From the NCBI GenBank assembly GCA_046726475.1, contig JBKPAO010000032.1, positions 28,800-92,799 on the forward strand: a DNA stretch of 64,000 nt, given 5' to 3'. This document shows positions 1-64,000 of this stretch, one piece after another. The notes below the pieces were generated by a model, which was not told where the DNA came from, ran no database searches, and was given only the letters and a program-made list of their open reading frames with translations. Positions within the stretch are counted from its first letter, which is position 1, and each line of letters opens with the position of its first letter. The position numbers and the translations under genes were made by a program. Source of the DNA: Gemmatimonadota bacterium. GTDB lineage: Bacteria > Gemmatimonadota > Gemmatimonadetes > Gemmatimonadales > GWC2-71-9.

Positions 1-1019
1 TCCAGCGTGCTGTCCGGCAGGGTCCCGGTGCCAAAGGTCTGGACCAGAACGGAGACCGGTTGGGCGACACCAATCGCGTAAGCGACCTGTACCTCGCACC
101 GCCTGGCCAGCTTGGCCTCGACGATGTTCTTGGCGACCCAGCGAGCGGCATAGGCGGCAGACCGATCGACCTTTGAGGGATCCTTGCCGCTGAACGCTCC
201 GCCGCCATGGCGAGCCATGCCGCCATAGGTGTCAACGATGATCTTACGTCCGGTCAGTCCGGCGTCGCCGTGAGGGCCCCCGATCACGAAGCGGCCAGTG
301 GGGTTGATCAGGAACTTCGTTCGCCGGGACTCGATTCCGGCGTCTTCCAGCACGGGACGGACGACTTCTGCTACCACTGCGTCGCGGATGGTGCTGTGAC
401 CGAGCTGCCGCGAACCGTTGCGCTCCGCGTGTTGCGTGGATACAACGACCGTGCGCACCGCTACCGGCCGGTCGCCTTCGTACTCGACCGAGACCTGTGA
501 CTTGCCGTCCGGCCGTAACCAATCGATTCGGGGATGACCGTTGAGTCCCTTTCGCACTGCCGCAAGCCGCTCCACGATACGATGCGCCAGCACGATCGGC
601 AGTGGCATCCGTTCCCTGGTTTCGTCGGTGGCGTAGCCGAACATCATTCCCTGATCGCCGGCACCCTGCTCTTTCTTGGCCCCGGAGTCCACCCCCATCG
701 CAATATCGGGCGACTGGCGGTCGATCGTCGTAAGTACCGCGCAGGTACGCCCATCGAAGCCGTAGGAGGCATCGGTGTAGCCGATCGACTCGACCGTCTG
801 GCGCACCAGATCGGGGATGTGGACGTAGGTGCTGGTGGTGATTTCGCCGGCGACCACGGCCATGCCAGTCGTCACCAGGGTTTCACAGGCGACCCGCCCT
901 GCCGGATCTCGGGCCAGGATTGCATCGAGTACCGCGTCGGAGATCTGATCGGCCACCTTGTCGGGGTGGCCTTCAGTCACCGACTCGGAGGTAAAAATGT
1001 GATGCCGGGTACCGTTCAT
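1..1019 (-). CDS. metK: S-adenosylmethionine synthetase (partial, C-terminus beyond window edge)
   Basis: Absent from the ORF track because it runs off the window edge. Reverse translation from ATG 1017-1019 reads [35 protein letters not shown]...[18 protein letters not shown]...[29 protein letters not shown], the hallmark MetK motifs. Confidence 0.95.
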
Positions 1020-1054
1020 GGGTCTGGGGTTCAGAGAGGGGGTGACGCCTGCAA

Positions 1055-1079
1055 CAAGCGGGCCGCTGCTAACCGCTTG
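1055..1079 (-). terminator. Weak terminator-like hairpin after ptsI
   Basis: On the minus strand CAAGCGG-(11 nt)-CCGCTTG forms a 7-bp stem directly after the ptsI TAG stop. It is followed by only TTG, so there is no real U-tract. Weak. Confidence 0.25.
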
Positions 1080-2888
1080 CTACACGCTGTTTCCGGGGGG
1101 CAAGCTAGCGACCCGGCCACGGCCAGGCAACGTCGAATGAGGGTCCAACAACCGAAGATCCATGAACTCACCTACGGCTTCTCTCACCGCGTTCGAGACC
1201 TCGGCAGCGCTCGAGGCCTTCAATGCGGCGGCAGCCGCGCTACGCGCGGATTCTTCCGGTACGGTCCGGACTACCCATTTGACCAGCGGCAGCGCCGGCG
1301 GAGAGACGCTTAGGCAGTCGTACCCGAGTCCAAGCAAGAGGACGGCGCTCAGCGGCTCGGAGGCCATTTCGCCACAGACGCTTACCGGAAGCCCCGCCGA
1401 TTTGCCAACCTGGAGCACGTGCTGCAGCTGACGCACGATCGATGGATCGTGGGGAGTGAATCGGTTGGCTAATCGCGCATTTCCGCGGTCGACGGCCATG
1501 GTGTACTGGGTGAGATCGTTGGTGCCGACGCTGAAGAAGGCACTCACTTCGGCCAGACGATCGGCCATCAGCACTGCCGCCGGGGTTTCCACCATGACGC
1601 CCACCGGAACTGAGGGAGCAGCACGTATGCCCGCCTTCTGTAGTGCCCTCGATTCCTCCATCACGATCTCTTTTGCCTCTTCGACCTCATGCACCGTGGT
1701 CACAAGTGGCAGCATGAGGTGAAGATCATGTCCCGCCGCCGCACGGAGGACTGCTCGGACCTGAGGGCGGAACACCTCGGGTTGGTCGAGGCAAACCCGA
1801 ATCGAGCGCCAGCCCAGGAAGGGATTGGCTTCAACCGGAGCCTTAAACGCCGCGGGGAACTTGTCTCCCCCCAAATCAAATGAGCGAATGACGACGGTCT
1901 GCTCGGAGAAAGCCAGCGCCACTCGGCGGAAATACTCCGCTTGCTCGTCCTCGGTCGGCAGAGTAGCACGGCCGGTGAGGAGAAACTCGGTTCGGAGCAA
2001 ACCCACTCCCTGGGCTCCGTGCCGGAGGGCCATCTCGATCTCCTCGGGTAGATCGACGTTCCCCATTAGGGTGATCGCGCGCCCGGAGGGTGTGACCGCG
2101 GCCTCACCCACTACGCTTTCCAGCTGGAGCTCGAGCCGGTGTCTCCGGCTCACTTGGACCTTCGCTTCCTCCAACTCATCGCGATTGGGATCCAGGACGA
2201 TCGTGCCGCTCTGACCATCCAGGAGAAGCATCGTCCCGTTGGGGATTCCCGAGAGCGCACCGGCAGCGCCCATGACGGCAGGAATCCCAAGGGAATGCGC
2301 GAGAATGGCGGCGTGCGCCGTCCGGGTTCCCTCTTCGCTAACCAGACCGACCACGTACTCACGATCGAGCTGGACCGTGAGCCCCGGGGAGAGCTCGTGC
2401 GCCACCACGATCACCTGTTCGTCTGCCGGGACCGACCAGAGCTCGGAGTCGGTCTTACCCAGCAGGCGCTGAATCATCCGCATCTGGATGGCGTGGAGAT
2501 CGGCCAGCCGCTCGCGCAGTCGGGCCGCGCCGGACCAGAGCGCCCGGAGCTCGAGCGCGCGGAACTCGTAAGCCGTCTCAGCGCTGAGCTGATTTTTCCT
2601 GATGAGAGTCTCTACCGAAGCGAGGAAATCCTTATCCTGGGCCATGAGGATTTGAGCATCGAAGATGCGGGATTCCTCGGGACCGGCGCGCTGCAGCACC
2701 CGCTCGCCGAGCTCCCGGAGGTGAGAAACCACGTAGTCGACTGCCTCCCGCAGCCGCGCTACTTCGCCCTCAACCTCGCTCGCACTCACCGTGCGGTCCC
2801 CGACTTCGGGAAAATCCCACCGAATGATCAACGCTGGGGCGCACGCCACTCCCGGTGAAACCCCAATGCCACGAAACACTCTAGTCAT
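1080..2888 (-). CDS. ptsI: Phosphoenolpyruvate-protein phosphotransferase (PTS enzyme I)
   Basis: 602-aa ORF. Has the GTRTAHAAILAHSLGIPAV phospho-His region and the VCGEMASEP active-site Cys region. ATGA overlap with the ptsH stop. Confidence 0.95.
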   Translation of the reverse strand: MTRVFRGIGVSPGVACAPALIIRWDFPEVGDRTVSASEVEGEVARLREAVDYVVSHLRELGERVLQRAGPEESRIFDAQILMAQDKDFLASVETLIRKNQLSAETAYEFRALELRALWSGAARLRERLADLHAIQMRMIQRLLGKTDSELWSVPADEQVIVVAHELSPGLTVQLDREYVVGLVSEEGTRTAHAAILAHSLGIPAVMGAAGALSGIPNGTMLLLDGQSGTIVLDPNRDELEEAKVQVSRRHRLELQLESVVGEAAVTPSGRAITLMGNVDLPEEIEMALRHGAQGVGLLRTEFLLTGRATLPTEDEQAEYFRRVALAFSEQTVVIRSFDLGGDKFPAAFKAPVEANPFLGWRSIRVCLDQPEVFRPQVRAVLRAAAGHDLHLMLPLVTTVHEVEEAKEIVMEESRALQKAGIRAAPSVPVGVMVETPAAVLMADRLAEVSAFFSVGTNDLTQYTMAVDRGNARLANRFTPHDPSIVRQLQHVLQVGKSAGLPVSVCGEMASEPLSAVLLLGLGYDCLSVSPPALPLVKWVVRTVPEESARSAAAAALKASSAAEVSNAVREAVGEFMDLRLLDPHSTLPGRGRVASLPPGNSV

Positions 2889-3157
2889 TGGACGGTCTCA
2901 CCAAAGCCGGTGGCGACCAGAGCAGCCAACGCTTCTGCCGCCTGCTCGGCATCGTGCCCATTGGCGCGGATGGTGATCGAACTGCCAAACTCCGCGGCGA
3001 GCATCATGACTCCCATGATGCTCTTCCCATTTACCCCGACCCCGTCTTTGCAGAGCTCGATCTCCGAGTCGAAGGTGCTCGCGAGCCGTACGATCCGGGC
3101 CGCGGGTCGAGCATGCAGCCCCTCCAGGTTCACGATCGTTGCCTCGCGCTCAATCAC
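2885..3157 (-). CDS. ptsH: Phosphocarrier protein HPr
   Basis: GTG at 3155-3157 overlaps the EIID TGA stop (GTGA). The 90-aa product is MIEREATIVNLEGLHARPAA...VNGKSIMGVM, with His15 and Ser46 both in canonical context. The longer 162-aa ORF-track version is an artefactual N-terminal extension. Confidence 0.9.
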   Translation of the reverse strand: MIEREATIVNLEGLHARPAARIVRLASTFDSEIELCKDGVGVNGKSIMGVMMLAAEFGSSITIRANGHDAEQAAEALAALVATGFGETVQ

Positions 3158-3888
3158 AGCCCTAACCGGCGGAAGAGGAGGAGAAGAACCATGGCCATGA
3201 GGGCGAAACGTACCGACGTCAGGCCCGGGCCGAACCAGCGAGTGAGCGCTACACCCGCCACCGCCACTCCCGCAGCGCCTACAGCTGCGGACCAGCCGAA
3301 CCCGCGAAGATACCAGTCCGCCACGATTGGAATCGCGAGGCCGATAGCGAAACCCGCGGTCGGGGCGGCCCATTCAATCGCCCGGGGAAGCCAGGAGCCT
3401 CCAATAGCGGTGCCGACGCGCATGCCCGAGGCCATCCCGGTGCGCAGCGCCCAATAGCCAGTCCAGATCCGGATGAGGTTATAGGTCAGCAGAAAGACCA
3501 GGATAGCCCAGGCACCGGCACCCAGCACGAGAGCGACGAGGGTAAAACCGGCCAGCGATGGGACCAGGCCAGCCCAGAAGAGCTGGTCACCCATGGAGCC
3601 GAGCGGGCTGCACAAGGCCGTGCGCAGGCGGGCAATCTGCGCGCCAGGCACGCCCTCGTACTCGGCTCGGGCGGTGGCGCCAAGCGCGAGCCCCGCGAGA
3701 TTGGGATGGCAGTTGAAGAATTCCGCCGAGCGCACTACCGCCTCACCGTGCCGCACCGGGTCGATGGCCTTCAGATCCTCCAGCAGCGGCTCTGCCGCGT
3801 AGCCCATCCCGACTCCCAGCATGCGCTCGTAGTTCCACGTCCCTTGCACCGCGAAGAGCCGGAGCAACGCCTGTAAGCGCCGAGTCAT
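3154..3888 (-). CDS. PTS mannose/sorbose-family EIID component
   Basis: The internal ATG at 3886-3888 gives an ATGA overlap with the EIIC stop. Product MTRRLQALLRLFAVQGTWNYERMLGVGMGYAAEPLL...FFNCHPNLAG resembles the ManZ-type IID N-terminus. Multiple TM segments. Confidence 0.8.
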   Translation of the reverse strand: MTRRLQALLRLFAVQGTWNYERMLGVGMGYAAEPLLEDLKAIDPVRHGEAVVRSAEFFNCHPNLAGLALGATARAEYEGVPGAQIARLRTALCSPLGSMGDQLFWAGLVPSLAGFTLVALVLGAGAWAILVFLLTYNLIRIWTGYWALRTGMASGMRVGTAIGGSWLPRAIEWAAPTAGFAIGLAIPIVADWYLRGFGWSAAVGAAGVAVAGVALTRWFGPGLTSVRFALMAMVLLLLFRRLGL

Positions 3889-4565
3889 GTGAGCACCGCA
3901 AGCACGACTCCGGTAGCAACCCCTGCGATCAGCCATTTGAGCCGAGTACCGCGACCCGAGCTTCGGAAGGCCCCGCTTGCCGCCGCGGCCAACGCCGACC
4001 CGATTGCGACCAGGGTGAAGGCTACCGCGGTCTGGCGATCCAGTCGCACCGAGTCCGCAATGGTCGCTGCCAGCACCAGTCCGGCTAGTGTCAGAATGAA
4101 TCCGCGAGCTGCGTCCCGCAGGATCCCCCCATACTGTAGCCGCCGAATGGCGCTGCTTTCGCCAGCCGCCAGCGCCGCGGATTGGCGCTGAATCGCTCGT
4201 GCGTTCCAGCGGCGGACCACCTGCAAGCTCCATCCTCCGAGCATCGCCAATACCAATCCGAGGGCCGCGCTGACCCCGAGTCCCAACTCCCACGGCGTGC
4301 CCACTCCTAGCGCGACAGCGGCGATCGTCGCCGGCCCATAATCTGGATAGCGAACCGCTCCGGCCGGGAATACGTCGAGCGCAAACAACTCAAAGAGCAC
4401 CCCGATGCGAACTCCAGCTTGCAGGTCTCCGGCAAGCAGACCGGCGACGATCCCGGCGACTAAGGGACGGGAGATCATTGCTTGTGGTACGCTGACCAGA
4501 TCCAGACCGACCAGGGTCCCCCACAGCAGCAATGGGATCACCACATGAGGTGAGAAGTCACTCAT
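3885..4565 (-). CDS. PTS mannose/sorbose-family EIIC component
   Basis: 226-aa polytopic membrane ORF with a ManY-like pattern (LVGLDLVSVPQAMISRPLVAG...GD..AG). 4-nt overlaps on both sides. Confidence 0.8.
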   Translation of the reverse strand: MSDFSPHVVIPLLLWGTLVGLDLVSVPQAMISRPLVAGIVAGLLAGDLQAGVRIGVLFELFALDVFPAGAVRYPDYGPATIAAVALGVGTPWELGLGVSAALGLVLAMLGGWSLQVVRRWNARAIQRQSAALAAGESSAIRRLQYGGILRDAARGFILTLAGLVLAATIADSVRLDRQTAVAFTLVAIGSALAAAASGAFRSSGRGTRLKWLIAGVATGVVLAVLT

Positions 4566-5038
4566 CCCAGACTCTTCAGGGGGACCGGTGGCGTAGTGGG
4601 GAGATCCTGTGCCGTGATCACCGCGCCGCCCTGTTCGAGGGTCATCAGCGTTCGCAGCTCCTGGTCGGTGAGATACACGAACGGTAATCGCTCACGCCGG
4701 CCCGGCCGGTGGTGGATGCCGCCGAGATTGATCCGGTGCACTACGTCCGGACTCGCGGCATGCAGGGCGGCCATCGTCTCCAGGTCACCGGTGAGGACCA
4801 GCCCCCGTTTCCCGTTGGCCTGCCATTCAGCGAGGTGGCTCGTGGCCTCGGCTACGGACACGAATCGCACCTCGATATCGGGCGCGACGGCCATTCGATA
4901 GAGTTCCTGCTCCCAGTCACTGGCGGCGACATGGTCGTCGACCAGAATGATGAGATTGATCCCCATCGGACGGCCCCAACCGATCACCACCTGGCCGTGA
5001 ATGAGACGGTCATCGATGCGACAGAGCACGATGGCCAT
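4562..5038 (-). CDS. PTS mannose/sorbose-family EIIB component
   Basis: The N-terminus MAIVLCRIDDRLIHGQVVIGW matches the sorbose-family IIB phospho-His motif (RIDDRLIHGQV). Confidence 0.85.
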   Translation of the reverse strand: MAIVLCRIDDRLIHGQVVIGWGRPMGINLIILVDDHVAASDWEQELYRMAVAPDIEVRFVSVAEATSHLAEWQANGKRGLVLTGDLETMAALHAASPDVVHRINLGGIHHRPGRRERLPFVYLTDQELRTLMTLEQGGAVITAQDLPTTPPVPLKSLG

Positions 5039-5413
5039 TCAGGGGATCCTGATCGAATTTTCCCCAGCGGCCACCGCCCGTGTAGCGGCCTCCCCTGGTG
5101 ACAGCGACCGGTGAAACACAAAGTCCACCAGCATAGCGAGATTGACTCCGGTCACCACCTTTACGGAAGGCTCCCCCCGAAGGCGTTTGAGGACCGCAAA
5201 GGAGCAGGAGCCGCTCGCCAGGTCGACAAAGACCACCGCCGACTGCCGGTTAACTGCCCGCAACACTCGCTCTTCGAGGGTCTCCCGATCACACCCCGTG
5301 TTGCTTACCGGCACCAAGACGCCCTGGAGCCCGCTGATCTGTTCCGCCGCTTGCACGAGCGCAGTTGCCAGCGTGCCGTGACACACGACGACGCCGAGCA
5401 GCTCCTCACTCAT
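5039..5413 (-). CDS. PTS mannose-family EIIA component
   Basis: LLGVVVCHGTLATALVQAAEQI places a His near position 10. GVNLAMLVD resembles the ManX-IIA GVNIPML motif. Confidence 0.85.
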   Translation of the reverse strand: MSEELLGVVVCHGTLATALVQAAEQISGLQGVLVPVSNTGCDRETLEERVLRAVNRQSAVVFVDLASGSCSFAVLKRLRGEPSVKVVTGVNLAMLVDFVFHRSLSPGEAATRAVAAGENSIRIP

Positions 5414-6368
5414 AATCCTCCTGCAGATACTCCCGTACCCCGCGCTGCTCCTTCATTCGCTTGATCAGCCGCGCATTGAACGCAGCGGCCACGTCGACGC
5501 CGGAGTACCGCAGGAGGTGCATCATCGCGACCACCTCCGAGATCACGGTGATGTTCTTGCCCGGGTTGAGCGGAACGACCACCCGCGGCACCGGCACATC
5601 CAGTATCGTCGTCTGCTCGCGGGAGAGTCCGCTGCGGTCGCTGTCTTTGGCGGTTTCCCAATCCTCGAGCTGAACGACTACCTCAATCCGCTTCTGCTGC
5701 CTGACTGCTCGGACGCCGAACAGCGCTGGAATGTCGATCAGTCCGATGCCTCGAATCTCCATGTGGTGGGCTGCCAACTCATGGCCCCGGCCGATCAGCA
5801 CGTCATTCCCACGGCGGGTTACCTGGACGACATCGTCGGCCACCAGCCGGTGGCCTCGCTCGACCAGATCGAGCACGCACTCACTCTTTCCGATGCCGGA
5901 GCGGCCCACGAAAAGAAGTCCTACTCCGTAAACATCGGCCAGCGAGCCGTGCAGCGTTGTGCGGGGCGCGAACGCCTCTTCGACGATTGGTTTGATGCGG
6001 CGATAGAACTCGGACGTTTTGAGCTTACTGCGCAATACCGGAACGCCGTTGTTCCTGGCGAGCTCCAGCAGCTCTGCAGGCACATCCTGTCCTTTCGTCA
6101 CGAAGATGCAGGGCAGATCGAAGCCGAAGAACGTGACCAGGGATTCCCTGCGCTGGTCGGGCGGAAGCGTGTTCAGGTAGGTAATCTCGGTCTCGCCCAG
6201 CACGTGAAGCCGGTTCGCCGCGAACCGCCCGGTGTATCCGGCCAGCGCCAGGCCTGGCCCAGCCACCTCAGCGGCCGAGACCTGCCGATCCAGCCCCAAG
6301 TCACCGGTTAACGCCTCCAGCTGGAGCGGGTCACCCCGACGGGAGAGAAAGTCACCGAGTCGAAGCAT
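5406..6368 (-). CDS. hprK: HPr kinase/phosphorylase (full length, with N-terminal domain)
   Basis: 320 aa. Walker A GRSGIGKSECVLDLVERGHRLVADD and the downstream HMEIRGIGLIDI signature. TAATG junction with hpf. Confidence 0.92.
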   Translation of the reverse strand: MLRLGDFLSRRGDPLQLEALTGDLGLDRQVSAAEVAGPGLALAGYTGRFAANRLHVLGETEITYLNTLPPDQRRESLVTFFGFDLPCIFVTKGQDVPAELLELARNNGVPVLRSKLKTSEFYRRIKPIVEEAFAPRTTLHGSLADVYGVGLLFVGRSGIGKSECVLDLVERGHRLVADDVVQVTRRGNDVLIGRGHELAAHHMEIRGIGLIDIPALFGVRAVRQQKRIEVVVQLEDWETAKDSDRSGLSREQTTILDVPVPRVVVPLNPGKNITVISEVVAMMHLLRYSGVDVAAAFNARLIKRMKEQRGVREYLQEDYE

Positions 6369-6685
6369 TATTGGGGATGGTTGGACTGGACAGAGCGGGA
6401 TCGCCGAGGCCGCTCCGAGGCGCGCTCGACCTGGCGTCGCAGCTTTTCTTCAGCGCGATCGAGAGCAGTGCGATGATCGGCTCCCTCTGCCTTGGCCACC
6501 AGAATCTCACCTCGTGCCACGTGGAGCCGGATCTCGGCCGTCTGATGCATCCCATTCGTGTCGAACACGACCTTCGACTCCATGGGACGGGGAGCCTGGT
6601 TTCCCAAGCGCTCGACGACCGTGATCGCACGCTCCCGCAACGCCTCGGAAATTTCACAATGGCGCGCCGTGACGGTTGTTTGCAT
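6368..6685 (-). CDS. hpf: Ribosome hibernation promoting factor / RaiA family
   Basis: 105 aa, MQTTVTARHCEISEALRERAITVVERL..., the typical HPF/YfiA fold pattern. AAGGAG Shine-Dalgarno lies 7 nt upstream of the ATG. Confidence 0.9.
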   Translation of the reverse strand: MQTTVTARHCEISEALRERAITVVERLGNQAPRPMESKVVFDTNGMHQTAEIRLHVARGEILVAKAEGADHRTALDRAEEKLRRQVERASERPRRSRSVQSNHPQ

Positions 6686-6708
6686 GCGTACTCCTTTTGG
6701 GCTGGGCC

Positions 6709-7821
6709 TCAGGCCGCGCCCTCGATGATATCACTCAAGTGGCGTAGAGTTTCCGCCGCCGTACGCTCCCAGGTGAGCCCTTCCGCGAACCGCCGCGCGC
6801 GATCTCCCAATCGCGTAACCACGAGCGGCGCATTGGCCAGCTCCAACATTCGTGCCGCAAGTGCCGGTACATCTCCATGCGGCACCAGATACCCAGTCTC
6901 CCCATGGCGAACCGAATCCCGAAGACCCGGGCTGTCGGAGGCGAGCGACGGTGCCCCACAAGCCGCTGCCTCGATTACCGTGATGCCCCACCCTTCCTTC
7001 GGCGAGGGAAAGACGTTGGCCCAGGTCCAGCGCATCAGGTCGATCTTGCGCTCCTCGCTCACGAAACCATGAAAGGTGACCGCCTTCTCCAATCCGAGAC
7101 GGCTTGCCAATCGCTCCAGCTCGGGGCGATAGTCACCGGTGCCGGCGATCTCCAGCCGCAGGTCGGATCGCTGACGGCGAGCGAGAGCCAGCGCTTCGAT
7201 GGCGATCCCTATTCCTTTATAACGCTTCAGCCGTCCAACATACAAGAAGCTCGGTACGGTGGAGCGACGGCCCGGTCCCGGAGTAAAGCGGTGACTATCG
7301 ACTCCAGGATGGATCACTCGCACGTGCTCGGATGCGACGCCGCGGGCGATCAGATCGTCGCGGGTACTCTCGCTGATCGCATGGAAACCGGCCGACCGAT
7401 AGGTCCAGGGCAAGGGTTGTTCGGACGCCCACACCACCGCCGCCATGGGCCATGGTGCTTCGGCGAACGCTGTCGTTCCGAAGAGGTGGGGAACGATAGC
7501 ACACACCGGCGTCCGAGCTCCCAGGGCAAGGAAGAGCGGAAGCTTGTTGATGTCCTCGACCACTATATCCGGGCGCTCGGCCCTGACGGCCCGGCGGACA
7601 GCAGCACGCCCCACCAGAGCAAAACTATGCCTTCCGCCGTGACGCTGGATATCGATGCCCTCCAGCGTCGCCCGAGCGGGCGCTCCCTCCCATCCGGAAC
7701 AGAGCAGCCTGATGCGGTGACCTTGAGACGCGAGCCGCCCAAAGATCTCGAAGAGATGAATCTCGGCGCCCCCGGCGTGGGGGTTTGCACGATCCTGCCA
7801 ATTGACCAGGAGAATGTTCAC
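6709..7821 (-). CDS. Glycosyltransferase family 4 (GT-B, retaining type)
   Basis: C-terminal PSPKEGWGITVIEAAACGAPSLASDSPGLRDSV (E-x7-E region). I chose the start at GTG 7819-7821, giving (M)NILLVNWQDRANPHAGGAEIH. An alternative ATG at 7875 would overlap nusB by 31 nt. The start is uncertain. Confidence 0.8.
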   Translation of the reverse strand: MNILLVNWQDRANPHAGGAEIHLFEIFGRLASQGHRIRLLCSGWEGAPARATLEGIDIQRHGGRHSFALVGRAAVRRAVRAERPDIVVEDINKLPLFLALGARTPVCAIVPHLFGTTAFAEAPWPMAAVVWASEQPLPWTYRSAGFHAISESTRDDLIARGVASEHVRVIHPGVDSHRFTPGPGRRSTVPSFLYVGRLKRYKGIGIAIEALALARRQRSDLRLEIAGTGDYRPELERLASRLGLEKAVTFHGFVSEERKIDLMRWTWANVFPSPKEGWGITVIEAAACGAPSLASDSPGLRDSVRHGETGYLVPHGDVPALAARMLELANAPLVVTRLGDRARRFAEGLTWERTAAETLRHLSDIIEGAA

Positions 7822-7843
7822 GACGTCCGGAGGAGCACTATAC

Positions 7844-8257
7844 CTATAACCGGCCCAGTGAACGGGCGATGCCATCGAGAATGCCGTTGACAAATCCTGG
7901 AGCACGGGCATCGCCGAACCAATGGGCCAAGTGCACCGCCTCATCGATGGCGACCTTGGGTGGGACGTCTCCTCGCCGGAGTTCGTGGATCCCCAGTCTG
8001 AGGATATTTCGCTCGACCACGGCAATCCGGCTCATCCGCCAGTTCTCCGAGGCGCTTGCTGCCTGCGCGTCGAGCGTTTCCACATCCGCCACGACTCCGG
8101 CGGCGAGCGCCTCCGCCCGGTCCAAGATGCGGGGCTCGGGACCGGTGAGGCGAGCCAGGCCGCTGGCGACGCGAGGGATCGGCGGAGCTCCCTGTAGCTC
8201 CCAGGCGTAGAGGATTTGCAGCGCGCGGGCCCGACTCTTGGTCTCAATCCGGAGCAC
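7844..8257 (-). CDS. nusB: Transcription antitermination factor NusB
   Basis: GTG at 8255-8257 is preceded by GGAG. Product LRIETKSRARALQILYAWELQG...AIDEAVHLAHWFG is NusB-like. The longer 200-aa ORF is an upstream extension overlapping ribH. Confidence 0.85.
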   Translation of the reverse strand: MLRIETKSRARALQILYAWELQGAPPIPRVASGLARLTGPEPRILDRAEALAAGVVADVETLDAQAASASENWRMSRIAVVERNILRLGIHELRRGDVPPKVAIDEAVHLAHWFGDARAPGFVNGILDGIARSLGRL

Positions 8258-8723
8258 GGCGACTCCGGAGCTGGGACAGGACGTCTGCGGTGCGCAGCGC
8301 GGCTGAGGTGGCTTCATGCCCCTTGTTCCCGGCTTTTCCGCCCGCGCGATCCGCGGCTTGCTCCATCGTATCCACCGTGAGTACGCCAAAACCGACCGGT
8401 AGGCGGTGTCGCACCGAGACCTCCCGCAACCCGCGGGCAGCCTCACCGGCCACGAAGTCGAAATGCGGAGTGTCTCCGCGAATTACCGCCCCCAGTGCGA
8501 CGAGGCAGGTGTAATCGCCCGTCTCAGCCGCCGCCGCCGCGGCGACCGGGAGCTCGAAGGCACCAGGAATCCACACCACGTCGACCGAGTCGCGAGGGAT
8601 GCCGGCCTCGCTGCAACAGGCGAGCGCCCCGTCGAGAAGCTTTGAGGTGATCACTTCGTTGTAACGGCTCACCAGAATCCCCACTCGCCCGGAGGCGCGC
8701 AGGCGGCCGGAAAAGTCGGGCAC
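8244..8723 (-). CDS. ribH: 6,7-dimethyl-8-ribityllumazine synthase
   Basis: 159 aa. VGILVSRYNEVITSKLLDGA...VWIPGAFELP...LGAVIRGDTPHFDFV is the canonical RibH sequence. Confidence 0.93.
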   Translation of the reverse strand: MPDFSGRLRASGRVGILVSRYNEVITSKLLDGALACCSEAGIPRDSVDVVWIPGAFELPVAAAAAAETGDYTCLVALGAVIRGDTPHFDFVAGEAARGLREVSVRHRLPVGFGVLTVDTMEQAADRAGGKAGNKGHEATSAALRTADVLSQLRSRRAPD

Positions 8724-8727
8724 AGGG

Positions 8728-9936
8728 TCAGTGAGTGAAGAGGTGACCGAGCTTGTCTCGTTTGACCTGAAGGTAGGTGCGATTTTCGTGATCGGGATCG
8801 GCTAAGAGGGGAACGCGCTCGACGATCTCGAGCCCGTACCCCTCGAGTCCAACCAGCTTCCGCGGGTTGTTGGTCATCACTCGGATCGAGGAGAGTCCGA
8901 GGTCTCGGAGAATCTGCGCGCCAATACCGTAGTTTCGGAGATCCGGAGCGAACCCCAGTCGCTCGTTGGCCTGCACCGTGTCGGCACCACTGTCCTGCAA
9001 CGCATAGGCGCGCAGCTTATTGAGCAAGCCAATGCCGCGCCCCTCCTGATCAAGGTAGACAACCGCACCCTTCCCTTCCCGCGCGATCAGCTCCATGGCC
9101 CGCCGCAGCTGCACCCCACAGTCGCACCGTCGGGATCCGAACACGTCCCCCGTCAGACACTTGGAATGCATGCGCACCAGAATATTCGACTCCCCCTCGA
9201 TGTCCCCATGGACCAGCGCAATGTGTTCCGCGCGATCAACGTCGTTGCGGTACCCGATGATGGTAAACTCGCCGAAGTCAGTCGGAATTCTGGTTTCGGC
9301 GACCCGGTGTACCAGGCGCTCCGTCTGGAGCCGATAGGCGACCAGTTGCGCGACAGTGACGAAGGTGAGCCCATGCTGGTGGGCGATCTCCTGCAGCTGC
9401 GGCCTGCGCGCCATCGACCCGTCGGGGTTCAGGATCTCGCAGATGACTCCCGCAGGATTCAGTCCTGCCAGCCGGGCAAGATCGACACTCGCTTCGGTCT
9501 GTCCCACCCGCTGAAGAACGCCGCCGGGCCGGGCCCGAAGCGGAAAGACGTGGCCGGGACGCCGGAGATCAGACGGAACGGTCGCGGGATTGATGGCGAC
9601 ATGGATAGTGGTCGCCCGATCGGTGGCGGAGATGCCGGTTGTCACCCCGAACCGACGCTGAGCGTCAACGCTAACCGTGAACGCCGTCGATAACTCTTCA
9701 GTGTTCCGCTCGGTCATCGCGGACAGGCCCAGCTGGTCGCAGCGCTCGCCGGTCAGTGCGAGACAGATAAGTCCCCGACCATGGAGGGTCATGAAGTTGA
9801 TCATCTCGGGCGTGGCCAGTTCGGCGGCGCACACGAGGTCACCTTCATTCTCGCGGTCTTCATCATCGGCCACGATGATGATCTTGCCGTTTCGGAGATC
9901 GTTGATCGCCTGCTCGATAGTGCCGAATGTCGTCAT
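8728..9936 (-). CDS. ribBA: Bifunctional 3,4-dihydroxy-2-butanone-4-phosphate synthase / GTP cyclohydrolase II
   Basis: 402 aa. The N-terminal part has [12 protein letters not shown] (DHBP synthase). The C-terminal part has [18 protein letters not shown] (GCH II zinc site). Confidence 0.95.
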
Positions 9937-10016
9937 GTTTCCCCGACAGCGTGAGCCGGTGAAAGGTCAGCTGTGAGCGGGAGCTCCGAGAGCCAATGCT
10001 TACCGATTACCGCCTA

Positions 10017-10607
10017 CTACTCACGGTTTTCTAATAGTGCCGCAACATACTTCCCGATGGCATCGGCCTCGAGGTGAACCCTGTCTCCCACTCGCCGCTC
10101 ACCCAGCGTCGTGTGTTGTAAAGTAAACGGGATGAGTGAGATCTGGATTACTCCGGAGGCAGGTTTGCTGTTGACGGTGAGGCTCACGCCGTCCACCGTG
10201 ATGGAGCCGAGTGGGATTGAGATCCGGGCGACTTCGTCCGGGAGGCGCAGGTCCACGAGCCTGGCGTCATCCTGTTGCCTGACCCGTTCCACAGTTCCGA
10301 CGCCGTCCACGTGGCCTTGGACCAGATGGCCGCCGAGCCGGTCCCCGATTCGCAGCGCTCGCTCCAGATTAACTCTTTGACCCGATGCGTAGTCCCCAAA
10401 GCGCGTGCGCTCCAGGGATGTGCGGATCACGTGCGCAGTGAAGCCGCCGTCGTTAAGAGCCTGGACCGTCAGACAGGCGCCGTCCACCGCAACGCTTTCT
10501 CCCGGCGTGAGGTCAACATACGGAGCACCGATGGTCAGCTCGAGGCCTTCAGCGGATCGGTCCACCCGCCGGACCTCTCCAACCGCGGTGATGAGACCGG
10601 TAAACAT
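10017..10607 (-). CDS. ribE: Riboflavin synthase alpha chain
   Basis: MFTGLITAVGEV...GESVAVDGACLTV and the repeated half GSITVDGVSLTV. TGATG junction with ribD. Confidence 0.93.
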   Translation of the reverse strand: MFTGLITAVGEVRRVDRSAEGLELTIGAPYVDLTPGESVAVDGACLTVQALNDGGFTAHVIRTSLERTRFGDYASGQRVNLERALRIGDRLGGHLVQGHVDGVGTVERVRQQDDARLVDLRLPDEVARISIPLGSITVDGVSLTVNSKPASGVIQISLIPFTLQHTTLGERRVGDRVHLEADAIGKYVAALLENRE

Positions 10608-11680
10608 CAGGGGCGATCCAGGACCAGCAAGCTGTCGTCGCCGAGCACCCTGCGCTCAACCACCTTCCAGCGCTGGGCCTGCTCCAACCCCCTCGGGGGA
10701 AGCCCTGCCAGCGCGGGAACGCCTTGGTCGCCGAGCCAAAGGGGCGATTGGAACCAGTAGTAGCGATTGACCAGCCCGGCCCCTAACAGCGCTCCCGCAA
10801 GCTGCCCTCCGCCCTCGACCAGGAGCGACCGGATTCCAAGGCCATGAAGGGCCTGAAGCGCATCATCCAGCACGTCGGCGCGGAGCACCGTCACGCCAGC
10901 TGCTTCCAGTCGTTTGATTCTCGCCACGTCCGCGATGGGGGAGACGATCACGAATGTGGGAATCTCGGCTGCGGTGCGGATGAGCGTAAGCTGGGGCCCC
11001 AAGTCCGCCGCGCGATCGAACACCACCCGACGCGGTGGCACGCGAGGCTGGATGGTGCCTCTCACTGTCAGAGACGGATCATCGAGCCGGGCAGTTCGGC
11101 CCCCGACAGCAATAGCGTCGAATCCTGCCCGCAACCACTGGACGTACTCGCGGCTTTCCTGCCCGGAGATCCAGCGCGAGCGACCGAATCCGTCGGCTAT
11201 GCGGCCATCGACAGTGGTGGCGAGCTTGAGCGCTACGTAGGGATGGGTGGTGGGTGCAAGGGAGTGCAGGAAGATCGCGTTTTGGGCCGCGGCTGCGTCA
11301 CCCAGTGGTCCGAGCTCGACCTCAATGCCTGCATTGCGTAGCCGATCGCTTCCACCGGCAGCAAGCGGATTCGGATCCCTCAGGGCGGCGACGACCCGGC
11401 GGATACCTGACTGAATAATGGCTTCGGTGCAAGGCGGCTGCTTGCCTTGATGCGAGCAGGGCTCGAGAGTCACGACCATCGTCGCACCTCGAGCCCGTTC
11501 TCCCGCACCGGCCAGCGCCACCGCTTCGGCATGCCGCTCGCCAAATTCGGGATGCCAGCCTTCGCCGACGGCTTCACCGTCTTGCAATACCACCGCGCCC
11601 ACCAGAGGGTTCGGCTGTACCCGCCCCCAACCTCTCCAGGCGAGGTCGAGCGCGCGGGCCATGGCCTCCCGCTCGTTCAT
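10607..11680 (-). CDS. ribD: Bifunctional diaminohydroxyphosphoribosylaminopyrimidine deaminase / 5-amino-6-(5-phosphoribosylamino)uracil reductase
   Basis: 357 aa. Deaminase zinc motif HAEAVAL...PCSHQGKQPPC, followed by a reductase domain. Confidence 0.93.
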   Translation of the reverse strand: MNEREAMARALDLAWRGWGRVQPNPLVGAVVLQDGEAVGEGWHPEFGERHAEAVALAGAGERARGATMVVTLEPCSHQGKQPPCTEAIIQSGIRRVVAALRDPNPLAAGGSDRLRNAGIEVELGPLGDAAAAQNAIFLHSLAPTTHPYVALKLATTVDGRIADGFGRSRWISGQESREYVQWLRAGFDAIAVGGRTARLDDPSLTVRGTIQPRVPPRRVVFDRAADLGPQLTLIRTAAEIPTFVIVSPIADVARIKRLEAAGVTVLRADVLDDALQALHGLGIRSLLVEGGGQLAGALLGAGLVNRYYWFQSPLWLGDQGVPALAGLPPRGLEQAQRWKVVERRVLGDDSLLVLDRP

Positions 11681-11687
11681 TGCCGCG

Positions 11688-12644
11688 CTAGAAGCTCACC
11701 CGCAGGCCGAGGCCGGCGAATAACTTCCCCTTAGTGGTATCAAAATCCTCAAAATCGGTCGACAGGTTCTGGTCCTTCCCGCCCTGATAGCCCACCTCGC
11801 CGGTCAGTCGCACCATCGACATGCTGACTCCGGCGTTCACGAAGCCGAGGACGCGAGAGTCGCTCAACTCCACCGGGACATTCGGCTGCAGCACTGAGGT
11901 GATCGGGTCACGGAACTGAATGACGGCATCTCCGGTGTACTTATCCAATCCCAGGCCGGCGGCCATGTCGAGGATCGCAACCTGCTTACTCGCGATCAGC
12001 CGCAGGTTCGTGGCATACAGGTCCAACCCATAGCTGTAGCGATCGCCGGCGGGTACATCGCCATAGGTGACGCGGGGAATATTACGCCGCATGACGCTGA
12101 CCGATACATCCGGGAGGGAACCGGTGCCCCGCAGAAGGCCGACCCGAGCCCCATAGCCCAGGCCCAGTGCAATGCTGCCGATCCGGCGCGCGTTCTGGTC
12201 AACCGAAAAATTCTGGATCTGATTGGTAGGAAGGAGCTGAGCGGAACCGAGAAAATCCACTGCGAGAAATCCGGATGGCATTCCCTTGTACAGCCCCAGA
12301 GAGCCCTCGACCAGGGGAGCGGGCATGTAGAGCTGGTCGCCAGCTGGAACGGTGGAGCTACTCCCGGTGTAGCTGAGGTCAGGAAGTACCACGTTGATCG
12401 CGTTGGCCCGGAGGGTCAGTGAGGCGTGGCCCAGGCCGCCCAAGGTCGCCGCCGAACCGATGGTGGGGTTGCCGCCGCTCACCAGCATGCCGAAGAGCGG
12501 GTGGAACGCCCGAGTACCATCCACTGCAGCAGTGCACACCCGTTCCGCATTTCCGACGTACGTGGCGCACTCTGGGGCCTGGGCCCCGGCGCGGGCAACG
12601 ACGACAACGAGGAAAAACCCGGCCATGAGGTGCACGGAGCGCAT
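11688..12644 (-). CDS. Putative outer-membrane beta-barrel protein (unknown function)
   Basis: Signal peptide MRSVHLMAGFFLVVVVARAGAQA. Alternating-hydrophobic, G/Y-rich body. C-terminal GLGLRVSF (terminal Phe, an OMP signature). Confidence 0.6.
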   Translation of the reverse strand: MRSVHLMAGFFLVVVVARAGAQAPECATYVGNAERVCTAAVDGTRAFHPLFGMLVSGGNPTIGSAATLGGLGHASLTLRANAINVVLPDLSYTGSSSTVPAGDQLYMPAPLVEGSLGLYKGMPSGFLAVDFLGSAQLLPTNQIQNFSVDQNARRIGSIALGLGYGARVGLLRGTGSLPDVSVSVMRRNIPRVTYGDVPAGDRYSYGLDLYATNLRLIASKQVAILDMAAGLGLDKYTGDAVIQFRDPITSVLQPNVPVELSDSRVLGFVNAGVSMSMVRLTGEVGYQGGKDQNLSTDFEDFDTTKGKLFAGLGLRVSF

Positions 12645-12655
12645 CGTATTCTCCC

Positions 12656-13690
12656 TTACGGACGGGCGAAACGCACGGTCCTATTGCCTCGCTGAATCTC
12701 GCCCATCACCCATGTGGTGACCCCGTCCTGCGTCGCAGCGGCCTGAGCGTCCGCTACCGCGTCGGGGGGCAGTACGGCGACGAGCCCCACCCCAAGGTTG
12801 AAAACGTCACGCATTTCCTGAGTGGAGACTTGCCCCGCCTGCTGCAGAGTTCTGAAGAGCGGTGGCCATTCCCAGGCGCCGGGATCGACCACTGCGACGC
12901 AGTGCTGAGGCAATATCCGCACCAGGTTACCAGGGATTCCTCCTCCAGTGATATGGGCCAGCCCGTGCAGCCGCTCCAGAACCGGGGCAACGGCACGGTA
13001 GTAACTCCGATGGACCGCCAGCAGCGTTTCTCCGACGGTGCCGGCTCCTTCCAGGCGGTCGTTCAGGGCGAGCTTCATCTTCTCGAAGATGATCCGACGA
13101 GCCAGAGTGTAACCGTTGGTGTGCAGGCCGGTCGATGCATAGCCCAGCAACAGATCGCCTGGAGTAATCGCGTCACCGTGGAGGGCTCGGTCCTCTTCGA
13201 CCACCCCGACGATGGTGCCCGCGAGGTCGTAGGTCCCGGGTCGGTACAGTCCCGGCATCTGTGCCGTCTCCCCCCCCGCAAGGGCCATCTCATGGGCTCG
13301 GCACCCACGGGCGATTCCCTCGACGACCGCGGCTATCTGCTGCACCTCGAGTCCCGATCCCGCGATGTAATCCATGAAGGCGAGGGGCATGGCGCCGTGG
13401 ACCAGGATGTCATTCACGCTATGGTTGACCAGGTCCTCCCCCACCGTATCGAACCGCCCAGCCTCCAAGGCAACCAGCACCTTCGTTCCCACGCCGTCGG
13501 TGCTCAGTACCAGCGTCGGCTTTCTCAAGCCTGCGGGGATTCGGACCATTCCCCCGAAAGCACCGATTGGCCCGGTCGAGTAAGCCGTGCGGGTACCGGC
13601 AACGAGTTGGCTGATCCTGGATTTCGCCGCCTCGGCAGTCTCAAGATCTACGCCGGCAGCGGCGTACTCCGGCGCTTCGTGGGCGATCAT
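12656..13690 (-). CDS. purM: Phosphoribosylformylglycinamidine cyclo-ligase (AIR synthetase)
   Basis: 344 aa. YAAAGVDLETAEAAK...LVLSTDGVGTKV...DYIA is the typical PurM sequence. Confidence 0.95.
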   Translation of the reverse strand: MIAHEAPEYAAAGVDLETAEAAKSRISQLVAGTRTAYSTGPIGAFGGMVRIPAGLRKPTLVLSTDGVGTKVLVALEAGRFDTVGEDLVNHSVNDILVHGAMPLAFMDYIAGSGLEVQQIAAVVEGIARGCRAHEMALAGGETAQMPGLYRPGTYDLAGTIVGVVEEDRALHGDAITPGDLLLGYASTGLHTNGYTLARRIIFEKMKLALNDRLEGAGTVGETLLAVHRSYYRAVAPVLERLHGLAHITGGGIPGNLVRILPQHCVAVVDPGAWEWPPLFRTLQQAGQVSTQEMRDVFNLGVGLVAVLPPDAVADAQAAATQDGVTTWVMGEIQRGNRTVRFARP

Positions 13691-14607
13691 CCCAGCGCCT
13701 CGGCAAGGGCGACGTGGGTGAGGTCCTGAAACGACCGAACCCGCTTTTCAACCTCCGGCAGGGTGACCCGCTCGAAACCACGAATCCCGAATTGCTCGAC
13801 GGCGTACGAGCCCATTGCCGCGCCATACACCATCGCACGGCGCACGTTGTCCTCGGCCACCGATTGAGTACGCGCCAGGTAAGCCATGAATCCACCGGCG
13901 AAGGCGTCGCCGGCGCCGGTGGGGTCAAAGACGTTTTCCAAAGGGTAGGCGGGAACATAGAAGGTCCGCTTGGGCTCGATCAGCAGGGCGCCGTGCTCGC
14001 CCTGCTTGATCACCACCCGCTTGGGTCCCTGCCCCAGAATCCAGCGGCCTGCCCGATGAATGTTCCAGTCGCCGCTCAGCTCCCGCGCTTCACTGTCATT
14101 TACCATGAGGACATCGACGCGGGACAGGAGTTGCAGCAACGCCGGCTTCTTGCTTTGGATCCAGTAGTTCATCGTATCGCACACCACCAGCTCCGGCCGC
14201 TGCACCTGCTCCAAGACCCCGAGCTGCAGGTCGGGATCGATGTTCCCCAGAAAGAGATATCGTGCCGAGCGAAACGAGGTGGGAAGTCGCGGCTGGAAAT
14301 CGGCAAAGACCCCGAGCCGGGTTTCCAGCGTCTCCCGACTCTGGAGATCGTAGGAGTACTTGCCCTTCCAGCGGAAGCTCTCTCCATCGGCTTTCTCCAC
14401 TCCGGACCAGTCGATCCCCCGTGGAGCGAGCCGCTCGAGTTCTTGATAAGGGTAGTCTTTGCCGACCACCCCGACGACCTGGACGGGGTGCAGAATGGAC
14501 CCTGCCACACTGAAATACACAGCGGATCCGCCCAGCGCATCCGCGGTCTCGCCAAAGGGCGTGAAGATCGAGTCGAGTGCGATGCTGCCGACTACCAGGA
14601 GAGTCAT
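13687..14607 (-). CDS. PfkB-family carbohydrate/nucleoside kinase
   Basis: The internal ATG at 14605-14607 lies 4 nt after the argS stop. Product MTLLVVGSIALDSIFTPFGE...DPTGAGDAFAGGF carries the PfkB signature. Substrate unknown. Confidence 0.85.
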   Translation of the reverse strand: MTLLVVGSIALDSIFTPFGETADALGGSAVYFSVAGSILHPVQVVGVVGKDYPYQELERLAPRGIDWSGVEKADGESFRWKGKYSYDLQSRETLETRLGVFADFQPRLPTSFRSARYLFLGNIDPDLQLGVLEQVQRPELVVCDTMNYWIQSKKPALLQLLSRVDVLMVNDSEARELSGDWNIHRAGRWILGQGPKRVVIKQGEHGALLIEPKRTFYVPAYPLENVFDPTGAGDAFAGGFMAYLARTQSVAEDNVRRAMVYGAAMGSYAVEQFGIRGFERVTLPEVEKRVRSFQDLTHVALAEALG

Positions 14608-14611
14608 GAAA

Positions 14612-16249
14612 TCACATCCGGTCCGGAGCGGAGATGCCGAGCACGCCGAGGGCGTTGGCGAGGACAATACGCGCCGCCCGGGCCAGCAGAAGACGGGCGT
14701 GTTCGGTTGCGGGGCCTTCGGGAGCACCGAGAGCGCGGGTGTGGTGATACCAGTTGTGCACGATGGTCGCCAATTCGTGGAGATAGGTCGTGATCCGATG
14801 CGGCTCCCGCTCGCGGGCCGCGCTCTCCACGACCTCGGGAAAGAGAGCCAGCTTCTTGAGCAGCTCGGTGTCCTGCGGTGCCGGAAGGGCTTCGAGATCT
14901 AGGTCACCACCGACCGACGCGGGATCGCGCTCGGCGGTCCGAAAGATTCCGCTCAACCGCGCGTGTGCCATCTGCACATAAAACACCGGATTCTCGTCGG
15001 TCTGCTTGCGAGCGAGCTCGACGTCGAACACGAGCTGTGATTCGCCACGGCGCATCAGAAAGTAGTAGCGCACCGCATCGCGTCCGACGTCCTCGATGAG
15101 GTCGCGTACGGTGACGGAGGTCCCCGCCCGTTTGGAGATCTTCAGCTCCTCGCCGGCCTTGGTGACCATCACCATCTGATGCAGTACATATTCCGGATAG
15201 TCGGGTGGCACCCCGATCCCGAGCGCCTGGAGCCCGGCGCGCACTCGCGTGACAGTGCTGTGGTGATCGGCACCCTGCACGTTGATCGCTTGCCGAAAGC
15301 CCCGCTCCCATTTCGTAACGTGGTAGGCCACGTCGGGCACGAAATAGGTGTAGGTCCCGTCCGACTTCCGCATGACGCGGTCCTTGTCATCACCCAGCGC
15401 AGTCGTTCGCAGCCAGAGAGCCCCTTCACTCTCGTAGGTCAACCCGCGAGCGCCGAGCTCGGCGACCACCGCCTCCACCTTTCCATCTTGGTACAGCGAG
15501 GACTCGAGGAAGTACACGTCAAAGGCCACGCCCAGGGCCTTCAGATCCAGATCCTGCTCCAGCCTTAGCTCGCGAACCGCCACCCGCTGGATCTGGTCGA
15601 GCCGATCAGCCCGCGGATCCTGGGGAAACTCGCGAACGTACGTGGCTGCGATCTCCTTGATGTACTCGCCATGGTAGCCGCCTTCGGGGATGACCAAAGG
15701 CTCGCCGGCAGCCTCCCTGACCCGGGCCTGGACGCTGAGGGCCAGATTGGCGATCTGGACACCTGCGTCGTTGTAGTAGTACTCACGGCAAACGGAGTGG
15801 CCGGTCCATTCGAGCAGTGACGCGATCGCGTCGCCCAGCGCAGCCTGCCGTCCGTGTCCGACGTGGAGGGGCCCTGTTGGGTTGGCGGAAACGAACTCCA
15901 CATTGACCAGGGCGCCCTGGCCAACATTGCTTCGACCGTAATCAGCTCCTTCGGAAAGAATCCGACGGTGGGTCGTTACCAGCTGGTCCTCGGCCAGCCA
16001 GAAGTTGATGAACCCAGGGCCGGCGATTTCCGTTTTGGCGATCAGGCTGGGAGGAAGCTGTAGCTCTTGGAGAATGCGCTCTGCGGTCTTCCGAGGGTTG
16101 GCTCGCTCGCGGCGCGCGAGCAGCATGGCAAGATTGGTAGCCAGATCGCCATGCCCGGCATCTCGGGGACGTTCCAGGACAAAGTCCAGACCATCGGCGC
16201 CGAGCCGCGCGGCCACCCGCGACAGCTCGGCGCGAAGCGTATCATTCAC
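14612..16249 (-). CDS. argS: Arginine--tRNA ligase
   Basis: 545 aa. SANPTGPLHVGHGRQA (HIGH-type motif) plus the ArgRS N-terminal and DALR-type C-terminal pattern. The GTG start overlaps the fmdB stop (GTGA). Confidence 0.95.
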   Translation of the reverse strand: MNDTLRAELSRVAARLGADGLDFVLERPRDAGHGDLATNLAMLLARRERANPRKTAERILQELQLPPSLIAKTEIAGPGFINFWLAEDQLVTTHRRILSEGADYGRSNVGQGALVNVEFVSANPTGPLHVGHGRQAALGDAIASLLEWTGHSVCREYYYNDAGVQIANLALSVQARVREAAGEPLVIPEGGYHGEYIKEIAATYVREFPQDPRADRLDQIQRVAVRELRLEQDLDLKALGVAFDVYFLESSLYQDGKVEAVVAELGARGLTYESEGALWLRTTALGDDKDRVMRKSDGTYTYFVPDVAYHVTKWERGFRQAINVQGADHHSTVTRVRAGLQALGIGVPPDYPEYVLHQMVMVTKAGEELKISKRAGTSVTVRDLIEDVGRDAVRYYFLMRRGESQLVFDVELARKQTDENPVFYVQMAHARLSGIFRTAERDPASVGGDLDLEALPAPQDTELLKKLALFPEVVESAAREREPHRITTYLHELATIVHNWYHHTRALGAPEGPATEHARLLLARAARIVLANALGVLGISAPDRM

Positions 16250-16596
16250 TCGGAGGTAGCCTTTCCCTTGCTGGGCCGCGGATTCGCTTTGCCCGAAGCG
16301 GTCTCGGACTTCGCAGCCGGAGTCGATCCCGGTCTTGCGGCGTCCGCCTTCCCTTCGGAGGCTGGCTTGGACTCAGCGGCAGGCCTCTCCGATTCCGGCT
16401 TGCGCGGCCCCTTGCCGTCCTTCCCATAATCGGTGATGTAGAATCCGCTGCCTTTGAATACCAGACCGGCACCACCGGAGATCTTCCGCGTTGCCGGTTT
16501 CCCACACACCGGGCACTTGGCTCGCGGCTTGTCGGTCATCTTCTGGAATTTCTCGAAAAGATGCCCGTCCGGGCACTGATATTCGTAGGTGGGCAT
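16246..16596 (-). CDS. FmdB/CxxC_CxxC_SSSS-type zinc-ribbon protein with a disordered K/P/S/A-rich tail
   Basis: MPTYEYQCPDGHLFEKFQKMTDKPRAKCPVCGKPATRKISG is the characteristic FmdB-family ribbon. Confidence 0.8.
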   Translation of the reverse strand: MPTYEYQCPDGHLFEKFQKMTDKPRAKCPVCGKPATRKISGGAGLVFKGSGFYITDYGKDGKGPRKPESERPAAESKPASEGKADAARPGSTPAAKSETASGKANPRPSKGKATSE

Positions 16597-16631
16597 GGCC
16601 GCTCAAGTGAGGTAAATGAAACCAGCCAAGA

Positions 16632-16660
16632 AACTTAGCGGAGGACTCCACAGCGTTCAA
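16632..16660 (-). promoter_or_regulatory. Candidate sigma70-type promoter upstream of fmdB-argS
   Basis: The minus strand reads TTGAAC-17 nt-TAAGTT inside the 78-nt mcm/fmdB spacer, one of the few AT-richer gaps. No experimental support. Confidence 0.25.
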
Positions 16661-16674
16661 GGAATCGGCATGAC

Positions 16675-18210
16675 CTACGACGGGCGGTACACACCCCACA
16701 CCTGACGCAGGGTGTCACTAATCTCGCCTAGGGTGGCCCGGGCTCGGACGGCGGTGATTATCGGCGGCATGAGGGGCTCCGTTCCGCGGGCAACCCGCCC
16801 GAGGTCCGTCAGCGCTGCCGTGACCGATTCGGCATTCCGCTCGCGTTTGATTTGAGCGAGACGAATTCGCTGCTGGTCTTCCAACGACGAGAAGTCTGGG
16901 TTGTCAATTGAGCTCGGCGGCGAATCGTCGCTGAATCGGTTCACGCCCACGACGACACGCTCACCGGACTCCTGGGCTTTTTGGAGCTGGTAAGCACTCT
17001 GGGCGATGGCTTCCTGAAAGAAGCCTCGCTCGATCGCACGGGCCGCTCCGCCCAATCGATCGACTTCGGCAATCAGCTCGCGGGCCCCAGCCTCGATGGA
17101 GTCGGTTAGGGCCTCGACGTAATAGCTCCCGGCCAATGGATCTATTACACCGGCGACTCCGGACTCGTACCCCAGAATCTGCTGGGTGCGGAGCGCCAGC
17201 GTCGCCGATTCAGCAGTCGGAAGGGCGAGTGCTTCGTCATAGCCGTTGGTGTGCAGCGATTGGGTGCCACCTAAAACCGCGGCGAGTGCCTGGACAGTTA
17301 CTCGCACCACGTTGTTGAGCGGCTGCTGTGCCTGAAGGGTCACGCCACCGGTCTGAGTATGAAAGCGCATCCTCGCCGTCGCCTCACCGGCACCAAACCG
17401 CTCCCGGACCAAGCGAGCCCACAAGCGCCGCGCCCCCCGAAATTTGGCAGCTTCCTCGAAGAGATCGTTGTGACTGGCAAAGAAGAAGGAGAGCCGCGGG
17501 CCAAAGGTGTCTACCGCCAACCCCGCCTGAAGACAGACATTCATGTATTCCAGGGCGTTTGCGAGAGTGAACCCGACCTCCTGGACCGCGGTCGCCCCCG
17601 CCTCACGCATGTGGTAGCCGCTGATGGAGATGGGATTGAAACTCATCGCCTGGTCACCCACGAAGCGGACGATGTCGGCCACCAACCTGAGGGAAGGAGC
17701 CGCCGGGTAGATGTACGTGCCGCGGGCGACATACTCCTTGAGCACGTCGTTCTGAACCGTGCCAGTCAGCTGCTTCGCGGCGATCCCCTGCTCTTCCCCG
17801 GTCACGACGTACATGGCGAGGAGGATCGCCGCGGTAGCATTGATCGTCATCGAGGTGGAGACGCGATCCAGTGGGATGTCGCGAAATAATTCCTTCAGAT
17901 CATCCACGGTATCGATGGCAACGCCGACGCGCCCTACTTCGCCCTGCGCCATGGGATGGTCGGAGTCGTAGCCCATCTGGGTCGGGAGATCGAACGCGGT
18001 CGAGAGACCCATCTGCCCCGCCGCAAGCAGTTGTCGAAAGCGGCGGTTGGTTTCCTGGGCCGTTCCGAAGCCGGCGTACTGGCGCATGGTCCAGAGCCGG
18101 GTCGTGTACATGCTGGGGTAGGGACCGCGGGTGAAGGGAAATTCGCCAGGACGGCCAAGGTCCCGGGCCGGGTCACCGGACCAGTCGTCCGGGCCATAGA
18201 CGGTTTTCAC
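16675..18210 (-). CDS. Methylmalonyl-CoA mutase-family catalytic (substrate-binding barrel) subunit, no B12-binding domain
   Basis: 511 aa. [30 protein letters not shown]...[17 protein letters not shown]. The ORF ends before any DxHxxG cobalamin domain. The GTG start overlaps the fbp stop. Confidence 0.9.
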
Positions 18211-19247
18211 AATGCAGGTTGTGAAACCGGGCCACTCGCTCGCGCCGCCGTGCGGCGCAGCGTATCGGCGACGTAGCCGACGTCCTCCCGGGAGCCGATC
18301 ACCAAGGGGGTGCGTTGATGCAGCTCTTGCGGAACTATATCGAGGATCCGCTGTACTCCATCGGTCGCAGATCCTTCGGCCTGCTCGGCGATGAAGGCCA
18401 TCGGGCTGGCTTCATACAAGAGCCGCAGCTTCCCCCGTGGGTTCTTGGTGTCTGCCGGATAGAGGAAAATCCCACCGCTGATCAGGTTGCGGTGAAAATC
18501 GCCGACCAGCGAGCCGATGTATCGGCTGTTCTTCGGGCTCACGCCGTCACTCAAATCGCCCTTCAAACCCCGTACTGCGGTCTGCATTCCCTTATCCCAG
18601 CGGTGGAAGTTGCTCTCGTTTACGCTGTAGTACGTGCCGACACGGGGAGTGATGATCCGCGGATGGGAGAGCAGGAACTCACCGATGGTGGGATCCAGTG
18701 TGAATCCGTGGGCACCTTGTCCCGTGGTGTACACCAGCATCGTGCTGGAGCCGTACATCACATAGCCGGCGGCAACTTGCTTGCAACCGGGCTGGAGCAC
18801 ATCGCCGGCCGTACCCCGGCCATGCATGCTGACGCGGCGATAAATGCTGAAGATGGTGCCGACCGCCGAGTTCACATCGATGTTGGAGGAACCGTCGAGC
18901 GGATCGAATAGGACGGCGTACTTTCCCGCCGCGTACTCCGGTGGAACCGGGATAATGTCCTGATCCTCCTCCGAACCCATCGCGCAGACCCGGCCGGTGT
19001 GCTTCAGGCAGTTCTTGATGGTCTCGTTGGCGAAGACGTCGAGCTTTTGCTGTTCCTCCCCTTGCACATTTTGAATCCCGGCAGTCCCCAGGATGTTCAC
19101 CAGCCCAGCCCGCCGGATTGCGGCGGCAATGATCTTGCTGGCCAACGCGATATCATAGAGCAGGTTGGACAACTCACCCGTTGCTTCCGGGTAGCGGTCT
19201 TCCTGGTCGAGGATGAACCGCTCAATTGTCGTTACCGATGTTTCCAA
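18207..19247 (-). CDS. fbp: Fructose-1,6-bisphosphatase class 1
   Basis: 346 aa. [12 protein letters not shown]...[24 protein letters not shown] start preceded by GAGGAGG at 5-nt spacing. Confidence 0.93.
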
Positions 19248-19269
19248 CGCGCCTCCTCAGCTGCCGTTA

Positions 19270-21516
19270 TTAATCTCGCACATCGTAGGTCACCGAGCCC
19301 CGCCGCGATTGAATCGTCATCCGGTGGCCATCAGTCGTCACGTTCACCGTTCCGTCCTGGTCGGTCCGCCAAACCGCCACCCCGTGTTGGCGCAGCCGGC
19401 TCAACGTCTCCGGGGCCGGATGACCATAATTGTTGTGGCCAACAGAGATGATCGCGCTCTCCGGCCGGAGCGAGTCGAGCCACTCGTTGCTGGTGCTTCC
19501 CCGGCTTCCATGATGACCAATCTTCAGCAGGTCGACCCGTCGAATCCGACTCCGCATTTCCTGCTCGGCGGGAAATCCGGCATCGCCGGCGAAGACCACT
19601 TCGAAGTCGTGGTACTCAATCAGGAGAACCAGCGAGTCCTCGTTCAGGTCTTCACCCCAGCCGGTCCAGTTAGGATCAGGGTGCAGAATGGTGAAGTCGA
19701 GACTGTCGAGGCGAAAGTGCTCTCCCCGTCGTCCAGTGTGCCAGGGGATCGCCTCCGCGGAGAGCTGCTCCAAGAAGCGATAGTATAGCGGGTCCGGCAC
19801 CTGCTCCCCGGGCTCGATCACGACACCGGCATGGAATCGCTGCAACACGCTAGGAACGCCACCGAGATGGTCTGCGTGAGCGTGCGACACGAAGGCGAGG
19901 GCCAGCTGTCGTGCCCCGTGGCGCGCCAGGAAGGGGACCACAACCCGGCGCCCAGCATCGCCGGCGTCGCTGATAGGTCCGGCGTCGATCAAGATCCACC
20001 GCCCCGCAGGCGTACGCAGAACGGCCCCGTCTCCCTGCCCGACGTCGAGAAAATGTAACGCGAAGCCGCCACCACCGTCAGCCGACCCGGGGGTCCATCC
20101 GCGGAGTAGGCTGACTCCTAAGAGTGCGACACAACCCCAGCCCCAGCGTCGAGTTGCTTCGGCCAGGGTATTTCGCTTGCCCATTGCCCAGAGACTTATC
20201 AGCAATACTGCCAGCCAGGGCGCAGCAGCTCGAAGCTCGGCGGTAGTGACGAGGTGACCATAGGGCAACTCGGCTCCGACCGTTGCGAGAAGCTCGAGGA
20301 GGTGCAGCCCCAGGCCCGCTCCGCCGGCGAGTGCACCAGCCAGCCATGGCCAAATCGGATAGAGCAGGAGGCTGGCAAATACCCCCGGAATCGCCAAGGC
20401 AGCCAGCGGAATGGCGGCGAAGTTGAGCAGAATTCCGACCATTGCCACCGTACCGAGGACGGCGGCTGTGAGTGGGGCGGTCGCGAGCGTTGCGCCCACC
20501 GAGGAGGCGAGTGTCCTCCAGCCGAGCCAAGTTCCCAACGACCGATCGGTCCAACGGGTGAAGGTGGTGGCACCCCAGAGAGCTGACGCCGAAAGCCAAC
20601 CTCCCAGGTCCACGATCGACCATGGGTCCAGCAAGAGGACGCAAAGGCATGTCGCCGAGAGGAGAGCGTTGGGCTCTACTCTGCGCTGGCGCAGTCGGCT
20701 GAGCGCCAGTAGCACGGCCAAGGCGGCGGCACGGGCCGCAGGCGCGGGCCAGCCGAGGAATGCGACATAGCCGACGCTGACGCCCGCAGCCAAGACGAGT
20801 GCTCGTGGCCGCGCGATGCGAAGGGATCGGCAGATCAGGAATATCCAGGCGGTGATGACGCCAACGTGAAAGCCTGAGATCGACAGCAAATGGACCAGGC
20901 CGGACTGAGCGAACCGATCCTGCAAAGTTCTATCGATGCCGTCGCGTCTCCCGAGCACGAGGGCGTCCACCATCGGGGCGCGTCTACCGTAGAGCAGCCG
21001 ACTGGCATCTGCCAACGAGGTACGAATGCGCGCACCAGGTGTCGGATGGCCGCTGGGGTAGCTGACACTCGCGACGATGAGTGTTCCCGATGGGCGGTGG
21101 GCGACGCCTGGCCTTGGCATCCACTTCCCCTGAACAGCGAAGCTCAGACCTGCCGCCGAACGGCGGCCAACCGGCCAACGGGCAGTGACCGGGCCCCAAC
21201 ATCCGGCATTCAGCGGTTGCACCATGAGGCGCGCTCCCGCCGAGTCTGCTGGCGCGAGCAGGCGCACCGTGAGCTGGAGCCGTCCGGGCGGAAGCCGGGC
21301 GGCGCAACTTCCGGTCTCTCGCACCCAAGCGATCTGTCCGCTAATCCTGCCCATCGCCGCGGCGGCACACAGTAGCCCCAGGAGTGGGTGGCGGCGAAGC
21401 AGCACCGCTCCGAGTGCCAGTCCAAGAACGCTGGTCGGCCCCAAAAAATGCAGAAGGCCGGTCGCGAGACCGGCCCCGTATGCCGCGGTGAAGAGTATTG
21501 GCGCCGACGCCTTCAT
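19270..21516 (-). CDS. comEC: DNA internalization-related competence protein ComEC/Rec2
   Basis: 748 aa. Polytopic competence-domain core plus a C-terminal metallo-beta-lactamase domain (FVSHAHADHLGG). Confidence 0.9.
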   Translation of the reverse strand: MKASAPILFTAAYGAGLATGLLHFLGPTSVLGLALGAVLLRRHPLLGLLCAAAAMGRISGQIAWVRETGSCAARLPPGRLQLTVRLLAPADSAGARLMVQPLNAGCWGPVTARWPVGRRSAAGLSFAVQGKWMPRPGVAHRPSGTLIVASVSYPSGHPTPGARIRTSLADASRLLYGRRAPMVDALVLGRRDGIDRTLQDRFAQSGLVHLLSISGFHVGVITAWIFLICRSLRIARPRALVLAAGVSVGYVAFLGWPAPAARAAALAVLLALSRLRQRRVEPNALLSATCLCVLLLDPWSIVDLGGWLSASALWGATTFTRWTDRSLGTWLGWRTLASSVGATLATAPLTAAVLGTVAMVGILLNFAAIPLAALAIPGVFASLLLYPIWPWLAGALAGGAGLGLHLLELLATVGAELPYGHLVTTAELRAAAPWLAVLLISLWAMGKRNTLAEATRRWGWGCVALLGVSLLRGWTPGSADGGGGFALHFLDVGQGDGAVLRTPAGRWILIDAGPISDAGDAGRRVVVPFLARHGARQLALAFVSHAHADHLGGVPSVLQRFHAGVVIEPGEQVPDPLYYRFLEQLSAEAIPWHTGRRGEHFRLDSLDFTILHPDPNWTGWGEDLNEDSLVLLIEYHDFEVVFAGDAGFPAEQEMRSRIRRVDLLKIGHHGSRGSTSNEWLDSLRPESAIISVGHNNYGHPAPETLSRLRQHGVAVWRTDQDGTVNVTTDGHRMTIQSRRGSVTYDVRD

Positions 21517-21529
21517 CGGCGGTGCTGCG

Positions 21530-21813
21530 CTACCGAGGTGCTACTCCACCTCGCTTGCCGCAGCGCGGCGCGACCGAAATCTTCCGGAGCGCCTCCATTA
21601 CGACGACCTCGATGGCGGCCCGACTCTGCTCCTTTTCCAAGTTGACCTCGGTGACGATGGAGCCCTCCCGTCTCGCCACATACCGAGGCGGAATCCGATT
21701 CAGGGCGAATGTCAGGACGTCCTCCCGGCAGAGCTCGCAGCCGCAGAAGGCGGGGAAATGGAGACGCAAGGTGTCGTAGGCAGCGACGACGTGCTCTTCC
21801 ACCAGATTCTTGA

Positions 21814-21817
<4 letters not shown>
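21530..21817 (-). CDS. comFB: ComFB-family protein (late competence development protein ComFB-like)
   Basis: 95 aa. NLVEEHVVAAYDTL...FCGCELCREDVLTFALNRIPPRYV matches the ComFB Cys cluster/LN-PP-Y signature. The GTG start overlaps the miaB TGA. Confidence 0.8.
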
Positions 21818-23124
<1,307 letters not shown>

Positions 23125-23150
23125 GAGAGCAGGAAGATATTGGGATGGGA

Positions 23151-23169
23151 GGTGAGCGGTAAGCTCACC
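23151..23169 (-). terminator. Hairpin between the barrel-protein gene and miaB (possible attenuator or processing site)
   Basis: The minus strand reads GGTGAGC-TTACC-GCTCACC (7-bp perfect stem), starting 2 nt after the stop at 23172. The downstream tract TCCCATCCCAATATCTT is only moderately U-rich. Confidence 0.3.
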
Positions 23170-23171
23170 GA

Positions 23172-24305
23172 CTACGGCCTGACCGAGATCCCGAAACCCA
23201 GGAGGAATGCCCGCTCGGAATACACGTCCTCGGAGCGCCAGACATGCTCTACAGTAAGGTCTATACCCGCGCGCTGCTGGCCAAACCGCATTCCGGTGCC
23301 GGCCGAAATCCCGAACTCATGGGGGCGGCCACCGGGGAGAAGAGGAAAGGGAAGTTGAGCATAGTGGGCGCCGAATCGCAGGGGCCAGCGAAAGGGATTC
23401 TTGAGGTCGGGGGTGTACTCCCCGCCGGCGGCAAATTCCACCGTATTCACGGCACCTACGCCACCCTGAGCCAGGAGATCGCTGTTGGCACCGGACCAGG
23501 TACGAAACAGCGTGTGGGCGGCCAGGTCCAACTTCCCGGCAGGTTGCCAGCGGAAACCCAGACCAAGACTGTAGGGCAGATCTACTTGGCCGACCCGAGT
23601 GGAGTCTCGGTCTACATTCACATGTCCATCGGAGCGCGCCAGTGCACCGACCGCGAATTGAGGGCCAAACTGGCGGATTACCCCGACGGAAATACCCAAT
23701 CCGGCATACGAGATTTCCGAGCGCTGGGTGGCGGAAAGATAGTTGGCGTCGCCAAAGAACCGGCGTGACTCGAAACGATTGGAACCGGTGATGACATGAA
23801 ACCCGGCGCCAAATACCCAACGGTTGTGGATTCGGAACGCTCCGGCTAGGCGGAGGTCGCTCAAACCGCCCCGAGATGAGAATGAGTCGGTTACCCCCAC
23901 CGGCAGGCCGCGGAGGTCGATGGTATTCGCTGTTGCGATCGTGAAATCGCGACTGGCGTAGTTCGAATAGCTGAGTCCGAGCGCCGCCCTCGATCGGGGC
24001 ACCGGGCCCGCCACCATCAGCTGAGGGAATCGCGTGTCCCTGAGCGACGCTGATCCGGCGGGATTCTCTACCGTCACGATGTCCTGATTAATCGTGAACA
24101 CGCTGGTGAGCATCGTTAACCCTCCGAGCGCACCCGGATTGACACTGGACTCAGGATCGAAAAGAGCGAAAGCCCCCCCACTCGCCCCTGCACGCGTCGC
24201 CAGCTCCCGCCCGGGATAGCCCAGGCCACGGACACCAAACTGCGATTGCGCCCATACCGGCGTGGGCAAAAGCAGCGAGACGACCAGAAGCGCGGCGCGG
24301 CGCAT
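23172..24305 (-). CDS. Putative outer-membrane beta-barrel protein (FadL/PorV-like N-terminal motif)
   Basis: Signal peptide MRRAALLVVSLLLPTPVWAQ. N-terminal GLGYPGRELATRAGASGGAFALFDPESSVNPGAL resembles the opening motif of FadL-like barrels. Alternating beta pattern throughout. Confidence 0.6.
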   Translation of the reverse strand: MRRAALLVVSLLLPTPVWAQSQFGVRGLGYPGRELATRAGASGGAFALFDPESSVNPGALGGLTMLTSVFTINQDIVTVENPAGSASLRDTRFPQLMVAGPVPRSRAALGLSYSNYASRDFTIATANTIDLRGLPVGVTDSFSSRGGLSDLRLAGAFRIHNRWVFGAGFHVITGSNRFESRRFFGDANYLSATQRSEISYAGLGISVGVIRQFGPQFAVGALARSDGHVNVDRDSTRVGQVDLPYSLGLGFRWQPAGKLDLAAHTLFRTWSGANSDLLAQGGVGAVNTVEFAAGGEYTPDLKNPFRWPLRFGAHYAQLPFPLLPGGRPHEFGISAGTGMRFGQQRAGIDLTVEHVWRSEDVYSERAFLLGFGISVRP

Positions 24306-25514
24306 TCAGGGATTCTCGAATGGTATGGAGAGCATGTAACTGATCCGAAGCCTCGGCCGTACCGCGGGGTCAGCAGCGCGGGTTGAATAGAACACCGGCC
24401 GGGAAAAGCTCGCGGCCTCGAGCTCGGGGACCACCGAGAGCACCAAGGCCGCGGGCTGGGTCGAGGTGCCTTCCCATTGCTCGACTACACGCACCGCCTC
24501 CATCGCCACCGTTTCGCTGGCTCCGCTTTCTATTGAATCCGTCGGAACTCGTCCCGGGGCCGAGTTGACCGGGGATTTCGCTCCCAGGTCGGCCAGAACG
24601 GCCTTGGCCTGCAATCGCAGGGGGTCGGTCGGCAGTCCGTTAATCGGGGCGACGGGGGTCAACTCCAAAGTGGCACGGACGATCGTGGCCGAATCCCTGA
24701 GTAGCGCGGGAAGCTGGAACCGAATCAGCGCTCTCGCTGACGGCTCGCCACCGACGCTCAGGAGCGTAGAGTCGTCAGCCTGCTGGATCGCCGGCACAAA
24801 CGAACTGAATGATGGGGTGAAGGGAAACGACCTCAGCTTGGCGGTTCCGGTGTCCGGAACGTCCAAAGTGGCATAGGTCACGAACACCGGAGCAATGCTT
24901 CCGACGGAGGCCAAGCGCACCCCCGTGACGAGCGGCGCATTGAGACGAATCCCGAGTGCCAGCACACCAGTGTCCGCCGGAGGAATAGCGACTTTGGCCA
25001 GGTCGGGCCCTTGTAGGACGGCGCGAAGCGCACCGGTTTTGACGGAGTCGGGCACTGGAATTTGGACGACTAGATTCTCGGGCGAGAACGCCGGATCGAT
25101 CTCGGCAAACGTGGTCGCGCTGTCGATGCTCGGCGGTATGCGATAGATGTCCAGCTGAAGCCCACTCTCGTTAGTGTCCCTCGCTAGGATGGTGAAGGTA
25201 AATGCCACCGAATCGATGGCATAACCACGAAGCGTGTCGCGGACGGCGACGGAGTCGCTCCGCGGCGGGAACCGCATGATGGTCCGCTGCTGCTGGCCTT
25301 GCAAGCCGTTAGAAACCAGCAGGGCTAATGCAGCATTCGGTTGAACGTACCCTCGGAAGCTACTGTCAGCACCCGTGATAGCTGGTACGATCTCGTCAAA
25401 TACTTGAGGTACTCCGCCGGGACACAGGGCGGGACAGTCTCCCGGCGCCGTCAGTTTTTCCTGACAGGCGCAAAGAATGACCAGAATTGAAGGGAGGAAG
25501 CGGCGCAGGATCAC
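24306..25514 (-). CDS. Putative lipoprotein (unknown function)
   Basis: MILRRFLPSILVILCAC has a lipobox-like LCAC. 402 aa, beta-rich, with no recognisable catalytic motif. The GTG start overlaps the cdd TGA and the stop abuts the next gene's ATG. Confidence 0.6.
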   Translation of the reverse strand: MILRRFLPSILVILCACQEKLTAPGDCPALCPGGVPQVFDEIVPAITGADSSFRGYVQPNAALALLVSNGLQGQQQRTIMRFPPRSDSVAVRDTLRGYAIDSVAFTFTILARDTNESGLQLDIYRIPPSIDSATTFAEIDPAFSPENLVVQIPVPDSVKTGALRAVLQGPDLAKVAIPPADTGVLALGIRLNAPLVTGVRLASVGSIAPVFVTYATLDVPDTGTAKLRSFPFTPSFSSFVPAIQQADDSTLLSVGGEPSARALIRFQLPALLRDSATIVRATLELTPVAPINGLPTDPLRLQAKAVLADLGAKSPVNSAPGRVPTDSIESGASETVAMEAVRVVEQWEGTSTQPAALVLSVVPELEAASFSRPVFYSTRAADPAVRPRLRISYMLSIPFENP

Positions 25515-25897
25515 CGCAGCTGCTCCGGGCCGAAGGCCGCAGGCAGCAGATCCGCCAGGCGCCAGCTGATGCTTCGGTGTGGCCCTACCGCTTCGATCGG
25601 CAGGTCGAGGCCGAACTCCGCCAGTACTTGGCGACAGGCACCACAGGGCGCAGCTGGTGGATCGACATCAGAGACCACGACGGCGCGGCGAAACCGCCGT
25701 GCCCCGGCTCCCACTGCGGCGGAGATTGCAGCTCGCTCCGCACAAATGGTCAATCCATAGGAGGCGTTCTCGACGTTGCAACCGGTGAATACCTCGCCAT
25801 CGATACTTTCCAGCGCCGCACCCACCCGAAAGTTGGAGTACGGGGCGTAAGCCCGCGCCTGCGCGCTGCGCGCCGCCGAGATCAGGGTATCAGTCAC
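25511..25897 (-). CDS. cdd: Cytidine deaminase
   Basis: 128 aa with the zinc motifs CAERAAI and PCGACRQVL. Confidence 0.9.
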   Translation of the reverse strand: MTDTLISAARSAQARAYAPYSNFRVGAALESIDGEVFTGCNVENASYGLTICAERAAISAAVGAGARRFRRAVVVSDVDPPAAPCGACRQVLAEFGLDLPIEAVGPHRSISWRLADLLPAAFGPEQLR

Positions 25898-27059
25898 GCC
25901 ACACCTCGGAAAGGAACGAGGTCCCAGCTGCGAGAGCCGGCACCTCGAGGAACTCCGCCACCGTCTGCCCGATATCGGCGAACGTCTTTCGGCGGCCCAG
26001 ATCGACGGGCCGCACTCTGGGCCCTAGCACGAGAACTGGAACCACCTCCCGCGAATGATCGGTCGACGCAGTGGTTGGGTCGTTCCCGTGGTCCGCGGTA
26101 AAGATAATGAGGTCCTCTGCCTTAACCTTTGCAATCAGAGCGGGCCACGTCCGGTCCAGCTCCTGGAGCCCAGCGTAAAAGCCGGGAACATCGTTGCGAT
26201 GTCCCCAGGTCTGATCGAATTCGATGACGTTGGCCAAGAGCAATCCGCCGGCCAGGCTTTCCAGCGCCCGGGCAATAAGAGTGTAAGCCTCGCTGTTGGT
26301 CGCAGTGTGGGTGCTGGTGATGCCCCGCCCCGCAAACAGATCGTCGACCTTGCCCACCCCGACCCGGGGAACCCCGGATTCAACCAAGCGGTCGAGCAGT
26401 GTCAGCCCCGGGGGCGGCAGGCTGAAATCTTTCCGCGCGGCAGTGCGTTTCCAGGCGCCCCGCTCGCCGGTAAACGGCCGGGCGATGACTCGCGATACAC
26501 CATTCTCGCCTTGCAGCAACTGGCGAGCGGCCTGGCAGGCCCGGTAGAGCTCGTCGAGCGGCACGATATCCTGATGCGCCGCCACCTGGAAGACGCTATC
26601 GGCGGAGGTATATACGATCCACTTCCCGGTGCGACAATGCTCCGGCGCGTACTCGTCCAGAACAGCGGTTCCCGATGCCGCCTTGTTGCCCAGCACGCCT
26701 CGACCGGTACGCCGCACGAATTCGTCGATCAGCTCGGCGGAAAACCCCCGGGGATAGGTTGGAAACGGCCGAGCGAGAATTAGCCCGCAGAGCTCCCAAT
26801 GGCCTGTGGTACTGTCCTTCCCGGGACTGGCAGGCTCGCACACCCCCCAAGCGCCATTGGGAGTAACCGTTGCGGAAAGGCCGGCCAGGGGCGCGCAGCG
26901 ACCCAGTCCGGCAGCCTCGAGTCGGGGAAGGCGGAACCCACCCACGGCGCGAGCAACATTGCCGAGCGTGTTGCTTCCCGTGTCTCCATATAAAGCGGAA
27001 TCGTGTGCCGGACCGATGCCGACACCGTCGAGGACAATAATGGCGGCGCGCCGCATCAC
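25890..27059 (-). CDS. deoB: Phosphopentomutase
   Basis: 389 aa. IIVLDGVGIG...FTADHGNDPT is the metalloenzyme-superfamily DeoB pattern. Confidence 0.93.
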   Translation of the reverse strand: MMRRAAIIVLDGVGIGPAHDSALYGDTGSNTLGNVARAVGGFRLPRLEAAGLGRCAPLAGLSATVTPNGAWGVCEPASPGKDSTTGHWELCGLILARPFPTYPRGFSAELIDEFVRRTGRGVLGNKAASGTAVLDEYAPEHCRTGKWIVYTSADSVFQVAAHQDIVPLDELYRACQAARQLLQGENGVSRVIARPFTGERGAWKRTAARKDFSLPPPGLTLLDRLVESGVPRVGVGKVDDLFAGRGITSTHTATNSEAYTLIARALESLAGGLLLANVIEFDQTWGHRNDVPGFYAGLQELDRTWPALIAKVKAEDLIIFTADHGNDPTTASTDHSREVVPVLVLGPRVRPVDLGRRKTFADIGQTVAEFLEVPALAAGTSFLSEVWRD

Positions 27060-27304
27060 ACCTTCGGCATTGTCTGGACGTAGCGAAACCGCAGACTGGT
27101 GACTACCTGGTCCAGCAGCTGCTTCTCGTCGGCCTCTAAGTGGCCGGCCGTCTTCTCGACAAGCATTCCCAGCGTATCGATCAGGGTCTGGGCCACCTTT
27201 CGGGCATCGCCGAACTGTTCAGCACCGGGTGGTAACCGGCCATCTAGCGCGGCCTCTGCCTGTTGGGCCAGTCCCAGCACGAGCGAAGCAAAGTGCGAAT
27301 TCAT
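27056..27304 (-). CDS. DUF1844-like small protein
   Basis: 82 aa. HFASLVLGLAQQA...LIDTLGMLVEKTAGHLEADEKQLLDQVVTSLRFRYVQ follows the DUF1844 pattern as I recall it. 4-nt overlaps on both sides. Confidence 0.7.
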   Translation of the reverse strand: MNSHFASLVLGLAQQAEAALDGRLPPGAEQFGDARKVAQTLIDTLGMLVEKTAGHLEADEKQLLDQVVTSLRFRYVQTMPKV

Positions 27305-28392
27305 CTGAGCCTCTGATAGCGACGAGTGACCCTCGGTCCGAGCCGGGTCAACAGCTCATACGAAACGGTTCCCGCCGCCGCCGCCTGTTGATCAATGGAC
27401 ACCAGCCCGCCATAGACAGTGGCAACTTCTCCGATTGAGACGTCGCCGCCGACCACCACCATGCACATATCCATGGTGACCCGCCCTACGACCGGCACCA
27501 ACCGGCCCGCGATCTCGATGTGGCGCGGAATCTGTTTCCCGTCGCGCTCCTGCGCTGATCGGGGAAAGCCGTCGGCATATCCTACGGCGACGGTGGCGAT
27601 AACGGTTCCACGGTCCGCTTGCCAGGTGGCGTTGTACCCAACCGTGTCGCCGGCTCGAATCGACCGTACTGCGACCACTCGTCCCCTCAGCGCCACGACG
27701 GGCTGGGGAGCCAGTGGTCCCGCTGCACCCCCATACAGGAAAATGCCCGGGCGCACCAGGTCGCCGGCATATGCGCTGCCCAGGAGTGCCGCGGCGCTGT
27801 TTGCCGCATGCACCAGCGAGGGCCGCCGCGGGAGCGAGTCGAGCGTCTGTTGGAAACGCTCCCACTGCCTTGCCGTCAAGCCACTATCGGATTCGGCGGA
27901 GACGAAGTGGGTGAATACGCCTTCCCAACCTTTGGACTCTCGGAGCGAAGCGCGCAGCCGCTCCAGTGCGGCCCGGTCGTCCCAGCGAGCTCCTCCGCGA
28001 CTCATCCCGGTATCGATCTCGACGTGGAAGGGTTGGGGACTCCGGGCGATCCAGGCGTCGAGTGTCACCGGATCACCAATGCAGGGACGCAGATCCAGCT
28101 CGAGGCAGCGGTCGATCCACTGGGGGATCAAGGGAGTCGTCACCAGGAGGGGGCGCATGACTCCGGCGGCCCTGAGCGCGGATGCTTCCTCGATGGAGGC
28201 CACTCCATAACCCCAAGGATCCACTGGTTCCAGCGCACGCACCACTTCCACTGCGCCCAAGCCGTAGCCGTTAGCTTTGACCATCGGCAGCAACCGGCTA
28301 CCACTGACGGCTGCCACCCGCCGCGCATTGCCCAGAAGTGCGGCTAGGTCCACGTCCACCCAGGATCGCATCGTGTCGGAGGAAAAGGTCAT
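27301..28392 (-). CDS. alr: Alanine racemase
   Basis: PLP-lysine motif LLPMVKANGYGLG. Start chosen at ATG 28390-28392 (MTFSSDTMRSWVDVDLAAL), with ATG 28371 as an alternative. The 447-aa ORF-track version is an upstream extension. Confidence 0.9.
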   Translation of the reverse strand: MTFSSDTMRSWVDVDLAALLGNARRVAAVSGSRLLPMVKANGYGLGAVEVVRALEPVDPWGYGVASIEEASALRAAGVMRPLLVTTPLIPQWIDRCLELDLRPCIGDPVTLDAWIARSPQPFHVEIDTGMSRGGARWDDRAALERLRASLRESKGWEGVFTHFVSAESDSGLTARQWERFQQTLDSLPRRPSLVHAANSAAALLGSAYAGDLVRPGIFLYGGAAGPLAPQPVVALRGRVVAVRSIRAGDTVGYNATWQADRGTVIATVAVGYADGFPRSAQERDGKQIPRHIEIAGRLVPVVGRVTMDMCMVVVGGDVSIGEVATVYGGLVSIDQQAAAAGTVSYELLTRLGPRVTRRYQRLR

Positions 28393-28429
28393 GGAAGGCC
28401 GGCGGTATGATATTGGGCACGAACTAGGG

Positions 28430-29266
28430 ATGCAAGACAATTCTGCGCTCGGACGGGCCATGGCCACCGTCCGAGACCTGCGGCGGCGATGCCCCTGGGA
28501 CCGAGCGCAAACTCGGGAAACCCTGCGGCCGTATCTGGTCGAAGAGGTTCTCGAATTGGACCAGGCGTTGTCTGAAGGAACCGTTGATTCAATTCGCGAT
28601 GAGCTGAGCGATCTGTTGCTGCACCTGGCGTTCCAACTCGTCATCGCCGAAGAGCAGGACGAATTCAGCCCCGGCCAGATCGCGGACCAGCTCGAAGCGA
28701 AGATGCGGCGACGCCATCCTCACCTGTTTGCTCAAGGAAGGCCGGAACCGTGGGAACAGATCAAGCGCCGGGAGCGTCGTGGCCGGATTCTGGATGGGCT
28801 CGTGCCGACCCTTCCCTCATTGCTGATGGCCTTTCGGCTCCAGGAGCGCGCGGCCTCGGTTGGATTTGACTGGCCGGACGCAAGAGGACCACTGGAAAAG
28901 GTGCGCGAGGAACTGGTCGAGGTGGAGGACCACCTGCCGACTCAAGCGGCCTCTGCATCAACCCAGGCAGACCCCAACGAGCCAGTCTCGGCACCCAGCG
29001 ACAAGCTGACCGAGGAGATCGGCGACCTCCTGTTTGCCGTGGTCAACCTCGCCCGAAAGAGTGGCGTGCAGCCGGGACCTGCCCTGGATCGAGCCAATAA
29101 GAAATTCCGAGAGCGGTTCGAGCGCGTGGAGCTGCTGGCGGAAGGCCGCGGTATCGAGATGACCACCGCAGGGCTCCCGCTGCTGGATACGCTATGGGAT
29201 GAGGTGAAAGCGATGGCGCAGAAGACGGAGAAGGCGGAAAGGGTCGAGAAAGCTAGAATTGAGTGA
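28430..29266 (+). CDS. mazG: Nucleoside triphosphate pyrophosphohydrolase MazG
   Basis: LRRRCPWDRAQTRETLRPYLVEEVLELDQAL and a second EEIGDLLFAVVNLAR repeat (tandem MazG domains). Start at ATG 28430 is plausible (alternatives 28391 and 28460). Confidence 0.88.
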   Translation: MQDNSALGRAMATVRDLRRRCPWDRAQTRETLRPYLVEEVLELDQALSEGTVDSIRDELSDLLLHLAFQLVIAEEQDEFSPGQIADQLEAKMRRRHPHLFAQGRPEPWEQIKRRERRGRILDGLVPTLPSLLMAFRLQERAASVGFDWPDARGPLEKVREELVEVEDHLPTQAASASTQADPNEPVSAPSDKLTEEIGDLLFAVVNLARKSGVQPGPALDRANKKFRERFERVELLAEGRGIEMTTAGLPLLDTLWDEVKAMAQKTEKAERVEKARIE

Positions 29267-29286
29267 GGTCTTCTCCGCTCTCTCCC

Positions 29287-30582
29287 CTACGGGTAGAGCC
29301 GATGTATCTGCCGCGGAAAGGCGATCGCCTCCCGAATGTGGGGAATGCCGCAAATCCAAGCTACCGTCCGCTCGATACCCAGTCCGAACCCGGAGTGAAC
29401 GAAGGTGCCGTACTTCCGCAAATCCAGGTACCAGCGATACGCTTCCGGGTCGAGTCCCTGCTCTTTGATGCGCGCAAGCAGTTTCTCGTAGTCGTCCTCA
29501 CGCTGGGATCCGCCGATAATCTCTCCATAGCCTTCGGGAGCGAGGCAATCATTGTTCAGAACCGTCCTCGGGTCGTCGGGATTTTCCTTCATGTAAAAGG
29601 CCTTCACCTGTCGCGGATAGTTATAGACGAACACCGGGCGATCGTAGTCTCGCGCCAGCAGCGTTTCGTCATCGCCCCCGAGGTCACTGCCCCAGGCGAT
29701 GTCGGATCCAAGAGCCTTCAGCCGCACCACCGCATCACTGTAGGAGATCCGGGGGAACGGCGCCTGGACCCGCTCCAGTGGAGTGGTCTCGCGTTCCAGC
29801 TCCTTCAGCTCCTCTCGCCGTCGATCCAGCACCCGGCTGACGATGGCGCTGACGAAGTCCTGCTGCAGGCGCATGTTCGCGTCCGAATCGTTGAACGCCA
29901 CTTCGGGCTCGACCATCCAGAATTCAGTCAGATGCCGCCGGGTCTTCGATTTCTCTGCTCGGAAGGTTGGGCCGAAACAGTAGACCTTCCCCAGTGCCGC
30001 CGCGGCGGCCTCGACATAGAGCTGTCCGGTCTGGGCGAGATACGCTTTGCCCAAATCGAAGTAGTCGGTGGCGAAGAGGTTCCCTGCCTCTTCACCGATG
30101 GCTCCGGTCAGGATGGGCGTATCGACCAGGATGAAGCCCCGTTCGTAAAAGAAGTCCCGAATCGCCTGTACCACCTCGTGGCGCACCCGGGCGACGGCGA
30201 CCTGCCGGCGGCTCCGCAGCCAAAGGTGTCTATGTTCGAAGAGGAAAGTCGTCCCATGTTCTTTGGGAGTGATAGGATACTCGGGACTGGCTCCCAACGA
30301 CTCCAGGGTCTGCACCGCCAGCTCATAGCCGCCGGGCGAGCGAGGCTCCTCCCGGACGACACCGGTGAGCAGCACACTGCTCTCCTGGGTCAGCGTCGCG
30401 AACGCCGACCAGGTGGTCTCCGGCACTTCCTTCTTGGAAAGAACTCCTTGCACGTACCCAGACCCATCTCGTACCACCACAAAGGCGATTTTGCCGCTCG
30501 ACCGGGTAGTCACAACCCAACCGCGAACGGTCACCGTTTCGCCAACGTGTGCGTGGAGCCCGCTGATGTCTACTGCCGCCAT
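29287..30582 (-). CDS. asnS: Asparagine--tRNA ligase
   Basis: 431 aa class IIb synthetase. OB-fold N-terminus ([18 protein letters not shown]) and motif 2 region [24 protein letters not shown], which is typical of AsnRS. Confidence 0.92.
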
Positions 30583-30600
30583 GCCGGATCCGCTGGGGGA

Positions 30601-31674
30601 ATGAGGCTGCGCCGAGGAGCGTTCAGTCTAGCGATGGTGGTGGGAGGCGTCAACGCGGCGTGCGTAAACTTTCGCCCACCTCCGGTGCCGATCGCGGCAA
30701 GCGCGGCGGGGCAAGCGCCTACACGAGTTTGGTCAGCCCACGCCGGGCGGCGCTTTACCCCGCCGGTCGAGACCGAAGGTAACGTGCTTTATGGAGGCAG
30801 CGTCGACCGGAAAGTCTATGCCGTCAGTATGACGGATGGAGACGTCCGGTGGTCGGCACGCATGCCGGGGATGATCGTCGGTGGAGTGCTGGTGTCCGGA
30901 GACACGCTGTTCGTGGCGAGCTCACGGCCCCAGGGGAGAGTTAGCGCATTGCGCCGGGGCAACGGCAAACAGATCTGGCGCACCGCAACGCCTCCGATTG
31001 GCGCACCACTGGCGCTTATAGACGGTGGGCTCATCGCCCTGAGCGAGCGGGGGGAGATCCTGTCACTGGATCCCCAGGGGGGAAAGGTTCGCTGGCACCG
31101 CCGGCTCGGGGTTGCTCGAATCGCTGCCGTCTCCGCCGGAGCGGGAGAACTGCTGGTCGCGACCACAGATTCACTCTACCGCCTGAACAGCGCCGATGGT
31201 CAGATCAAACTACGAGCGCCATCCCCCGGAGCCATCGTCTCCGCCTGGCTGGTTCGCGATGGCGCACTGGTCGCGGGCACCACTGATTCCCAGGTCGTCT
31301 CACTCGATCCGAGTGAGCTGCGTCTGAACTGGACGCTCAAGGTCGACGCTCCGGTACTGGACTCGCCGGCCGCTCTGGGGGACACGCTGTTCCTGGCCAC
31401 GCGCATTGGCAGCGTGTATCGCATCGATCCGGGACCGGAGCCTAAGGCCAAGGTCATTGTGGCGCTCGATTGGCCGGTGACCGCTCCGGTGACAATAGCA
31501 GATCGCGAGATCCTGCTCGGCGGAGCCGATGGAGTGATTCGAGCTCTCAAGACCAATGGGCGCGAGGTGTGGCGCGTACGCGTCTGGCGACCGGTCGAGC
31601 TGGGCCCAGTGACCTTGAATGACGGATTGATTGCCCTCGGGGGCAACGGCGATTTACACCGCTACCGGCAATGA
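30601..31674 (+). CDS. PQQ-like beta-propeller repeat protein (BamB-like)
   Basis: The real start is ATG 30601 ([21 protein letters not shown], a signal peptide with a possible lipobox). Repeated G..V.A.D...G...W propeller blades. The 803-aa ORF-track entry fuses it to an antisense artefact. Confidence 0.75.
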
Positions 31675-32126
31675 CTCGAACCTATTCCCTAATTCTGACC
31701 CTGATGTTGCTGGCGAGCCCAGGGCAAGCTCAGGGTGTCAAGCCAGTCGTCAAGTATGGGAAGTGGGTTCTGGTTGCCGGCGCTGCCGCGATGAATTATT
31801 TGGCGCTCCAAGCGCACAATCAGGCGGAAGATTCATTCGATGCGCTGGAGGCGCACTGCCTCGAATCTCGGCAGCGGTGTGCTCTCGGGCCGGATGGAAG
31901 TTATCTCGACCCCACGTCGGAGGACTTCTATCAGGCGTCGCTCCACTACGATCGGGTCGCCCGTGGCTGGCTGATTGGAGGAGAACTTGCGCTGGCGGGC
32001 GCGGCGGCTCTCTTCGTCTGGGAACTGACCCAACCCAAAGGGCGGCCGGGCAATATTCCTTTCGAGCCCGAAATCCGAAGCATCCGGGGTGGGAGGACGG
32101 GCGTGGGGCTCCGCTTTGCTTTCTAG
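31671..32126 (+). CDS. Small secreted/membrane protein (unknown function)
   Basis: Signal peptide [22 protein letters not shown], internal hydrophobic segments and a C-terminal GLRFAF. ATGA overlap with the BamB-like stop. Confidence 0.5.
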   Translation: MTRTYSLILTLMLLASPGQAQGVKPVVKYGKWVLVAGAAAMNYLALQAHNQAEDSFDALEAHCLESRQRCALGPDGSYLDPTSEDFYQASLHYDRVARGWLIGGELALAGAAALFVWELTQPKGRPGNIPFEPEIRSIRGGRTGVGLRFAF

Positions 32127-32155
32127 CGGTCCACCACCTAGGGGGCTCTAGCGGG

Positions 32156-34243
32156 TCAGCCCACCCGGAACAGCTCCACCGCCCTGGGATACCGCGCGAC
32201 GGCCCGCTCCCTCAGTCGTTGATTGTCCCGCCGCTGGAGGGCGGGATCCGTTCCGATGATGGTGGTGGCAAGCTCGCGCGCCCTAGTCAGCAGGTCTGTG
32301 TCATCCGGTAGCCGCGCGTGACGCAGCTCAAATCCGCCAGCTTGCCGGGCCCCGATCAGATCGCCCATCCCCCGCTCAGCCAGGTCCATCTCCGCGATCC
32401 TGAACCCGTCTTGGGTTGAGGCAAATCCGTGGAGCCGATCTGGAACCGGACCATCGGTAAGGAGAATGCAGTAACTCTCCTCGGCACCACGGCCGATCCT
32501 GCCTCGGAGCTGGTGCAGCTGCGCCAGTCCGAACCGATCGGGATGCTCGACCAGCATGATCGTGGCGTTGGGCACATCGATACCCACCTCGATGACCGTG
32601 GTCGCGACCAGAACGTGCAGTTCATTGTTCCGAAACCGGCGCATGACCTCGTCCCGCTCCTCGGTCTTCATCCGCCCATGTACCAGGCCCACGTGCAGGT
32701 CGGGCCACCGTGCCGCCAGCGTCTGCACCATGGTGGAGGCTGCGCGAAGATCGGCTCGCTCCGTCTCATCGATCACCGGCAGAACCACGTAGGCCTGTCT
32801 CCCACTTTCGCATTGGGAGCGGGCGAACTCCAATACATTTTCTCGCTGCTTGGTGTTCCGGACTGCAGTTCGCACGGTGCCCCGCCCCGGTGGCTTGGAC
32901 CGAAGCGTGGAGACGTCCAAGTCACCGTACAGAGTCAGAGCGAGGGAGCGCGGAATCGGCGTGGCGGTGAGCAGAAGAACATCGGGAGCAGCTCCCTTGC
33001 CGATCAACGCGGCACGCTGCTCCACCCCGAAGCGGTGCTGTTCGTCAATGACAACTAGGCCAAGACGCCGAAACGAGACGCCCTCCTGAAGCAGCGCATG
33101 AGTACCCACCGCCAGGCGTGCCTGGCCGCTGGCTAGGCGTTTCCGCACCGCCGCCTTCTCGGCCTGGCTCTGGCGGCCCAGCAGCAACTCCGGCTTCAGT
33201 TGCAGCGGTTCGAGCAGCTTGGCCAGGGTCACCCCGTGCTGCTCCACCAGAAGTTCGGTCGGCGCCATGAACGCCGCCTGAAAGTCGTTTTCCAATGCGA
33301 GCAGCATGGCGAATAGCGCTACAACGGTCTTGCCGGTCCCGACGTCACCCATCAGGAGACGGTGCATCCGCTCTGGCGCAGTCATGTCAGCTGTAATCTC
33401 GCGCAAGGCGCGCTGCTGATCGTCGGTCAGCTGCCAGGGCAGGTTGTCCTTGAGCCGAGTCGTCAAATCGCGCTTAATGGTAAAAGCGACTCCGCTGCGC
33501 TGGCGCTTCGCCAACGTCCGCGCGCGAATCAGCATCAATTGTAGGTCGAGCAGCTCGTCGAAGGCTAAGCGCCGGCGGCCTCGCTCCGCCTGATCGAGGG
33601 ACTGGGGCCGGTGGACCGCTAATAGCGCATCGCGTAGCGGGGCAAGGTCGAGCTCGCGACGCTGTTGCTCCGGGAGGGCATCGTCGGTGAGCGCGATCAA
33701 CCCGTCGAGGTGACGATCTATTAGCGAACGGATGACCTTGTGACTCAGGCCCTCGGTCGCGGGATACACCGGTAGCACCTTCCCGGCGCCGATGGGATCT
33801 TCCCCGGCGTCGGCATCGGCCAGAATCACGTACTCGCGGGGCGCCAGCTGTCTTCCGTGATAGAACCGAACCGGCCCCGACACGAGGAGCGTCTGGCCGA
33901 TCGCGATAGTACGATCGAGAAACGGCTGGCCCGGCCACACGCATTCCAGGAGCCCGCTGTCGTCTCGAAGCACCGCGTGGAAGATCCTTAGCCCGCGACG
34001 GGTCGGAAGCACCCCCTTTGCCACCACCCTGCCGACACACGCCACCTCGTGTCCCAGCTCGGCCTTGGCCAGTGGGATCAGAGTCGACGCGTCTACGTAG
34101 CGGTGGGGAAGATGCCAGAGAAGATCGCGTGCTGTCCGGATACCCAGGCGGCTCAACGCTTCCGCGCGACGCTCGCCGATGCCCTTGAGAAACTGGACCG
34201 GGGTATCGAGGCGGACGGGATTAGGTGCGTGGCGGGTAGTCAT
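32156..34243 (-). CDS. recG: ATP-dependent DNA helicase RecG
   Basis: 695 aa. Wedge domain, Walker A GDVGTGKT, DEQHRFG and the TRG-region pattern. Confidence 0.95.
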   Translation of the reverse strand: MTTRHAPNPVRLDTPVQFLKGIGERRAEALSRLGIRTARDLLWHLPHRYVDASTLIPLAKAELGHEVACVGRVVAKGVLPTRRGLRIFHAVLRDDSGLLECVWPGQPFLDRTIAIGQTLLVSGPVRFYHGRQLAPREYVILADADAGEDPIGAGKVLPVYPATEGLSHKVIRSLIDRHLDGLIALTDDALPEQQRRELDLAPLRDALLAVHRPQSLDQAERGRRRLAFDELLDLQLMLIRARTLAKRQRSGVAFTIKRDLTTRLKDNLPWQLTDDQQRALREITADMTAPERMHRLLMGDVGTGKTVVALFAMLLALENDFQAAFMAPTELLVEQHGVTLAKLLEPLQLKPELLLGRQSQAEKAAVRKRLASGQARLAVGTHALLQEGVSFRRLGLVVIDEQHRFGVEQRAALIGKGAAPDVLLLTATPIPRSLALTLYGDLDVSTLRSKPPGRGTVRTAVRNTKQRENVLEFARSQCESGRQAYVVLPVIDETERADLRAASTMVQTLAARWPDLHVGLVHGRMKTEERDEVMRRFRNNELHVLVATTVIEVGIDVPNATIMLVEHPDRFGLAQLHQLRGRIGRGAEESYCILLTDGPVPDRLHGFASTQDGFRIAEMDLAERGMGDLIGARQAGGFELRHARLPDDTDLLTRARELATTIIGTDPALQRRDNQRLRERAVARYPRAVELFRVG

Positions 34244-34248
34244 CGCCG

Positions 34249-35187
34249 CTAGGGCGCCTCGACCGGAGCCTCAGCAAGCAGGTTTTCTGCAAAGCGCTCC
34301 GGGTCGAAAGGAACCAGGTCCTCTACCGATTCACCCAGACCGACGAACCGGATGGGAAGGCCCAGCTCCTTTCGCAGAGCCGCTACCGCGCCGCCCCGGG
34401 CGCTCCCATCGAGCTTCGTGACCACAACACCCGTGGGGACGACCGCCTGAGAGAAGAGCTTCCCCTGCTGAATGGCATTCTGTCCCACCGTCCCGTCCAG
34501 CACCAGAAAGGTCTCGTGAGGAGCGCCGGGCAGGCGGCGCCCGATGACCCGGGTGATTTTGCGCAGCTCGTCCATCAACCCTTCCTGGGTGTGCAACCGG
34601 CCCGCCGTATCGATGATCACGGTGTCGAGACCGCGGGAACTGGCCGCATCGATCGCATCGAAGGCAACCGAGGCGGGATCACCGCCGGACGCCCCCGAGA
34701 CACACGGAATATTCAGCCGATTGGCCCAGATCTGGAGCTGAGCGATGGCGCCGGCTCGGTAGGTATCCGCGGCGGCGAGCAGCACCTTGCGGCCCTCGCG
34801 CTGCAGCCGCCAGGCGAGCTTCGCCGCGGTGGTTGTCTTCCCCGTTCCATTCACACCAATCAGAAGAACCACGGTGGGACCCAACTCGGCCCGGGCGATC
34901 ATTCCATCATGGTCGGGGCTCTGCAGGAGCTGGGTCAGGCGCTGTTGGAGCGACCGTTTGAGATCGGCCTCGGTCTTGACCTTACCCCGCCGCACCTCGT
35001 CTTCCAGCGCCTGGGTCAACTCCACGGTCGCCGATACTCCGAAATCGGCTTCGATGAGTACCCGCTCCATGTTCTCGATATCGTCGGCATTGAGTCCACG
35101 CATCAGTGCGCCCACATCGGTCAACGCGATGCGCTTGATGCGGGCCCAGACACTCGATTTATCAGAACCCAGTCGGTTAGGTCTCAC
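34249..35187 (-). CDS. ftsY: Signal recognition particle receptor FtsY
   Basis: 312 aa. GVNGTGKTTTAAKLA, DTAGRLH and TKLDGSARGG (SRP GTPase G1-G4). GTG start. Confidence 0.93.
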   Translation of the reverse strand: MRPNRLGSDKSSVWARIKRIALTDVGALMRGLNADDIENMERVLIEADFGVSATVELTQALEDEVRRGKVKTEADLKRSLQQRLTQLLQSPDHDGMIARAELGPTVVLLIGVNGTGKTTTAAKLAWRLQREGRKVLLAAADTYRAGAIAQLQIWANRLNIPCVSGASGGDPASVAFDAIDAASSRGLDTVIIDTAGRLHTQEGLMDELRKITRVIGRRLPGAPHETFLVLDGTVGQNAIQQGKLFSQAVVPTGVVVTKLDGSARGGAVAALRKELGLPIRFVGLGESVEDLVPFDPERFAENLLAEAPVEAP

Positions 35188-35225
35188 GGTTTCATCCCTG
35201 ACTCAGATCCCTGAAACTTACCACT

Positions 35226-37025
35226 TCACCGGAGACCCAGTCGTCGACGCGCCAGCCATTCGCCTGACAACCCCAGCACGCAAAGTCCGAAGAGCCAGAT
35301 CCAGTCGCGCGCCGAGGTACGGCCACTGGAGCGGGTCGCGCGCGGTGCGTGTTGGCTCAGGGTGATTGGGTGCGGAAGGAGCTCGTCCGAATACTCCTCG
35401 ACGGCAACCGTACCTCCGCCACCGCTTCCCAGGCGATAGCGGTACTCGCCGGGGGGGAGCCACACGGTGGCGCGGCCACTGCCGTCGAAGTGGAGGGTGT
35501 CGACCCGCGGCGTCCTACCCGACCATCCGACAGTCTCCGGCGTTGGTGTGCGTTCCCCGACCCATTGGAAGATCACTGGCCGGCCGTTCGCAACTACCGG
35601 TTGTACCGGGCGCACCAGACCACGAGCAGAATCCGCCCCGCCGAGCAACCAACTCGCCGTCGCCGCCACCCACGAGCGATAGCTTTGCTCGCTGGCACCT
35701 CCCCGGAAGGCCCATCGCCATAAGCCGTCGGCGGCCACAGTCACGCGACGAACCCGTCCGGACTCCTGGCCCAGGACGGCGGGTCGCTGCGGCCCACGCC
35801 GGCCGAGCTGGGCGTAGAGTGCCACCCAGTCGCCGGGGCGTGGCTCCAGCGACGTGAGCTGGGTGGCGGGGGGAAATGAATCAACCGGTTCACCGAGAAA
35901 GGCCCCCGCAACTGGAGAGTCGCCGGTGGAGCTGAGATACCAGTCGCCCTGGACCTGGGCTTGCCCGCCCTCTCCACTTGGCCAAGTCCAGATTCCCCGG
36001 GCCTGAACTCCATCGGCTACGGTTCCTACTGCGCCCTTCAGTACCAGGAGATCGGCCCGGCGTGTGGCGCGCCGTACTTCGGCCGCCGAAATGACATGAA
36101 GATCGTTCATCGACCGCCATCGAGCGTTCTCCAGGCGCAGGTAGCCGCGGACCGGAAGCTGGGCAACTTCCCGCAAGGTGGAATAAAGAAACCGACTATC
36201 CCAATCCGCGGGCCCCGCCAGGAAGACAACTCCAGGAGTGGGCGCCACCGTCACGAGGTGCAGCCGGTTGTCCGTGCGGGGTTCGGCATCGCCGCTGTTC
36301 ATCAGGCTCACGTGGAGCACCTGGTCTCCCGGTGTAAGCCCCGTGGTCGGCATGGTGAAATGAAGCTTTCCCCCCGACTTGCCCCGGAGTCGGACGGTTC
36401 GCTTCGCTATACGCTTCCCTGCCGCGCGGATCTCGACCGATATTGTGTCCCGAATCACGCCCCCAGTCGCCTCAACCTGCACATCGAGAGGAATCGAATC
36501 CCCGGCGGTTACCCTGGCCGGTCCAGTCACTGTGGTGATCGCCAGGTCAGGACGTGGCTCCCGGGGAAACAGATGAACTCCGCTTCCAGCGAGAATGTCA
36601 GCGGGGATGTCCGGAAGATCTTCGATCTCGCCGTCGGTCACGAGTATGATCGTGCGATCCGAGGCGGAGGCAGCGAGTAGCGCCGGTGCCAGGAGCGAGC
36701 GACCTCGGTTCGGCACTGTGTCTGTGGTGACCCGCTCATCTCCGAATGTTCGGACCTCTCCCCAACGCTGGGCGGAATCTCGCGCGGCCGACCACTGTGC
36801 TCCCGGCGCGCTCAGACTGAGCGAAGCATCCAGCAGAACCAAGGGCCGAAGGGCCGGTCGCCGCACAGCGCAGCTCAGGTCGAGCAGCAATAGCCCCAAC
36901 GCGGTCCAAGCGATTCCCCGGCAAACCAGAGCGATCCATGAGCGCCGGCCGGCCCGCTCCAGGAGGAGATACGTGAGCGCGGCCAGGCCGAAGGCGAGAA
37001 GCGCGATCAACCCGGCGTTAAACAT
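35226..37025 (-). CDS. Large membrane-anchored protein, N-terminal double-TM plus C-terminal TM (unknown function)
   Basis: I prefer ATG 37023-37025, so that the protein opens directly with two TM helices (MFNAGLIALLAFGLAALTYLLL...IAWTALGLLLLDL). The ORF-track start at 37127 is a TTG. C-terminal anchor WIWLFGLCVLGL...RRRLGLR. No catalytic motif recognised. Confidence 0.6.
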   Translation of the reverse strand: MFNAGLIALLAFGLAALTYLLLERAGRRSWIALVCRGIAWTALGLLLLDLSCAVRRPALRPLVLLDASLSLSAPGAQWSAARDSAQRWGEVRTFGDERVTTDTVPNRGRSLLAPALLAASASDRTIILVTDGEIEDLPDIPADILAGSGVHLFPREPRPDLAITTVTGPARVTAGDSIPLDVQVEATGGVIRDTISVEIRAAGKRIAKRTVRLRGKSGGKLHFTMPTTGLTPGDQVLHVSLMNSGDAEPRTDNRLHLVTVAPTPGVVFLAGPADWDSRFLYSTLREVAQLPVRGYLRLENARWRSMNDLHVISAAEVRRATRRADLLVLKGAVGTVADGVQARGIWTWPSGEGGQAQVQGDWYLSSTGDSPVAGAFLGEPVDSFPPATQLTSLEPRPGDWVALYAQLGRRGPQRPAVLGQESGRVRRVTVAADGLWRWAFRGGASEQSYRSWVAATASWLLGGADSARGLVRPVQPVVANGRPVIFQWVGERTPTPETVGWSGRTPRVDTLHFDGSGRATVWLPPGEYRYRLGSGGGGTVAVEEYSDELLPHPITLSQHAPRATRSSGRTSARDWIWLFGLCVLGLSGEWLARRRLGLR

Positions 37026-37158
37026 CGGGGATGAACCGGCGATCTGGCGCAGCACCGACGAGTCGCCTCGCAGCAGCGGGGTGTCGCGCCGGCCCGCAGC
37101 TGCTCGGGCGGAGGCGACGAAGATCAATCATGTTGGCAGGAGGTCCACTACACTGGCG

Positions 37159-38463
37159 CTACGGCAACCACCGGGTGGGTGTTTCGGCCGCTTCCCGGGC
37201 CAGGGCTGGTGACTGGGCACCGGTGCTGTCTGAATGATGCAGGAGCAGCAACAGGCGATCTCGCTCCTGCTGGAACGCGCTACGATCCCGTGAGGCCACG
37301 GGAGAGCCACTGCCAAGGTTTACTCGGCGTGAGTCCTTTGCCACCCCATTCATCCGGAACTCATAGTGGAGATGCGGGCCCGTCGCCAGTCCGGTCGATC
37401 CGACGTACCCGATGATCTGACCCTGGTGTACCCGTGCGCCGGATCGAATGCTCCGGGCGAATCCACGAAGATGGCCGTAGCGGGTAGTGATCCCGTTCAG
37501 GTGGCGCAGCTCGATCAAATTGCCATAGCCGCCCGCCCGGCCCGCTCGCAGAACCACGCCGTCGCCGGCGGCCATGATCGGAGTGCCGGGAGCTGCGGCG
37601 TAGTCGGTTCCCTCATGCCGGCGACTGAGGCCAAGGAGTGGGTGATACCGGAGCCTGGCAAAGTTGGATGAGATGCGCCGGAACTCCACCGGCGCGCGCA
37701 GGAACGCCCGCCGAAGCGAATTTCCTTGGTCATCATAGTAGAGCGCGCCCCGCCCATTCTCACCGCCAAACCTGAAGGCCGTCAGGCTCTTTCCAGATAT
37801 GGTCAAATCACCTGCCAGGACTCGCCCGACCCGAATCTCGCCATCCTCGGACACGAGTCGCTCGAACACCACCTGGAACCGGTCTCCAGGCTGGATATCC
37901 CGGGTGAAGTCCACCTGCCAGGCATAAACATCCGCCAAGTCCCACGCGAGCCGGCGTCGATCACCCAAGCCTAATTGGGCGTCGCTGACGCCGGCGTCCA
38001 ACGCTTCGTACAGCGAGTTGTTGATGACTCCCTCGATTCGCGCCTGCTGCGTCTGCCATCGGATCGGTTCGGCTATGGCATTCCATCCGTCCGCCGCTCG
38101 GCTGAAGGTAACCCGCTGTTCCGGAGAGGTGCGCACACTGACATGGCTCGGTGCCGAGTCTCCCAACATTCTCCGGAAGGTGAAGATCAGACCGGCCCGG
38201 ACCCTTCGTGGATCGAGCAACGGCGAGGCATCGAGCCGGTGAAAATCGATGCTGATATCGTGGCGCCGGAAGAGGTCCGAGAGCGTCTCTCCGCGGTGTA
38301 GCGTATCGTGGATTTCGGTAAAGCTGGGCAGAACCGGTGCTTCCACCACCCCTGCTGCCGGCCGTGCTGCTTCCAAGCGGTGCCACGGCCAACGGCCGTT
38401 CATCCCTAAGAATGCCGCCGCACTCAATACCGACGCGGCTGCCGCTACGCCTGCCCGGCGCAT
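37159..38463 (-). CDS. M23-family metallopeptidase (MepM/LytM-type murein endopeptidase)
   Basis: 434 aa. N-terminal anchor. Catalytic HEGTDYAA (HxxxD) and GPHLHYEF (HxH) are both intact. The ATG shares 1 nt with the ftsZ TGA (TGATG). Confidence 0.88.
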   Translation of the reverse strand: MRRAGVAAAASVLSAAAFLGMNGRWPWHRLEAARPAAGVVEAPVLPSFTEIHDTLHRGETLSDLFRRHDISIDFHRLDASPLLDPRRVRAGLIFTFRRMLGDSAPSHVSVRTSPEQRVTFSRAADGWNAIAEPIRWQTQQARIEGVINNSLYEALDAGVSDAQLGLGDRRRLAWDLADVYAWQVDFTRDIQPGDRFQVVFERLVSEDGEIRVGRVLAGDLTISGKSLTAFRFGGENGRGALYYDDQGNSLRRAFLRAPVEFRRISSNFARLRYHPLLGLSRRHEGTDYAAAPGTPIMAAGDGVVLRAGRAGGYGNLIELRHLNGITTRYGHLRGFARSIRSGARVHQGQIIGYVGSTGLATGPHLHYEFRMNGVAKDSRRVNLGSGSPVASRDRSAFQQERDRLLLLLHHSDSTGAQSPALAREAAETPTRWLP

Positions 38464-39632
38464 CAGTCCATCTGCCGTCGAATGAAGGTGGGAATCTCCA
38501 TCTCCGGAACATCCGAGGCAGCCCCGGTCGCGGGGGCCTGTTGGATGCGGGGCTGTACCCTGGTGATGACCGGAGTAGGCTGGGCCGGCGTCGAGGGCCG
38601 CTGCCGGTGCGATGGGAAGTTGATGACGCCAGCCGCACCAGAGGCGCGTCCCACCGGTTGCTCTACCGTGACCGGACGGTCGAACCCGGTAGCGATCACG
38701 GTGACGCGGATCTCACCGTGCATCGCCGGATCGTTGCCAGCCCCGAAAATGATTTCGGCATCGTCACCCACCGCATCGTGGATGATGTCGTTGATCTGCG
38801 TGGTCTCGCCCAGGGTCAGGTCATCTCCGCCGATGATATTGATGAGCACGCCCATGGCACCCGCGATGGAAATATTGTCGAGCAAAGGACTGGAGATCGC
38901 CTGCTGGGCCGCCTCAAGTGCGCGATTCTCACCCCGACCGATGCCGGTACCCATCAGTGCGGCGCCGCCGTTCTGCATGACAGTACGCACATCGGCAAAG
39001 TCCACGTTGATGATGCCAGTTGAGGTGATCAAACTCGCGATCCCCTGGGTGGCGTGGAGCAGGACTTCGTCGGCCTTCTTCAGGGCTTCCTGAAACGGGA
39101 TACCTTTTCCAACGACGGCGAGAAGGCGTTCGTTGGGCACCACGATCATAGTATCGACATTGTTGCGCATGTCATTGATGCCGCCTTCTGCTTGCTTCAT
39201 TCGGCGCCGCCCTTCGAACAGGAAAGGCTTGGTGACGATCCCGACGGTGAGCGCCCCCGCTTCCCGGGCCATCTGCGATACAACTGGGGCCGCGCCGGTG
39301 CCGGTGCCGCCACCCATGCCACAGGTGATGAAGACCATATCGGCTCCCTGCACCGCATGCAGCACTTCATCGCGATTTTCCTCGATCGCCTGGCGCCCGA
39401 TTTCGGGCCGTGCGCCGGCGCCGAGACCGCGGGTGAGCTTGCGCCCGATCTGGATCTTAATGTCGGATTTCGACATCGCGAGCGCCTGGGAGTCGGTATT
39501 CACCGAAATGAACTCGACCCCGCCCAGCTGATCCTCGATCATGCGGTTGACGGCGTTGCCACCGCCACCACCGACACCCACCACCTTCATCCGCGCGGTC
39601 TGGGCCGCGCCCTCTTCAAGCTCAAAGATCAT
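38463..39632 (-). CDS. ftsZ: Cell division protein FtsZ
   Basis: [15 protein letters not shown] and the [14 protein letters not shown] tubulin signature. C-terminal IPTFIRRQ peptide. GAGGGGGA SD upstream. Confidence 0.97.
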
Positions 39633-39654
39633 GGTTTGTCCCCCTCAGCCCGAC

Positions 39655-40908
39655 TCAGAAGAAGTCCTGAAGCCACCGCTTCACAGGAGCAAGTACCTTT
39701 TCCACTGCGGGTGACTTCCGTCCCCCCGCACCCAGCCCACCACTCAACGCGACCTGTCTGGCTCCGTACAACACCAGCCCGGCCGGTACCGCCATTCTGG
39801 GTGATTCGACGCTGTCGGCGAGACCACGCAAGCGCTGACCCGGTACCCCACACCGGGCGGGCATGGCGAACACCTCGCGGGCCAACTCCACGATCCCAGG
39901 CGCGAGAGCGCCGCCACCAGTCAGGATGACGCCTGCCGGCAAGCGCTGATGATAGCCAGCGCGGGTGATCTCGTCGAGCGCGTACTCCAACACCTCCTGC
40001 AGCCGCATGTGCATGATGTGCGCGAGAATTCGGCGCTGCGCGTTGCGGGCTCCCTGCCCCGGTGTGCTGGGGAGCTCGAAGACATCGCTCTCCGGCACCA
40101 GTGGCTCGAACGCCGCCCCGTAACGTTCCTTCAACCGCTCGGCATCGTGCTGAGTGACCTGCAAGCCGTGCACGATGTCCGCGGTGACGTGCCCACCGGC
40201 GCAGAGCAACGAGCCAGTGTGGCGAATTTTCCCGCTGTGGAAGATTGAGACGTTGGTCGAGCCTCCGCCCAGCTCCACGATGGCGCAGCCGAGCTCGATC
40301 TCGTCGGCCGTCAGCACGGCCAAGGAGGCGGCCAAAGGCTCGAGGACAAACTCGGCAACCTGGTAGCCGGCACGCTCGACGGATCTGCGAAGGTTCTGGA
40401 GCACGCTCGACAACACCGTGACCAGGTAAACCTCGGCTTCCAGACGCGACCCGGTCATGCCGATCGGTTCGCTGATCCCCCCCTGTTGATCGATCAAATA
40501 GTCCTGCGGGATCGCGTGCAGCAGCTCGTGGTCCCGACCGAAGCTGACGTTGCTCGCCATGTCGTTGACCCGGGCGACGTCGCTGGTGCGAATCTCGTCT
40601 CCCGTTACCGAGACCATCCCGTGTGAGCTCCGGCCGGCGACGTGCTCGCCGGCGATCCCACAGTACACTGCCCCGACCTCGATGCCGGCCATCCGCTGGG
40701 CGCTTTTCATCGCTTTGTCGATGGCGCGAGTGGTCTCCTCGATATCGCGAACTACTCCACGTCGAATTCCGCCGCTCTTCTCAACTCCCAGCCCCAGAAT
40801 CTTTGCTCCGGGATCCCGCGCCTCGCCGGTCACTTCGGCAATGACAGCCACCACCTTGGTCGATCCAAGATCCAGACCGGCGACGAGCCGCTGCGGCTGC
40901 GTTGTCAT
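39655..40908 (-). CDS. ftsA: Cell division protein FtsA
   Basis: 417 aa actin-like ATPase (VAGLDLGSTKVV...ELGGGSTNVSIF...VILTGGGALAPG). Confidence 0.95.
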   Translation of the reverse strand: MTTQPQRLVAGLDLGSTKVVAVIAEVTGEARDPGAKILGLGVEKSGGIRRGVVRDIEETTRAIDKAMKSAQRMAGIEVGAVYCGIAGEHVAGRSSHGMVSVTGDEIRTSDVARVNDMASNVSFGRDHELLHAIPQDYLIDQQGGISEPIGMTGSRLEAEVYLVTVLSSVLQNLRRSVERAGYQVAEFVLEPLAASLAVLTADEIELGCAIVELGGGSTNVSIFHSGKIRHTGSLLCAGGHVTADIVHGLQVTQHDAERLKERYGAAFEPLVPESDVFELPSTPGQGARNAQRRILAHIMHMRLQEVLEYALDEITRAGYHQRLPAGVILTGGGALAPGIVELAREVFAMPARCGVPGQRLRGLADSVESPRMAVPAGLVLYGARQVALSGGLGAGGRKSPAVEKVLAPVKRWLQDFF

Positions 40909-41624
40909 CCCCCGGTCCGGCGGACGATTACCTGGCCGGCGAAGCGTCCGTCGAGCTCCGCGTATTCTCGCCGTTGCCGGGCGAGGTCCTGCACGACCGC
41001 CGTCACCGCTCGTATATCCTCCGCCGTGGGTACGGGACCGAACCAGAGCCGCCGCCCACCAATGTCCAGTACGACATCACCTCGTACCCGCCACGCTGCC
41101 TCGACCCGATCGAACAGACCGGGCTCGCTTGCCCGCACGGTCGCGAGTACCCGGGCGACACTCCGGTCGGCGCTCGCCGCAATGGGAAGATCCGGCGCCG
41201 AGACGGCCGGATCGAACGGGAGAACCTGGCCGCTGGAGTCGAGGAGGGCCAAGCCGGCACCTCCCGGAGCCAGGGCGACCGGAACTGCCTCCTCGACCAC
41301 GATCTCGAGTGTCCCGGGCAGCCGCCGGTTGAGGTCCGCCGAGCGGACGCCGGGAATCAGGCGCAGGCCGCGCGTCGAAGCCTCCAAATCGTCGAACACA
41401 CTCGAGCGTGCGTCCAGCCCAAGCGCAGCGATTATCGTAGCTGGAGCAAGATAGTGAATTCCGGCGATTTCCACCCGCCTGACCCGGAAAAACTCCAGGC
41501 GGCGGAGCGCTCGCGGCACGCCATACCACAGCAACGCCGTAATTGCCAGAGCGCCGAGCACCTGCAACGGTCGCCGAAAACGAGATCGGAGAAGCCAGCC
41601 GCGATTCAGGCGGCGCTCAGCCAA
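40905..41624 (-). CDS. ftsQ: Cell division protein FtsQ (POTRA domain)
   Basis: Basic N-terminus, a single TM (VLGALAITALLWYGV) and a POTRA-like FRVRRVEIAGIHYL. TTG start overlapping murC by 19 nt, so the start is uncertain. Confidence 0.8.
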   Translation of the reverse strand: MAERRLNRGWLLRSRFRRPLQVLGALAITALLWYGVPRALRRLEFFRVRRVEIAGIHYLAPATIIAALGLDARSSVFDDLEASTRGLRLIPGVRSADLNRRLPGTLEIVVEEAVPVALAPGGAGLALLDSSGQVLPFDPAVSAPDLPIAASADRSVARVLATVRASEPGLFDRVEAAWRVRGDVVLDIGGRRLWFGPVPTAEDIRAVTAVVQDLARQRREYAELDGRFAGQVIVRRTGG

Positions 41625-42979
41625 CGCACCAGCTCGGGGGCCACTCGCGTGATGTCACCCGCACCGAGCGTGAGCACAACATCACCCGAGCGGAGGACCT
41701 GATACACGGTCTTTCCAACTTTCGCTCGGGTGGGCTCGAACCGCGTCTCCGCTCCCGCTCGTTCCGCTGCATCCGCTACCTGCTGGCCGCTGACACCGGC
41801 GATCGGCTGTTCCCTAGCGGGATAAATCTCCGTTACGATCACCAGGTCGGCGGCGGCAAGCGCCTGGCCCATGGCCTGGCCATGCGCAGCGGTCCGGGAG
41901 TACAGATGCGGCTGGAAGACCGCGACCAGACGGCGTCCTGGAAACGCCTGCCGGGCAGCAGACAGCGTCGCTGCCAACTCCGATGGATGATGGGCATAGT
42001 CATCCACCACCGCGACACCCGCAAACTCACCCAGCCGCTCGAATCGCCGGCCCACGCCTGGGAATTCCCGTAAGGCGTCCACGGCCGGGCCCAACGCACC
42101 ACCAAGGGCGTGCACCACCGCGAGCGCAGCGACCGCGTTCTTCAGGTTGTGCAGCCCGGGAACCTGAAGCTTGACGGCGACTGAACGGCCGTTGCGCCAG
42201 CGTATGCAGGCCTCCGTGCCATCGGAGCGTTGAACGACATCACCGATGCGGATGTCGGCACCGGGATCAATCCCAAAGCCGCACACCTCCGTCTTGATCC
42301 GCGCTCCGACCCGGCGGGCACCGGGATCGTCGGCGCTGATGATCGCGACCCGTGCACGTCCTGCGAATTCGACGAACGCATCGTCCAACGCCGCCATGGA
42401 CCCGTAGCACTCGAGGTGATCGGGCTCCACGTTATTCACTACTGCGATGCTGGGATGCAGGCTGAGAAATGCCTTGTCGAACTCGTCCGCCTCGACCACG
42501 AAGAGATCAACGCCCGCCACGCGGGCGTTGCCGCCCCAGGAGCTGACTCGACCCCCGGCAATACCAGTTGGGTTGAGTCCGGCAGCGGCGAGCGCTTCCG
42601 TCGTCATGACCGTGGTGGTGGTCTTCCCGTGAGTCCCGGAGATGCCGACCGATTGTGCACCCTCGATCAATTCGGCCAATGCAACCTTGCGAGGAACAAT
42701 CGTGAGGCCCAGTCGTCGAGCCGCTTCCAGCTCCGGATGCCCCGCCGCGACCGCAGCGGTCACCACCACTGCGCGAGCACCCGCCAGATGAGACGGGTCG
42801 TGACCCTGACTAATCGGGATGCCGAGGGCGGCAAGATCCGCTGCCCCCGAGGGGTCGACATCGCAGCCGCTCACGGCAACCCCGCGGCGATAGGCGATGA
42901 GTGCGAGAGCACTCATGCCGGCGCCGCCGATTCCCATGAAATGCACACTGCGCTTATCGGCGGGGTCGAACAAAGCCAT
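41606..42979 (-). CDS. murC: UDP-N-acetylmuramate--L-alanine ligase
   Basis: 457 aa. HFMGIGGAGMSALA and the GTHGKTTTT Mur ligase P-loop. Confidence 0.95.
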   Translation of the reverse strand: MALFDPADKRSVHFMGIGGAGMSALALIAYRRGVAVSGCDVDPSGAADLAALGIPISQGHDPSHLAGARAVVVTAAVAAGHPELEAARRLGLTIVPRKVALAELIEGAQSVGISGTHGKTTTTVMTTEALAAAGLNPTGIAGGRVSSWGGNARVAGVDLFVVEADEFDKAFLSLHPSIAVVNNVEPDHLECYGSMAALDDAFVEFAGRARVAIISADDPGARRVGARIKTEVCGFGIDPGADIRIGDVVQRSDGTEACIRWRNGRSVAVKLQVPGLHNLKNAVAALAVVHALGGALGPAVDALREFPGVGRRFERLGEFAGVAVVDDYAHHPSELAATLSAARQAFPGRRLVAVFQPHLYSRTAAHGQAMGQALAAADLVIVTEIYPAREQPIAGVSGQQVADAAERAGAETRFEPTRAKVGKTVYQVLRSGDVVLTLGAGDITRVAPELVRWLSAA

Positions 42980-43028
42980 GATTGAACGGCTAATGTAAGA
43001 TGGTACCGCGAGTTCGGAAAGTCCGCGG

Positions 43029-44144
43029 TCACCGAATTAGTGTCAATAACTTCGACACTATGTCCTTAGCGGAATGGGGACGGCCACGGGCAAGCGCGCG
43101 CTCGGCCATCTGCCGCCTTCGCCCTGGGTCCTGGAGCAGTTCTCCGACTACTGCCTGCAGCCGCTGCGGGGTGAGCTCTGCCTGCTGGAGAAGGATGGAT
43201 GCGCCGGCACTGGCGAGCACTCGGGCATTGTAGGTCTGGTGATCCGCGGCAGCGGTGGGCAGTGGGACCAGCACGTTGGGTAATCCCCAAGCACATAGCT
43301 CGGCCACTGTGATCATCCCGGCGCGGGACACGACCACATCCGCAACCGCATAGGCGTCCGCCATTGGATCGAGGAAGTCGAGTACTCGGACAGTGGAGGA
43401 TTGATAGCGGGTGAATTCGTCATAGCTGGCGCGTCCGGTCACCCAGATGAGTTCGGCGGGCATCGATCCATTCTGATCCAGCCAGCCGGCCACCGCACGG
43501 TTGATGGCAAGCGCTCCCTGACTGCCGCCGGTCACCAGCAGCACCGGGCGACCAGCCGGGAGCGCGAACCGCCGCTGGGCTGCCTCCCTTCTGTCAGGTG
43601 TGGGCGGCGCGATCGGGTTTCCGGTGTCAAATACTTTTGTCCGGGACCCGAACCGAAGTAGTGCGCGAGCTTCGGGAAGTCCCAGATAGACGTGATGCAC
43701 CCGACGACTCAACCAGCGAGAGGCAATTCCGGGATACGCGTTCTGCTCTTGGATCGCAGTGGGGATTCCGTGATGGGCAGCCCACCAGACAACCGGGCCG
43801 GACGCGTAGCCCCCGGTTCCGAGAACCGCGGCGGGCTGCTCCAGCTCGAATGTCCTGGCTACCGCTCGAAGCAGGCGCCCGGCGACGAACGGCCAGCGGA
43901 AATTTTTCCACCAGGTGCGACGATAGATTGGCTCGGAGGGAAGCAGATGATATCGAAAATCGCGGGTAGGGAGAATTCGAGACTCGACCCCTCGCACCGC
44001 ACCCACGAGCACCGGTTCGATTCCCGGAGCGCTTTCCCGGAGTGCATTCGCAATAGCCAGAGCGGGCATGAGGTGCCCGCCGGTGCCGCCCCCGGCGATG
44101 AGGACGACGGACGGTCGGACCGGCGGACTGGCGGACGCACTCAA
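43029..44144 (-). CDS. murG: UDP-N-acetylglucosamine--N-acetylmuramyl-(pentapeptide) pyrophosphoryl-undecaprenol GlcNAc transferase
   Basis: 371 aa with GGGTGGHLMPALA. The TTG start overlaps the ftsW TGA. Confidence 0.93.
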   Translation of the reverse strand: MSASASPPVRPSVVLIAGGGTGGHLMPALAIANALRESAPGIEPVLVGAVRGVESRILPTRDFRYHLLPSEPIYRRTWWKNFRWPFVAGRLLRAVARTFELEQPAAVLGTGGYASGPVVWWAAHHGIPTAIQEQNAYPGIASRWLSRRVHHVYLGLPEARALLRFGSRTKVFDTGNPIAPPTPDRREAAQRRFALPAGRPVLLVTGGSQGALAINRAVAGWLDQNGSMPAELIWVTGRASYDEFTRYQSSTVRVLDFLDPMADAYAVADVVVSRAGMITVAELCAWGLPNVLVPLPTAAADHQTYNARVLASAGASILLQQAELTPQRLQAVVGELLQDPGRRRQMAERALARGRPHSAKDIVSKLLTLIR

Positions 44145-45382
44145 CGCGCTTTGATTCTCCCTCGGTTCGCTCTCGTTTCACTTCGGCGGTTCTGCTGCTC
44201 CGTCCGACCGTCCGCCGATCCGCCGGTCCGCCTCTCTCGTGGACCCGTTGCCCGAGGACTTCCCCGGAGACGGCCGATGTTGATGAGAATGCCGGTACCG
44301 AGGAGGGAGATCACCTGGCTGGACCGACCGTACGACATGAACGGCAGCGTAAGACCAGTTGTTGGAATCAGGCCGAGCGACACTGCCATATGCATGAATG
44401 CCGTGAGACCGATAGTGGCGGTCAGGCCGACCGCCAGATACTGCCCGAACGGGTCAGCGGCAGTACGCGCAATTCGAAAGCCCAGCCAGCAGAATAAAGT
44501 GAATAACGCGACGACCACGCAGACGCCGACGAATCCCCACTCCTCCCCGATCGTGCTGAACAGAAAATCAGAGTAAGCGTAGGGCAGGTAGCCGAGCTTC
44601 TGTTGTCCCTGCCCAAAGCCTACACCGAAGAGCTGCCCCGATCCGATGCCGACGAGGGATTGATGGATCTGAAACCCGGCCTGGGTGGTGGCATCACCCG
44701 GGTTGAGAAAGGTCACAACCCGAGCGAGGCGATACTGCACATCCCGAATCTGGTGAAACACCAGAATCATGCCGAGCCCCGACACCAGGCCGAAATGCCC
44801 GATCCTGGCGCCGGAGGTGAACAGAACGAGTCCTCCTAGCAGCGCGACCAGCGTTGCCATCGAGAGGTTGGGTTCCAGCAAAATAAGAAGTGCGACCAGG
44901 CCCAGCACGATGAGAAACGGGAGGACTCCTTTCTTGAACTCTCGGACCTGCAGCCCCTTCTTCGACGCCAGCATCGCGCACCAGATCACCACCACCAGTC
45001 GAGCGAGTTCGGACGGTTGAAAGTTGAGCGGACCAATGTCGACCCAGCGCCTGGCTCCGTTGACGGAGGGCGCTAACTGGTGGGTGAATGGGAGAAGTGG
45101 GATCAGCAGAAAGCCCAGCGTGAGCAGGAGCAGGGGCCACGCCAACTGCCTCCAACGGTAATAATCCAGGCGTGAAGCAAGGAGTAGCAGAGCGCCACCC
45201 ATGACGGCCCCGGAGAGCTGACGCAGCGCGAAGCCCAGCCCGGCATCGCGCCCCTGCAGCGTCACCAGGCTCGCGGCACCGTACGTCGCTGCGATCCCAA
45301 AAACCAGAAGGGCGGCCGTGACCATTGCAAGGAGACGGGTCTCCCACCGGAGCTCGCCGGGATGCCGGACCGGCCGGATCAC
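44141..45382 (-). CDS. ftsW: Peptidoglycan glycosyltransferase FtsW (SEDS family)
   Basis: About ten TM segments with the SEDS pattern (QPSELARL...YLPYAYSDFLFSTIGEEWGF). I prefer GTG 45380-45382, which overlaps the murD TGA, to the longer ORF-track start. Confidence 0.9.
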   Translation of the reverse strand: MIRPVRHPGELRWETRLLAMVTAALLVFGIAATYGAASLVTLQGRDAGLGFALRQLSGAVMGGALLLLASRLDYYRWRQLAWPLLLLTLGFLLIPLLPFTHQLAPSVNGARRWVDIGPLNFQPSELARLVVVIWCAMLASKKGLQVREFKKGVLPFLIVLGLVALLILLEPNLSMATLVALLGGLVLFTSGARIGHFGLVSGLGMILVFHQIRDVQYRLARVVTFLNPGDATTQAGFQIHQSLVGIGSGQLFGVGFGQGQQKLGYLPYAYSDFLFSTIGEEWGFVGVCVVVALFTLFCWLGFRIARTAADPFGQYLAVGLTATIGLTAFMHMAVSLGLIPTTGLTLPFMSYGRSSQVISLLGTGILINIGRLRGSPRATGPRERRTGGSADGRTEQQNRRSETRANRGRIKAR

Positions 45383-46752
45383 AGTGCTTCGACCGCCGCG
45401 CGGAACCGATCGCCGCGCTCCTCGTAATTGCGGAACATGTCGTAGCTGGAACAAGCCGGTGAGAGCAGCACTGCGTCCCCGGGGCAAGCTAGCTCACGGG
45501 CCGTTGCGAGGACCTCGTCGAACGATCCGGCGGGCACAACCTTCAGACTGTCCCCCAGATCCTGCACGATCTGAGGACCTGCCTCACCGTAAGCCACCAC
45601 CGCACGGCACCGTCCCTCGAGCGGTTTGCGAAGCCGAGTGTACGGCTCGCCTTTATGCCGGCCACCGAGTAGCAGAACGAACGGCCGATCGAGCGCGGCG
45701 ATGGCCACCCCGGTGGAGGTGATGTTGGTCGACTTTGAGTCGTTGATCCAAAGAACTCCGTCGACCTCGCGCACCGGTTCGACTCGGTGTGGAATAGCCC
45801 GGAAGGTCCGAAGTCCCGTTGCAATCCGATCATCCAGTGCGCCAATCTCAGCAGCCACCAGAACGGCGGCCAATGCGTTCGCGACGTTGTGATCGCCCAG
45901 GAGCGGCAGTTCAGCGCGGGGCAGGATTTGTCGGCGACCCAGGACCAGAGATCGTCCGTCCCGGTCGTACCAGGCCTCGGCCCGCCCATGTACGGAGAAG
46001 CGGAGGTGCTTGCCCCGCACGGATCGCGTCATCTCCCGGACGGCGGGATCATCGGCATTGCTGACCCATACCGAATCGGGGGTGGCATTGCGGAACAGGC
46101 GCGCCTTGTCGGCATAGTACTCCTCCAGCGCCGCATAGCGATCAAGGTGGTTGGGTGCGAGGTTGGTGAGCACCCCGATCGCCGGCTTCAGGTGTGGTGC
46201 GTCGTGGAGTTGGAATGACGAGAGCTCCAGCGCGAGCCAATCCGGCGGATCTCCAGAACGAGCGACGTCGCACAGCGGTCGCCCAATGTTCCCGGCTGTT
46301 TCCGCCCGCACGCCGCCGGTGGTCAGGACGTGCGCTATCAGGGAAGTCGTGGTGGTCTTCCCATTGGTACCGGTGATACCCACGCATTGGGTTCCTTGAA
46401 GGGCCAGAAATCCAATGTCCACTTCCGCGTAGATCTGGAGTCCCACGCGCCGAGCCGCCTCGAGCGCCGGTACGTTGGGTGGCACCCCCGGGGCCACCAC
46501 GACGGCGGCGGCCTTTGCGATGCGGTCAAGATCGTGGCCGCCGACCTCCACCTGTGCGCCCACCGCCCGAAGCTCCCATGCCCACGCCTCGTAGGCTGGC
46601 CCTCGGCCGGTGTCGGAAGCGTAGACCGGGATTCCGAGTCCCCTGAGGAGGAGGGTCGCAGATACGCCGCTCTTGCCCAGCCCGACAACAGCTATCTCTC
46701 GCGCGCTCGCCAGCCACTGGTCGAAGAGTGCCCCAGCTTCCGGAGAGGTCAT
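45379..46752 (-). CDS. murD: UDP-N-acetylmuramoylalanine--D-glutamate ligase
   Basis: The internal ATG at 46750-46752 gives an ATGA overlap with the mraY stop. VVGLGKSGVSATLLL and GTNGKTTTT. Confidence 0.93.
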   Translation of the reverse strand: MTSPEAGALFDQWLASAREIAVVGLGKSGVSATLLLRGLGIPVYASDTGRGPAYEAWAWELRAVGAQVEVGGHDLDRIAKAAAVVVAPGVPPNVPALEAARRVGLQIYAEVDIGFLALQGTQCVGITGTNGKTTTTSLIAHVLTTGGVRAETAGNIGRPLCDVARSGDPPDWLALELSSFQLHDAPHLKPAIGVLTNLAPNHLDRYAALEEYYADKARLFRNATPDSVWVSNADDPAVREMTRSVRGKHLRFSVHGRAEAWYDRDGRSLVLGRRQILPRAELPLLGDHNVANALAAVLVAAEIGALDDRIATGLRTFRAIPHRVEPVREVDGVLWINDSKSTNITSTGVAIAALDRPFVLLLGGRHKGEPYTRLRKPLEGRCRAVVAYGEAGPQIVQDLGDSLKVVPAGSFDEVLATARELACPGDAVLLSPACSSYDMFRNYEERGDRFRAAVEAL

Positions 46753-47876
46753 CTCACTTTGAGGGTCGAGAGCGCCACCAGCGCGCATAGCAGTCCCAGG
46801 ATATAGAAGCGCGTCACCACTGTAGTCTCCGCCCACCCCAGCTTCTCAAAATGATGATGCAGAGGCGCCATACGGAACACTCGGTGAGCATCGGCATACT
46901 CCCGCCCACGAGTCCGCTTGAACCACTTGTAGGTGCCGGTCTGGACGAGTACCGAGATGGCCTCAGCGGCAAAGACGCCGCCGATCAGTAGCAGGAGGAA
47001 TTCGGCCTTCAGCAGAATGGCCACTGTGCCCAGAGCCCCACCGATTGCTAGACTCCCCGTGTCGCCCATGAATACTTCGGCGGGATGGGCGTTGAACCAG
47101 AGGAAGCCGATGGTCGCACCCATCAGCGCGGCGCAGAAGACTGCGAGCTCGCCGGCTCCAGGAAGGTAGAAGACGTTGAGATAGGTCGTGACATCCACCC
47201 GGCCGAATAAATACGCAAAGACCGCGAACGCAGCCGCGGCGATCCCCGCTAACCCAGTGGCGAGACCGTCGAGGCCGTCGGTTAGATTCACGGCGTTACT
47301 GCTGCCGGTGATCACCACCGTGACGAAGACCACGAAGAGCCAGGGTGCGAAATTCACTACCAGGTACTTGAAGAAAGGAAGTGTTGTCGCTGTGGCAGGG
47401 ATGGTCTCCGAGGGCACGACCGGATTGTAGGCGAGGAAGAGACCGAGCAGGAGACCGAAACTGCACTGCCCTACCAGCTTCCATCGCGCGACCAGTCCTC
47501 GGGATTTGCCCTGGACGATCTTGAGATAATCGTCGAGAAAACCGATACACCCCATCCACAACGTCGAGAGCATCGCCACCACTACGAATCGATTGGTCAG
47601 CGGGGCCCAGAGCAACGTCGGCACCACCGTAGCGAGCAGGATGATCAACCCACCCATCGTGGGAGTTCCTCGCTTGCTTTGGTGACTCGCCGGTCCCTCG
47701 GCCCGCACGACCTGCCCGACCTTGCGGGCCCGCAGGCGGCGAATGACCGGCGGTCCTACCAGGAAGGCCAGCAGGAGCGCGGTGACGGTTGCTCCCGCGG
47801 CGCGAAAGCTGATGTAGTTAAAAAGGTTGAAGATGATGTAGGTCTTGCCGAGCGGGGCGAGCCAGTGATAGAACAT
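46749..47876 (-). CDS. mraY: Phospho-N-acetylmuramoyl-pentapeptide transferase
   Basis: 375 aa. GTPTMGGLIIL, NAVNLTDGLDGLA and the HHHFE motif. Confidence 0.96.
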   Translation of the reverse strand: MFYHWLAPLGKTYIIFNLFNYISFRAAGATVTALLLAFLVGPPVIRRLRARKVGQVVRAEGPASHQSKRGTPTMGGLIILLATVVPTLLWAPLTNRFVVVAMLSTLWMGCIGFLDDYLKIVQGKSRGLVARWKLVGQCSFGLLLGLFLAYNPVVPSETIPATATTLPFFKYLVVNFAPWLFVVFVTVVITGSSNAVNLTDGLDGLATGLAGIAAAAFAVFAYLFGRVDVTTYLNVFYLPGAGELAVFCAALMGATIGFLWFNAHPAEVFMGDTGSLAIGGALGTVAILLKAEFLLLLIGGVFAAEAISVLVQTGTYKWFKRTRGREYADAHRVFRMAPLHHHFEKLGWAETTVVTRFYILGLLCALVALSTLKVR

Positions 47877-47882
47877 CGATCC

Positions 47883-49295
47883 TCAACGGAGATGGAGCGG
47901 AGCACCGGAAGGGGGGGTGTGCTTCGCGCTGGCCTTGAGCGCCGGAAGTATACGCTCCAGCGCCACCCCGCGGGATGCCTTGAGCACGACCACTTCGTCG
48001 CCCCTGAGGTGCGGGACCAGGAGCGGGGCTAAGGTCAGGGGATCCGGAGCTGTGAGGAGACGATGGCGCAGGGCGCCCGCGAACGGCTCGAGAGCGGGCA
48101 CGAAGTCGCCGACCGCCGCCAGGAGCTCCGGGTGGAGATCGACCAGTGCCTCGGCAATCTGTCGATGCAGCATCGCCGAATCATGGCCTAGCTCCCGCAT
48201 TGTGCCCGCGACGAATACCAGCCGCCGATCGCCTCGTAACGCGGCTGCGGTAGCAATGACGGCGCGAAACGACTGGGGATTGGCATTGTAGCAATCGTTC
48301 AGAATGGTGAGCCCGCCCTCCTGAAGCAGCTCGCCGCGCCCACCCGGTATGGTGAACTGCTCCAACGCTGTCGCCGCAACCGCAGGGTCGATCCCGAGCT
48401 CTTCGCCCACGGCCCAGACGCGAATGGCGTTGTCGGCCTGATGCAATCCACGAGCCGCCAGCGTGAAGGCGTGACCGCGCAGAGTAATGATCGGACGAGC
48501 TGCCTCATCCAGCTTCACTTGATCGGGAACCAGCTCCGCATTTTGTAAGCCAGCCGTCCGAACCCGCCGCGCGCGTCGGCGCGCCCCCTCGGCGAGCGCA
48601 AGAGGATCGGTGCCTACGATCGCGAGCGGCACTCCCTCGGTCAGAGCCAACTTCTCTACCACCACGCCAGAGAGAGAGCCGAATCCCTCCAGATGGCCGG
48701 CGACAGCATTGGTGACGATCGCGATGGAGGGCTCGATGATTTGACGGCAGCGAGCGATCTCGCCCGGCAGGTTAGCGCCCGCTTCAACGATGAGCGCTTC
48801 GGTGTCGGGCGGCGCTTCCAGGATGGTCTGAGGGACCCCGACCAGATTATTCAGGTTCGCGCGAGTGGCGTAGGTCCGGTATTTGGTGCCAAGGACGGCC
48901 GCGAGCATCTCCTTGGTACTGGTCTTCCCATTGGTGCCGGTCACCGCGATGACGGGACCCTGAATCGATCGGCGCCGCGCCCGAGCGAGGAGACCGAACC
49001 CACGGAGCGTGTCGTCCACCTCGAAGAGAAGAAGCCCGGGTACAGCCGGGGTTCCCTTCCGTACCAGTGCCGCCGTTGCACCTGCCGCCTGCGCTCCCGC
49101 GAGGTGATCATGACCGTCGAACCGCTCGCCGGTGAGAGCCACGAAGAGAGCGCCCGCTCGAACGGTCCGGCTGTCAGTCGAAATTCCCGAGAAGGTGGTA
49201 CGGCGAACTCCAGGGTCTACTGGAAGGCCGAGCGCCTCCCGGACGGCAGTCTCAGGCCAGGGCGGCGTGTCGGCGATCTCGCGCTCACCGGTCAC
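47883..49295 (-). CDS. murF: UDP-N-acetylmuramoyl-tripeptide--D-alanyl-D-alanine ligase
   Basis: 470 aa with VTGTNGKTSTKEM. The GTG start overlaps the murE TGA. Confidence 0.92.
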   Translation of the reverse strand: MTGEREIADTPPWPETAVREALGLPVDPGVRRTTFSGISTDSRTVRAGALFVALTGERFDGHDHLAGAQAAGATAALVRKGTPAVPGLLLFEVDDTLRGFGLLARARRRSIQGPVIAVTGTNGKTSTKEMLAAVLGTKYRTYATRANLNNLVGVPQTILEAPPDTEALIVEAGANLPGEIARCRQIIEPSIAIVTNAVAGHLEGFGSLSGVVVEKLALTEGVPLAIVGTDPLALAEGARRRARRVRTAGLQNAELVPDQVKLDEAARPIITLRGHAFTLAARGLHQADNAIRVWAVGEELGIDPAVAATALEQFTIPGGRGELLQEGGLTILNDCYNANPQSFRAVIATAAALRGDRRLVFVAGTMRELGHDSAMLHRQIAEALVDLHPELLAAVGDFVPALEPFAGALRHRLLTAPDPLTLAPLLVPHLRGDEVVVLKASRGVALERILPALKASAKHTPPSGAPLHLR

Positions 49296-50752
49296 CGGGC
49301 GCCGCTCACGGCTTTCTCCACAATCTCCCGCTCGTCGAAGTGAATCTTCTCAGTGCCGATCACCTGATATGTCTCATGCCCCTTCCCCGCCAGGAGTATG
49401 GTGTCGCCCGCGCGAGCCTTCTCCAATGCAGCGTGAATCGCCGCGAGCCGGTCGGTGATCCTGATGTGCTGCGTCCCCCTCATACCTCGCTCGATGTCGT
49501 CGATAATGGCGTCCGGGTTCTCAGTCCGCGGATTATCGGATGTCACGATGGCCAGGTCGGAGCCTTGGACTGCGATACGGCCCATCAGGGGCCGCTTCCC
49601 GCGATCTCGGTCGCCACCACAGCCGAAGACCACGATCAAGCGGCCACTCGTGAGAGGTCTCAGACTGGTCAACGCCCGCTCGAGGGCGTCCGGTGTATGG
49701 GCATAATCCCGAAGCACGACACAGGGTGATTCGGAGATCCGTTCCATCCGCCCCGGCACTTGCGGAGACGTTGCCAGTCGTTCAACGACGCGATCGGGTG
49801 GCTCCCCGAGTGCAAGTGCAGCGGCGGCCGCCGCCAGCCCATTGGCTACGTTGAAATCGCCCAATAGAGGCAGAGAGACCTCGGTTGCGCCGAACCGGCC
49901 ATGCATCTGAAAACGTGAACCGCCGGCGCTCAGGATCACACCGGTGGCTCGGACGTCGGCACCGCCCTGGAGACCAAACGTCACTCGGGGAGCATAGGGC
50001 GGGAGCGCCCGCCAGGCATCCTCATCCAGGTTGACCACCTCGACTCCACCTCCAGCGAGCAGTGTGCTCAAGCGCAGTTTGGAGGCAAGATAGGATTCCA
50101 TCGTGCCGTGATAATCGAGGTGATCGCGCGTCAGATTGGTGTAGACCCCGACCGCAAAGGCTAGCCCATCCAGTCGGCCTTGATCCAGGCTGTGGGAGGA
50201 CGTCTCCATTACTACGTGAGTCGTACCGGCCTGAACCAGGGCCGCGAGCGTAGCTTGCAAGTCGACCGGACCCGGTGTCGTTAGTGATCCAGCGGTGGAA
50301 GCAATGGCCCTGCCGCAACCGTCGAAAGCACCCAGCGTTCCAATGCTTCCAGCAGTCTCCCGCTCGTTCAATAGATGGCGAATCAGTCCGGTCGTCGTGG
50401 TCTTACCGTTGGTGCCGGTCACCCCAATCAGTCTCAGGTGACGGCCGGGGTGGCCGTACCATGCCGCCGCGAGGACCAGGGCCGCGCGCCGGCTATCCCG
50501 CACGACGATTTGGGGCACTTCGACCGGCTGGGGAATCTCGACGAGTGCAGCCGACGCACCGCGCTGCAGCGCACCGGTCACGAATTGATGTCCGTCGGTT
50601 TGAGATCCACGCACCGCCACGTAGACCATCTCTGGCTCGATCGCGCGACTATCCACGCCGATCGCTCTGGGATCGGGCCCGTGTGCCGGCGCCGTGATGA
50701 GCAGATCAGCCCGGCGAAGCTCGTCGAGGATCTGGCTCCAGGTCAGCGGCAC
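49292..50752 (-). CDS. murE: UDP-N-acetylmuramoyl-L-alanyl-D-glutamate--2,6-diaminopimelate ligase
   Basis: 486 aa. VTGTNGKTTTTGL and the DNPRTE motif, which is consistent with meso-DAP-type MurE. GTG start. Confidence 0.93.
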   Translation of the reverse strand: MPLTWSQILDELRRADLLITAPAHGPDPRAIGVDSRAIEPEMVYVAVRGSQTDGHQFVTGALQRGASAALVEIPQPVEVPQIVVRDSRRAALVLAAAWYGHPGRHLRLIGVTGTNGKTTTTGLIRHLLNERETAGSIGTLGAFDGCGRAIASTAGSLTTPGPVDLQATLAALVQAGTTHVVMETSSHSLDQGRLDGLAFAVGVYTNLTRDHLDYHGTMESYLASKLRLSTLLAGGGVEVVNLDEDAWRALPPYAPRVTFGLQGGADVRATGVILSAGGSRFQMHGRFGATEVSLPLLGDFNVANGLAAAAAALALGEPPDRVVERLATSPQVPGRMERISESPCVVLRDYAHTPDALERALTSLRPLTSGRLIVVFGCGGDRDRGKRPLMGRIAVQGSDLAIVTSDNPRTENPDAIIDDIERGMRGTQHIRITDRLAAIHAALEKARAGDTILLAGKGHETYQVIGTEKIHFDEREIVEKAVSGAR

Positions 50753-50771
50753 GGGATTCTCGGCGAAATGA

Positions 50772-52727
50772 TCACTCGGTCCACACCACTACCGTTGTTC
50801 CCACTTTCGCCGTTTCGCCGGCTGTGGGCGCCGTCCGGCTCACCCGGCCAAACCCTTTCAGGCTGACACGGAATCCGCTCCGATGCAGCGCCAGTGTTGC
50901 CTCCCGGACAGGTCGCCCATCGACCAAGGGAACCGGCCGTTCCCGGGATAGGGTGTCAGTCACGTGATAGGGCCAGGACAGGACCACACGCGCAGGTGTG
51001 GGCTCAGGATTTCGCGAAAGCGACTCCAGAGTCGCTCTGTGATCGCCACCGGACAATCGCGTGTGCTCGATGGCAATCCGGCGGGAGGCCAGCGCCTGCT
51101 GCAGCATGGTACGCGTGACCGGGGCGGCTGTTAATCCGCCGTAGTACTTGCCGCGGGGGTTGTCGATTTTGACGATCACGACCAGCTGTGGGTCGTCTGC
51201 CGGAAAGAGCGCTGCGAACGAGGCGGTATAAGTGCCGTGGACGTAGCGCCCGTTCTCAAACCGCACGGCGGTGCCGGTCTTTCCCAGTACCGTGTAGTTG
51301 ACCAGCTGGGCCTCCTCGCCGGTTCCACCTTCACTCGCCGCTCCCCTCAAGAACTCCCGGAGCTGCGCGGCTACCGCCGGTGTCACCACCCGCCGGACCG
51401 GCTCCGGCCGGTGCTGGTAGATCGGAGGTCCTGACACACTGCGGATCTCTCGAACCAACGTGGGCGTGAGCAGAACGCCGTTATTCGCGATGGCGGCGTA
51501 GGCCGCCGCCAGCTGGACGGGGGTGACTCCGAACTCGTAGCCCATTGCCACACTGGCGCGGGTATACATCGGTTCCCACTTATCAGGCCGTTCCAAACGG
51601 CCTCTCGACTCGGAAGGAAATTCCGCGCCCGTCGGCGCTCCGAACCCGAAGTCCCGCAGCATCTCGTATTGCTCTTCCGGAGAAAGCCGAGAGGAGAATT
51701 TGGCCATTCCAATATTGCTGGACACTTGGATGGTTCGGGCCAAGGTAAGATTCCCCGTGGTCCGATGCGCGTCGGTAATCACGCGGGTCCGCCCGCTGCT
51801 CGTGATCGGCATGCGCCACAGGCCACCTTCCGCGAACACCGCATCGTCCTCAGTCACTCGGCGGAGAGTGAGGAGGGCGGCGGCCGTAAAAAGCTTAGCG
51901 GTAGACCCCGGCTCGAATGGATCGGTGAAGACCGATGCTCTGGCCGAGCCGGCGCCCTGCCTGGAGGCCAGCGCCAGCAGCTCACCGTTCCTGGAATCGA
52001 GAAATACGACATCGCCACCATCAGCCCGCATCGCGGAGATTGCCTCCTCCAACCCCCGTTCGGCGATCTCCTGGAGCTCGGCGTCGATAGTCAGAACCAC
52101 ATCGTTCCCCGCGACCGGTTCACGAATCAGTCGTGCGGGGGAATCGTACCGCCGGCCCGCGCGATCTTTGAGCAAGACCGCCTCGCCCGGTTGCCCCGTC
52201 AGAATAGAGTCGAGCGACAACTCCAGGCCGGCAGCGCCCCCGGGGCCATCCGGTGAGAGCCCTCCGATTATCGGCCGGGCCAGCGACCGTGAGGGATAGA
52301 AGCGCTGGAAGTCGCGACTGAGATGAATGCCGTCCAACTGGCGTAGCGGTTGGACCTGAGTCGCCGTATAGGGACCGTGATAATAGATCCAGCGCTTACC
52401 CGCTCTGAGATCGCGCCATACCGTCGCGGGAAGTATCCCGAGACACCGAATCAACTGCCGGCCGGCAGCCCGAGAATCTACGAGCTCATTCGGGGCGACG
52501 CCGACATGGTAAAACTCCTGGCTGAGGGCGAGAGGAACACCGTTTCGGTCGTAGAGCCCTCCGCGTTTTGCCGGGAGTACAGCACGCTCGGTTCGCTGGC
52601 GCGCCGCCTGCTCCCTCCAGCGCTCACCCTGAAAGAGTTGCAATTGTGCCGCGCGGGCGAGGATCGCGATAATGGCCAGCGCGAACCCGAACTGGACGAC
52701 GACGATCCGCGTTGCCGGCTTCGCCAT
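50772..52727 (-). CDS. ftsI: Penicillin-binding protein (FtsI/PBP3-type transpeptidase) with a C-terminal PASTA-like domain
   Basis: 651 aa. N-terminal TM, then the STAK (SxxK), SSN and KTGTA motifs. The C-terminal ~70 aa (VPLVDGRPVREATLALHRSGFRVSLKG) looks PASTA-like. Confidence 0.92.
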   Translation of the reverse strand: MAKPATRIVVVQFGFALAIIAILARAAQLQLFQGERWREQAARQRTERAVLPAKRGGLYDRNGVPLALSQEFYHVGVAPNELVDSRAAGRQLIRCLGILPATVWRDLRAGKRWIYYHGPYTATQVQPLRQLDGIHLSRDFQRFYPSRSLARPIIGGLSPDGPGGAAGLELSLDSILTGQPGEAVLLKDRAGRRYDSPARLIREPVAGNDVVLTIDAELQEIAERGLEEAISAMRADGGDVVFLDSRNGELLALASRQGAGSARASVFTDPFEPGSTAKLFTAAALLTLRRVTEDDAVFAEGGLWRMPITSSGRTRVITDAHRTTGNLTLARTIQVSSNIGMAKFSSRLSPEEQYEMLRDFGFGAPTGAEFPSESRGRLERPDKWEPMYTRASVAMGYEFGVTPVQLAAAYAAIANNGVLLTPTLVREIRSVSGPPIYQHRPEPVRRVVTPAVAAQLREFLRGAASEGGTGEEAQLVNYTVLGKTGTAVRFENGRYVHGTYTASFAALFPADDPQLVVIVKIDNPRGKYYGGLTAAPVTRTMLQQALASRRIAIEHTRLSGGDHRATLESLSRNPEPTPARVVLSWPYHVTDTLSRERPVPLVDGRPVREATLALHRSGFRVSLKGFGRVSRTAPTAGETAKVGTTVVVWTE

Positions 52728-53023
52728 CAGGGACGCCCAGGAGCGGAGGGAACCGCGAACAACACGAACTCCGAGTCCGCCGGCTCGTGCAGTCCCAGGT
52801 TACGTTTGGCGATGGGCACCAGCACCTCGCGGCTGGAGGCCACCCGTATCCGGCGCTCGAGATCAGCGCGACGGGCTTCCAGAATGCCGCGCTGCTCTCG
52901 AAGATCGTGAAGCCGGCGCGCTGTGCGCAGCGCTGTAGTCTGCCGGGACACCACCGCCAATGCGCCCCCCAGGAAGATCAAGAGCCATAGAAACACCCAG
53001 TGCCGCCCCTTAAGTCGCTTCAT
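52727..53023 (-). CDS. ftsL: Cell division protein FtsL-like
   Basis: The internal ATG at 53021-53023 gives MKRLKGRHWVFLWLLIFLGGALAVV (one TM) followed by a heptad-rich region. This is the canonical position between rsmH and ftsI. Confidence 0.65.
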   Translation of the reverse strand: MKRLKGRHWVFLWLLIFLGGALAVVSRQTTALRTARRLHDLREQRGILEARRADLERRIRVASSREVLVPIAKRNLGLHEPADSEFVLFAVPSAPGRP

Positions 53024-53930
53024 CGACCACAAAGGTTCGGAGCTTGGCACTTCGCGCGCGGGGGTTGGTCTTGAGCTCCTGCTCGTCCGGCAACACCGGT
53101 CGTCGAGGCTCGACTCTTCCCAGCGACCGGCCACGACAGGTGCAGACCGGGAGGCCCGGTGGGCAGACGCACCTGCTGGCCCATTCGCGGAAAGCGTGCT
53201 TCACCAACCGGTCCTCTCCCGAATGATAGGTAATGATCGACAGTCGGCCGCCCGGCTTGAGTGCGTCCCGGAGTGCGGGGAGAGCACTCGCCAACTGCTC
53301 CAACTCGTGATTGACCGCAATCCGCACGGCCTGAAAGAGGCGAGCGAACTCGGGAGGACCTGTCCTCGGACCGAGAACGGCCCGGATGGCATTCACCAGG
53401 TCATCGCTGACGGCAAATGGTTGGCGTGCCCGTCGGCGCAGAATCTCCGCGGCAAGGCGCCGGGCCCGCCGCTCGTCTCCGTAATCGCGGAAAATGCGCT
53501 CGAGCGCTGCTCCGTCCGCATGGTTGAGGAGGTCGGCTGCGCTTTCTCCTGCGTCTTCCATCCTCATGCCGAGCGGCGCACCGGGACGGAAGGTAAAACC
53601 CCGGCCCGCCTCGTCCAGCTGGCGCGAAGAGACCCCCAGGTCGAGCAGGATGAAATCCGGCTCGAATCGGGTGACGGCCGTAAGCGCCTCCGGCGAGGCG
53701 TACGCCGTTTGCAGGTAACGGATCCCGGCTTCTCCGAGCCTCTGCCGACTGAGCGCAATCGCCTCGGGATCGCGGTCGATGCCAAGGACCTCCGCGCCAT
53801 TACTGAGCAGGGCAGCCGCGTGACCACCGTCTCCCAGCGTAGCATCGACTGCCCGGCGAGCTCCTCGCGCGGCCAGACGCACCTGCTCCAGGAGCACCGG
53901 CACGTGATATATCGAAGTCTGTTGTGGCAT
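53010..53930 (-). CDS. rsmH: 16S rRNA (cytosine1402-N4)-methyltransferase
   Basis: MPQQTSIYHVPVLLEQV...DATLGDGGHAA...DLGVSSRQLD. I chose the start at ATG 53928-53930 because the longer ORF would run through an intrinsic terminator. Confidence 0.92.
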   Translation of the reverse strand: MPQQTSIYHVPVLLEQVRLAARGARRAVDATLGDGGHAAALLSNGAEVLGIDRDPEAIALSRQRLGEAGIRYLQTAYASPEALTAVTRFEPDFILLDLGVSSRQLDEAGRGFTFRPGAPLGMRMEDAGESAADLLNHADGAALERIFRDYGDERRARRLAAEILRRRARQPFAVSDDLVNAIRAVLGPRTGPPEFARLFQAVRIAVNHELEQLASALPALRDALKPGGRLSIITYHSGEDRLVKHAFREWASRCVCPPGLPVCTCRGRSLGRVEPRRPVLPDEQELKTNPRARSAKLRTFVVDEAT

Positions 53931-53949
53931 CTCGAGCTCTGACGGGCCG

Positions 53950-53979
53950 AAACACAAACCCCGTCCAGAGGGGACGGGG
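53950..53979 (-). terminator. Rho-independent terminator downstream of tRNA-Asp
   Basis: The minus strand reads CCCCGTCC-CCTCT-GGACGGGG (8-bp perfect GC-rich stem, 5-nt loop), followed immediately by TTTGTGTTT. Confidence 0.75.
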
Positions 53980-54001
53980 TGAGCATTGTTCATCAGAGCG
54001 A

Positions 54002-54076
54002 GCGGGGCTGACGGGGCTCGAACCCGCGACCTCCGCAGTGACAGTGCGGCACTCTAACCAAGCTGAGCTACAGCCC
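54002..54076 (-). tRNA. tRNA-Asp (anticodon GTC)
   Basis: 75-nt cloverleaf folded by hand: acceptor GGGGCTG/CAGCCCC, anticodon stem CCGCA/TGCGG with loop CTGTCAC, T-loop TTCGAGC. CCA is not fully encoded. Confidence 0.93.
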
Positions 54077-54090
54077 CAGAACGGAGGGCG

Positions 54091-54099
54091 GAATATATC
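54091..54099 (-). promoter_or_regulatory. Candidate extended -10 promoter element for tRNA-Asp
   Basis: The minus strand reads TGATATATT (TGnTATATT) ending 14 nt upstream of the tRNA 5' end. The -35 at 17-nt spacing is poor (TGGCTC). Confidence 0.35.
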
Positions 54100-54130
54100 A
54101 AGGCGATGGGCTGTGAGCCACTGCTCGCCC

Positions 54131-56017
54131 TTATGCCTTCTTCTTCTTACTCGCCTTGCAGTACGCCTTCAGCATCGAGGCAATACGCGGGTTGTACTTC
54201 TTGATGATATCCAGGTTTTTGTCCACCGCTTGTGGATTGACCGAGCGGCCTGCGGTCAGCGCAGAGTCCGCGCCGGCCAGCAGCGCCTGCTCCTGTTTGG
54301 CCCCATCACAGGACTTCTGCTTCTCGGTTATTGGGTCCTGCTGAGGTACCTGGAACAGCAGAGCTAGGCCAAGCAAGTAATTGGCGGCAGGATAGACCTT
54401 GCCCGACGGATTGGCCGTTTGCACCGCCATCCGGAGGATCTGCTCGGCCCCCTGGAGATCCTGGGGCTGCTGGAGCAGCGGGGTGGCCGCACTATAAAGC
54501 AGTACCGCCGCCTTCTCCTTGGCGTCGGCATCGCCATGCTTGATCACAAACTCCAGGAAGGGCACAGCCTCCTTGGATCGGGGCGTGAAGCCGCTCGGGC
54601 TCGTTGCAGCTCCAGCCTTGGATGTGTCGGGTCGAGTGGCCGTGGACGAATCACGTTTGACCGCCCCTTTGCTGGTGTCCGGATGGGCGGAGCCGCGCGC
54701 GGAATCGGGTCGCTGGGCGGTGCTGTCCGGCTCGGGAGGGAGCACCAGGGCCTTGGCCGCCGCCAACGCCACCTCGACCCCCGTCTCGGTCGTGTCCTTG
54801 GCGATGATCCGGTTGGCGACCGCTATCAGGCTGTCGGTCTGGCCGGTCATCGCGTACCCGGTGCTGAGATAGCGAAGGAGCGTCGGGTTGTTGGGATATT
54901 TCCGATTTCCAATCTGCGCCCACTTCACCAGCCGGGGTGCGTCTTTCCCCTCCTGAGCCGCCACTGAGATCTTGCTGAAGAACAGCGTATCCGCCTTGGT
55001 GGAGTCGGTCGCATACATCGTCTCGAGAGCATCGACCGCACACTTGAAGTCGCCCAGGAACAGGCATGCATTACTCTTGAGATCGTACAGATCCGCGTTG
55101 TTGGGATCGAGCTTTAGGCCCTCGTCTGCTACCTTGCGCGCCGTCTCCGGGTGTCCCGAGGCCAGGAAGTACTTGAACAACCTCTCTCTGAGCGCCTGGT
55201 TGGTCGGGGCGACGGAGAGCATGTGCGAGAACGCATCCAGCGTTTTTGCTGTGTCGTTAGCGGCCTGGTACTGCTCGGCCAGGGCGGTCCACGCCGGGAG
55301 GCTCAAGGGATCGCTCTTTACCGCGGCCTGGAGGTGCTGAACCACCTCGGCAGGCTTCTTCTGCGTCCGGGCGATCTGCGCCAGACAGAACTCCGCCAGC
55401 CCATAATTCGGCAGGGTCTTGGTTGCCTTCGTGGCGGCTTCCTGCGCTTTGTCGGGCTTGGCGGCCTGCTGATCGACGCATGCCTTGGCATCAGGCAGGG
55501 CTTTCACCGTGGGCTGAAGCGCCTGGGCAATCTTCTTACCGAAATCCTCGGGAGTCTGTCCCTGTGCCTGAGTCAAAGAGACCACGTTCCCGGCGTCGTC
55601 GTTCACCCCGGTGAGGCGCGCGGTCACTGTGGGAGGCTTCCCGGCAGCACTCGCCAGGGTGCCCGTCACGATGACTCGGGCCTGGATATTCTTGGCCAGA
55701 GTGGTCGCGAGCGGAGGGCTCAGGATTGCGTCTATCGGGTAACCGTACTGCTTCAGAGCGTCGTTCATCTGACTCTGCTCGATCACCGTGAAATTGCGGC
55801 CAACGATACCCTTCATCTCCTGCCGCATCGCAGTGCCGATCCTGACGGCGTTCGCCGAATCACCCGGAGCGAAGGCAAAGGGGTTGGCCACCATCAGCCT
55901 GGGGGCATTGGTGGCGGGTTGAGTGGTGCGCGCACCGCGGGGAATTCCCTGCGCCGAGAGGCGCGTGGAGACGATTCCTACGGAGAACGCGATGAGCATC
56001 GAACGCGACAGATACAT
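54131..56017 (-). CDS. Secreted TPR-repeat protein (unknown function)
   Basis: ATG 56015-56017 gives the signal peptide MYLSRSMLIAFSVGIVSTRLSAQG. Multiple TPR-like helical repeats, an S/T/P/D-rich linker and a Lys-rich tail (KASKKKKA). Confidence 0.65.
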   Translation of the reverse strand: MYLSRSMLIAFSVGIVSTRLSAQGIPRGARTTQPATNAPRLMVANPFAFAPGDSANAVRIGTAMRQEMKGIVGRNFTVIEQSQMNDALKQYGYPIDAILSPPLATTLAKNIQARVIVTGTLASAAGKPPTVTARLTGVNDDAGNVVSLTQAQGQTPEDFGKKIAQALQPTVKALPDAKACVDQQAAKPDKAQEAATKATKTLPNYGLAEFCLAQIARTQKKPAEVVQHLQAAVKSDPLSLPAWTALAEQYQAANDTAKTLDAFSHMLSVAPTNQALRERLFKYFLASGHPETARKVADEGLKLDPNNADLYDLKSNACLFLGDFKCAVDALETMYATDSTKADTLFFSKISVAAQEGKDAPRLVKWAQIGNRKYPNNPTLLRYLSTGYAMTGQTDSLIAVANRIIAKDTTETGVEVALAAAKALVLPPEPDSTAQRPDSARGSAHPDTSKGAVKRDSSTATRPDTSKAGAATSPSGFTPRSKEAVPFLEFVIKHGDADAKEKAAVLLYSAATPLLQQPQDLQGAEQILRMAVQTANPSGKVYPAANYLLGLALLFQVPQQDPITEKQKSCDGAKQEQALLAGADSALTAGRSVNPQAVDKNLDIIKKYNPRIASMLKAYCKASKKKKA

Positions 56018-56085
56018 GCCAGAAATCTCCACAACGGGTCGGCCCAGATCGGGCCTGCAGCGCCCCGCCCAGCGCGGGTGCGAAA

Positions 56086-56160
56086 TGGGCGAAGAGGGAT
56101 TCGAACCCCCGACATCCTGCGTGTAAGGCAGGCGCTCTGAACCAGCTGAGCTATTCGCCC
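56086..56160 (-). tRNA. tRNA-Val (anticodon TAC)
   Basis: 75-nt cloverleaf folded by hand: acceptor GGGCGAA/TTCGCCC, anticodon stem CCTGC/GCAGG with loop CTTACAC, T-loop TTCGAAT, discriminator A. Confidence 0.93.
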
Positions 56161-56232
56161 TGAGAGCAGACCGGCCCTGTCACGTCAGTAGCGACATCGC
56201 AGGGACCGTGCCGTGATGAGCGACACCCTTTG

Positions 56233-56439
56233 CTATAGCGCGATACCGATCGGAAACAGCACGCAATAGCCGACGACCAGGATTACCGCCGCCACGCTCG
56301 GATGACCTGCCTGGAGCGTCAGATACCCGACCATCAAGATCAGTACTGCCAAACCGAGGATGATGAGATTTCGTGGGGCCAGCACGAAATGTCTCGGTGA
56401 CGACTGGCCGGAGCGATTGGATGGACGGGGACTCGACAT
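56233..56439 (-). CDS. Small two-TM membrane protein (DUF3098-like pattern)
   Basis: 68 aa. Polar N-terminus, then LIILGLAVLILMVGYLTL and AAVILVVGYCVLFPIGIAL. Coding status rests on hydrophobicity only. Confidence 0.45.
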   Translation of the reverse strand: MSSPRPSNRSGQSSPRHFVLAPRNLIILGLAVLILMVGYLTLQAGHPSVAAVILVVGYCVLFPIGIAL

Positions 56440-56453
56440 AGACGAGGAGGCTA

Positions 56454-57296
56454 CTACGGTTCCCTGGTCGGGTCAAGTTCAGACGGGGCTATAGCTTCCG
56501 GAGGAAGCTCCCATCCCTCATCCAGCGCCGCGCGCCGGGCACGGTCCGCCCGCTTCCGCCGGCGCAGAAGCGCCCAGACTGCCAGACTGAGTATCCCCCA
56601 TCCGCCCCCCGCTACGAGCCAAGTGGCAAGACTGTACCTCCGGCGGAGGCTGTGGCGCCATTCATTCTCGAATTGTGAGACGGTCAAGCCGGTGGTGGCG
56701 TGCACGCTGGCTTCGAAATCGTCGCCCGCACGCAGCCGCTGCAGGAGCGGAGTGAGGGAATGAGACGGGTTCAGCCGGGCCAGCTCGGTTACCGCCGACA
56801 CTGCCAGGGCATAGGATACATCCGCGGTCGAGGCGGATCCTCGCAGCGCCCCGTCCAGCGTTCGAAGGTCGGGGACGGCACCCCGCACCACCGCAAGGTT
56901 GAGCTCGAGAGTACCGAGACGGTCCCACTCGCCGGCGGCCCACGCCGCGTAACCTTCGTCAAACCACAACGGCACTCGAACGGTGACCGCCTGGTGGAGC
57001 GCGAGATGGGCGAGCTCGTGTCGGAGTGTGCGGTACAGGTCGTCGACATCGGCGCGCAGCAGGATAGTGCGCGAACCCGGCACTGCCACCGCTGCCCCCC
57101 ACGCCGGGGCGCGACCGCCGGAGAGAGAGTCCATCCGGCGTGCATCGGGAACCACAATCAGCCGGAGGGGACCAGGGGAGTGACGGCCGAGGCCCGGCCA
57201 TTCAGTGGCTTGCCCGGCACGCCGAGCAAGCTCGGTAGCCAAACCAAGCTGGCCAGGCCAGGCCACGGCTGTCACCTGCCCTACCCGCACTGCCAT
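56454..57296 (-). CDS. HExxH metallopeptidase-like protein (MA-clan, peptidase_MA_2-like) with a C-terminal TM anchor
   Basis: HELAH in LRHELAHLALHQ, followed by WFDEGYAAWAAGEW (putative third ligand Glu). C-terminal LATWLVAGGGWGILSLAVWALLRRRKR. Confidence 0.6.
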   Translation of the reverse strand: MAVRVGQVTAVAWPGQLGLATELARRAGQATEWPGLGRHSPGPLRLIVVPDARRMDSLSGGRAPAWGAAVAVPGSRTILLRADVDDLYRTLRHELAHLALHQAVTVRVPLWFDEGYAAWAAGEWDRLGTLELNLAVVRGAVPDLRTLDGALRGSASTADVSYALAVSAVTELARLNPSHSLTPLLQRLRAGDDFEASVHATTGLTVSQFENEWRHSLRRRYSLATWLVAGGGWGILSLAVWALLRRRKRADRARRAALDEGWELPPEAIAPSELDPTREP

Positions 57297-57349
57297 TGGT
57301 TGGGATTGGAGTAACGCTGCGAGGGCGCTACCGAGGATGCCGCAGACGA

Positions 57350-58219
57350 TCAGGAAAGCGGACTGCGCGGGACTTCACCTCCGGCTGCCGCAACCTCCAG
57401 CATCTCTTGGCAGCGTTTGGCCCAGGGATTGAACTTGTTGGCCTTGTACCCGTCGGTCCATGCTCGGACCGCCTCTTCCCGCTCACCTCCGAGCCATAAT
57501 GCCCGGCCCAGCTCGAAGTAGGCCTCGATCAGATTGGGTCCCAGCTTCAGGGTCTTGCGCAGGAAGGTTTGCGCGTCCTCGTACATCTCACGCTCCAGGT
57601 AGACCAACCCAAGATAGTAGTGCGCGTAGAGAGTAGCCTTGCGGTCATTGTCGAGTCGTATCGCTTTCGAGAGGTGCTCGATCGCCTCGCCGAAAATTCC
57701 CTTTTTGAGGCAGATATAACCCACATTGATTCGCGCCAACGCGTTGGCCGGCTCCTTCATCAGCACTTTGGAAAAGTTTCCCAGGGCGTCGTCGTAGTCT
57801 TCATTGAGCATCTGGGCCCACCCCAGCAACGAGGTGGCTTCGACCGCTCCGGGTGACAGGCTCAAGGCGCGCTCCAGCGCCTGAATGGCGCCGGTGTAAT
57901 CGCCCAGAGAAATCAGGCTCCATCCCTTTTCTATATATGTAGAGGCTCCGAGATGGTCGGCGTGGACTGCCGGGCGCGCCCCATTGAACTGGGGAGCCGC
58001 GCTGACCTCGGCGGCGCTGACGGTCTGTTTGTAGCGTTCGACCAGCCCTTTGATCTCCTCCTTGATGTGCCCCAAGTCGGAAAGCGCCCCGTCCACCCGC
58101 TTGAAGAGCGAGATGATGTCCCGCTTCAGCGACTCGCGTCCGGCACCCGCAGGCGCGTCCACCCGGCCTGCGATCGCCTGGAGCTCGGTGCGGAGCGCAG
58201 CCAGCCAAGCCTCGGTCAT
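57350..58219 (-). CDS. Coiled-coil plus TPR-repeat protein (che-operon associated)
   Basis: 289 aa. N-terminal heptad-like region (LKRDIISLFKRVDGALSDLGHIKEEIKGLVERYKQ), then about 5 TPRs. The ATG shares 1 nt with the cheW TGA. Confidence 0.65.
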   Translation of the reverse strand: MTEAWLAALRTELQAIAGRVDAPAGAGRESLKRDIISLFKRVDGALSDLGHIKEEIKGLVERYKQTVSAAEVSAAPQFNGARPAVHADHLGASTYIEKGWSLISLGDYTGAIQALERALSLSPGAVEATSLLGWAQMLNEDYDDALGNFSKVLMKEPANALARINVGYICLKKGIFGEAIEHLSKAIRLDNDRKATLYAHYYLGLVYLEREMYEDAQTFLRKTLKLGPNLIEAYFELGRALWLGGEREEAVRAWTDGYKANKFNPWAKRCQEMLEVAAAGGEVPRSPLS

Positions 58220-58683
58220 CAGGCGGCTCCCAGCTCACTCAGCGCCAGCCGCTCACTCGAAGAGAGCAGCTTCCTGGCATTAAGGATGATAACAGTCCGT
58301 CCGGGGCGAGTGACGATGCCTGCGATGTAGACCGCAGCCAAGCCACTGACGATCGGGGATGGCGCGGTGATCACCGTGCTGTCGACCCGCAGCACTTCCA
58401 GGACTTCGTCCACCAACACCGCTATGCGCTGGCCGTCGAGCTCCAGGACCATCAGGCGAGTCTCCTCTCGGATCAGCGCCTCGAGCTCGAATCGTTTGCG
58501 AAGGTCGATGACCGGGACGGCGCTCGCGCCGTAGGGCATCACCCCCTCCAGGAAACCTGGTGCCTTTGGCAGCGGCGAGGGGGCGGAGTAGCGGAGGATC
58601 CGCTCGACCTGAAGAATGTCGAAGGCGAATTCCTGTCGGCCCACCCGGAACGTCACCAGCTGAACGTCGTCCCCTGTGGTCAT
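58219..58683 (-). CDS. cheW: Chemotaxis coupling protein CheW
   Basis: 154 aa. LVTFRVGRQEFAFDILQVERIL...PGFLEGVMPYGASAVPVIDLRKRF is the canonical CheW sequence. Confidence 0.88.
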   Translation of the reverse strand: MTTGDDVQLVTFRVGRQEFAFDILQVERILRYSAPSPLPKAPGFLEGVMPYGASAVPVIDLRKRFELEALIREETRLMVLELDGQRIAVLVDEVLEVLRVDSTVITAPSPIVSGLAAVYIAGIVTRPGRTVIILNARKLLSSSERLALSELGAA

Positions 58684-59111
58684 TGCGATGCGGCCTCCAG
58701 CAAACGTGAGCTCAGAGCGGATAAATCCAGCAGGGGGACGAGTTCCCCATCATGTCGTGCAACGCCAGTGGCCCAGGGCAGTGTTTCCCCCGCGGGCACG
58801 GGCAGCGCCGGCTCGTGCAGCAGGATCTCAGCTTCTTCCACCTCCAGGCATACTCGCTTACCCTCCACCAGGATGACCACCCCGGTGGTTCCTACCTCCG
58901 TAGGATGCGCCGTGCCTTGAAGCAAGGAGGCGAGATGCACCAGCGGTACCATCCGCCCCTGCATCGCCACCAAGCCGCGAACAGCGGGCTCGATGACTGG
59001 GACCGACCGCACCTCACCGAGTTGTGTCACCGCAATGACATGGGAGAGCTCCAGCCCCACGAAACGACTCCCGGCGCGGACCAGTAGAAACCCGGATTCG
59101 CGCCGGCTCAT
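58680..59111 (-). CDS. cheW: CheW-like coupling protein (second copy, divergent)
   Basis: 143 aa. [21 protein letters not shown]...[21 protein letters not shown]. CheW fold pattern, but more divergent than the neighbouring copy. Confidence 0.8.
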
Positions 59112-60184
59112 CGCGTTCTCAACTGACTAAGCTCCGCGGCGATCCGCGGAGCCATTTGGGAAACAGGCAGAACCTCCCTCACGCCACCGGATTGCAACGC
59201 CGCCGCCGGCATTCCATAGACGGTGGCGCTTTCGCGATCCTGAGCCAGCCCAACCCCGCCTGCGTCATGGATGCGCCTGAGACCTTCCGCACCATCACGA
59301 CCGATACCAGTGAGAACGACGCCGATGGCTCGGGCGCCAAACCGCGCCGCGACGCTGCTGAAGAGCGGATCCGCTGCGGGGCGCACGCCCCACACTGTTG
59401 GGCCTCGGTCCAACATGAGACACAGGGCGCCCGGGGCAGGATTAACCCGCATGTGGTAATCGCCGGGTGCCACGTACGCCGTATCCGCGAGGAGCGGCAT
59501 GCCATCCTCCGCTTCCACGACCTTGCAGCGGCTCCGGGAAGCGAGTCGCTCCGCCAGGCTGTGGGTGAACTTGGGCGGCATGTGCTGAACGACTACCACT
59601 GCGGCCTCCTGCCCGATTGGGAGACGCGGAATGATTTCGGCCAGCGCCCGAGGGCCTCCGGTCGAAGCGGCAAAGGCCACGCAGAGCCTTGCCTCTCCTG
59701 GAGCGGTCCGCGCACTCGAGGCTTGCATTGTCCTGCCGGACTCTTCGGCGCGAGCGACGCGCTTGATGTCAGCCGAGCGGGCAGTCCGCAACACGGTCAT
59801 CAAACGCTCGGCAAACCGGGCCGTCGCGGCAGCGCCGCGTTCATCTTCCTTGGCCACCAGGTCGACGGCGCCCAGCTCCAGCGCACGAATCGCCGCCGTC
59901 GCTCCGGGACCGGCGTGGGCGCTGACCACTACAATCGGGAGTGGTGACTCGGCCATGATGTACCCAATGGCTCCGAGTCCATCCAGCTCAGGCATCTCCA
60001 GATCCATGAGCACCACATCGGGAGCCAGCGAGCGAACCTTGCGGAGCGCATCCATGCCATCACGTGCGGTCGCGATGACCCGGAACTCACCCGACCCCTC
60101 CACCACGTCGGTCAGCAAGCGACGAAAGAAGGCGCTGTCGTCGACCACCAGGACCCGGCCCGGATCAGAGGTGCTGGGTGCCAT
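59108..60184 (-). CDS. cheB: Chemotaxis response regulator protein-glutamate methylesterase CheB
   Basis: 358 aa. REC domain ([11 protein letters not shown]...[14 protein letters not shown]) plus a methylesterase domain with ASTGGP, QHMP and GIGRDG. Confidence 0.93.
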
Positions 60185-60653
60185 GCGCGACGGTCCTCAC
60201 TTCCACTTGACCATCCCCGACCCGCAGGCGGACCGTTCGACCGAAGTCGCCGCCCACCGCTTCCCCCACGAGAGGAACGCCGTGCGCGTTCAAGGCCTGC
60301 CGCGCAGCGGCCAGGTTCCGCTCTCCCATCTGGAGAGTGCCGGGCGGGGCCAGCGCCGCAAACATGCTCGCGCCGCCGGCCAGTCGACCGGTGATTCGGT
60401 CAGCGCGGGCGCCATCAGCCTGCATCAGCTCGAGCAGGCGAGGCACCGCCGATTGGGGGAACTTTGCGGGGTTGCTGTCGGCGCGAGCCAGAGCCGGGGA
60501 AGGCAGCAGTGTGTGAGCCAGTCCTCCCACCCGGGCCTCGGCGTCATAGAGAACGATGGCCACACAACTCCCCAGGCCGACCGTGACCAGCACATCGTCG
60601 GCTACCCCAGTCCGCAGATCGGCGACGCGAACGAGCAGTTCCCGGCCGGTCAT
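60165..60653 (-). CDS. cheD: Chemoreceptor glutamine deamidase CheD
   Basis: 162 aa with [12 protein letters not shown] (catalytic Cys) and GGLAHTLLP. Overlaps cheB by 20 nt. Confidence 0.88.
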
Positions 60654-61471
60654 GCGGCGCGCCGATACACCCGCTCGCGCGGATCCAGCAGCGTCAGTCG
60701 CTCGCGCGCCGGGCCGAAAAGAGTCTCGACCTTTCCCAGCACCAGAAAGCCGCCGGGCGCGAGCGCGTCAGCGAAGGCATTGAACACCCGCTCTTGGGCT
60801 GCACGCCCGAAATAGATGACGACGTTCCGGCAAAGGATCAGGTGATAGTTCCGGCGCGGCGGCGGGTCGTTGACCAGGTCGGAGGCCCGGAGCACAACCC
60901 TACGGCGCACCTGCTCCGCGACCCGGCGGAGATCACCCTCGCTTTCGAAATACCGCTGGACCAGCCCGGCCGGGACTTCGACAAGTGCCTCGGCGGAATA
61001 CCGAGCGGCCTGCGCGCGGGCGAGGCACTCGCGGTCGATATCCGTGGCATCGATGGTGACCAGGCCGAGCCGGTCTGTCCTGCCTTGGGTCTCCAGGCGC
61101 TCGGCGATGAGCATGGCGAGGGTGTACGGCTCCTCCCCCGACGAGCAGCCCGCACTCCATGCCCGCACCTCGTGCTGCCCGTCGGCACAGATCTCCCGCA
61201 GCACGGTCTCTCGCAGAAGGTTCCAGGTTTCGGCGTTTCGGTAGAAGCGGGTAACGTTGATGGTGATAGCATCCTTCAGCCGCTCGTACTCCTCCGGGCT
61301 TCGATCCAACACCGCCTGGTAGTCCGAGTACGTGTGGGCGCCACAGGCGCGCATACGAACGGCGATTCGCCGCCGGAGGCACTTGTCCTTGTAGTCCTGC
61401 ATCGGGAGTCCCACCTCCCGCGAGATCTTCGCGGCGAGGGCGGCGAACGCTGCCTCATCGGGGGGCGTCAT
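60650..61471 (-). CDS. cheR: Chemotaxis protein methyltransferase CheR
   Basis: 273 aa. TRFYRNAETW and the SAM-binding VRAWSAGCSSGEEPYTLAML. Confidence 0.92.
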   Translation of the reverse strand: MTPPDEAAFAALAAKISREVGLPMQDYKDKCLRRRIAVRMRACGAHTYSDYQAVLDRSPEEYERLKDAITINVTRFYRNAETWNLLRETVLREICADGQHEVRAWSAGCSSGEEPYTLAMLIAERLETQGRTDRLGLVTIDATDIDRECLARAQAARYSAEALVEVPAGLVQRYFESEGDLRRVAEQVRRRVVLRASDLVNDPPPRRNYHLILCRNVVIYFGRAAQERVFNAFADALAPGGFLVLGKVETLFGPARERLTLLDPRERVYRRAA

Positions 61472-63084
61472 TGGGACAAATCCAGCATCTCGAGGTTCGC
61501 CCTGGCGAGTTGATGCCCCGGATTAAGCGACGTTGCCTGGGCCCAGCTTTCCCTTGCGCGGATGTGATCGCGCCGCTTGTAGGCGATGTTGCCCAGCTTG
61601 AAGTACAGGTCGTCGCCCAACTCCGGATTGAGCTTTGCCGCCCGCTCGTACGCCTCGGCAGCCTCCTCGTATCGGCCGTTGCGATAGAGGAGGTCTCCCA
61701 GATTCTTCGAGACCTGAGGCAGCGCGGCGTCTTCGGCGAGCGCCGAGCGCAGGAGCGTTTCCGCTCCTTGGACGTCGCCACTGACCTCCAACAGCACCGC
61801 GAGATTGTTCTGGAGCACCGGATGGTGAGGAAAGGCGGTGACTCCCTCGCGAGCGATCCGAAGCGCATCCTCCGCATCGTCGATGCCGGACGCGGCCAGG
61901 GTGGCGCCCCAGTACCAGAGTGCCGGCAGCGGTTTTCCGTCCAGTAGCTCGCAAGCGCGCGCCAACCGTGCCTGGGCCACCTTGTTGTCGCCACGTTTGA
62001 GAGCCACGATGCTCCAGCCCAGCATGATTCGTGGATCGTCCTTGGCTCGGCCGGCCGCGTCGCCGAACGCCGCCTCAGCCTCATCCAGCCGACCCAATTG
62101 TTCGAGTGCAAACCCCAGGTTGTGCAGCGCCGCAGGCCGGGGCACGCCCGATTCAGCGGCCTGGCGCAGGGCGACTGCCGCTTCCTCCCAGCGGGCCTGA
62201 CGTATGGCAATGAGACCCAGGAATAACGGTGCGCCGCTGTCGGCCGGCCGTAGTTCGATCACCCGGCGGAACTCGCGCAGGGCCTCCTCCAGCATTCCCG
62301 CTTTGTAAAACGCGATCCCTAGGTTGCGGTGTTCATCGACCCGGCTCTCGTTGACCTTAGGGGCAATCGCGGTGGAGGTGCCCACCCGGTGCGCGAAGCC
62401 GGCGGTAATCAGTCCAAAGAGCGCTTTGCCGACCTCGAACTCGACCAATCCCGACTCATCGATCAGTTGGCGCACGTCGCGCGTGCCGTCGATGAGGGAA
62501 AGCAGCCGTTGTTGCTCGGATGAGAGCGTAGGAGCCGATTGCTGGATGTGCTGCTGATCGACCGAGAAGATCAAATCGAAGGAGGGGATCTTTTTCTCGA
62601 TCAGACTCCATTCGTCCACCCGCCGAGCGCCCTCCAGCAACAGCGCCTCGGGGCTGATGCGAACGAGAAAGTCCTCTCGCTCGGGGCGAACACCCGCCTC
62701 GAAGTTGAACGTGCCTGATGTCCAGGTGAACAGGTAGTACACCGCTTCTTCTATCTGGAGGCGTATGTACTCCTCCAGCTCAGTCCGGGACAATAGGCCC
62801 AGGCCCACCAAAATTTCACCCAACTTGTGTTGTCGGTCGTCCACCTGGGCTGCGATGGCTTGCTGCAGCTGCTCGGCGCTGATACGGCCTTTGCGGAGCA
62901 GGATGTCACCCAGGCGGTCGCGGCGGTTCACGATCGAGGCGTACACGATCTGTCCTTCATCCAGGTAGATCGTCCCGAAGTTGTGCTGGTCCGCGAGCGC
63001 GAGGCAGCCGGTGCGCCGCCCCAGAAACAGCAGCTGAATGACGTCCGGTAGACTGGCCTCTTTGAGGCTGCCCTTGATCGCCAT
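61468..63084 (-). CDS. PATAN (DUF4388) domain protein with tandem MshEN/T2SSE_N-like repeats and C-terminal TPRs
   Basis: ATG 63082-63084 shares 1 nt with the upstream TGA. MAIKGSLKEASLPDVIQLLFLGRRTGCLAL...GTIYLDEGQIVYA is the PATAN pattern. It is followed by RLGDILLRKGRISAEQLQQAIAAQ / KLGEILVGLGLLSRTELEEYIRLQ and then at least 6 TPRs. Confidence 0.75.
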   Translation of the reverse strand: MAIKGSLKEASLPDVIQLLFLGRRTGCLALADQHNFGTIYLDEGQIVYASIVNRRDRLGDILLRKGRISAEQLQQAIAAQVDDRQHKLGEILVGLGLLSRTELEEYIRLQIEEAVYYLFTWTSGTFNFEAGVRPEREDFLVRISPEALLLEGARRVDEWSLIEKKIPSFDLIFSVDQQHIQQSAPTLSSEQQRLLSLIDGTRDVRQLIDESGLVEFEVGKALFGLITAGFAHRVGTSTAIAPKVNESRVDEHRNLGIAFYKAGMLEEALREFRRVIELRPADSGAPLFLGLIAIRQARWEEAAVALRQAAESGVPRPAALHNLGFALEQLGRLDEAEAAFGDAAGRAKDDPRIMLGWSIVALKRGDNKVAQARLARACELLDGKPLPALWYWGATLAASGIDDAEDALRIAREGVTAFPHHPVLQNNLAVLLEVSGDVQGAETLLRSALAEDAALPQVSKNLGDLLYRNGRYEEAAEAYERAAKLNPELGDDLYFKLGNIAYKRRDHIRARESWAQATSLNPGHQLARANLEMLDLSQ

Positions 63085-63965
63085 CAGCGCCACTCCTCGA
63101 CGATGCGATCACCGACATCGGGCCAGTCCCAGACCAGCTTTTCCCGGCTGCGGGCACCGACCACGGGTGCCACGACTCCACTGGCTCTGATAGCCACAGA
63201 TCTGCGCGGCGGCTTGGCCGGAGCACCTTCCAATACCTCTCGAGCCAGCGCGGCGCTGGGCAAGATGTCCTTGGCCTCAGCGGCGTTCAGAACCCGCTGC
63301 AGCAAGCCTTGCACGGCACGGACCGAGTCCGCCGGCCGCGAGCTGAGATACGAGGCGAGCTCGATATCGGCCTTACCGACCTTGGCCTGCAGCAGCCGTT
63401 CGACGACGTGCTGACGGATTTCACGTTCTGGAGGCGGCAGATCGACAACCAGGCCCCCCTCCAGTCGGGTACGAAGCCGAGCTTCTACCGCAGTGAGCTC
63501 AGCCAGCGGTACCGCAGAAGTGAAGACCATCTGCCGGCCGGACTCCATAAGAAAATTGAAGAGGACGAAGAGCTCGTCCTGAGTCCGGTCCTTCTCAGCG
63601 ACGAGGTGGACATCGTCCAGCAGAAAGGCCCCAGCCCCCCGATAGCGTGCGCGCCAGGGGCCCACGGCATCCCGGTCGATTGCCTCGATCAGTTCGCCGG
63701 TAAACTCGTGCGAGCTGAGGCAGGCCACCGGCCCGCGCGCTCGCTCTGCCAGGGCATTTCCCAGCGCGTGCAGCAGATGGGTCTTCCCTACCCCGCTGGC
63801 ACCAACGATGACGAGGGGGTTATAGCGACTGGATGGCTCGGCCACGATCGCCCGCGCGGCCTTCAGCGCGATGCGGTTGCCGTCTCCCTCGAACAGGTCG
63901 TCCAGCCGCCAGATGGGCAACGGTGCCGGCGGAGGATGAGCCCCCTGACGGGCCCGTAAGGTCAC
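63084..63965 (-). CDS. DnaA-family AAA+ ATPase paralog lacking the DNA-binding domain IV (N-terminus possibly beyond the window)
   Basis: YNPLVIVGASGVGKTHLLHALGN (Walker A), AFLLDDVH (Walker B), MVFTS (sensor I) and RLRTRLEGGLVVDLPPPEREIR (DnaA box VII/VIII-like). There is no KRxxxxRQxAMYL-type HTH. GTG start at 63965, but the frame stays open to 64000. Confidence 0.75.
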   Translation of the reverse strand: MTLRARQGAHPPPAPLPIWRLDDLFEGDGNRIALKAARAIVAEPSSRYNPLVIVGASGVGKTHLLHALGNALAERARGPVACLSSHEFTGELIEAIDRDAVGPWRARYRGAGAFLLDDVHLVAEKDRTQDELFVLFNFLMESGRQMVFTSAVPLAELTAVEARLRTRLEGGLVVDLPPPEREIRQHVVERLLQAKVGKADIELASYLSSRPADSVRAVQGLLQRVLNAAEAKDILPSAALAREVLEGAPAKPPRRSVAIRASGVVAPVVGARSREKLVWDWPDVGDRIVEEWR

Positions 63966-64000
63966 TGCCTCCGCACCGGCAATGTCGTCCGGATCGCGGA

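Follow-up and report, generated by a model that had tools for sequence, protein, structure and literature searches.

What does a chain of chemotaxis genes do when it also encodes a DnaA-like ATPase, a protein with a PATAN domain and a protein with TPR repeats? Such a chain lies at the end of the window, the 64,000-nt stretch of Gemmatimonadota DNA analyzed here. It could be an ordinary chemotaxis operon with chance neighbors or a chemosensory system with an alternative function, and we consider the two possibilities together with the role of the DnaA-like protein.

The chain of overlapping genes

The chain consists of eight co-directional ORFs on the minus strand, overlapping by 1, 4, 4, 20, 4, 4 and 1 nt. 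These overlaps, proposed in the first-pass annotation, are borne out by recomputed coordinates, and all its domain assignments are confirmed by a Pfam search (Bac_DnaA, 3.5e-39 for the part in the window; DUF4388; CheR; CheD; CheB; two CheW; TPR). The features are as follows.

63084..64000, minus strand: DnaA-like ATPase, 3' part (residues ~344-648 of 648 aa), the gene being cut by the window edge
61468..63084, minus strand: PATAN (DUF4388)/TPR protein, 538 aa (Pfam DUF4388, 7e-38 in two stretches, and TPR families)
62761..62916, minus strand: MshEN-like tandem motif within the PATAN domain, residues 57-108 (NCBIfam NF053729)
60650..61471, minus strand: CheR methyltransferase, 273 aa (Pfam CheR, 4e-50, and CheR_N)
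60165..60653, minus strand: CheD receptor deamidase, 162 aa (Pfam CheD, 2e-24; NCBIfam CheD models)
59108..60184, minus strand: CheB, receiver and methylesterase, 358 aa (Pfam CheB_methylest, 8e-63; Response_reg, 6e-21)
58680..59111, minus strand: divergent CheW, 143 aa (Pfam CheW, 3e-15)
58219..58683, minus strand: second CheW in the window, 154 aa (Pfam CheW, 7e-32)
57350..58219, minus strand: TPR protein, 289 aa, at the end of the overlapping chain (Pfam TPR families)

The 20-nt overlap is that of cheB with cheD. The start assigned initially to the DnaA-like ORF (63965, giving 293 aa) is wrong, as the frame runs without a stop up to base 64000. The PATAN gene starts either at ATG 63084, with the 1-nt overlap, or at GTG 63093, yielding 541 aa, and gene callers are split between the two. 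In the 289-aa protein, the N-terminal ~90 residues have no domain match and are followed by TPR repeats (Pfam). Within the portion of the array that lies in the window, no promoter-like site or convincing terminator was found. The chain is not a chance pattern, because every ORF has a strong domain match and the order recurs in ~90 independent loci.

The complete operon

A near-identical contig, with 4 differences from the window in 10,917 bases, supplies the full-length array. Its 5' part is cheW - cheY - cheA - cheC - TPR (910 aa) - PATAN/TPR (346) - TPR/Roadblock (274) - Roadblock (115) - mglB (153) - mglA (200), and its 3' part is tandem DnaA-domain-III ATPase (648) - PATAN/TPR (538) - cheR - cheD - cheB - cheW - cheW - TPR (289). 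The intergenic spacing across all 19 genes ranges from -20 to +11 nt.

The array continues upstream past the window edge, and thus only a part of the unit had been visible, as anticipated. It had also been noted that no CheA, CheY or MCP is in view; this holds for the window, but the CheW-CheY-CheA-CheC genes belong to the same array, being located on the same strand 6.6-10 kb past base 64000. They do not lie just beyond the edge, as had been suggested for the kinase and the response regulator, since seven further genes separate them from the window.

The explanation that we favor, with a confidence somewhat above even for the whole of it, is that the eight ORFs make up the last 40% of an operon of 19 translationally coupled genes, ~17 kb long and typical of Gemmatimonadota, in which a Frz-like chemosensory pathway drives an MglA/MglB polarity switch, the DnaA-like ATPase being an integral scaffold or switch. 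No description of an operon of this kind was found in the searchable literature.

Che proteins

CheA (624 aa; 1491-3365 in the near-identical contig L006) has the Hpt, P2, H-kinase_dim, HATPase_c and CheW domains, with one Hpt and no fused receiver. CheY is a single-domain protein of 120 aa with the active-site residues DD, D, S, K. The catalytic Ser, His and Asp of CheB are readable in the sequence, and CheR is not fused to TPR. The array has three CheW genes, and the 143-aa CheW has no NCBIfam match. The best NCBIfam models are CheA_Halo, CheY_Halo, CheC_Thermotogales and CheD_Thermotoga, each scoring below its cutoff; in general, all che matches in NCBIfam are below the equivalog cutoffs except CheB (366 bits, above the cutoff).

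CheR, CheB and CheD require an MCP. The MCP signaling-hairpin motif was not found in six-frame translations of the window and ~100 related loci, and the receptor gene that was suggested to lie just beyond base 64000 is not near the cluster in any of them. The earlier statement that the 64 kb contain no flagellar or pilus genes holds for the stretches covered by gene content, namely ~15.0-23.8, 28.5-49.6 and 50.7-64 kb, which comprise the dcw cell-division cluster and housekeeping genes. Moreover, no output genes (pil, glt, fla) were found in or near the locus.

MglA, MglB and Roadblock proteins

A polarity-type alternative function, proposed from the window alone, gains strong and unforeseen support from a true mglA and mglB in the middle of the operon. 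MglA (200 aa) matches MglA of Myxococcus xanthus at 7.7e-73 over 193 residues and contains the motifs GPGRSGKTT (P-loop), TDRT, TVPGQ and NKQD; in particular, it has the Thr in the PM3 motif (TxxGQ) and the intrinsic arginine by which MglA is recognized. The gene immediately preceding mglA encodes MglB, the putative GAP, a Roadblock protein of 153 aa with a match of 4e-8 to M. xanthus MglB; its match to the NCBIfam MglB model (1.6e-7) stays under the cutoff of that model. Two more Roadblock domains are encoded in the array, making three Roadblock proteins in all, and the 115-aa one has no sequence match to MglC structures.

PATAN proteins

The array encodes two PATAN proteins, the 538-aa one listed above and one of 346 aa (DUF4388, 4e-31). 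Each contains two copies of a tandem 24-residue motif, RLGxxLLxxGxIxxxxLxxxLxxQ. In the 538-aa protein the pair is RLGDILLRKGRISAEQLQQAIAAQ ... KLGEILVGLGLLSRTELEEYIRLQ, the second copy opening with K, not R, and forms a predicted c-di-GMP site. The MshE-related NCBIfam model NF053729 scores 45.1 and 44.1 bits in the two proteins (cutoff 38), and the T2SSE_N hint of the first reading corresponds to this motif. The motif positions are kept across PATAN orthologs, and the insertions are predicted to be c-di-GMP sensors. No Pfam match to a receiver domain (Response_reg) was obtained for the PATAN proteins, TPR repeats being found in its place. MglA and MglB genes are sometimes located near PATAN genes (Makarova 2006, as cited in PMC4316618), and a preprint reports that response regulators with a PATAN domain bind to the motor of type IV pili (bioRxiv 10.1101/2021.06.11.447907).

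The tandem DnaA-like ATPase

In the near-identical contig the full gene encodes 648 aa with two DnaA domain-III ATPase modules (Pfam Bac_DnaA, 2e-91 over two stretches), joined by a family-specific helical linker of ~110 residues. The part in the window holds the end of this linker and the second AAA+ module (Walker A GASGVGKTH, Walker B LLDDVH, arginines in RLRTRLEGGL), followed by a disordered tail that closes with the conserved motif EKxVWxWP...DRIVEEW. Walker A, Walker B, sensor I, box VII arginines and sensor II of the N-module are invariant in the family alignment; the second module is absent or degenerate in some lineages. The AlphaFold model (pLDDT 84) has the DnaA domain III fold in each half. 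The match to domain III of Bacillus subtilis DnaA has TM 0.94 and rmsd 1.5 Å in Foldseek, and 3.6e-56 by sequence.

Two identities were considered for this protein and rejected. The replication initiator DnaA has domain III in common with it, but neither domain IV (Bac_DnaA_C, PF08299) nor domain I (PF11638) was matched in the 648-aa protein at E<=0.1, while true DnaAs from the same search carry both. Hda is a single domain III of ~230 aa, as opposed to 648 aa with two modules here; the Hda-type clamp-binding motif QL[SP]LPL is absent from the N-terminus (MTATLNPLYRF...), and the protein reaches 143.6 with the NCBIfam Hda model, whose cutoff is 194.8. A family profile separates the tandem ATPases (at least 526 bits) from true DnaAs (at most 337 bits). 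The double DnaA-like ATPases are a so far uncharacterized family distinct from true DnaA. Annotation pipelines label its members, wrongly, as "chromosomal replication initiator protein".

The identity of the N-module to 90 genuine DnaAs has a median of 44%, a similarity on a par with that to distant members of its own family. Being equally close to genuine DnaA, it may retain a DnaA-type activity unrelated to scaffolding.

Conservation and genomic neighborhood

About 90 Gemmatimonadota genome and metagenome loci were collected and aligned via the DnaA-like gene, with 44-92% identity in it; as this gene is the anchor, its presence is no independent test. The counts below are loci where a gene is found among those whose contig covers its expected position. 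The gene order is preserved in these loci: MglA is found in 76/79, MglB in 67/70, the 910-aa TPR protein in 32/33, CheA in 27/28, CheY in 24/26, CheR in 48/53 and CheD in 41/47. CheY is conserved at 85-100% identity, and the 289-aa TPR protein is also among the better conserved (65-87%, where the DnaA-like protein has 44-85%).

The three non-standard genes of the chain are not there by chance: the PATAN/TPR gene (58/61) and the 289-aa TPR gene (31/37) accompany the che cluster at the same position and in the same orientation. Gemmatimonadaceae carry the same array, with an AAA_22 ATPase and a 218-aa CheW at the position of the 143-aa CheW. In a distant lineage the core is reduced to CheW-CheY-CheA-(AAA_22-CheW)-CheC-TPR-PATAN-tandem DnaA. 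As the DnaA-like gene stays there with CheW-CheY-CheA-CheC, the giant TPR and PATAN, it is not a sporadic neighbor. The pair of TPR and tandem DnaA is found even without che genes. Still, gene order that is conserved inside a single phylum may in part be a legacy of vertical descent and not a sign of function.

Two further genes lie downstream of the chain.

56454..57296, minus strand: Peptidase_MA_2 protein, 280 aa (Pfam, 1.6e-14), in 28/33 loci
54131..56032, minus strand: TPR protein, 628-633 aa (Pfam TPR), between the cluster and rsmH

The Peptidase_MA_2 gene, 53 nt downstream of the chain, is a conserved neighbor whose membership in the unit is uncertain. The 628-633-aa TPR protein is encoded downstream in 26 loci and followed by rsmH-ftsL-ftsI where the contig reaches, rsmH being the first gene of the dcw cluster. 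The operon lies upstream of this division cluster in all Gemmatimonadota loci reaching far enough; the adjacency is absent in other lineages.

Possible function and alternative explanations

From the gene content, domain identities, intact catalytic motifs and conserved linkage, we infer the protein-protein steps, the mechanism and the output as follows. CheA would be under the control of the three CheW proteins and of receptors whose genes lie elsewhere. CheR, CheB, CheD and CheC would provide adaptation and signal termination. CheY~P would act on the MglB/Roadblock set and shift the nucleotide state or the cell position of MglA, as with Frz in Myxococcus. The large TPR protein and both PATAN proteins could be MglA effectors or adaptors, the MshEN-type insertions of the latter possibly bringing in c-di-GMP. 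The tandem DnaA-like protein would be an ATP-dependent oligomerizing scaffold or switch of the complex, and its C-terminal tail motif may dock onto TPR proteins. A role as scaffold or switch is plausible given the conserved ATPase motifs and the strict linkage. The output would be a polarized structure or process, such as the pole that carries a pilus or flagellum, or the pole of growth or division. Against this reading as a whole are the lack of an MCP gene at the locus, the lack of output genes nearby, the absence or degeneration of the second ATPase module in some lineages and the F1-like character of the Che proteins.

The last point leads to a different explanation, by which this is an ordinary flagellar chemotaxis operon and CheY~P acts on the switch of the flagellum. 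The genes for the Mgl, PATAN and DnaA-like proteins would then be inherited neighbors, or would merely position the flagellum or the receptor array. CheC/CheD-containing (F1-type) systems normally serve flagella or archaella, and Gemmatimonas aurantiaca is described as flagellated. CheA, CheY, CheC and CheD are nearest to F1-type models from Halobacteria and Thermotogales, CheA is canonical, with P2 and without a fused receiver, and the high identity of CheY is expected for the partner of a conserved motor. As the Che proteins most resemble the CheC/CheD type of Thermotoga, Bacillus and haloarchaea, there is room for a flagellar output. However, the seven non-che genes between cheC and cheR overlap by 1-8 nt or are spaced by 1-5 nt, they are kept in the Gemmatimonadota loci reaching them (MglA, MglB and the 910-aa TPR protein, at the frequencies given above), and the distant lineage has TPR-PATAN-tandem DnaA directly after cheC. 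Moreover, the examined parts of the window contain no flagellar genes, and the che matches other than CheB remain under the equivalog cutoffs. We consider the flagellar explanation unlikely.

Somewhat less likely again, in our opinion, is that the tandem protein is a replication or cell-cycle regulator, co-assembling with DnaA or acting as an Hda-like mimic. The chemosensory/MglA pathway would then control the initiation of replication or link polarity with division. The similarity of the N-module to domain III of true DnaAs from many phyla, the structural match, and the preservation of Walker motifs, arginine finger, sensor II, and F-V and KxR-type residues (DnaA oligomerization, ssDNA contact) are consistent with it, as is the location directly upstream of the dcw cluster. 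On the other hand, domains I and IV and the clamp motif are missing, the dcw adjacency does not extend to other lineages, and what constantly accompanies the gene are TPR and PATAN proteins rather than genes of replication. The more specific variant, in which the tandem protein keeps DnaA-type co-oligomerization and acts on the initiator or origin DNA, the Che/MglA/c-di-GMP pathway gating replication or coupling pole identity to the cell cycle, seems to us slightly less likely still; bud-like division gave the type genus of the phylum its name. Finally, the Pfam IstB_IS21 match (1.8e-16) would suit a remnant of a mobile element, a helper ATPase of the IstB or DnaC type that ended up in a che operon, but Bac_DnaA is far stronger, there is no adjacent transposase, the base composition is uniform, the gene keeps its place in ~90 loci, and its linker and tail motifs are specific to the family; conserved synteny effectively rules this origin out.

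Comparison with known systems

The Frz-to-MglA link in Myxococcus was worked out genetically, the genes being scattered. [quoted passage not shown] The fusion of Che and MglA modules in one phylum-wide operon is independent genomic evidence for an ancient and modular link. Candidates for missing parts also emerge from the operon: two PATAN/MshEN proteins that may connect c-di-GMP with the control of polarity, several adaptors of the TPR and Roadblock types, and the double DnaA-like ATPase family. Should the DnaA-like protein still interact with DnaA, the replication machinery would be a novel type of output for a Che pathway. As Gemmatimonas species are culturable, these predictions are open to genetics.

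Several systems share single features with the operon. As in the cyanobacterial type IV pilus phototaxis regulators of the PatA and PixG/PilG type, a PATAN protein is encoded inside a che-like cluster, but with TPR instead of the C-terminal receiver, with the MshEN-matching insertion and without pilus genes nearby. The c-di-GMP receptor domain MshEN has the same tandem 24-residue motif, in general form RLGxx(L/V/I)2xxG(L/V/I)2xxxxLxxxLxxQ, at the N-terminus of a secretion/pilus ATPase (MshE/T2SSE), while here it is inserted in the PATAN domain. The DnaA-like modules share Walker A and B, box VII arginines and sensor II with domain III of DnaA and Hda, and differ in the tandem duplication, linker and WxWP tail and in the lack of domains I and IV and the clamp motif; moreover, the gene is in a signaling operon, not at dnaA-dnaN. 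F1-type systems (Thermotoga, Bacillus, haloarchaea) have the same set CheA(P1-P5)-CheW-CheY-CheC-CheD-CheR-CheB, from which the operon departs by scores below equivalog cutoffs, no MCP, CheV or flagellar gene, and seven non-che genes in the middle of the cluster. The type IV pilus (Pil-Chp) class was rejected, as the CheA of that class, ChpA, has multiple Hpt and a receiver, against one Hpt without a receiver here, and the array has no pil genes.

Actinobacterial conservons (CvnA-D) also combine a histidine kinase, Roadblock and an MglA-family GTPase in an operon, but here CheA takes the place of the membrane sensor kinase, and CvnC (DUF742) is absent. M. xanthus MglA belongs to MglA Group 1 and conservon GTPases to Group 2 (Wuichet and Sogaard-Andersen, PMC4316618); the GTPase here is very close to M. 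xanthus MglA in sequence.

Among the closest parallels is Frz with MglA/MglB(/MglC/RomR) of M. xanthus, where, as here, a Che pathway (CheA, CheW, CheY-type regulator, CheR, CheB) is combined with a true MglA, the MglB GAP and further Roadblock paralogs; the large TPR proteins are plausible MglA effectors, likewise to Myxococcus SgmX. The differences are that che and mgl genes form one operon here, CheA has no fused receiver (unlike FrzE, a CheA-CheY fusion) and CheR no TPR (unlike FrzF, a CheR-TPR fusion), and the locus has no cytoplasmic FrzCD-like receptor, FrzZ/dual-receiver protein or RomR, while CheC and CheD are present and the two PATAN/MshEN proteins and the tandem DnaA-like ATPase have no Frz counterpart. 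The cluster is not a set of Frz orthologs, but may function like Frz.

Operon organization and its extension beyond the window edge

Eight co-directional ORFs occupy the minus strand at 57350-64000, and they are part of a 19-gene chemosensory-MglA operon that is found phylum-wide. The overlaps between them listed in the first-pass annotation (1, 4, 4, 20, 4, 4 and 1 nt) took the same values when recomputed on a near-identical contig, and all its domain assignments were upheld by Pfam (Bac_DnaA, DUF4388/PATAN with TPR, CheR, CheD, CheB, two CheW, TPR), which moreover resolved CheB into a receiver and a methylesterase and characterized one of the two CheW proteins as divergent. The start of the DnaA-like ORF, placed at 63965, had to be abandoned: the frame stays open to base 64000, and hence the gene is truncated by the window edge.

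The continuation was found by exact-sequence look-up, with CheR and then with the full DnaA-like protein. The matching contig belongs to a Gemmatimonadales metagenome-assembled genome (MAG), GCA_046724575.1, and has 4 differences from the window in 10,917 bases. On it, the array lies on a single strand, with junctions of -20 to +11 nt.

Gene order on the GCA_046724575.1 contig
rluD-like gene, first listed, before cheW
CheW, 145 aa
CheY, 120 aa
CheA, 624 aa (Hpt-P2-dimerisation-HATPase-CheW)
CheC, 206 aa
TPR protein, 910 aa (TPR910)
PATAN+TPR protein, 346 aa (PATAN346)
TPR+Roadblock protein, 274 aa
Roadblock protein, 115 aa (Robl115)
MglB-like protein, 153 aa
small GTPase, 200 aa
DnaA-like protein, 648 aa
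the remaining window genes to the array end: PATAN-TPR protein (PATAN538), CheR, CheD, CheB, CheW, CheW, TPR protein (TPR289)
past a 53-nt gap: Peptidase_MA_2 protein, 628-aa TPR protein, cell-division (dcw) cluster starting rsmH-ftsL-ftsI

The kinase and the response regulator, expected by the first-pass annotation just outside the window, do exist; they are located 6.6-10 kb past the edge, behind the GTPase module. A regular-expression search for the MCP signalling hairpin gave no match, neither in the window nor in about 100 loci. Counts in a promoter and terminator scan did not exceed those in shuffled sequence, so that the scan did not define the operon ends. Assignment of the Peptidase_MA_2 protein as "flagellinolysin" (27 bits, cutoff 205) was judged meaningless.

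Conservation across Gemmatimonadota

We compared 11 loci from species-representative genomes and 80 metagenome loci, all carrying the tandem DnaA-like family, by tblastn with 20 reference proteins. The genome scan by automatically chosen patterns had returned 80 loci, of which L007-L017 were kept and 69 (L018-L086) were discarded as ordinary dnaA loci, returned because one of the two patterns, GLGKTHL, matches true DnaA as well. Wherever the contig covers the expected position, the neighbours are nearly always present, in unchanged order and orientation.

Loci with the gene / loci whose contig covers its expected position
MglA, 76/79
MglB, 67/70
Roadblock, 64/67
TPR-Roadblock, 54/57
PATAN346, 47/50
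TPR910, 32/33
CheC, 29/32
CheA, 27/28
CheY, 24/26
PATAN538, 58/61
CheR, 48/53
CheD, 41/47
CheB, 33/41
TPR289, 31/37

The DnaA-like gene itself was found in 73 of 73 loci, a count that is not independent, as the loci were gathered through this gene. The three misses that recur for most genes come from the same loci of other lineages (L087, L088 and L090). The array is complete in Gemmatimonadaceae, where cheB is followed by genes for an additional AAA_22 ATPase and a CheW protein. One carrier of the cluster is a complete chromosome, CP070666.1. The array is always directly upstream of the dcw cluster in Gemmatimonadota loci that reach that far. Presence of the accessory genes is thus conserved rather than sporadic in the loci compared, which argues against their being chance neighbours, in agreement with the first-pass annotation.

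A full Gemmatimonadales-type cluster is also found on contig CAXMUQ010000073.1 (L012), deposited as an "uncultured Acidimicrobiia" MAG, with protein identity of 42-84% (35% for the divergent CheW); this contig is probably mis-binned.

The double DnaA-like ATPase

In the DnaA-like protein, DnaA domain III is present twice, each time complete (Pfam Bac_DnaA in two stretches at 2e-91; NCBIfam DnaA and Hda models). Pfam identified neither domain I nor the DNA-binding domain IV, and, as read from the sequence, the N-terminus lacks the Hda-type clamp motif. In the AlphaFold model (mean pLDDT 84), residues 258-364 form a helical domain that links the two AAA+ modules, and residues 605-637 a disordered tail ending in a short helix. 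In a Foldseek search with the model, all matches were either DnaA domain III or two-ring AAA+ proteins of a general kind (p97), and these gave no information on the linker domain; superposition of the N-module on domain III of B. subtilis DnaA reached TM 0.94 (rmsd 1.5 A).

In the alignment, the tandem ATPases form a distinct family of about 650-aa proteins with identity down to 33%. Walker A, Walker B, sensor I, the box VII arginines and sensor II of the N-module are invariant throughout, and two motifs are particular to the family, one in the linker (DEFxxFLSEV...RWxxEGxRTxRLE...FRDPD) and one at the C-terminus (EKxVWxWP...DRLIEE). The family profile gives members at least 526 bits, against at most 337 bits for true DnaAs. 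Median identity of the N-module to 90 true DnaAs is 44%, about equal to that with distant members of the family, while the C-module has diverged further (34%), and some lineages have it in degenerate form or lack it. Natural variants include a single-module protein of 395 aa, consisting of the N-module and linker (L017, 2674-3861), and full-length proteins whose second module has a degenerate Walker A (alignment rows P0183 and P0199); therefore, the N-module and the linker appear to be the essential part.

Public records (JGI, NCBI) label the family "chromosomal replication initiator protein" DnaA or "DnaA/Hda family protein". Given the absence of the DNA-binding domain, labelling as DnaA is a systematic mis-annotation, and dnaA counts in Gemmatimonadota MAGs could be too high as a result. 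An IstB or mobile-element origin of the gene was rejected, as synteny is conserved.

Mgl, PATAN and Che proteins

The 200-aa GTPase, judged by its sequence, is a genuine MglA, matching M. xanthus MglA with E = 7.7e-73 over 193 residues and carrying the diagnostic TVPGQ motif. The preceding gene encodes MglB (4e-8 to M. xanthus MglB), and two further Roadblock/LC7 domains are encoded ahead of it. On sequence similarity, the assignment of Robl115 as an MglC orthologue was rejected, the MglC structures 7CT3 and 7CY1 being absent among matches at E<=10.

Both PATAN proteins have a tandem MshEN-type c-di-GMP motif inserted within the PATAN domain, and the positions of this motif are kept in orthologues; NCBIfam NF053729 reaches 45 bits in one protein and 44 in the other (cutoff 38). 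In earlier comparative work, MglA/MglB genes were occasionally close to PATAN genes (PMC4316618), and contact of PATAN response regulators with the type IV pilus motor is reported in a preprint (bioRxiv 10.1101/2021.06.11.447907). The Che proteins have intact active-site residues in their sequences, and the NCBIfam models closest to CheA, CheY, CheC and CheD are haloarchaeal and Thermotogales ones, all matching under the equivalog cutoffs.

Reduced and variant loci

L087 (deposited as "Candidatus Cloacimonetes bacterium 4572_55") and L090 (another MAG) share the order CheW-CheY-CheA-(AAA_22 ATPase-CheW-like)-CheC-TPR(~820)-PATAN(~245)-tandem DnaA, and Mgl genes, CheR, CheB and CheD are absent from both. 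In L088, a deep Gemmatimonadetes MAG, the giant TPR protein alone is retained beside the tandem ATPase. Thus, the constant core is a TPR protein and the tandem ATPase, to which PATAN is usually added and which is generally preceded by cheW-cheY-cheA-cheC.

The L088 pair (3765-12094), which has no che or mgl genes, lies downstream of two bactofilin genes, a few genes away, and Pfam gave no match for any of the three proteins downstream of it (200, 729 and 563 aa). In the Gemmatimonadaceae and distant-lineage versions of the cluster, and not in the lineage of the window, an AAA_22/AAA_16 P-loop ATPase (about 265-272 aa) is accompanied by an extended CheW-domain protein of 218-310 aa:
L173, 15934-17384
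L087, 3743-5493
L090, 4339-6011
This pair may represent an ancestral array-associated ATPase, lost in the lineage of the window.

Other genes in the window

35226-53930, minus strand, stretch with the complete dcw cluster (rsmH, ftsL, ftsI, murE, murF, mraY, murD, ftsW, murG, murC, ftsQ, ftsA, ftsZ)
21814-23124, minus strand, radical-SAM MiaB-like gene, before the ComFB-domain gene
21530-21817, minus strand, ComFB-domain gene, directly upstream of comEC
19270-21516, minus strand, comEC (Competence and Lactamase_B domains)

After the dcw genes come a Peptidase_M23 gene, a gene for a 633-aa protein without Pfam match (35226-37127), and then ftsY and recG. ComFB has lately been recognized as a family of c-di-NMP receptors (PMC12448109), and the ComFB-comEC arrangement possibly reflects nucleotide-second-messenger control of DNA uptake.

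Proposed function and comparison with known systems

The operon is read most economically as a Che pathway coupled to the MglA/MglB polarity switch. The TPR and PATAN proteins would then be effectors or adaptors bringing in c-di-GMP input, and the tandem ATPase would serve as an integral scaffold or switch dependent on ATP. The first-pass annotation, which saw an alternative-function chemosensory module with an AAA+ switch in its scaffold or output, was partly right; the GTPase module lay beyond its view. A TPR-peptide interaction is suggested by two features, the conserved motif at the end of the disordered tail and the TPR protein invariably encoded next to the ATPase; the tail of the DnaA-like protein may dock to this TPR protein.

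Flagellar output is also possible, being consistent with Che proteins of the CheC/CheD type and with 85-100% conservation of CheY. A replication or cell-cycle role of the DnaA-like protein is possible too, given the strikingly DnaA-like N-module and the operon abutting the dcw cluster.

Full-text searches found no paper describing the operon or the tandem family, including the literature on DnaA-like proteins with MglA, PATAN or Che and on MglA in Gemmatimonas, and an F1-class preprint does not mention Gemmatimonadota. The proposed functional analogue is the Frz-MglAB pathway of Myxococcus, whose composition differs: here CheA lacks a fused receiver domain and CheR a TPR fusion, FrzCD and FrzZ are missing, and CheC and CheD are present.

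Follow-up and report, generated by a model that had tools for sequence, protein, structure and literature searches.

The window analysed here, a stretch of 64,000 nt, ends within a gene for a DnaA paralogue without a DNA-binding domain. Full-length relatives of the encoded protein have 640–700 residues and carry two DnaA domain III (DnaA-III) AAA+ modules in tandem, together with a conserved helical linker. We consider the tandem ATPase to be probably (at a probability of roughly 0.55) a dedicated stoichiometric subunit of an MglA/Roadblock-PATAN-TPR cell-polarity module which, in Gemmatimonadota, is connected with a chemotaxis-like system. The DnaA engine looks to have been re-used for signalling and not for the start of replication, as follows from the fixed MglA/chemotaxis-like block and the missing DNA-recognition domain. 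No published description of a tandem DnaA-III family was found in a literature search.

The minus-strand frame that ends at 63084 stays open up to the end of the window, where the gene is cut; its 5' part lies beyond position 64000. The window includes the last part of the inter-module linker, module 2 and the C-terminal tail; about 350 codons, for module 1 and most of the linker, are beyond it. Module 1 and the mglA neighbour were assigned to this gene from relatives at 65–92% identity, because the window shows neither; the homologues P0002 and P0003 continue upstream into a first DnaA-III module. A GTG at 63965 was considered as the true start and rejected, since the stretch in front of it (RDPDDIAGAEA...) is conserved in the homologues, which reach much further N-terminally. 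The features of the gene are listed below; conservation was counted in 38 diverse family sequences, with module 1 scored in 36 and module 2 in 38.

63084–64000, minus strand: 3' part of the tandem DnaA-III AAA+ ATPase gene, 304 sense codons and the stop TGA
63906–63998, minus strand: end of the inter-module linker, residues 1–31 (RDPDD...PPPAPLPIW), conserved and aligned in A1 and A2
63219–63905, minus strand: module 2, DnaA-type AAA+ (core 63441–63905, lid 63219–63440)
63777–63803, minus strand: Walker A, GASGVGKTH; lysine in 37/38 sequences
63606–63626, minus strand: Walker B, FLLDDVH; the two aspartates in 37/38 and 34/38 sequences
63573–63596, minus strand: EKDRTQDE, aligned with K243-E-R245-S246 of E. 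coli DnaA; R in 23/38 and Q in 33/38 sequences
63507–63527, minus strand: sensor I position, VFTSAVP, from the alignment to E. coli DnaA
63450–63485, minus strand: Box VII, EARLRTRLEGGL; both arginines, equivalent to E. coli R281 and the arginine finger R285
63300–63329, minus strand: sensor II, DSVRAVQGLL; arginine equivalent to E. coli R334, in 34/38 sequences
63087–63218, minus strand: C-terminal tail, an R/P/V-rich stretch followed by the end motif, from the family alignment
63082–63086, minus strand: TGATG stop/start overlap (ATPase TGA 63086–63084, PATAN-TPR ATG 63084–63082)

The preliminary description had recognised a DnaA-type AAA+ module, and every motif quoted there is present. Pfam PF00308 (Bac_DnaA) matched residues 32–186 of the window protein (E 3.8e-39, 134.9 bits, cut-off 23), and the B. 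subtilis DnaA structures 8btg/8bv3 matched the module with E ∼4e-40. The match to TIGR00362 (DnaA) covers profile positions 110–339 of 437, which is domain III plus the lid; the window fragment scored 189.2 bits, below the equivalog cut-off of 343.9, and the score of 504.8 for a full-length relative is the sum of two partial matches, each to domain III only. The alignment thus stops at position 339, and no match to domain IV (Bac_DnaA_C) was obtained by Pfam for the window protein or for five full-length relatives, in agreement with the claim that the DNA-binding domain is missing. Domain I (DnaA_N) gave no Pfam match in the full-length relatives.

Module 2 departs somewhat from the canonical form: in the window protein an alanine (TSAV) takes the place of the sensor I aspartate (TSDR, D269 in E. 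coli). The residues aligned with K243, R245 and S246 of E. coli DnaA are retained, as is a hydrophobic residue at V211; module 1 has no equivalent of R245 in the same alignment. The E. coli segment aligned with EKDRTQDE is one that we take to be the 'B-motif' contacting single-stranded DNA. The tail is conserved and 48 residues long; it contains a conserved end motif, SREKLVWDWPDVGDRIVEEWR, at 63087–63149 and finishes with WDWPDVGDRIVEEWR. The corresponding pattern of the family is E-K-x-[VI]-W-x-W-P-x3-D-R-[LVI]-[ILV]-E-E-[LWF]-R, in which K, W and P are conserved in more than 90%.

It had been considered that the extended frame might encode a full DnaA with a helix-turn-helix. The full-length relatives carry instead a second DnaA-III module and no domain IV, in the order module 1, helical linker, module 2 and C-terminal tail. 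In the short-read MAGs L006 and L008–L014 two Bac_DnaA stretches are found in a single uninterrupted ORF. More than 100 full-length proteins of 645–657 residues were found, and about 60 cluster-50 representatives align over their whole length with identities down to 33%. The named relatives are all from Gemmatimonadota. The proteins begin 2–5 residues ahead of domain III, and module 1 starts at LNPxxTFDTFV, exactly where domain III of DnaA begins; its identity to B. subtilis DnaA-III is about 45% (Foldseek) to 50% (sequence alignment). The AF2 model of P0121 (pLDDT 86.6) has two DnaA-III folds and a helical linker at residues 262–366, but with a pTM of only 0.49 it does not predict how the two modules are placed relative to each other. 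Its best structural match in Foldseek is B. subtilis DnaA-III (TM 0.94, rmsd 1.5 Å). The paired-helix insertion between the second and third core strands, the motif specific to the initiator clade (DnaA/Orc/DnaC), is predicted in both modules (residues 76–88/92–100 and 443–455/459–467). The linker end seen in the window corresponds to residues ∼345–375 of P0121 and is placed beside the helical linker in the model; residues 608–632, in the R/P/V-rich stretch of the tail, have pLDDT values below 50 and are predicted to be disordered, and a short helix is formed by residues 643–651.

Walker A and Walker B are near-invariant in both modules. The sensor I aspartate is present in 24/36 sequences for module 1 versus 5/38 for module 2, whereas the arginine finger (the second Box VII arginine) is found in 21/36 for module 1 versus 33/38 for module 2.

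Compared with DnaA (structures 8bv3/8btg, 2z4r and 1l8q/2hcb/3r8f), the window ATPase has the same fold and clade, the Walker A and B motifs, both Box VII arginines and the sensor II arginine. The tandem ATPase differs from DnaA in that domains I, II and IV are missing, in having two modules per chain and a linker and C-terminal peptide peculiar to the family, in the loss of the sensor I aspartate from module 2, and in being encoded between mglA and PATAN-TPR and not next to dnaN or the origin. With Hda and HdaA it shares a DnaA-family AAA+ domain, the arginine finger and the absence of a DNA-binding domain, but Hda, which together with the loaded clamp promotes the hydrolysis of DnaA-bound ATP (regulatory inactivation of DnaA), is a single module of ∼230–250 residues and has a clamp-binding motif near its N-terminus (QLSLPL in the E. 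coli protein, visible in the alignment), whereas the family is tandem. The Hda/HdaA models scored the window protein far below their cut-offs (TIGR03420, 78.6 vs 194.8; NF051883, 39.7 vs 300; NF006571, 37.3 vs 297; NF005982, 22.8 vs 268), and neither module groups with E. coli Hda in a simple NJ tree. The strict clamp-binding patterns QL[SPDA]L[PF][LFI] or Q[LI][SD]LF occurred in none of the 38 family sequences, and one loose version, QLQLFL, was seen in P0288. The Hda-type architecture proposed earlier was therefore abandoned. Identity as an IstB/DnaC/DnaI-type loader was likewise rejected (IS21 IstB, 38.3 vs 200; DnaI, 30.1 vs 228; DnaC, 18.9 vs 357). The tandem type II AAA+ proteins p97/Cdc48, NSF and Rix7 also have two AAA+ modules per polypeptide and gave full-length Foldseek matches (E ∼1e-14, 14–17% identity, TM 0.24–0.35); the combination of a fully equipped and a degenerate site is reminiscent of these proteins. 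They belong to the classic clade, however, while the tandem ATPase is of the initiator clade and has its modules set apart by a helical linker of ∼130 residues.

The ATPase gene is followed in the window by these genes:

61468–63084, minus strand: PATAN (DUF4388/PatA_N)-TPR protein, 537 residues (PF14332, 7.4e-38, and many TPR families)
60650–61471, minus strand: CheR methyltransferase (PF01739, PF03705), collinear in relatives
60165–60653, minus strand: CheD (PF03975)
59108–60184, minus strand: CheB, receiver domain and methylesterase (PF00072, PF01339)
58219–59111, minus strand: two CheW genes (58680–59111 and 58219–58683; PF01584)
57350–58219, minus strand: TPR protein, 289 residues (TPR families), conserved in relatives
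56454–57296, minus strand: Peptidase_MA_2-domain protein (PF13485), in 10/14 loci and in L090
54131–56032, minus strand: TPR protein, 633 residues, between the array and the dcw cluster, conserved in 9 loci
53010–53993: rsmH, following the gene for the 633-residue TPR protein; RsmH follows in 7 loci and in L090

The junction with the PATAN-TPR gene reads ...CGC TGA TGG..., so that stop and start have one base in common, just as had been described. In the window and in 9/9 relatives checked, the stop of the ATPase gene and the start of the PATAN-TPR gene overlap or are directly adjacent, the junction being TGATG in 6, TAATG in 1, TAGTG in 1 and TAGATG in 2. On the other side, the stop of the MglA gene overlaps the ATPase start in relatives (ATGA/GTGA). 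The upstream neighbour in L009 has the TVPGQ signature and, with E 1.4e-74 to M. xanthus MglA (5ymx), is an MglA orthologue; two or three upstream genes of relatives contain Roadblock domains with weak matches to MglB. The ATPase gene lies between the MglA orthologue and the PATAN-TPR gene in 14/14 Gemmatimonadota loci examined, and neither dnaN nor a replication origin was seen as neighbour in these loci. The gene order is collinear in all 14, with protein identities down to about 41%. This conserved linkage to PATAN and che genes favours one of the two functions considered in the preliminary description, a repurposed nucleotide switch in a signalling complex. The position at the head of the operon holds for the visible part only, since the window ends there; the relatives have at least 10 further co-directional genes upstream of the ATPase gene. 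The array comprises about 20 genes: CheW/Y/A/C, a giant TPR protein, PATAN-TPR, Roadblock proteins and MglA in its first part, and the tandem ATPase, PATAN-TPR, CheR/D/B/W/W, TPR and peptidase in its second. The Peptidase_MA_2 gene is the last widely conserved gene of the array. The array is usually located directly upstream of the dcw cluster, and in the window and at least 8 relatives it adjoins rsmH-ftsI-mur-ftsA on the same strand.

The array of the relatives resembles the MglA/MglB polarity module that operates with the Frz chemosensory system and TPR/PATAN partners (M. xanthus; PATAN regulators in cyanobacteria): it has an MglA orthologue, Roadblock, TPR and PATAN proteins and all the Che components; the difference is that in Gemmatimonadota all components are in one array. 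MglA genes have been found occasionally near PATAN genes (PMC4316618), and 'DnaA' occurs 0 times in that survey. In Synechocystis, PATAN regulators are reported to bind the motor of the type IV pilus (bioRxiv 10.1101/2021.06.11.447907), and MglA is reported to work with the TPR protein SgmX (PMC7519303). Divergent relatives indicate which partners are kept when others are lost: the giant TPR and PATAN proteins stay in relatives without CheA/R/B or MglA. Locus L090 has no CheA, CheW, CheR, CheD or CheB and keeps CheY, CheC, the giant TPR protein, two PATAN-TPR proteins, TPR proteins, two Roadblock proteins, MglA and the ATPase. Locus L091 has no MglA, with Che genes, giant TPR, PATAN and ATPase kept, and L089 has the giant TPR protein and the ATPase and no che genes. 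The giant TPR proteins of different contexts are 28% identical over 808 residues, which may partly be generic similarity because TPR proteins are rich in repeats.

Related single DnaA-III modules are found in fusion proteins. P0372 is a TPR array fused to DnaA-III, and other modules are fused to MshEN, the c-di-GMP-binding domain at the N-terminus of ATPases of the MshE/PilB type. The MshEN-DnaA-III proteins are located in a PilB/PilT/PilC/PilD/PilS-R cluster (type IV pilus), and one of them has 1,990 residues and two DnaA-III modules. The window ATPase itself has no MshEN domain, but residues 57–108 (62761–62916) of the adjacent PATAN-TPR protein contain a predicted MshE-type c-di-GMP-binding motif (NF053729, 45.1 bits vs a cut-off of 38).

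From gene order and fusions we infer that the tandem ATPase acts as an ATP-driven switch or scaffold subunit, and its physical partners, an intramolecular composite site and its output may be envisaged as follows. The two initiator-type AAA+ modules would pack head to tail, like adjacent protomers in the ATP-DnaA filament, and the well-conserved arginine finger of module 2 would complete the fully equipped ATP site of module 1. The site of module 2 would be a nucleotide-binding regulatory site with low turnover, because its sensor I aspartate is lost and the facing finger is poorly conserved. By binding and hydrolysing ATP, the protein would then change between closed or assembled states and open ones. 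The ATPase may dock onto TPR/PATAN scaffolds and MglA by way of its linker and of the conserved acidic-aromatic peptide at its C-terminus (...W-x-W-P...E-E-[WLF]-R-COOH). As output, the Che pathway would govern through the ATPase how the polarity complex is assembled, localised or turned over, with c-di-GMP perhaps a second input through the PATAN insert.

In principle, DnaA-like modules could hetero-oligomerise with the real DnaA and couple chemosensory or polarity signals to initiation, either by Hda-like arginine-finger stimulation of ATP hydrolysis by DnaA or by capping or poisoning of DnaA filaments. A link to replication or cell-cycle control was the other function considered in the preliminary description, and some observations speak for it: module 1 is close to domain III of B. 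subtilis DnaA (∼45–50% identity) and has the same start point, the Box VII arginines are retained, the genes rsmH-ftsI-mur-ftsA come immediately after the array on the same strand, and the N-terminal QLQLFL of the divergent P0288 resembles a clamp-binding motif. We nevertheless regard such a regulator, in both of its modes, as unlikely. The motif is missing in 37/38 members, the architecture is tandem and not that of a single module, the Hda/HdaA models remain far under their cut-offs, and the overlapping and conserved partners are MglA, Roadblock, PATAN and TPR genes and not dnaN, dnaA or replication genes; moreover, related DnaA-III modules occur in fusion with TPR and MshEN domains in a pilus cluster. 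A variant in which the tandem protein mimics DnaA and co-assembles with the initiator via domain III interfaces, licensing or blocking initiation under MglA/chemosensory control, would fit the fixed position directly upstream of the division and cell-wall cluster; it appears improbable, but if true it would link the cell cycle with cell polarity and behaviour.

Some che operons encode a ParA-like ATPase that places or partitions the chemosensory complex. By analogy, ATP-bound modules might bind single-stranded DNA or the nucleoid and so position or partition a chemosensory/polarity complex, for which speak the residues of module 2 aligned with K243, R245, S246 and V211 (hydrophobic), the initiator-clade paired-helix insertion in both modules of the AF2 model and the location in a che-type array. 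This mode of action is improbable, however, as no domain for binding double-stranded DNA is present, the R245 equivalent is lost from module 1, the che kinase and adaptation genes can go while the ATPase stays with MglA, PATAN and TPR, and none of the data point to DNA. It is most improbable, finally, that the gene is no separate entity, that is a truncated or decayed dnaA, a helper of the IS21 IstB/DnaC type or an assembly artefact. Many members are labelled 'chromosomal replication initiator protein DnaA' by JGI, weak matches to IstB_IS21 and DnaC exist, and the gene is in two or three pieces in several long-read contigs. The splits coincide, however, with a homopolymer frameshift (C10 in L001), and the long-read contigs concerned are error-prone, with fragmented neighbours too; no transposase is nearby, and many independent assemblies share the order of domains, the linker and the C-terminal motif at identities as low as 33%.

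Overall, gene order and fusions make a signalling subunit of the MglA/Roadblock-PATAN-TPR module the probable role of the tandem ATPase. AAA+ modules of the initiator clade would then be signalling ATPases of polarity and pilus systems, as a class that had not been recognised before.

The frame that ends at the TGA codon is open to the window edge and comprises 304 sense codons. All DnaA-type AAA+ motifs quoted in the preliminary description were found in the translated frame. The Pfam model of the DnaA ATPase domain covered residues 32–186 of the window protein (E 3.8e-39), and the NCBIfam DnaA model aligned over profile positions 110–339 of 437, that is, domain III and the lid, with domain IV outside. 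The best relatives of solved structure were those of B. subtilis DnaA (E ~4e-40). The last 48 residues do not form a helix-turn-helix and consist of an R/P/V-rich stretch followed by SREKLVWDWPDVGDRIVEEWR, which bears out the proposed lack of a DNA-binding domain. The stop codon of the ATPase gene and the ATG of the PATAN(DUF4388)-TPR gene have one base in common (TGATG), so that the 1-nt coupling, and with it the original observation as a whole (motifs, match to DnaA domain III, overlap with the PATAN gene), held. The GTG at 63965, which would yield a 293-residue ORF, was rejected as the start because conserved residues in the homologues continue upstream of it to the window edge.

Features of the window used in the text
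63084–64000, minus strand: 3' part of the ATPase gene (second ATPase module and C-terminal tail)
63086–63084, minus strand: TGA stop codon of the ATPase gene
62761–62916, minus strand: insert in the PATAN domain of the PATAN-TPR protein (residues 57–108)
39655–56032, minus strand: one more TPR gene, then the division/cell-wall (dcw) cluster, on the same strand as the array

The window cuts the gene and, judged by the sequences of its relatives, the actual protein has two DnaA modules. The closest homologues (79–92% identity) all come from Gemmatimonadales metagenomes, and two of the related proteins, P0002 and P0003, continue beyond the N-terminal side of the window fragment, where a conserved linker is preceded by the end of another DnaA-type module (TSDRPP...RLxRRFxGGL...NVRELxGALNRL). 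In GTDB genomes, eight loci from short-read MAGs (L006, L008–L014) carry a single uninterrupted ORF of 640–670 codons. A Pfam scan of five of these full-length ORFs gave two Bac_DnaA stretches in each, and neither DnaA_N nor Bac_DnaA_C in any of the five. One full-length query retrieved more than 100 proteins of 645–657 residues, and among the top 150 cluster-50 representatives about 60 were full-length members that aligned over their whole length, with identities as low as 33%. Full-length matches are named 'DnaA/Hda family protein' or 'hypothetical protein' at NCBI and 'chromosomal replication initiator protein DnaA' at JGI; the latter label is an annotation hazard, and the tandem ATPases could raise the number of dnaA copies counted per genome.

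In four long-read ENA contigs (L001–L004, ERZ250395xx) the ATPase gene is split, as are several of its neighbours. In L001 the frame is broken by a homopolymer frameshift, in a C10 run (~9900–9990), the splits in L002–L004 lie around 9100–10050, and many neighbouring genes of L004 are fragmented. The C10 frameshift and the fragmented neighbours led us to treat the splits as sequencing artefacts, and two adjacent genes instead of one were ruled out, given the single ORFs of the short-read loci and of the more than 100 proteins. Gene calls on these long-read contigs underestimate the protein length.

Only 2–5 residues precede module 1, which starts with LNPxxTFDTFV, the motif at the beginning of domain III, and is ~50% identical to domain III of B. 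subtilis DnaA in a sequence alignment (E 1e-58). The related protein P0121 was modelled with AlphaFold from an alignment of 38 diverse sequences (mean pLDDT 86.6). The model has two DnaA domain III folds, both containing the paired-helix insertion that is typical of AAA+ proteins of the initiator clade, along with a helical linker (262–366), two disordered stretches and a short C-terminal helix; its pTM is only 0.49, and the placement of the modules relative to each other is not predicted. The top Foldseek match was domain III of B. subtilis DnaA (TM 0.94, rmsd 1.5 Å). Matches to p97/Cdc48 were set aside as a generic likeness of tandem AAA+ proteins rather than kinship.

Conservation of ATPase residues in the family alignment (module 1; module 2)
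Walker A and Walker B: nearly invariant; nearly invariant
Sensor I aspartate: 24/36; 5/38
Arginine finger: 21/36; 33/38

In this alignment the best-conserved pairing is that of the ATP site of module 1 with the arginine finger of module 2, as expected if the modules are packed head to tail with one composite site. We infer a packing like that of adjacent DnaA protomers, with a single competent composite site between the modules. The linker (DEFxxFL...W-R...RW-x-x-EG[FY]RT-x-RL) and the C-terminus (E-K-x-[VI]-W-x-W-P...D-R-[LVI]-[ILV]-E-E-[LWF]-R) each have a signature that was matched by none of the Pfam or NCBIfam models. In a simple NJ tree, with long branches and no support values, the first modules clustered together and so did the second ones, which suggests a single old duplication.

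Downstream of the ATPase gene the window encodes, on the minus strand, a PATAN-TPR protein, CheR, CheD, CheB, two CheW, a TPR protein and a Peptidase_MA_2 protein; the dcw genes beyond them are rsmH, ftsI, murE, murF, mraY, murD, murG, murC and ftsA. RsmH also comes after the array in seven Gemmatimonadota loci and in the divergent locus L090. The gene order was identical in 14 of 14 Gemmatimonadota loci.

Gene order of the array
Positions 1–3: (CheW), CheY, CheA, CheC/X; giant TPR protein (~900 residues); PATAN-TPR protein
Positions 4–7: TPR(-Roadblock) protein; Roadblock protein; second Roadblock-like protein; small GTPase
Positions 8–12: tandem ATPase; PATAN-TPR protein; CheR, CheD, CheB, CheW, CheW; TPR protein; Peptidase_MA_2 protein

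The small GTPase is orthologous to MglA (E 1.4e-74 against the M. xanthus protein, TVPGQ signature). The position of the tandem ATPase is fixed, with mglA on one side and PATAN/TPR genes on the other: the mglA stop overlaps the ATPase start in the relatives (ATGA or GTGA), and at its other end, in each of the nine relatives examined, the ATPase gene overlaps the PATAN-TPR gene or abuts it directly. The precomputed annotation of the giant TPR protein was blank, and TPR repeats were found on a domain search; its match to a neighbour of the ATPase at locus L089 (4.5e-89) was downgraded, since repeat proteins align easily.

The PATAN domain encoded next to the ATPase has a helical insert that matched NF053729, an MshE-related c-di-GMP-binding motif of NCBIfam, with 45.1 bits (cut-off 38), and contains two tandem RLGxxLLxxGxIxxxQLxxAL-like repeats. 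The first PATAN-TPR protein of L009, the locus that encodes P0121, also scored above this cut-off (6592–7728, 40.8 bits). PATAN-TPR proteins of this kind are candidate receptors of c-di-GMP.

The partners of the ATPase were followed into three divergent loci and two kinds of fusion protein.

Divergent loci (identity of the ATPase to P0121; genes lost; genes kept)
L090, 3024–17471 (36%): lost CheA, CheW, CheR, CheD and CheB; kept CheY, CheC, giant TPR, PATAN-TPR, TPR, two Roadblock, MglA, tandem ATPase, PATAN-TPR, TPR, peptidase and dcw
L091 (34%): lost MglA; kept CheW/Y/A/C, giant TPR and a PATAN gene that overlaps the start of the ATPase gene
L089, 3765–12701 (36%): lost MglA-type, PATAN and che genes; giant TPR directly upstream of the ATPase

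None of the five Che proteins lost from L090 was encoded within 10 kb on either side, and its CheY/CheC pair is an orphan within the polarity module. In L091 the genes of CheA and of a 344-residue CheW-domain protein flank one for a 272-residue P-loop protein (4035–4853) with weak AAA_22/nSTAND matches, which has no counterpart in the Gemmatimonadales arrays. The ATPase of L089 (P0288; GCA_003697105.1, a Gemmatimonadetes MAG) is encoded ~5 kb from two bactofilin genes, and has at its N-terminus the sequence QLQLFL, similar to a clamp-binding motif and the only instance among the 38 sequences checked.

The fusions contain the same type of module. P0372 (876 residues; L088, 3–2633, JGI metagenome 3300003310) has a long TPR array and one C-terminal DnaA domain III, and thereby joins two kinds of protein that adjoin in the Gemmatimonadota arrays. 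On the MAG contig L087 (4309–15923; GCA_030620115.1, JAUXFG010000024.1), three MshEN-DnaA-III genes encode proteins of 983, 398 and 1,990 residues, the last with two DnaA domain III modules ~1,300 residues apart. They and an interspersed MshEN-only gene lie within a cluster of PilD, PilB, PilT, PilC, PilS-like and sigma-54 regulator genes; a single orthologue with a named source was found for these fusions, in 'Candidatus Fermentibacteria'. Overall, the divergent loci and fusions identify TPR and PATAN proteins as the steady partners of the tandem ATPase at the level of gene content, joined in most lineages by MglA and Roadblock proteins.

In gene content, the array resembles the MglA/MglB-Frz arrangement of Myxococcus. 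A link of MglA to PATAN proteins has been published (PMC4316618), as have links of MglA to a TPR protein (PMC7519303) and of PATAN to the pilus motor (bioRxiv 10.1101/2021.06.11.447907). No description of a DnaA-type ATPase in MglA/PATAN/TPR/Che systems was found in the open-access literature.

The DnaA ATPase module is known from replication initiation and, in Hda, from the control of initiation. The tandem ATPase belongs to the same DnaA/Hda AAA+ superfamily (initiator clade). A regulator of replication directed at DnaA was weighed as a rival reading; we consider this unlikely. The family differs from DnaA in lacking domains I and IV and in its locus. The window fragment scored below the NCBIfam cut-off; P0121 (L009, 9986–11944) exceeded that of TIGR00362 (504.8 versus 343.9 bits) only through the sum of two half-matches, each to domain III. 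The Hda-type architecture proposed in the preliminary description was not supported: the modules are in tandem, the clamp motif is absent from 37 of 38 members, and all Hda models scored far below their cut-offs. A loader of the IstB or DnaC type was ruled out by the NCBIfam model scores. Compared with E. coli DnaA, module 2 of the window retains Walker A, Walker B, both Box VII arginines, the sensor II arginine and a K-x-R-T stretch that aligns with K243/R245/S246, and has the sensor I aspartate substituted. An ATPase that positions the complex in a nucleic-acid-dependent manner appears quite improbable, and an artefact or decayed gene scarcely credible.

What the analysis shows is a predicted nucleotide-binding tandem AAA+ protein that has no DNA-recognition domains and is encoded in a conserved polarity/chemosensory array. 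Of the two options offered earlier, a nucleotide switch in a signalling complex fits this context better than a link to replication or the cell cycle. Judged from context, the tandem ATPase would be a stoichiometric switch subunit of a polarity/chemosensory complex, with a probability of roughly 0.55; what is left beside these readings belongs to functions not among them. As such a subunit of the complex encoded by the array, it would bind and hydrolyse ATP at two asymmetric sites and thereby switch between an assembled and an open state. Docking onto the TPR/PATAN scaffolds or MglA would be through its linker and its acidic-aromatic C-terminal peptide, and the output would be to localise the polarity complex or turn it over, controlled by the Che pathway and possibly c-di-GMP.

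What emerges is a family of tandem DnaA-domain-III ATPases whose place in an MglA/PATAN/TPR/Che array is conserved. The family is large and diverse, and the use of two DnaA ATPase modules without a DNA-recognition domain points to an unexpected role for a well-known module. MglA systems have been studied heavily in Myxococcus, and Gemmatimonadota are abundant in soil and little studied; the tandem ATPase is a candidate extra component of MglA-type polarity systems, with an architecture and context that are surprising and open to test. Since single modules are also fused to TPR and c-di-GMP-binding domains, the latter in a pilus cluster, the data suggest that an initiator AAA+ engine has been co-opted, perhaps more than once, for signalling in cell polarity or motility.
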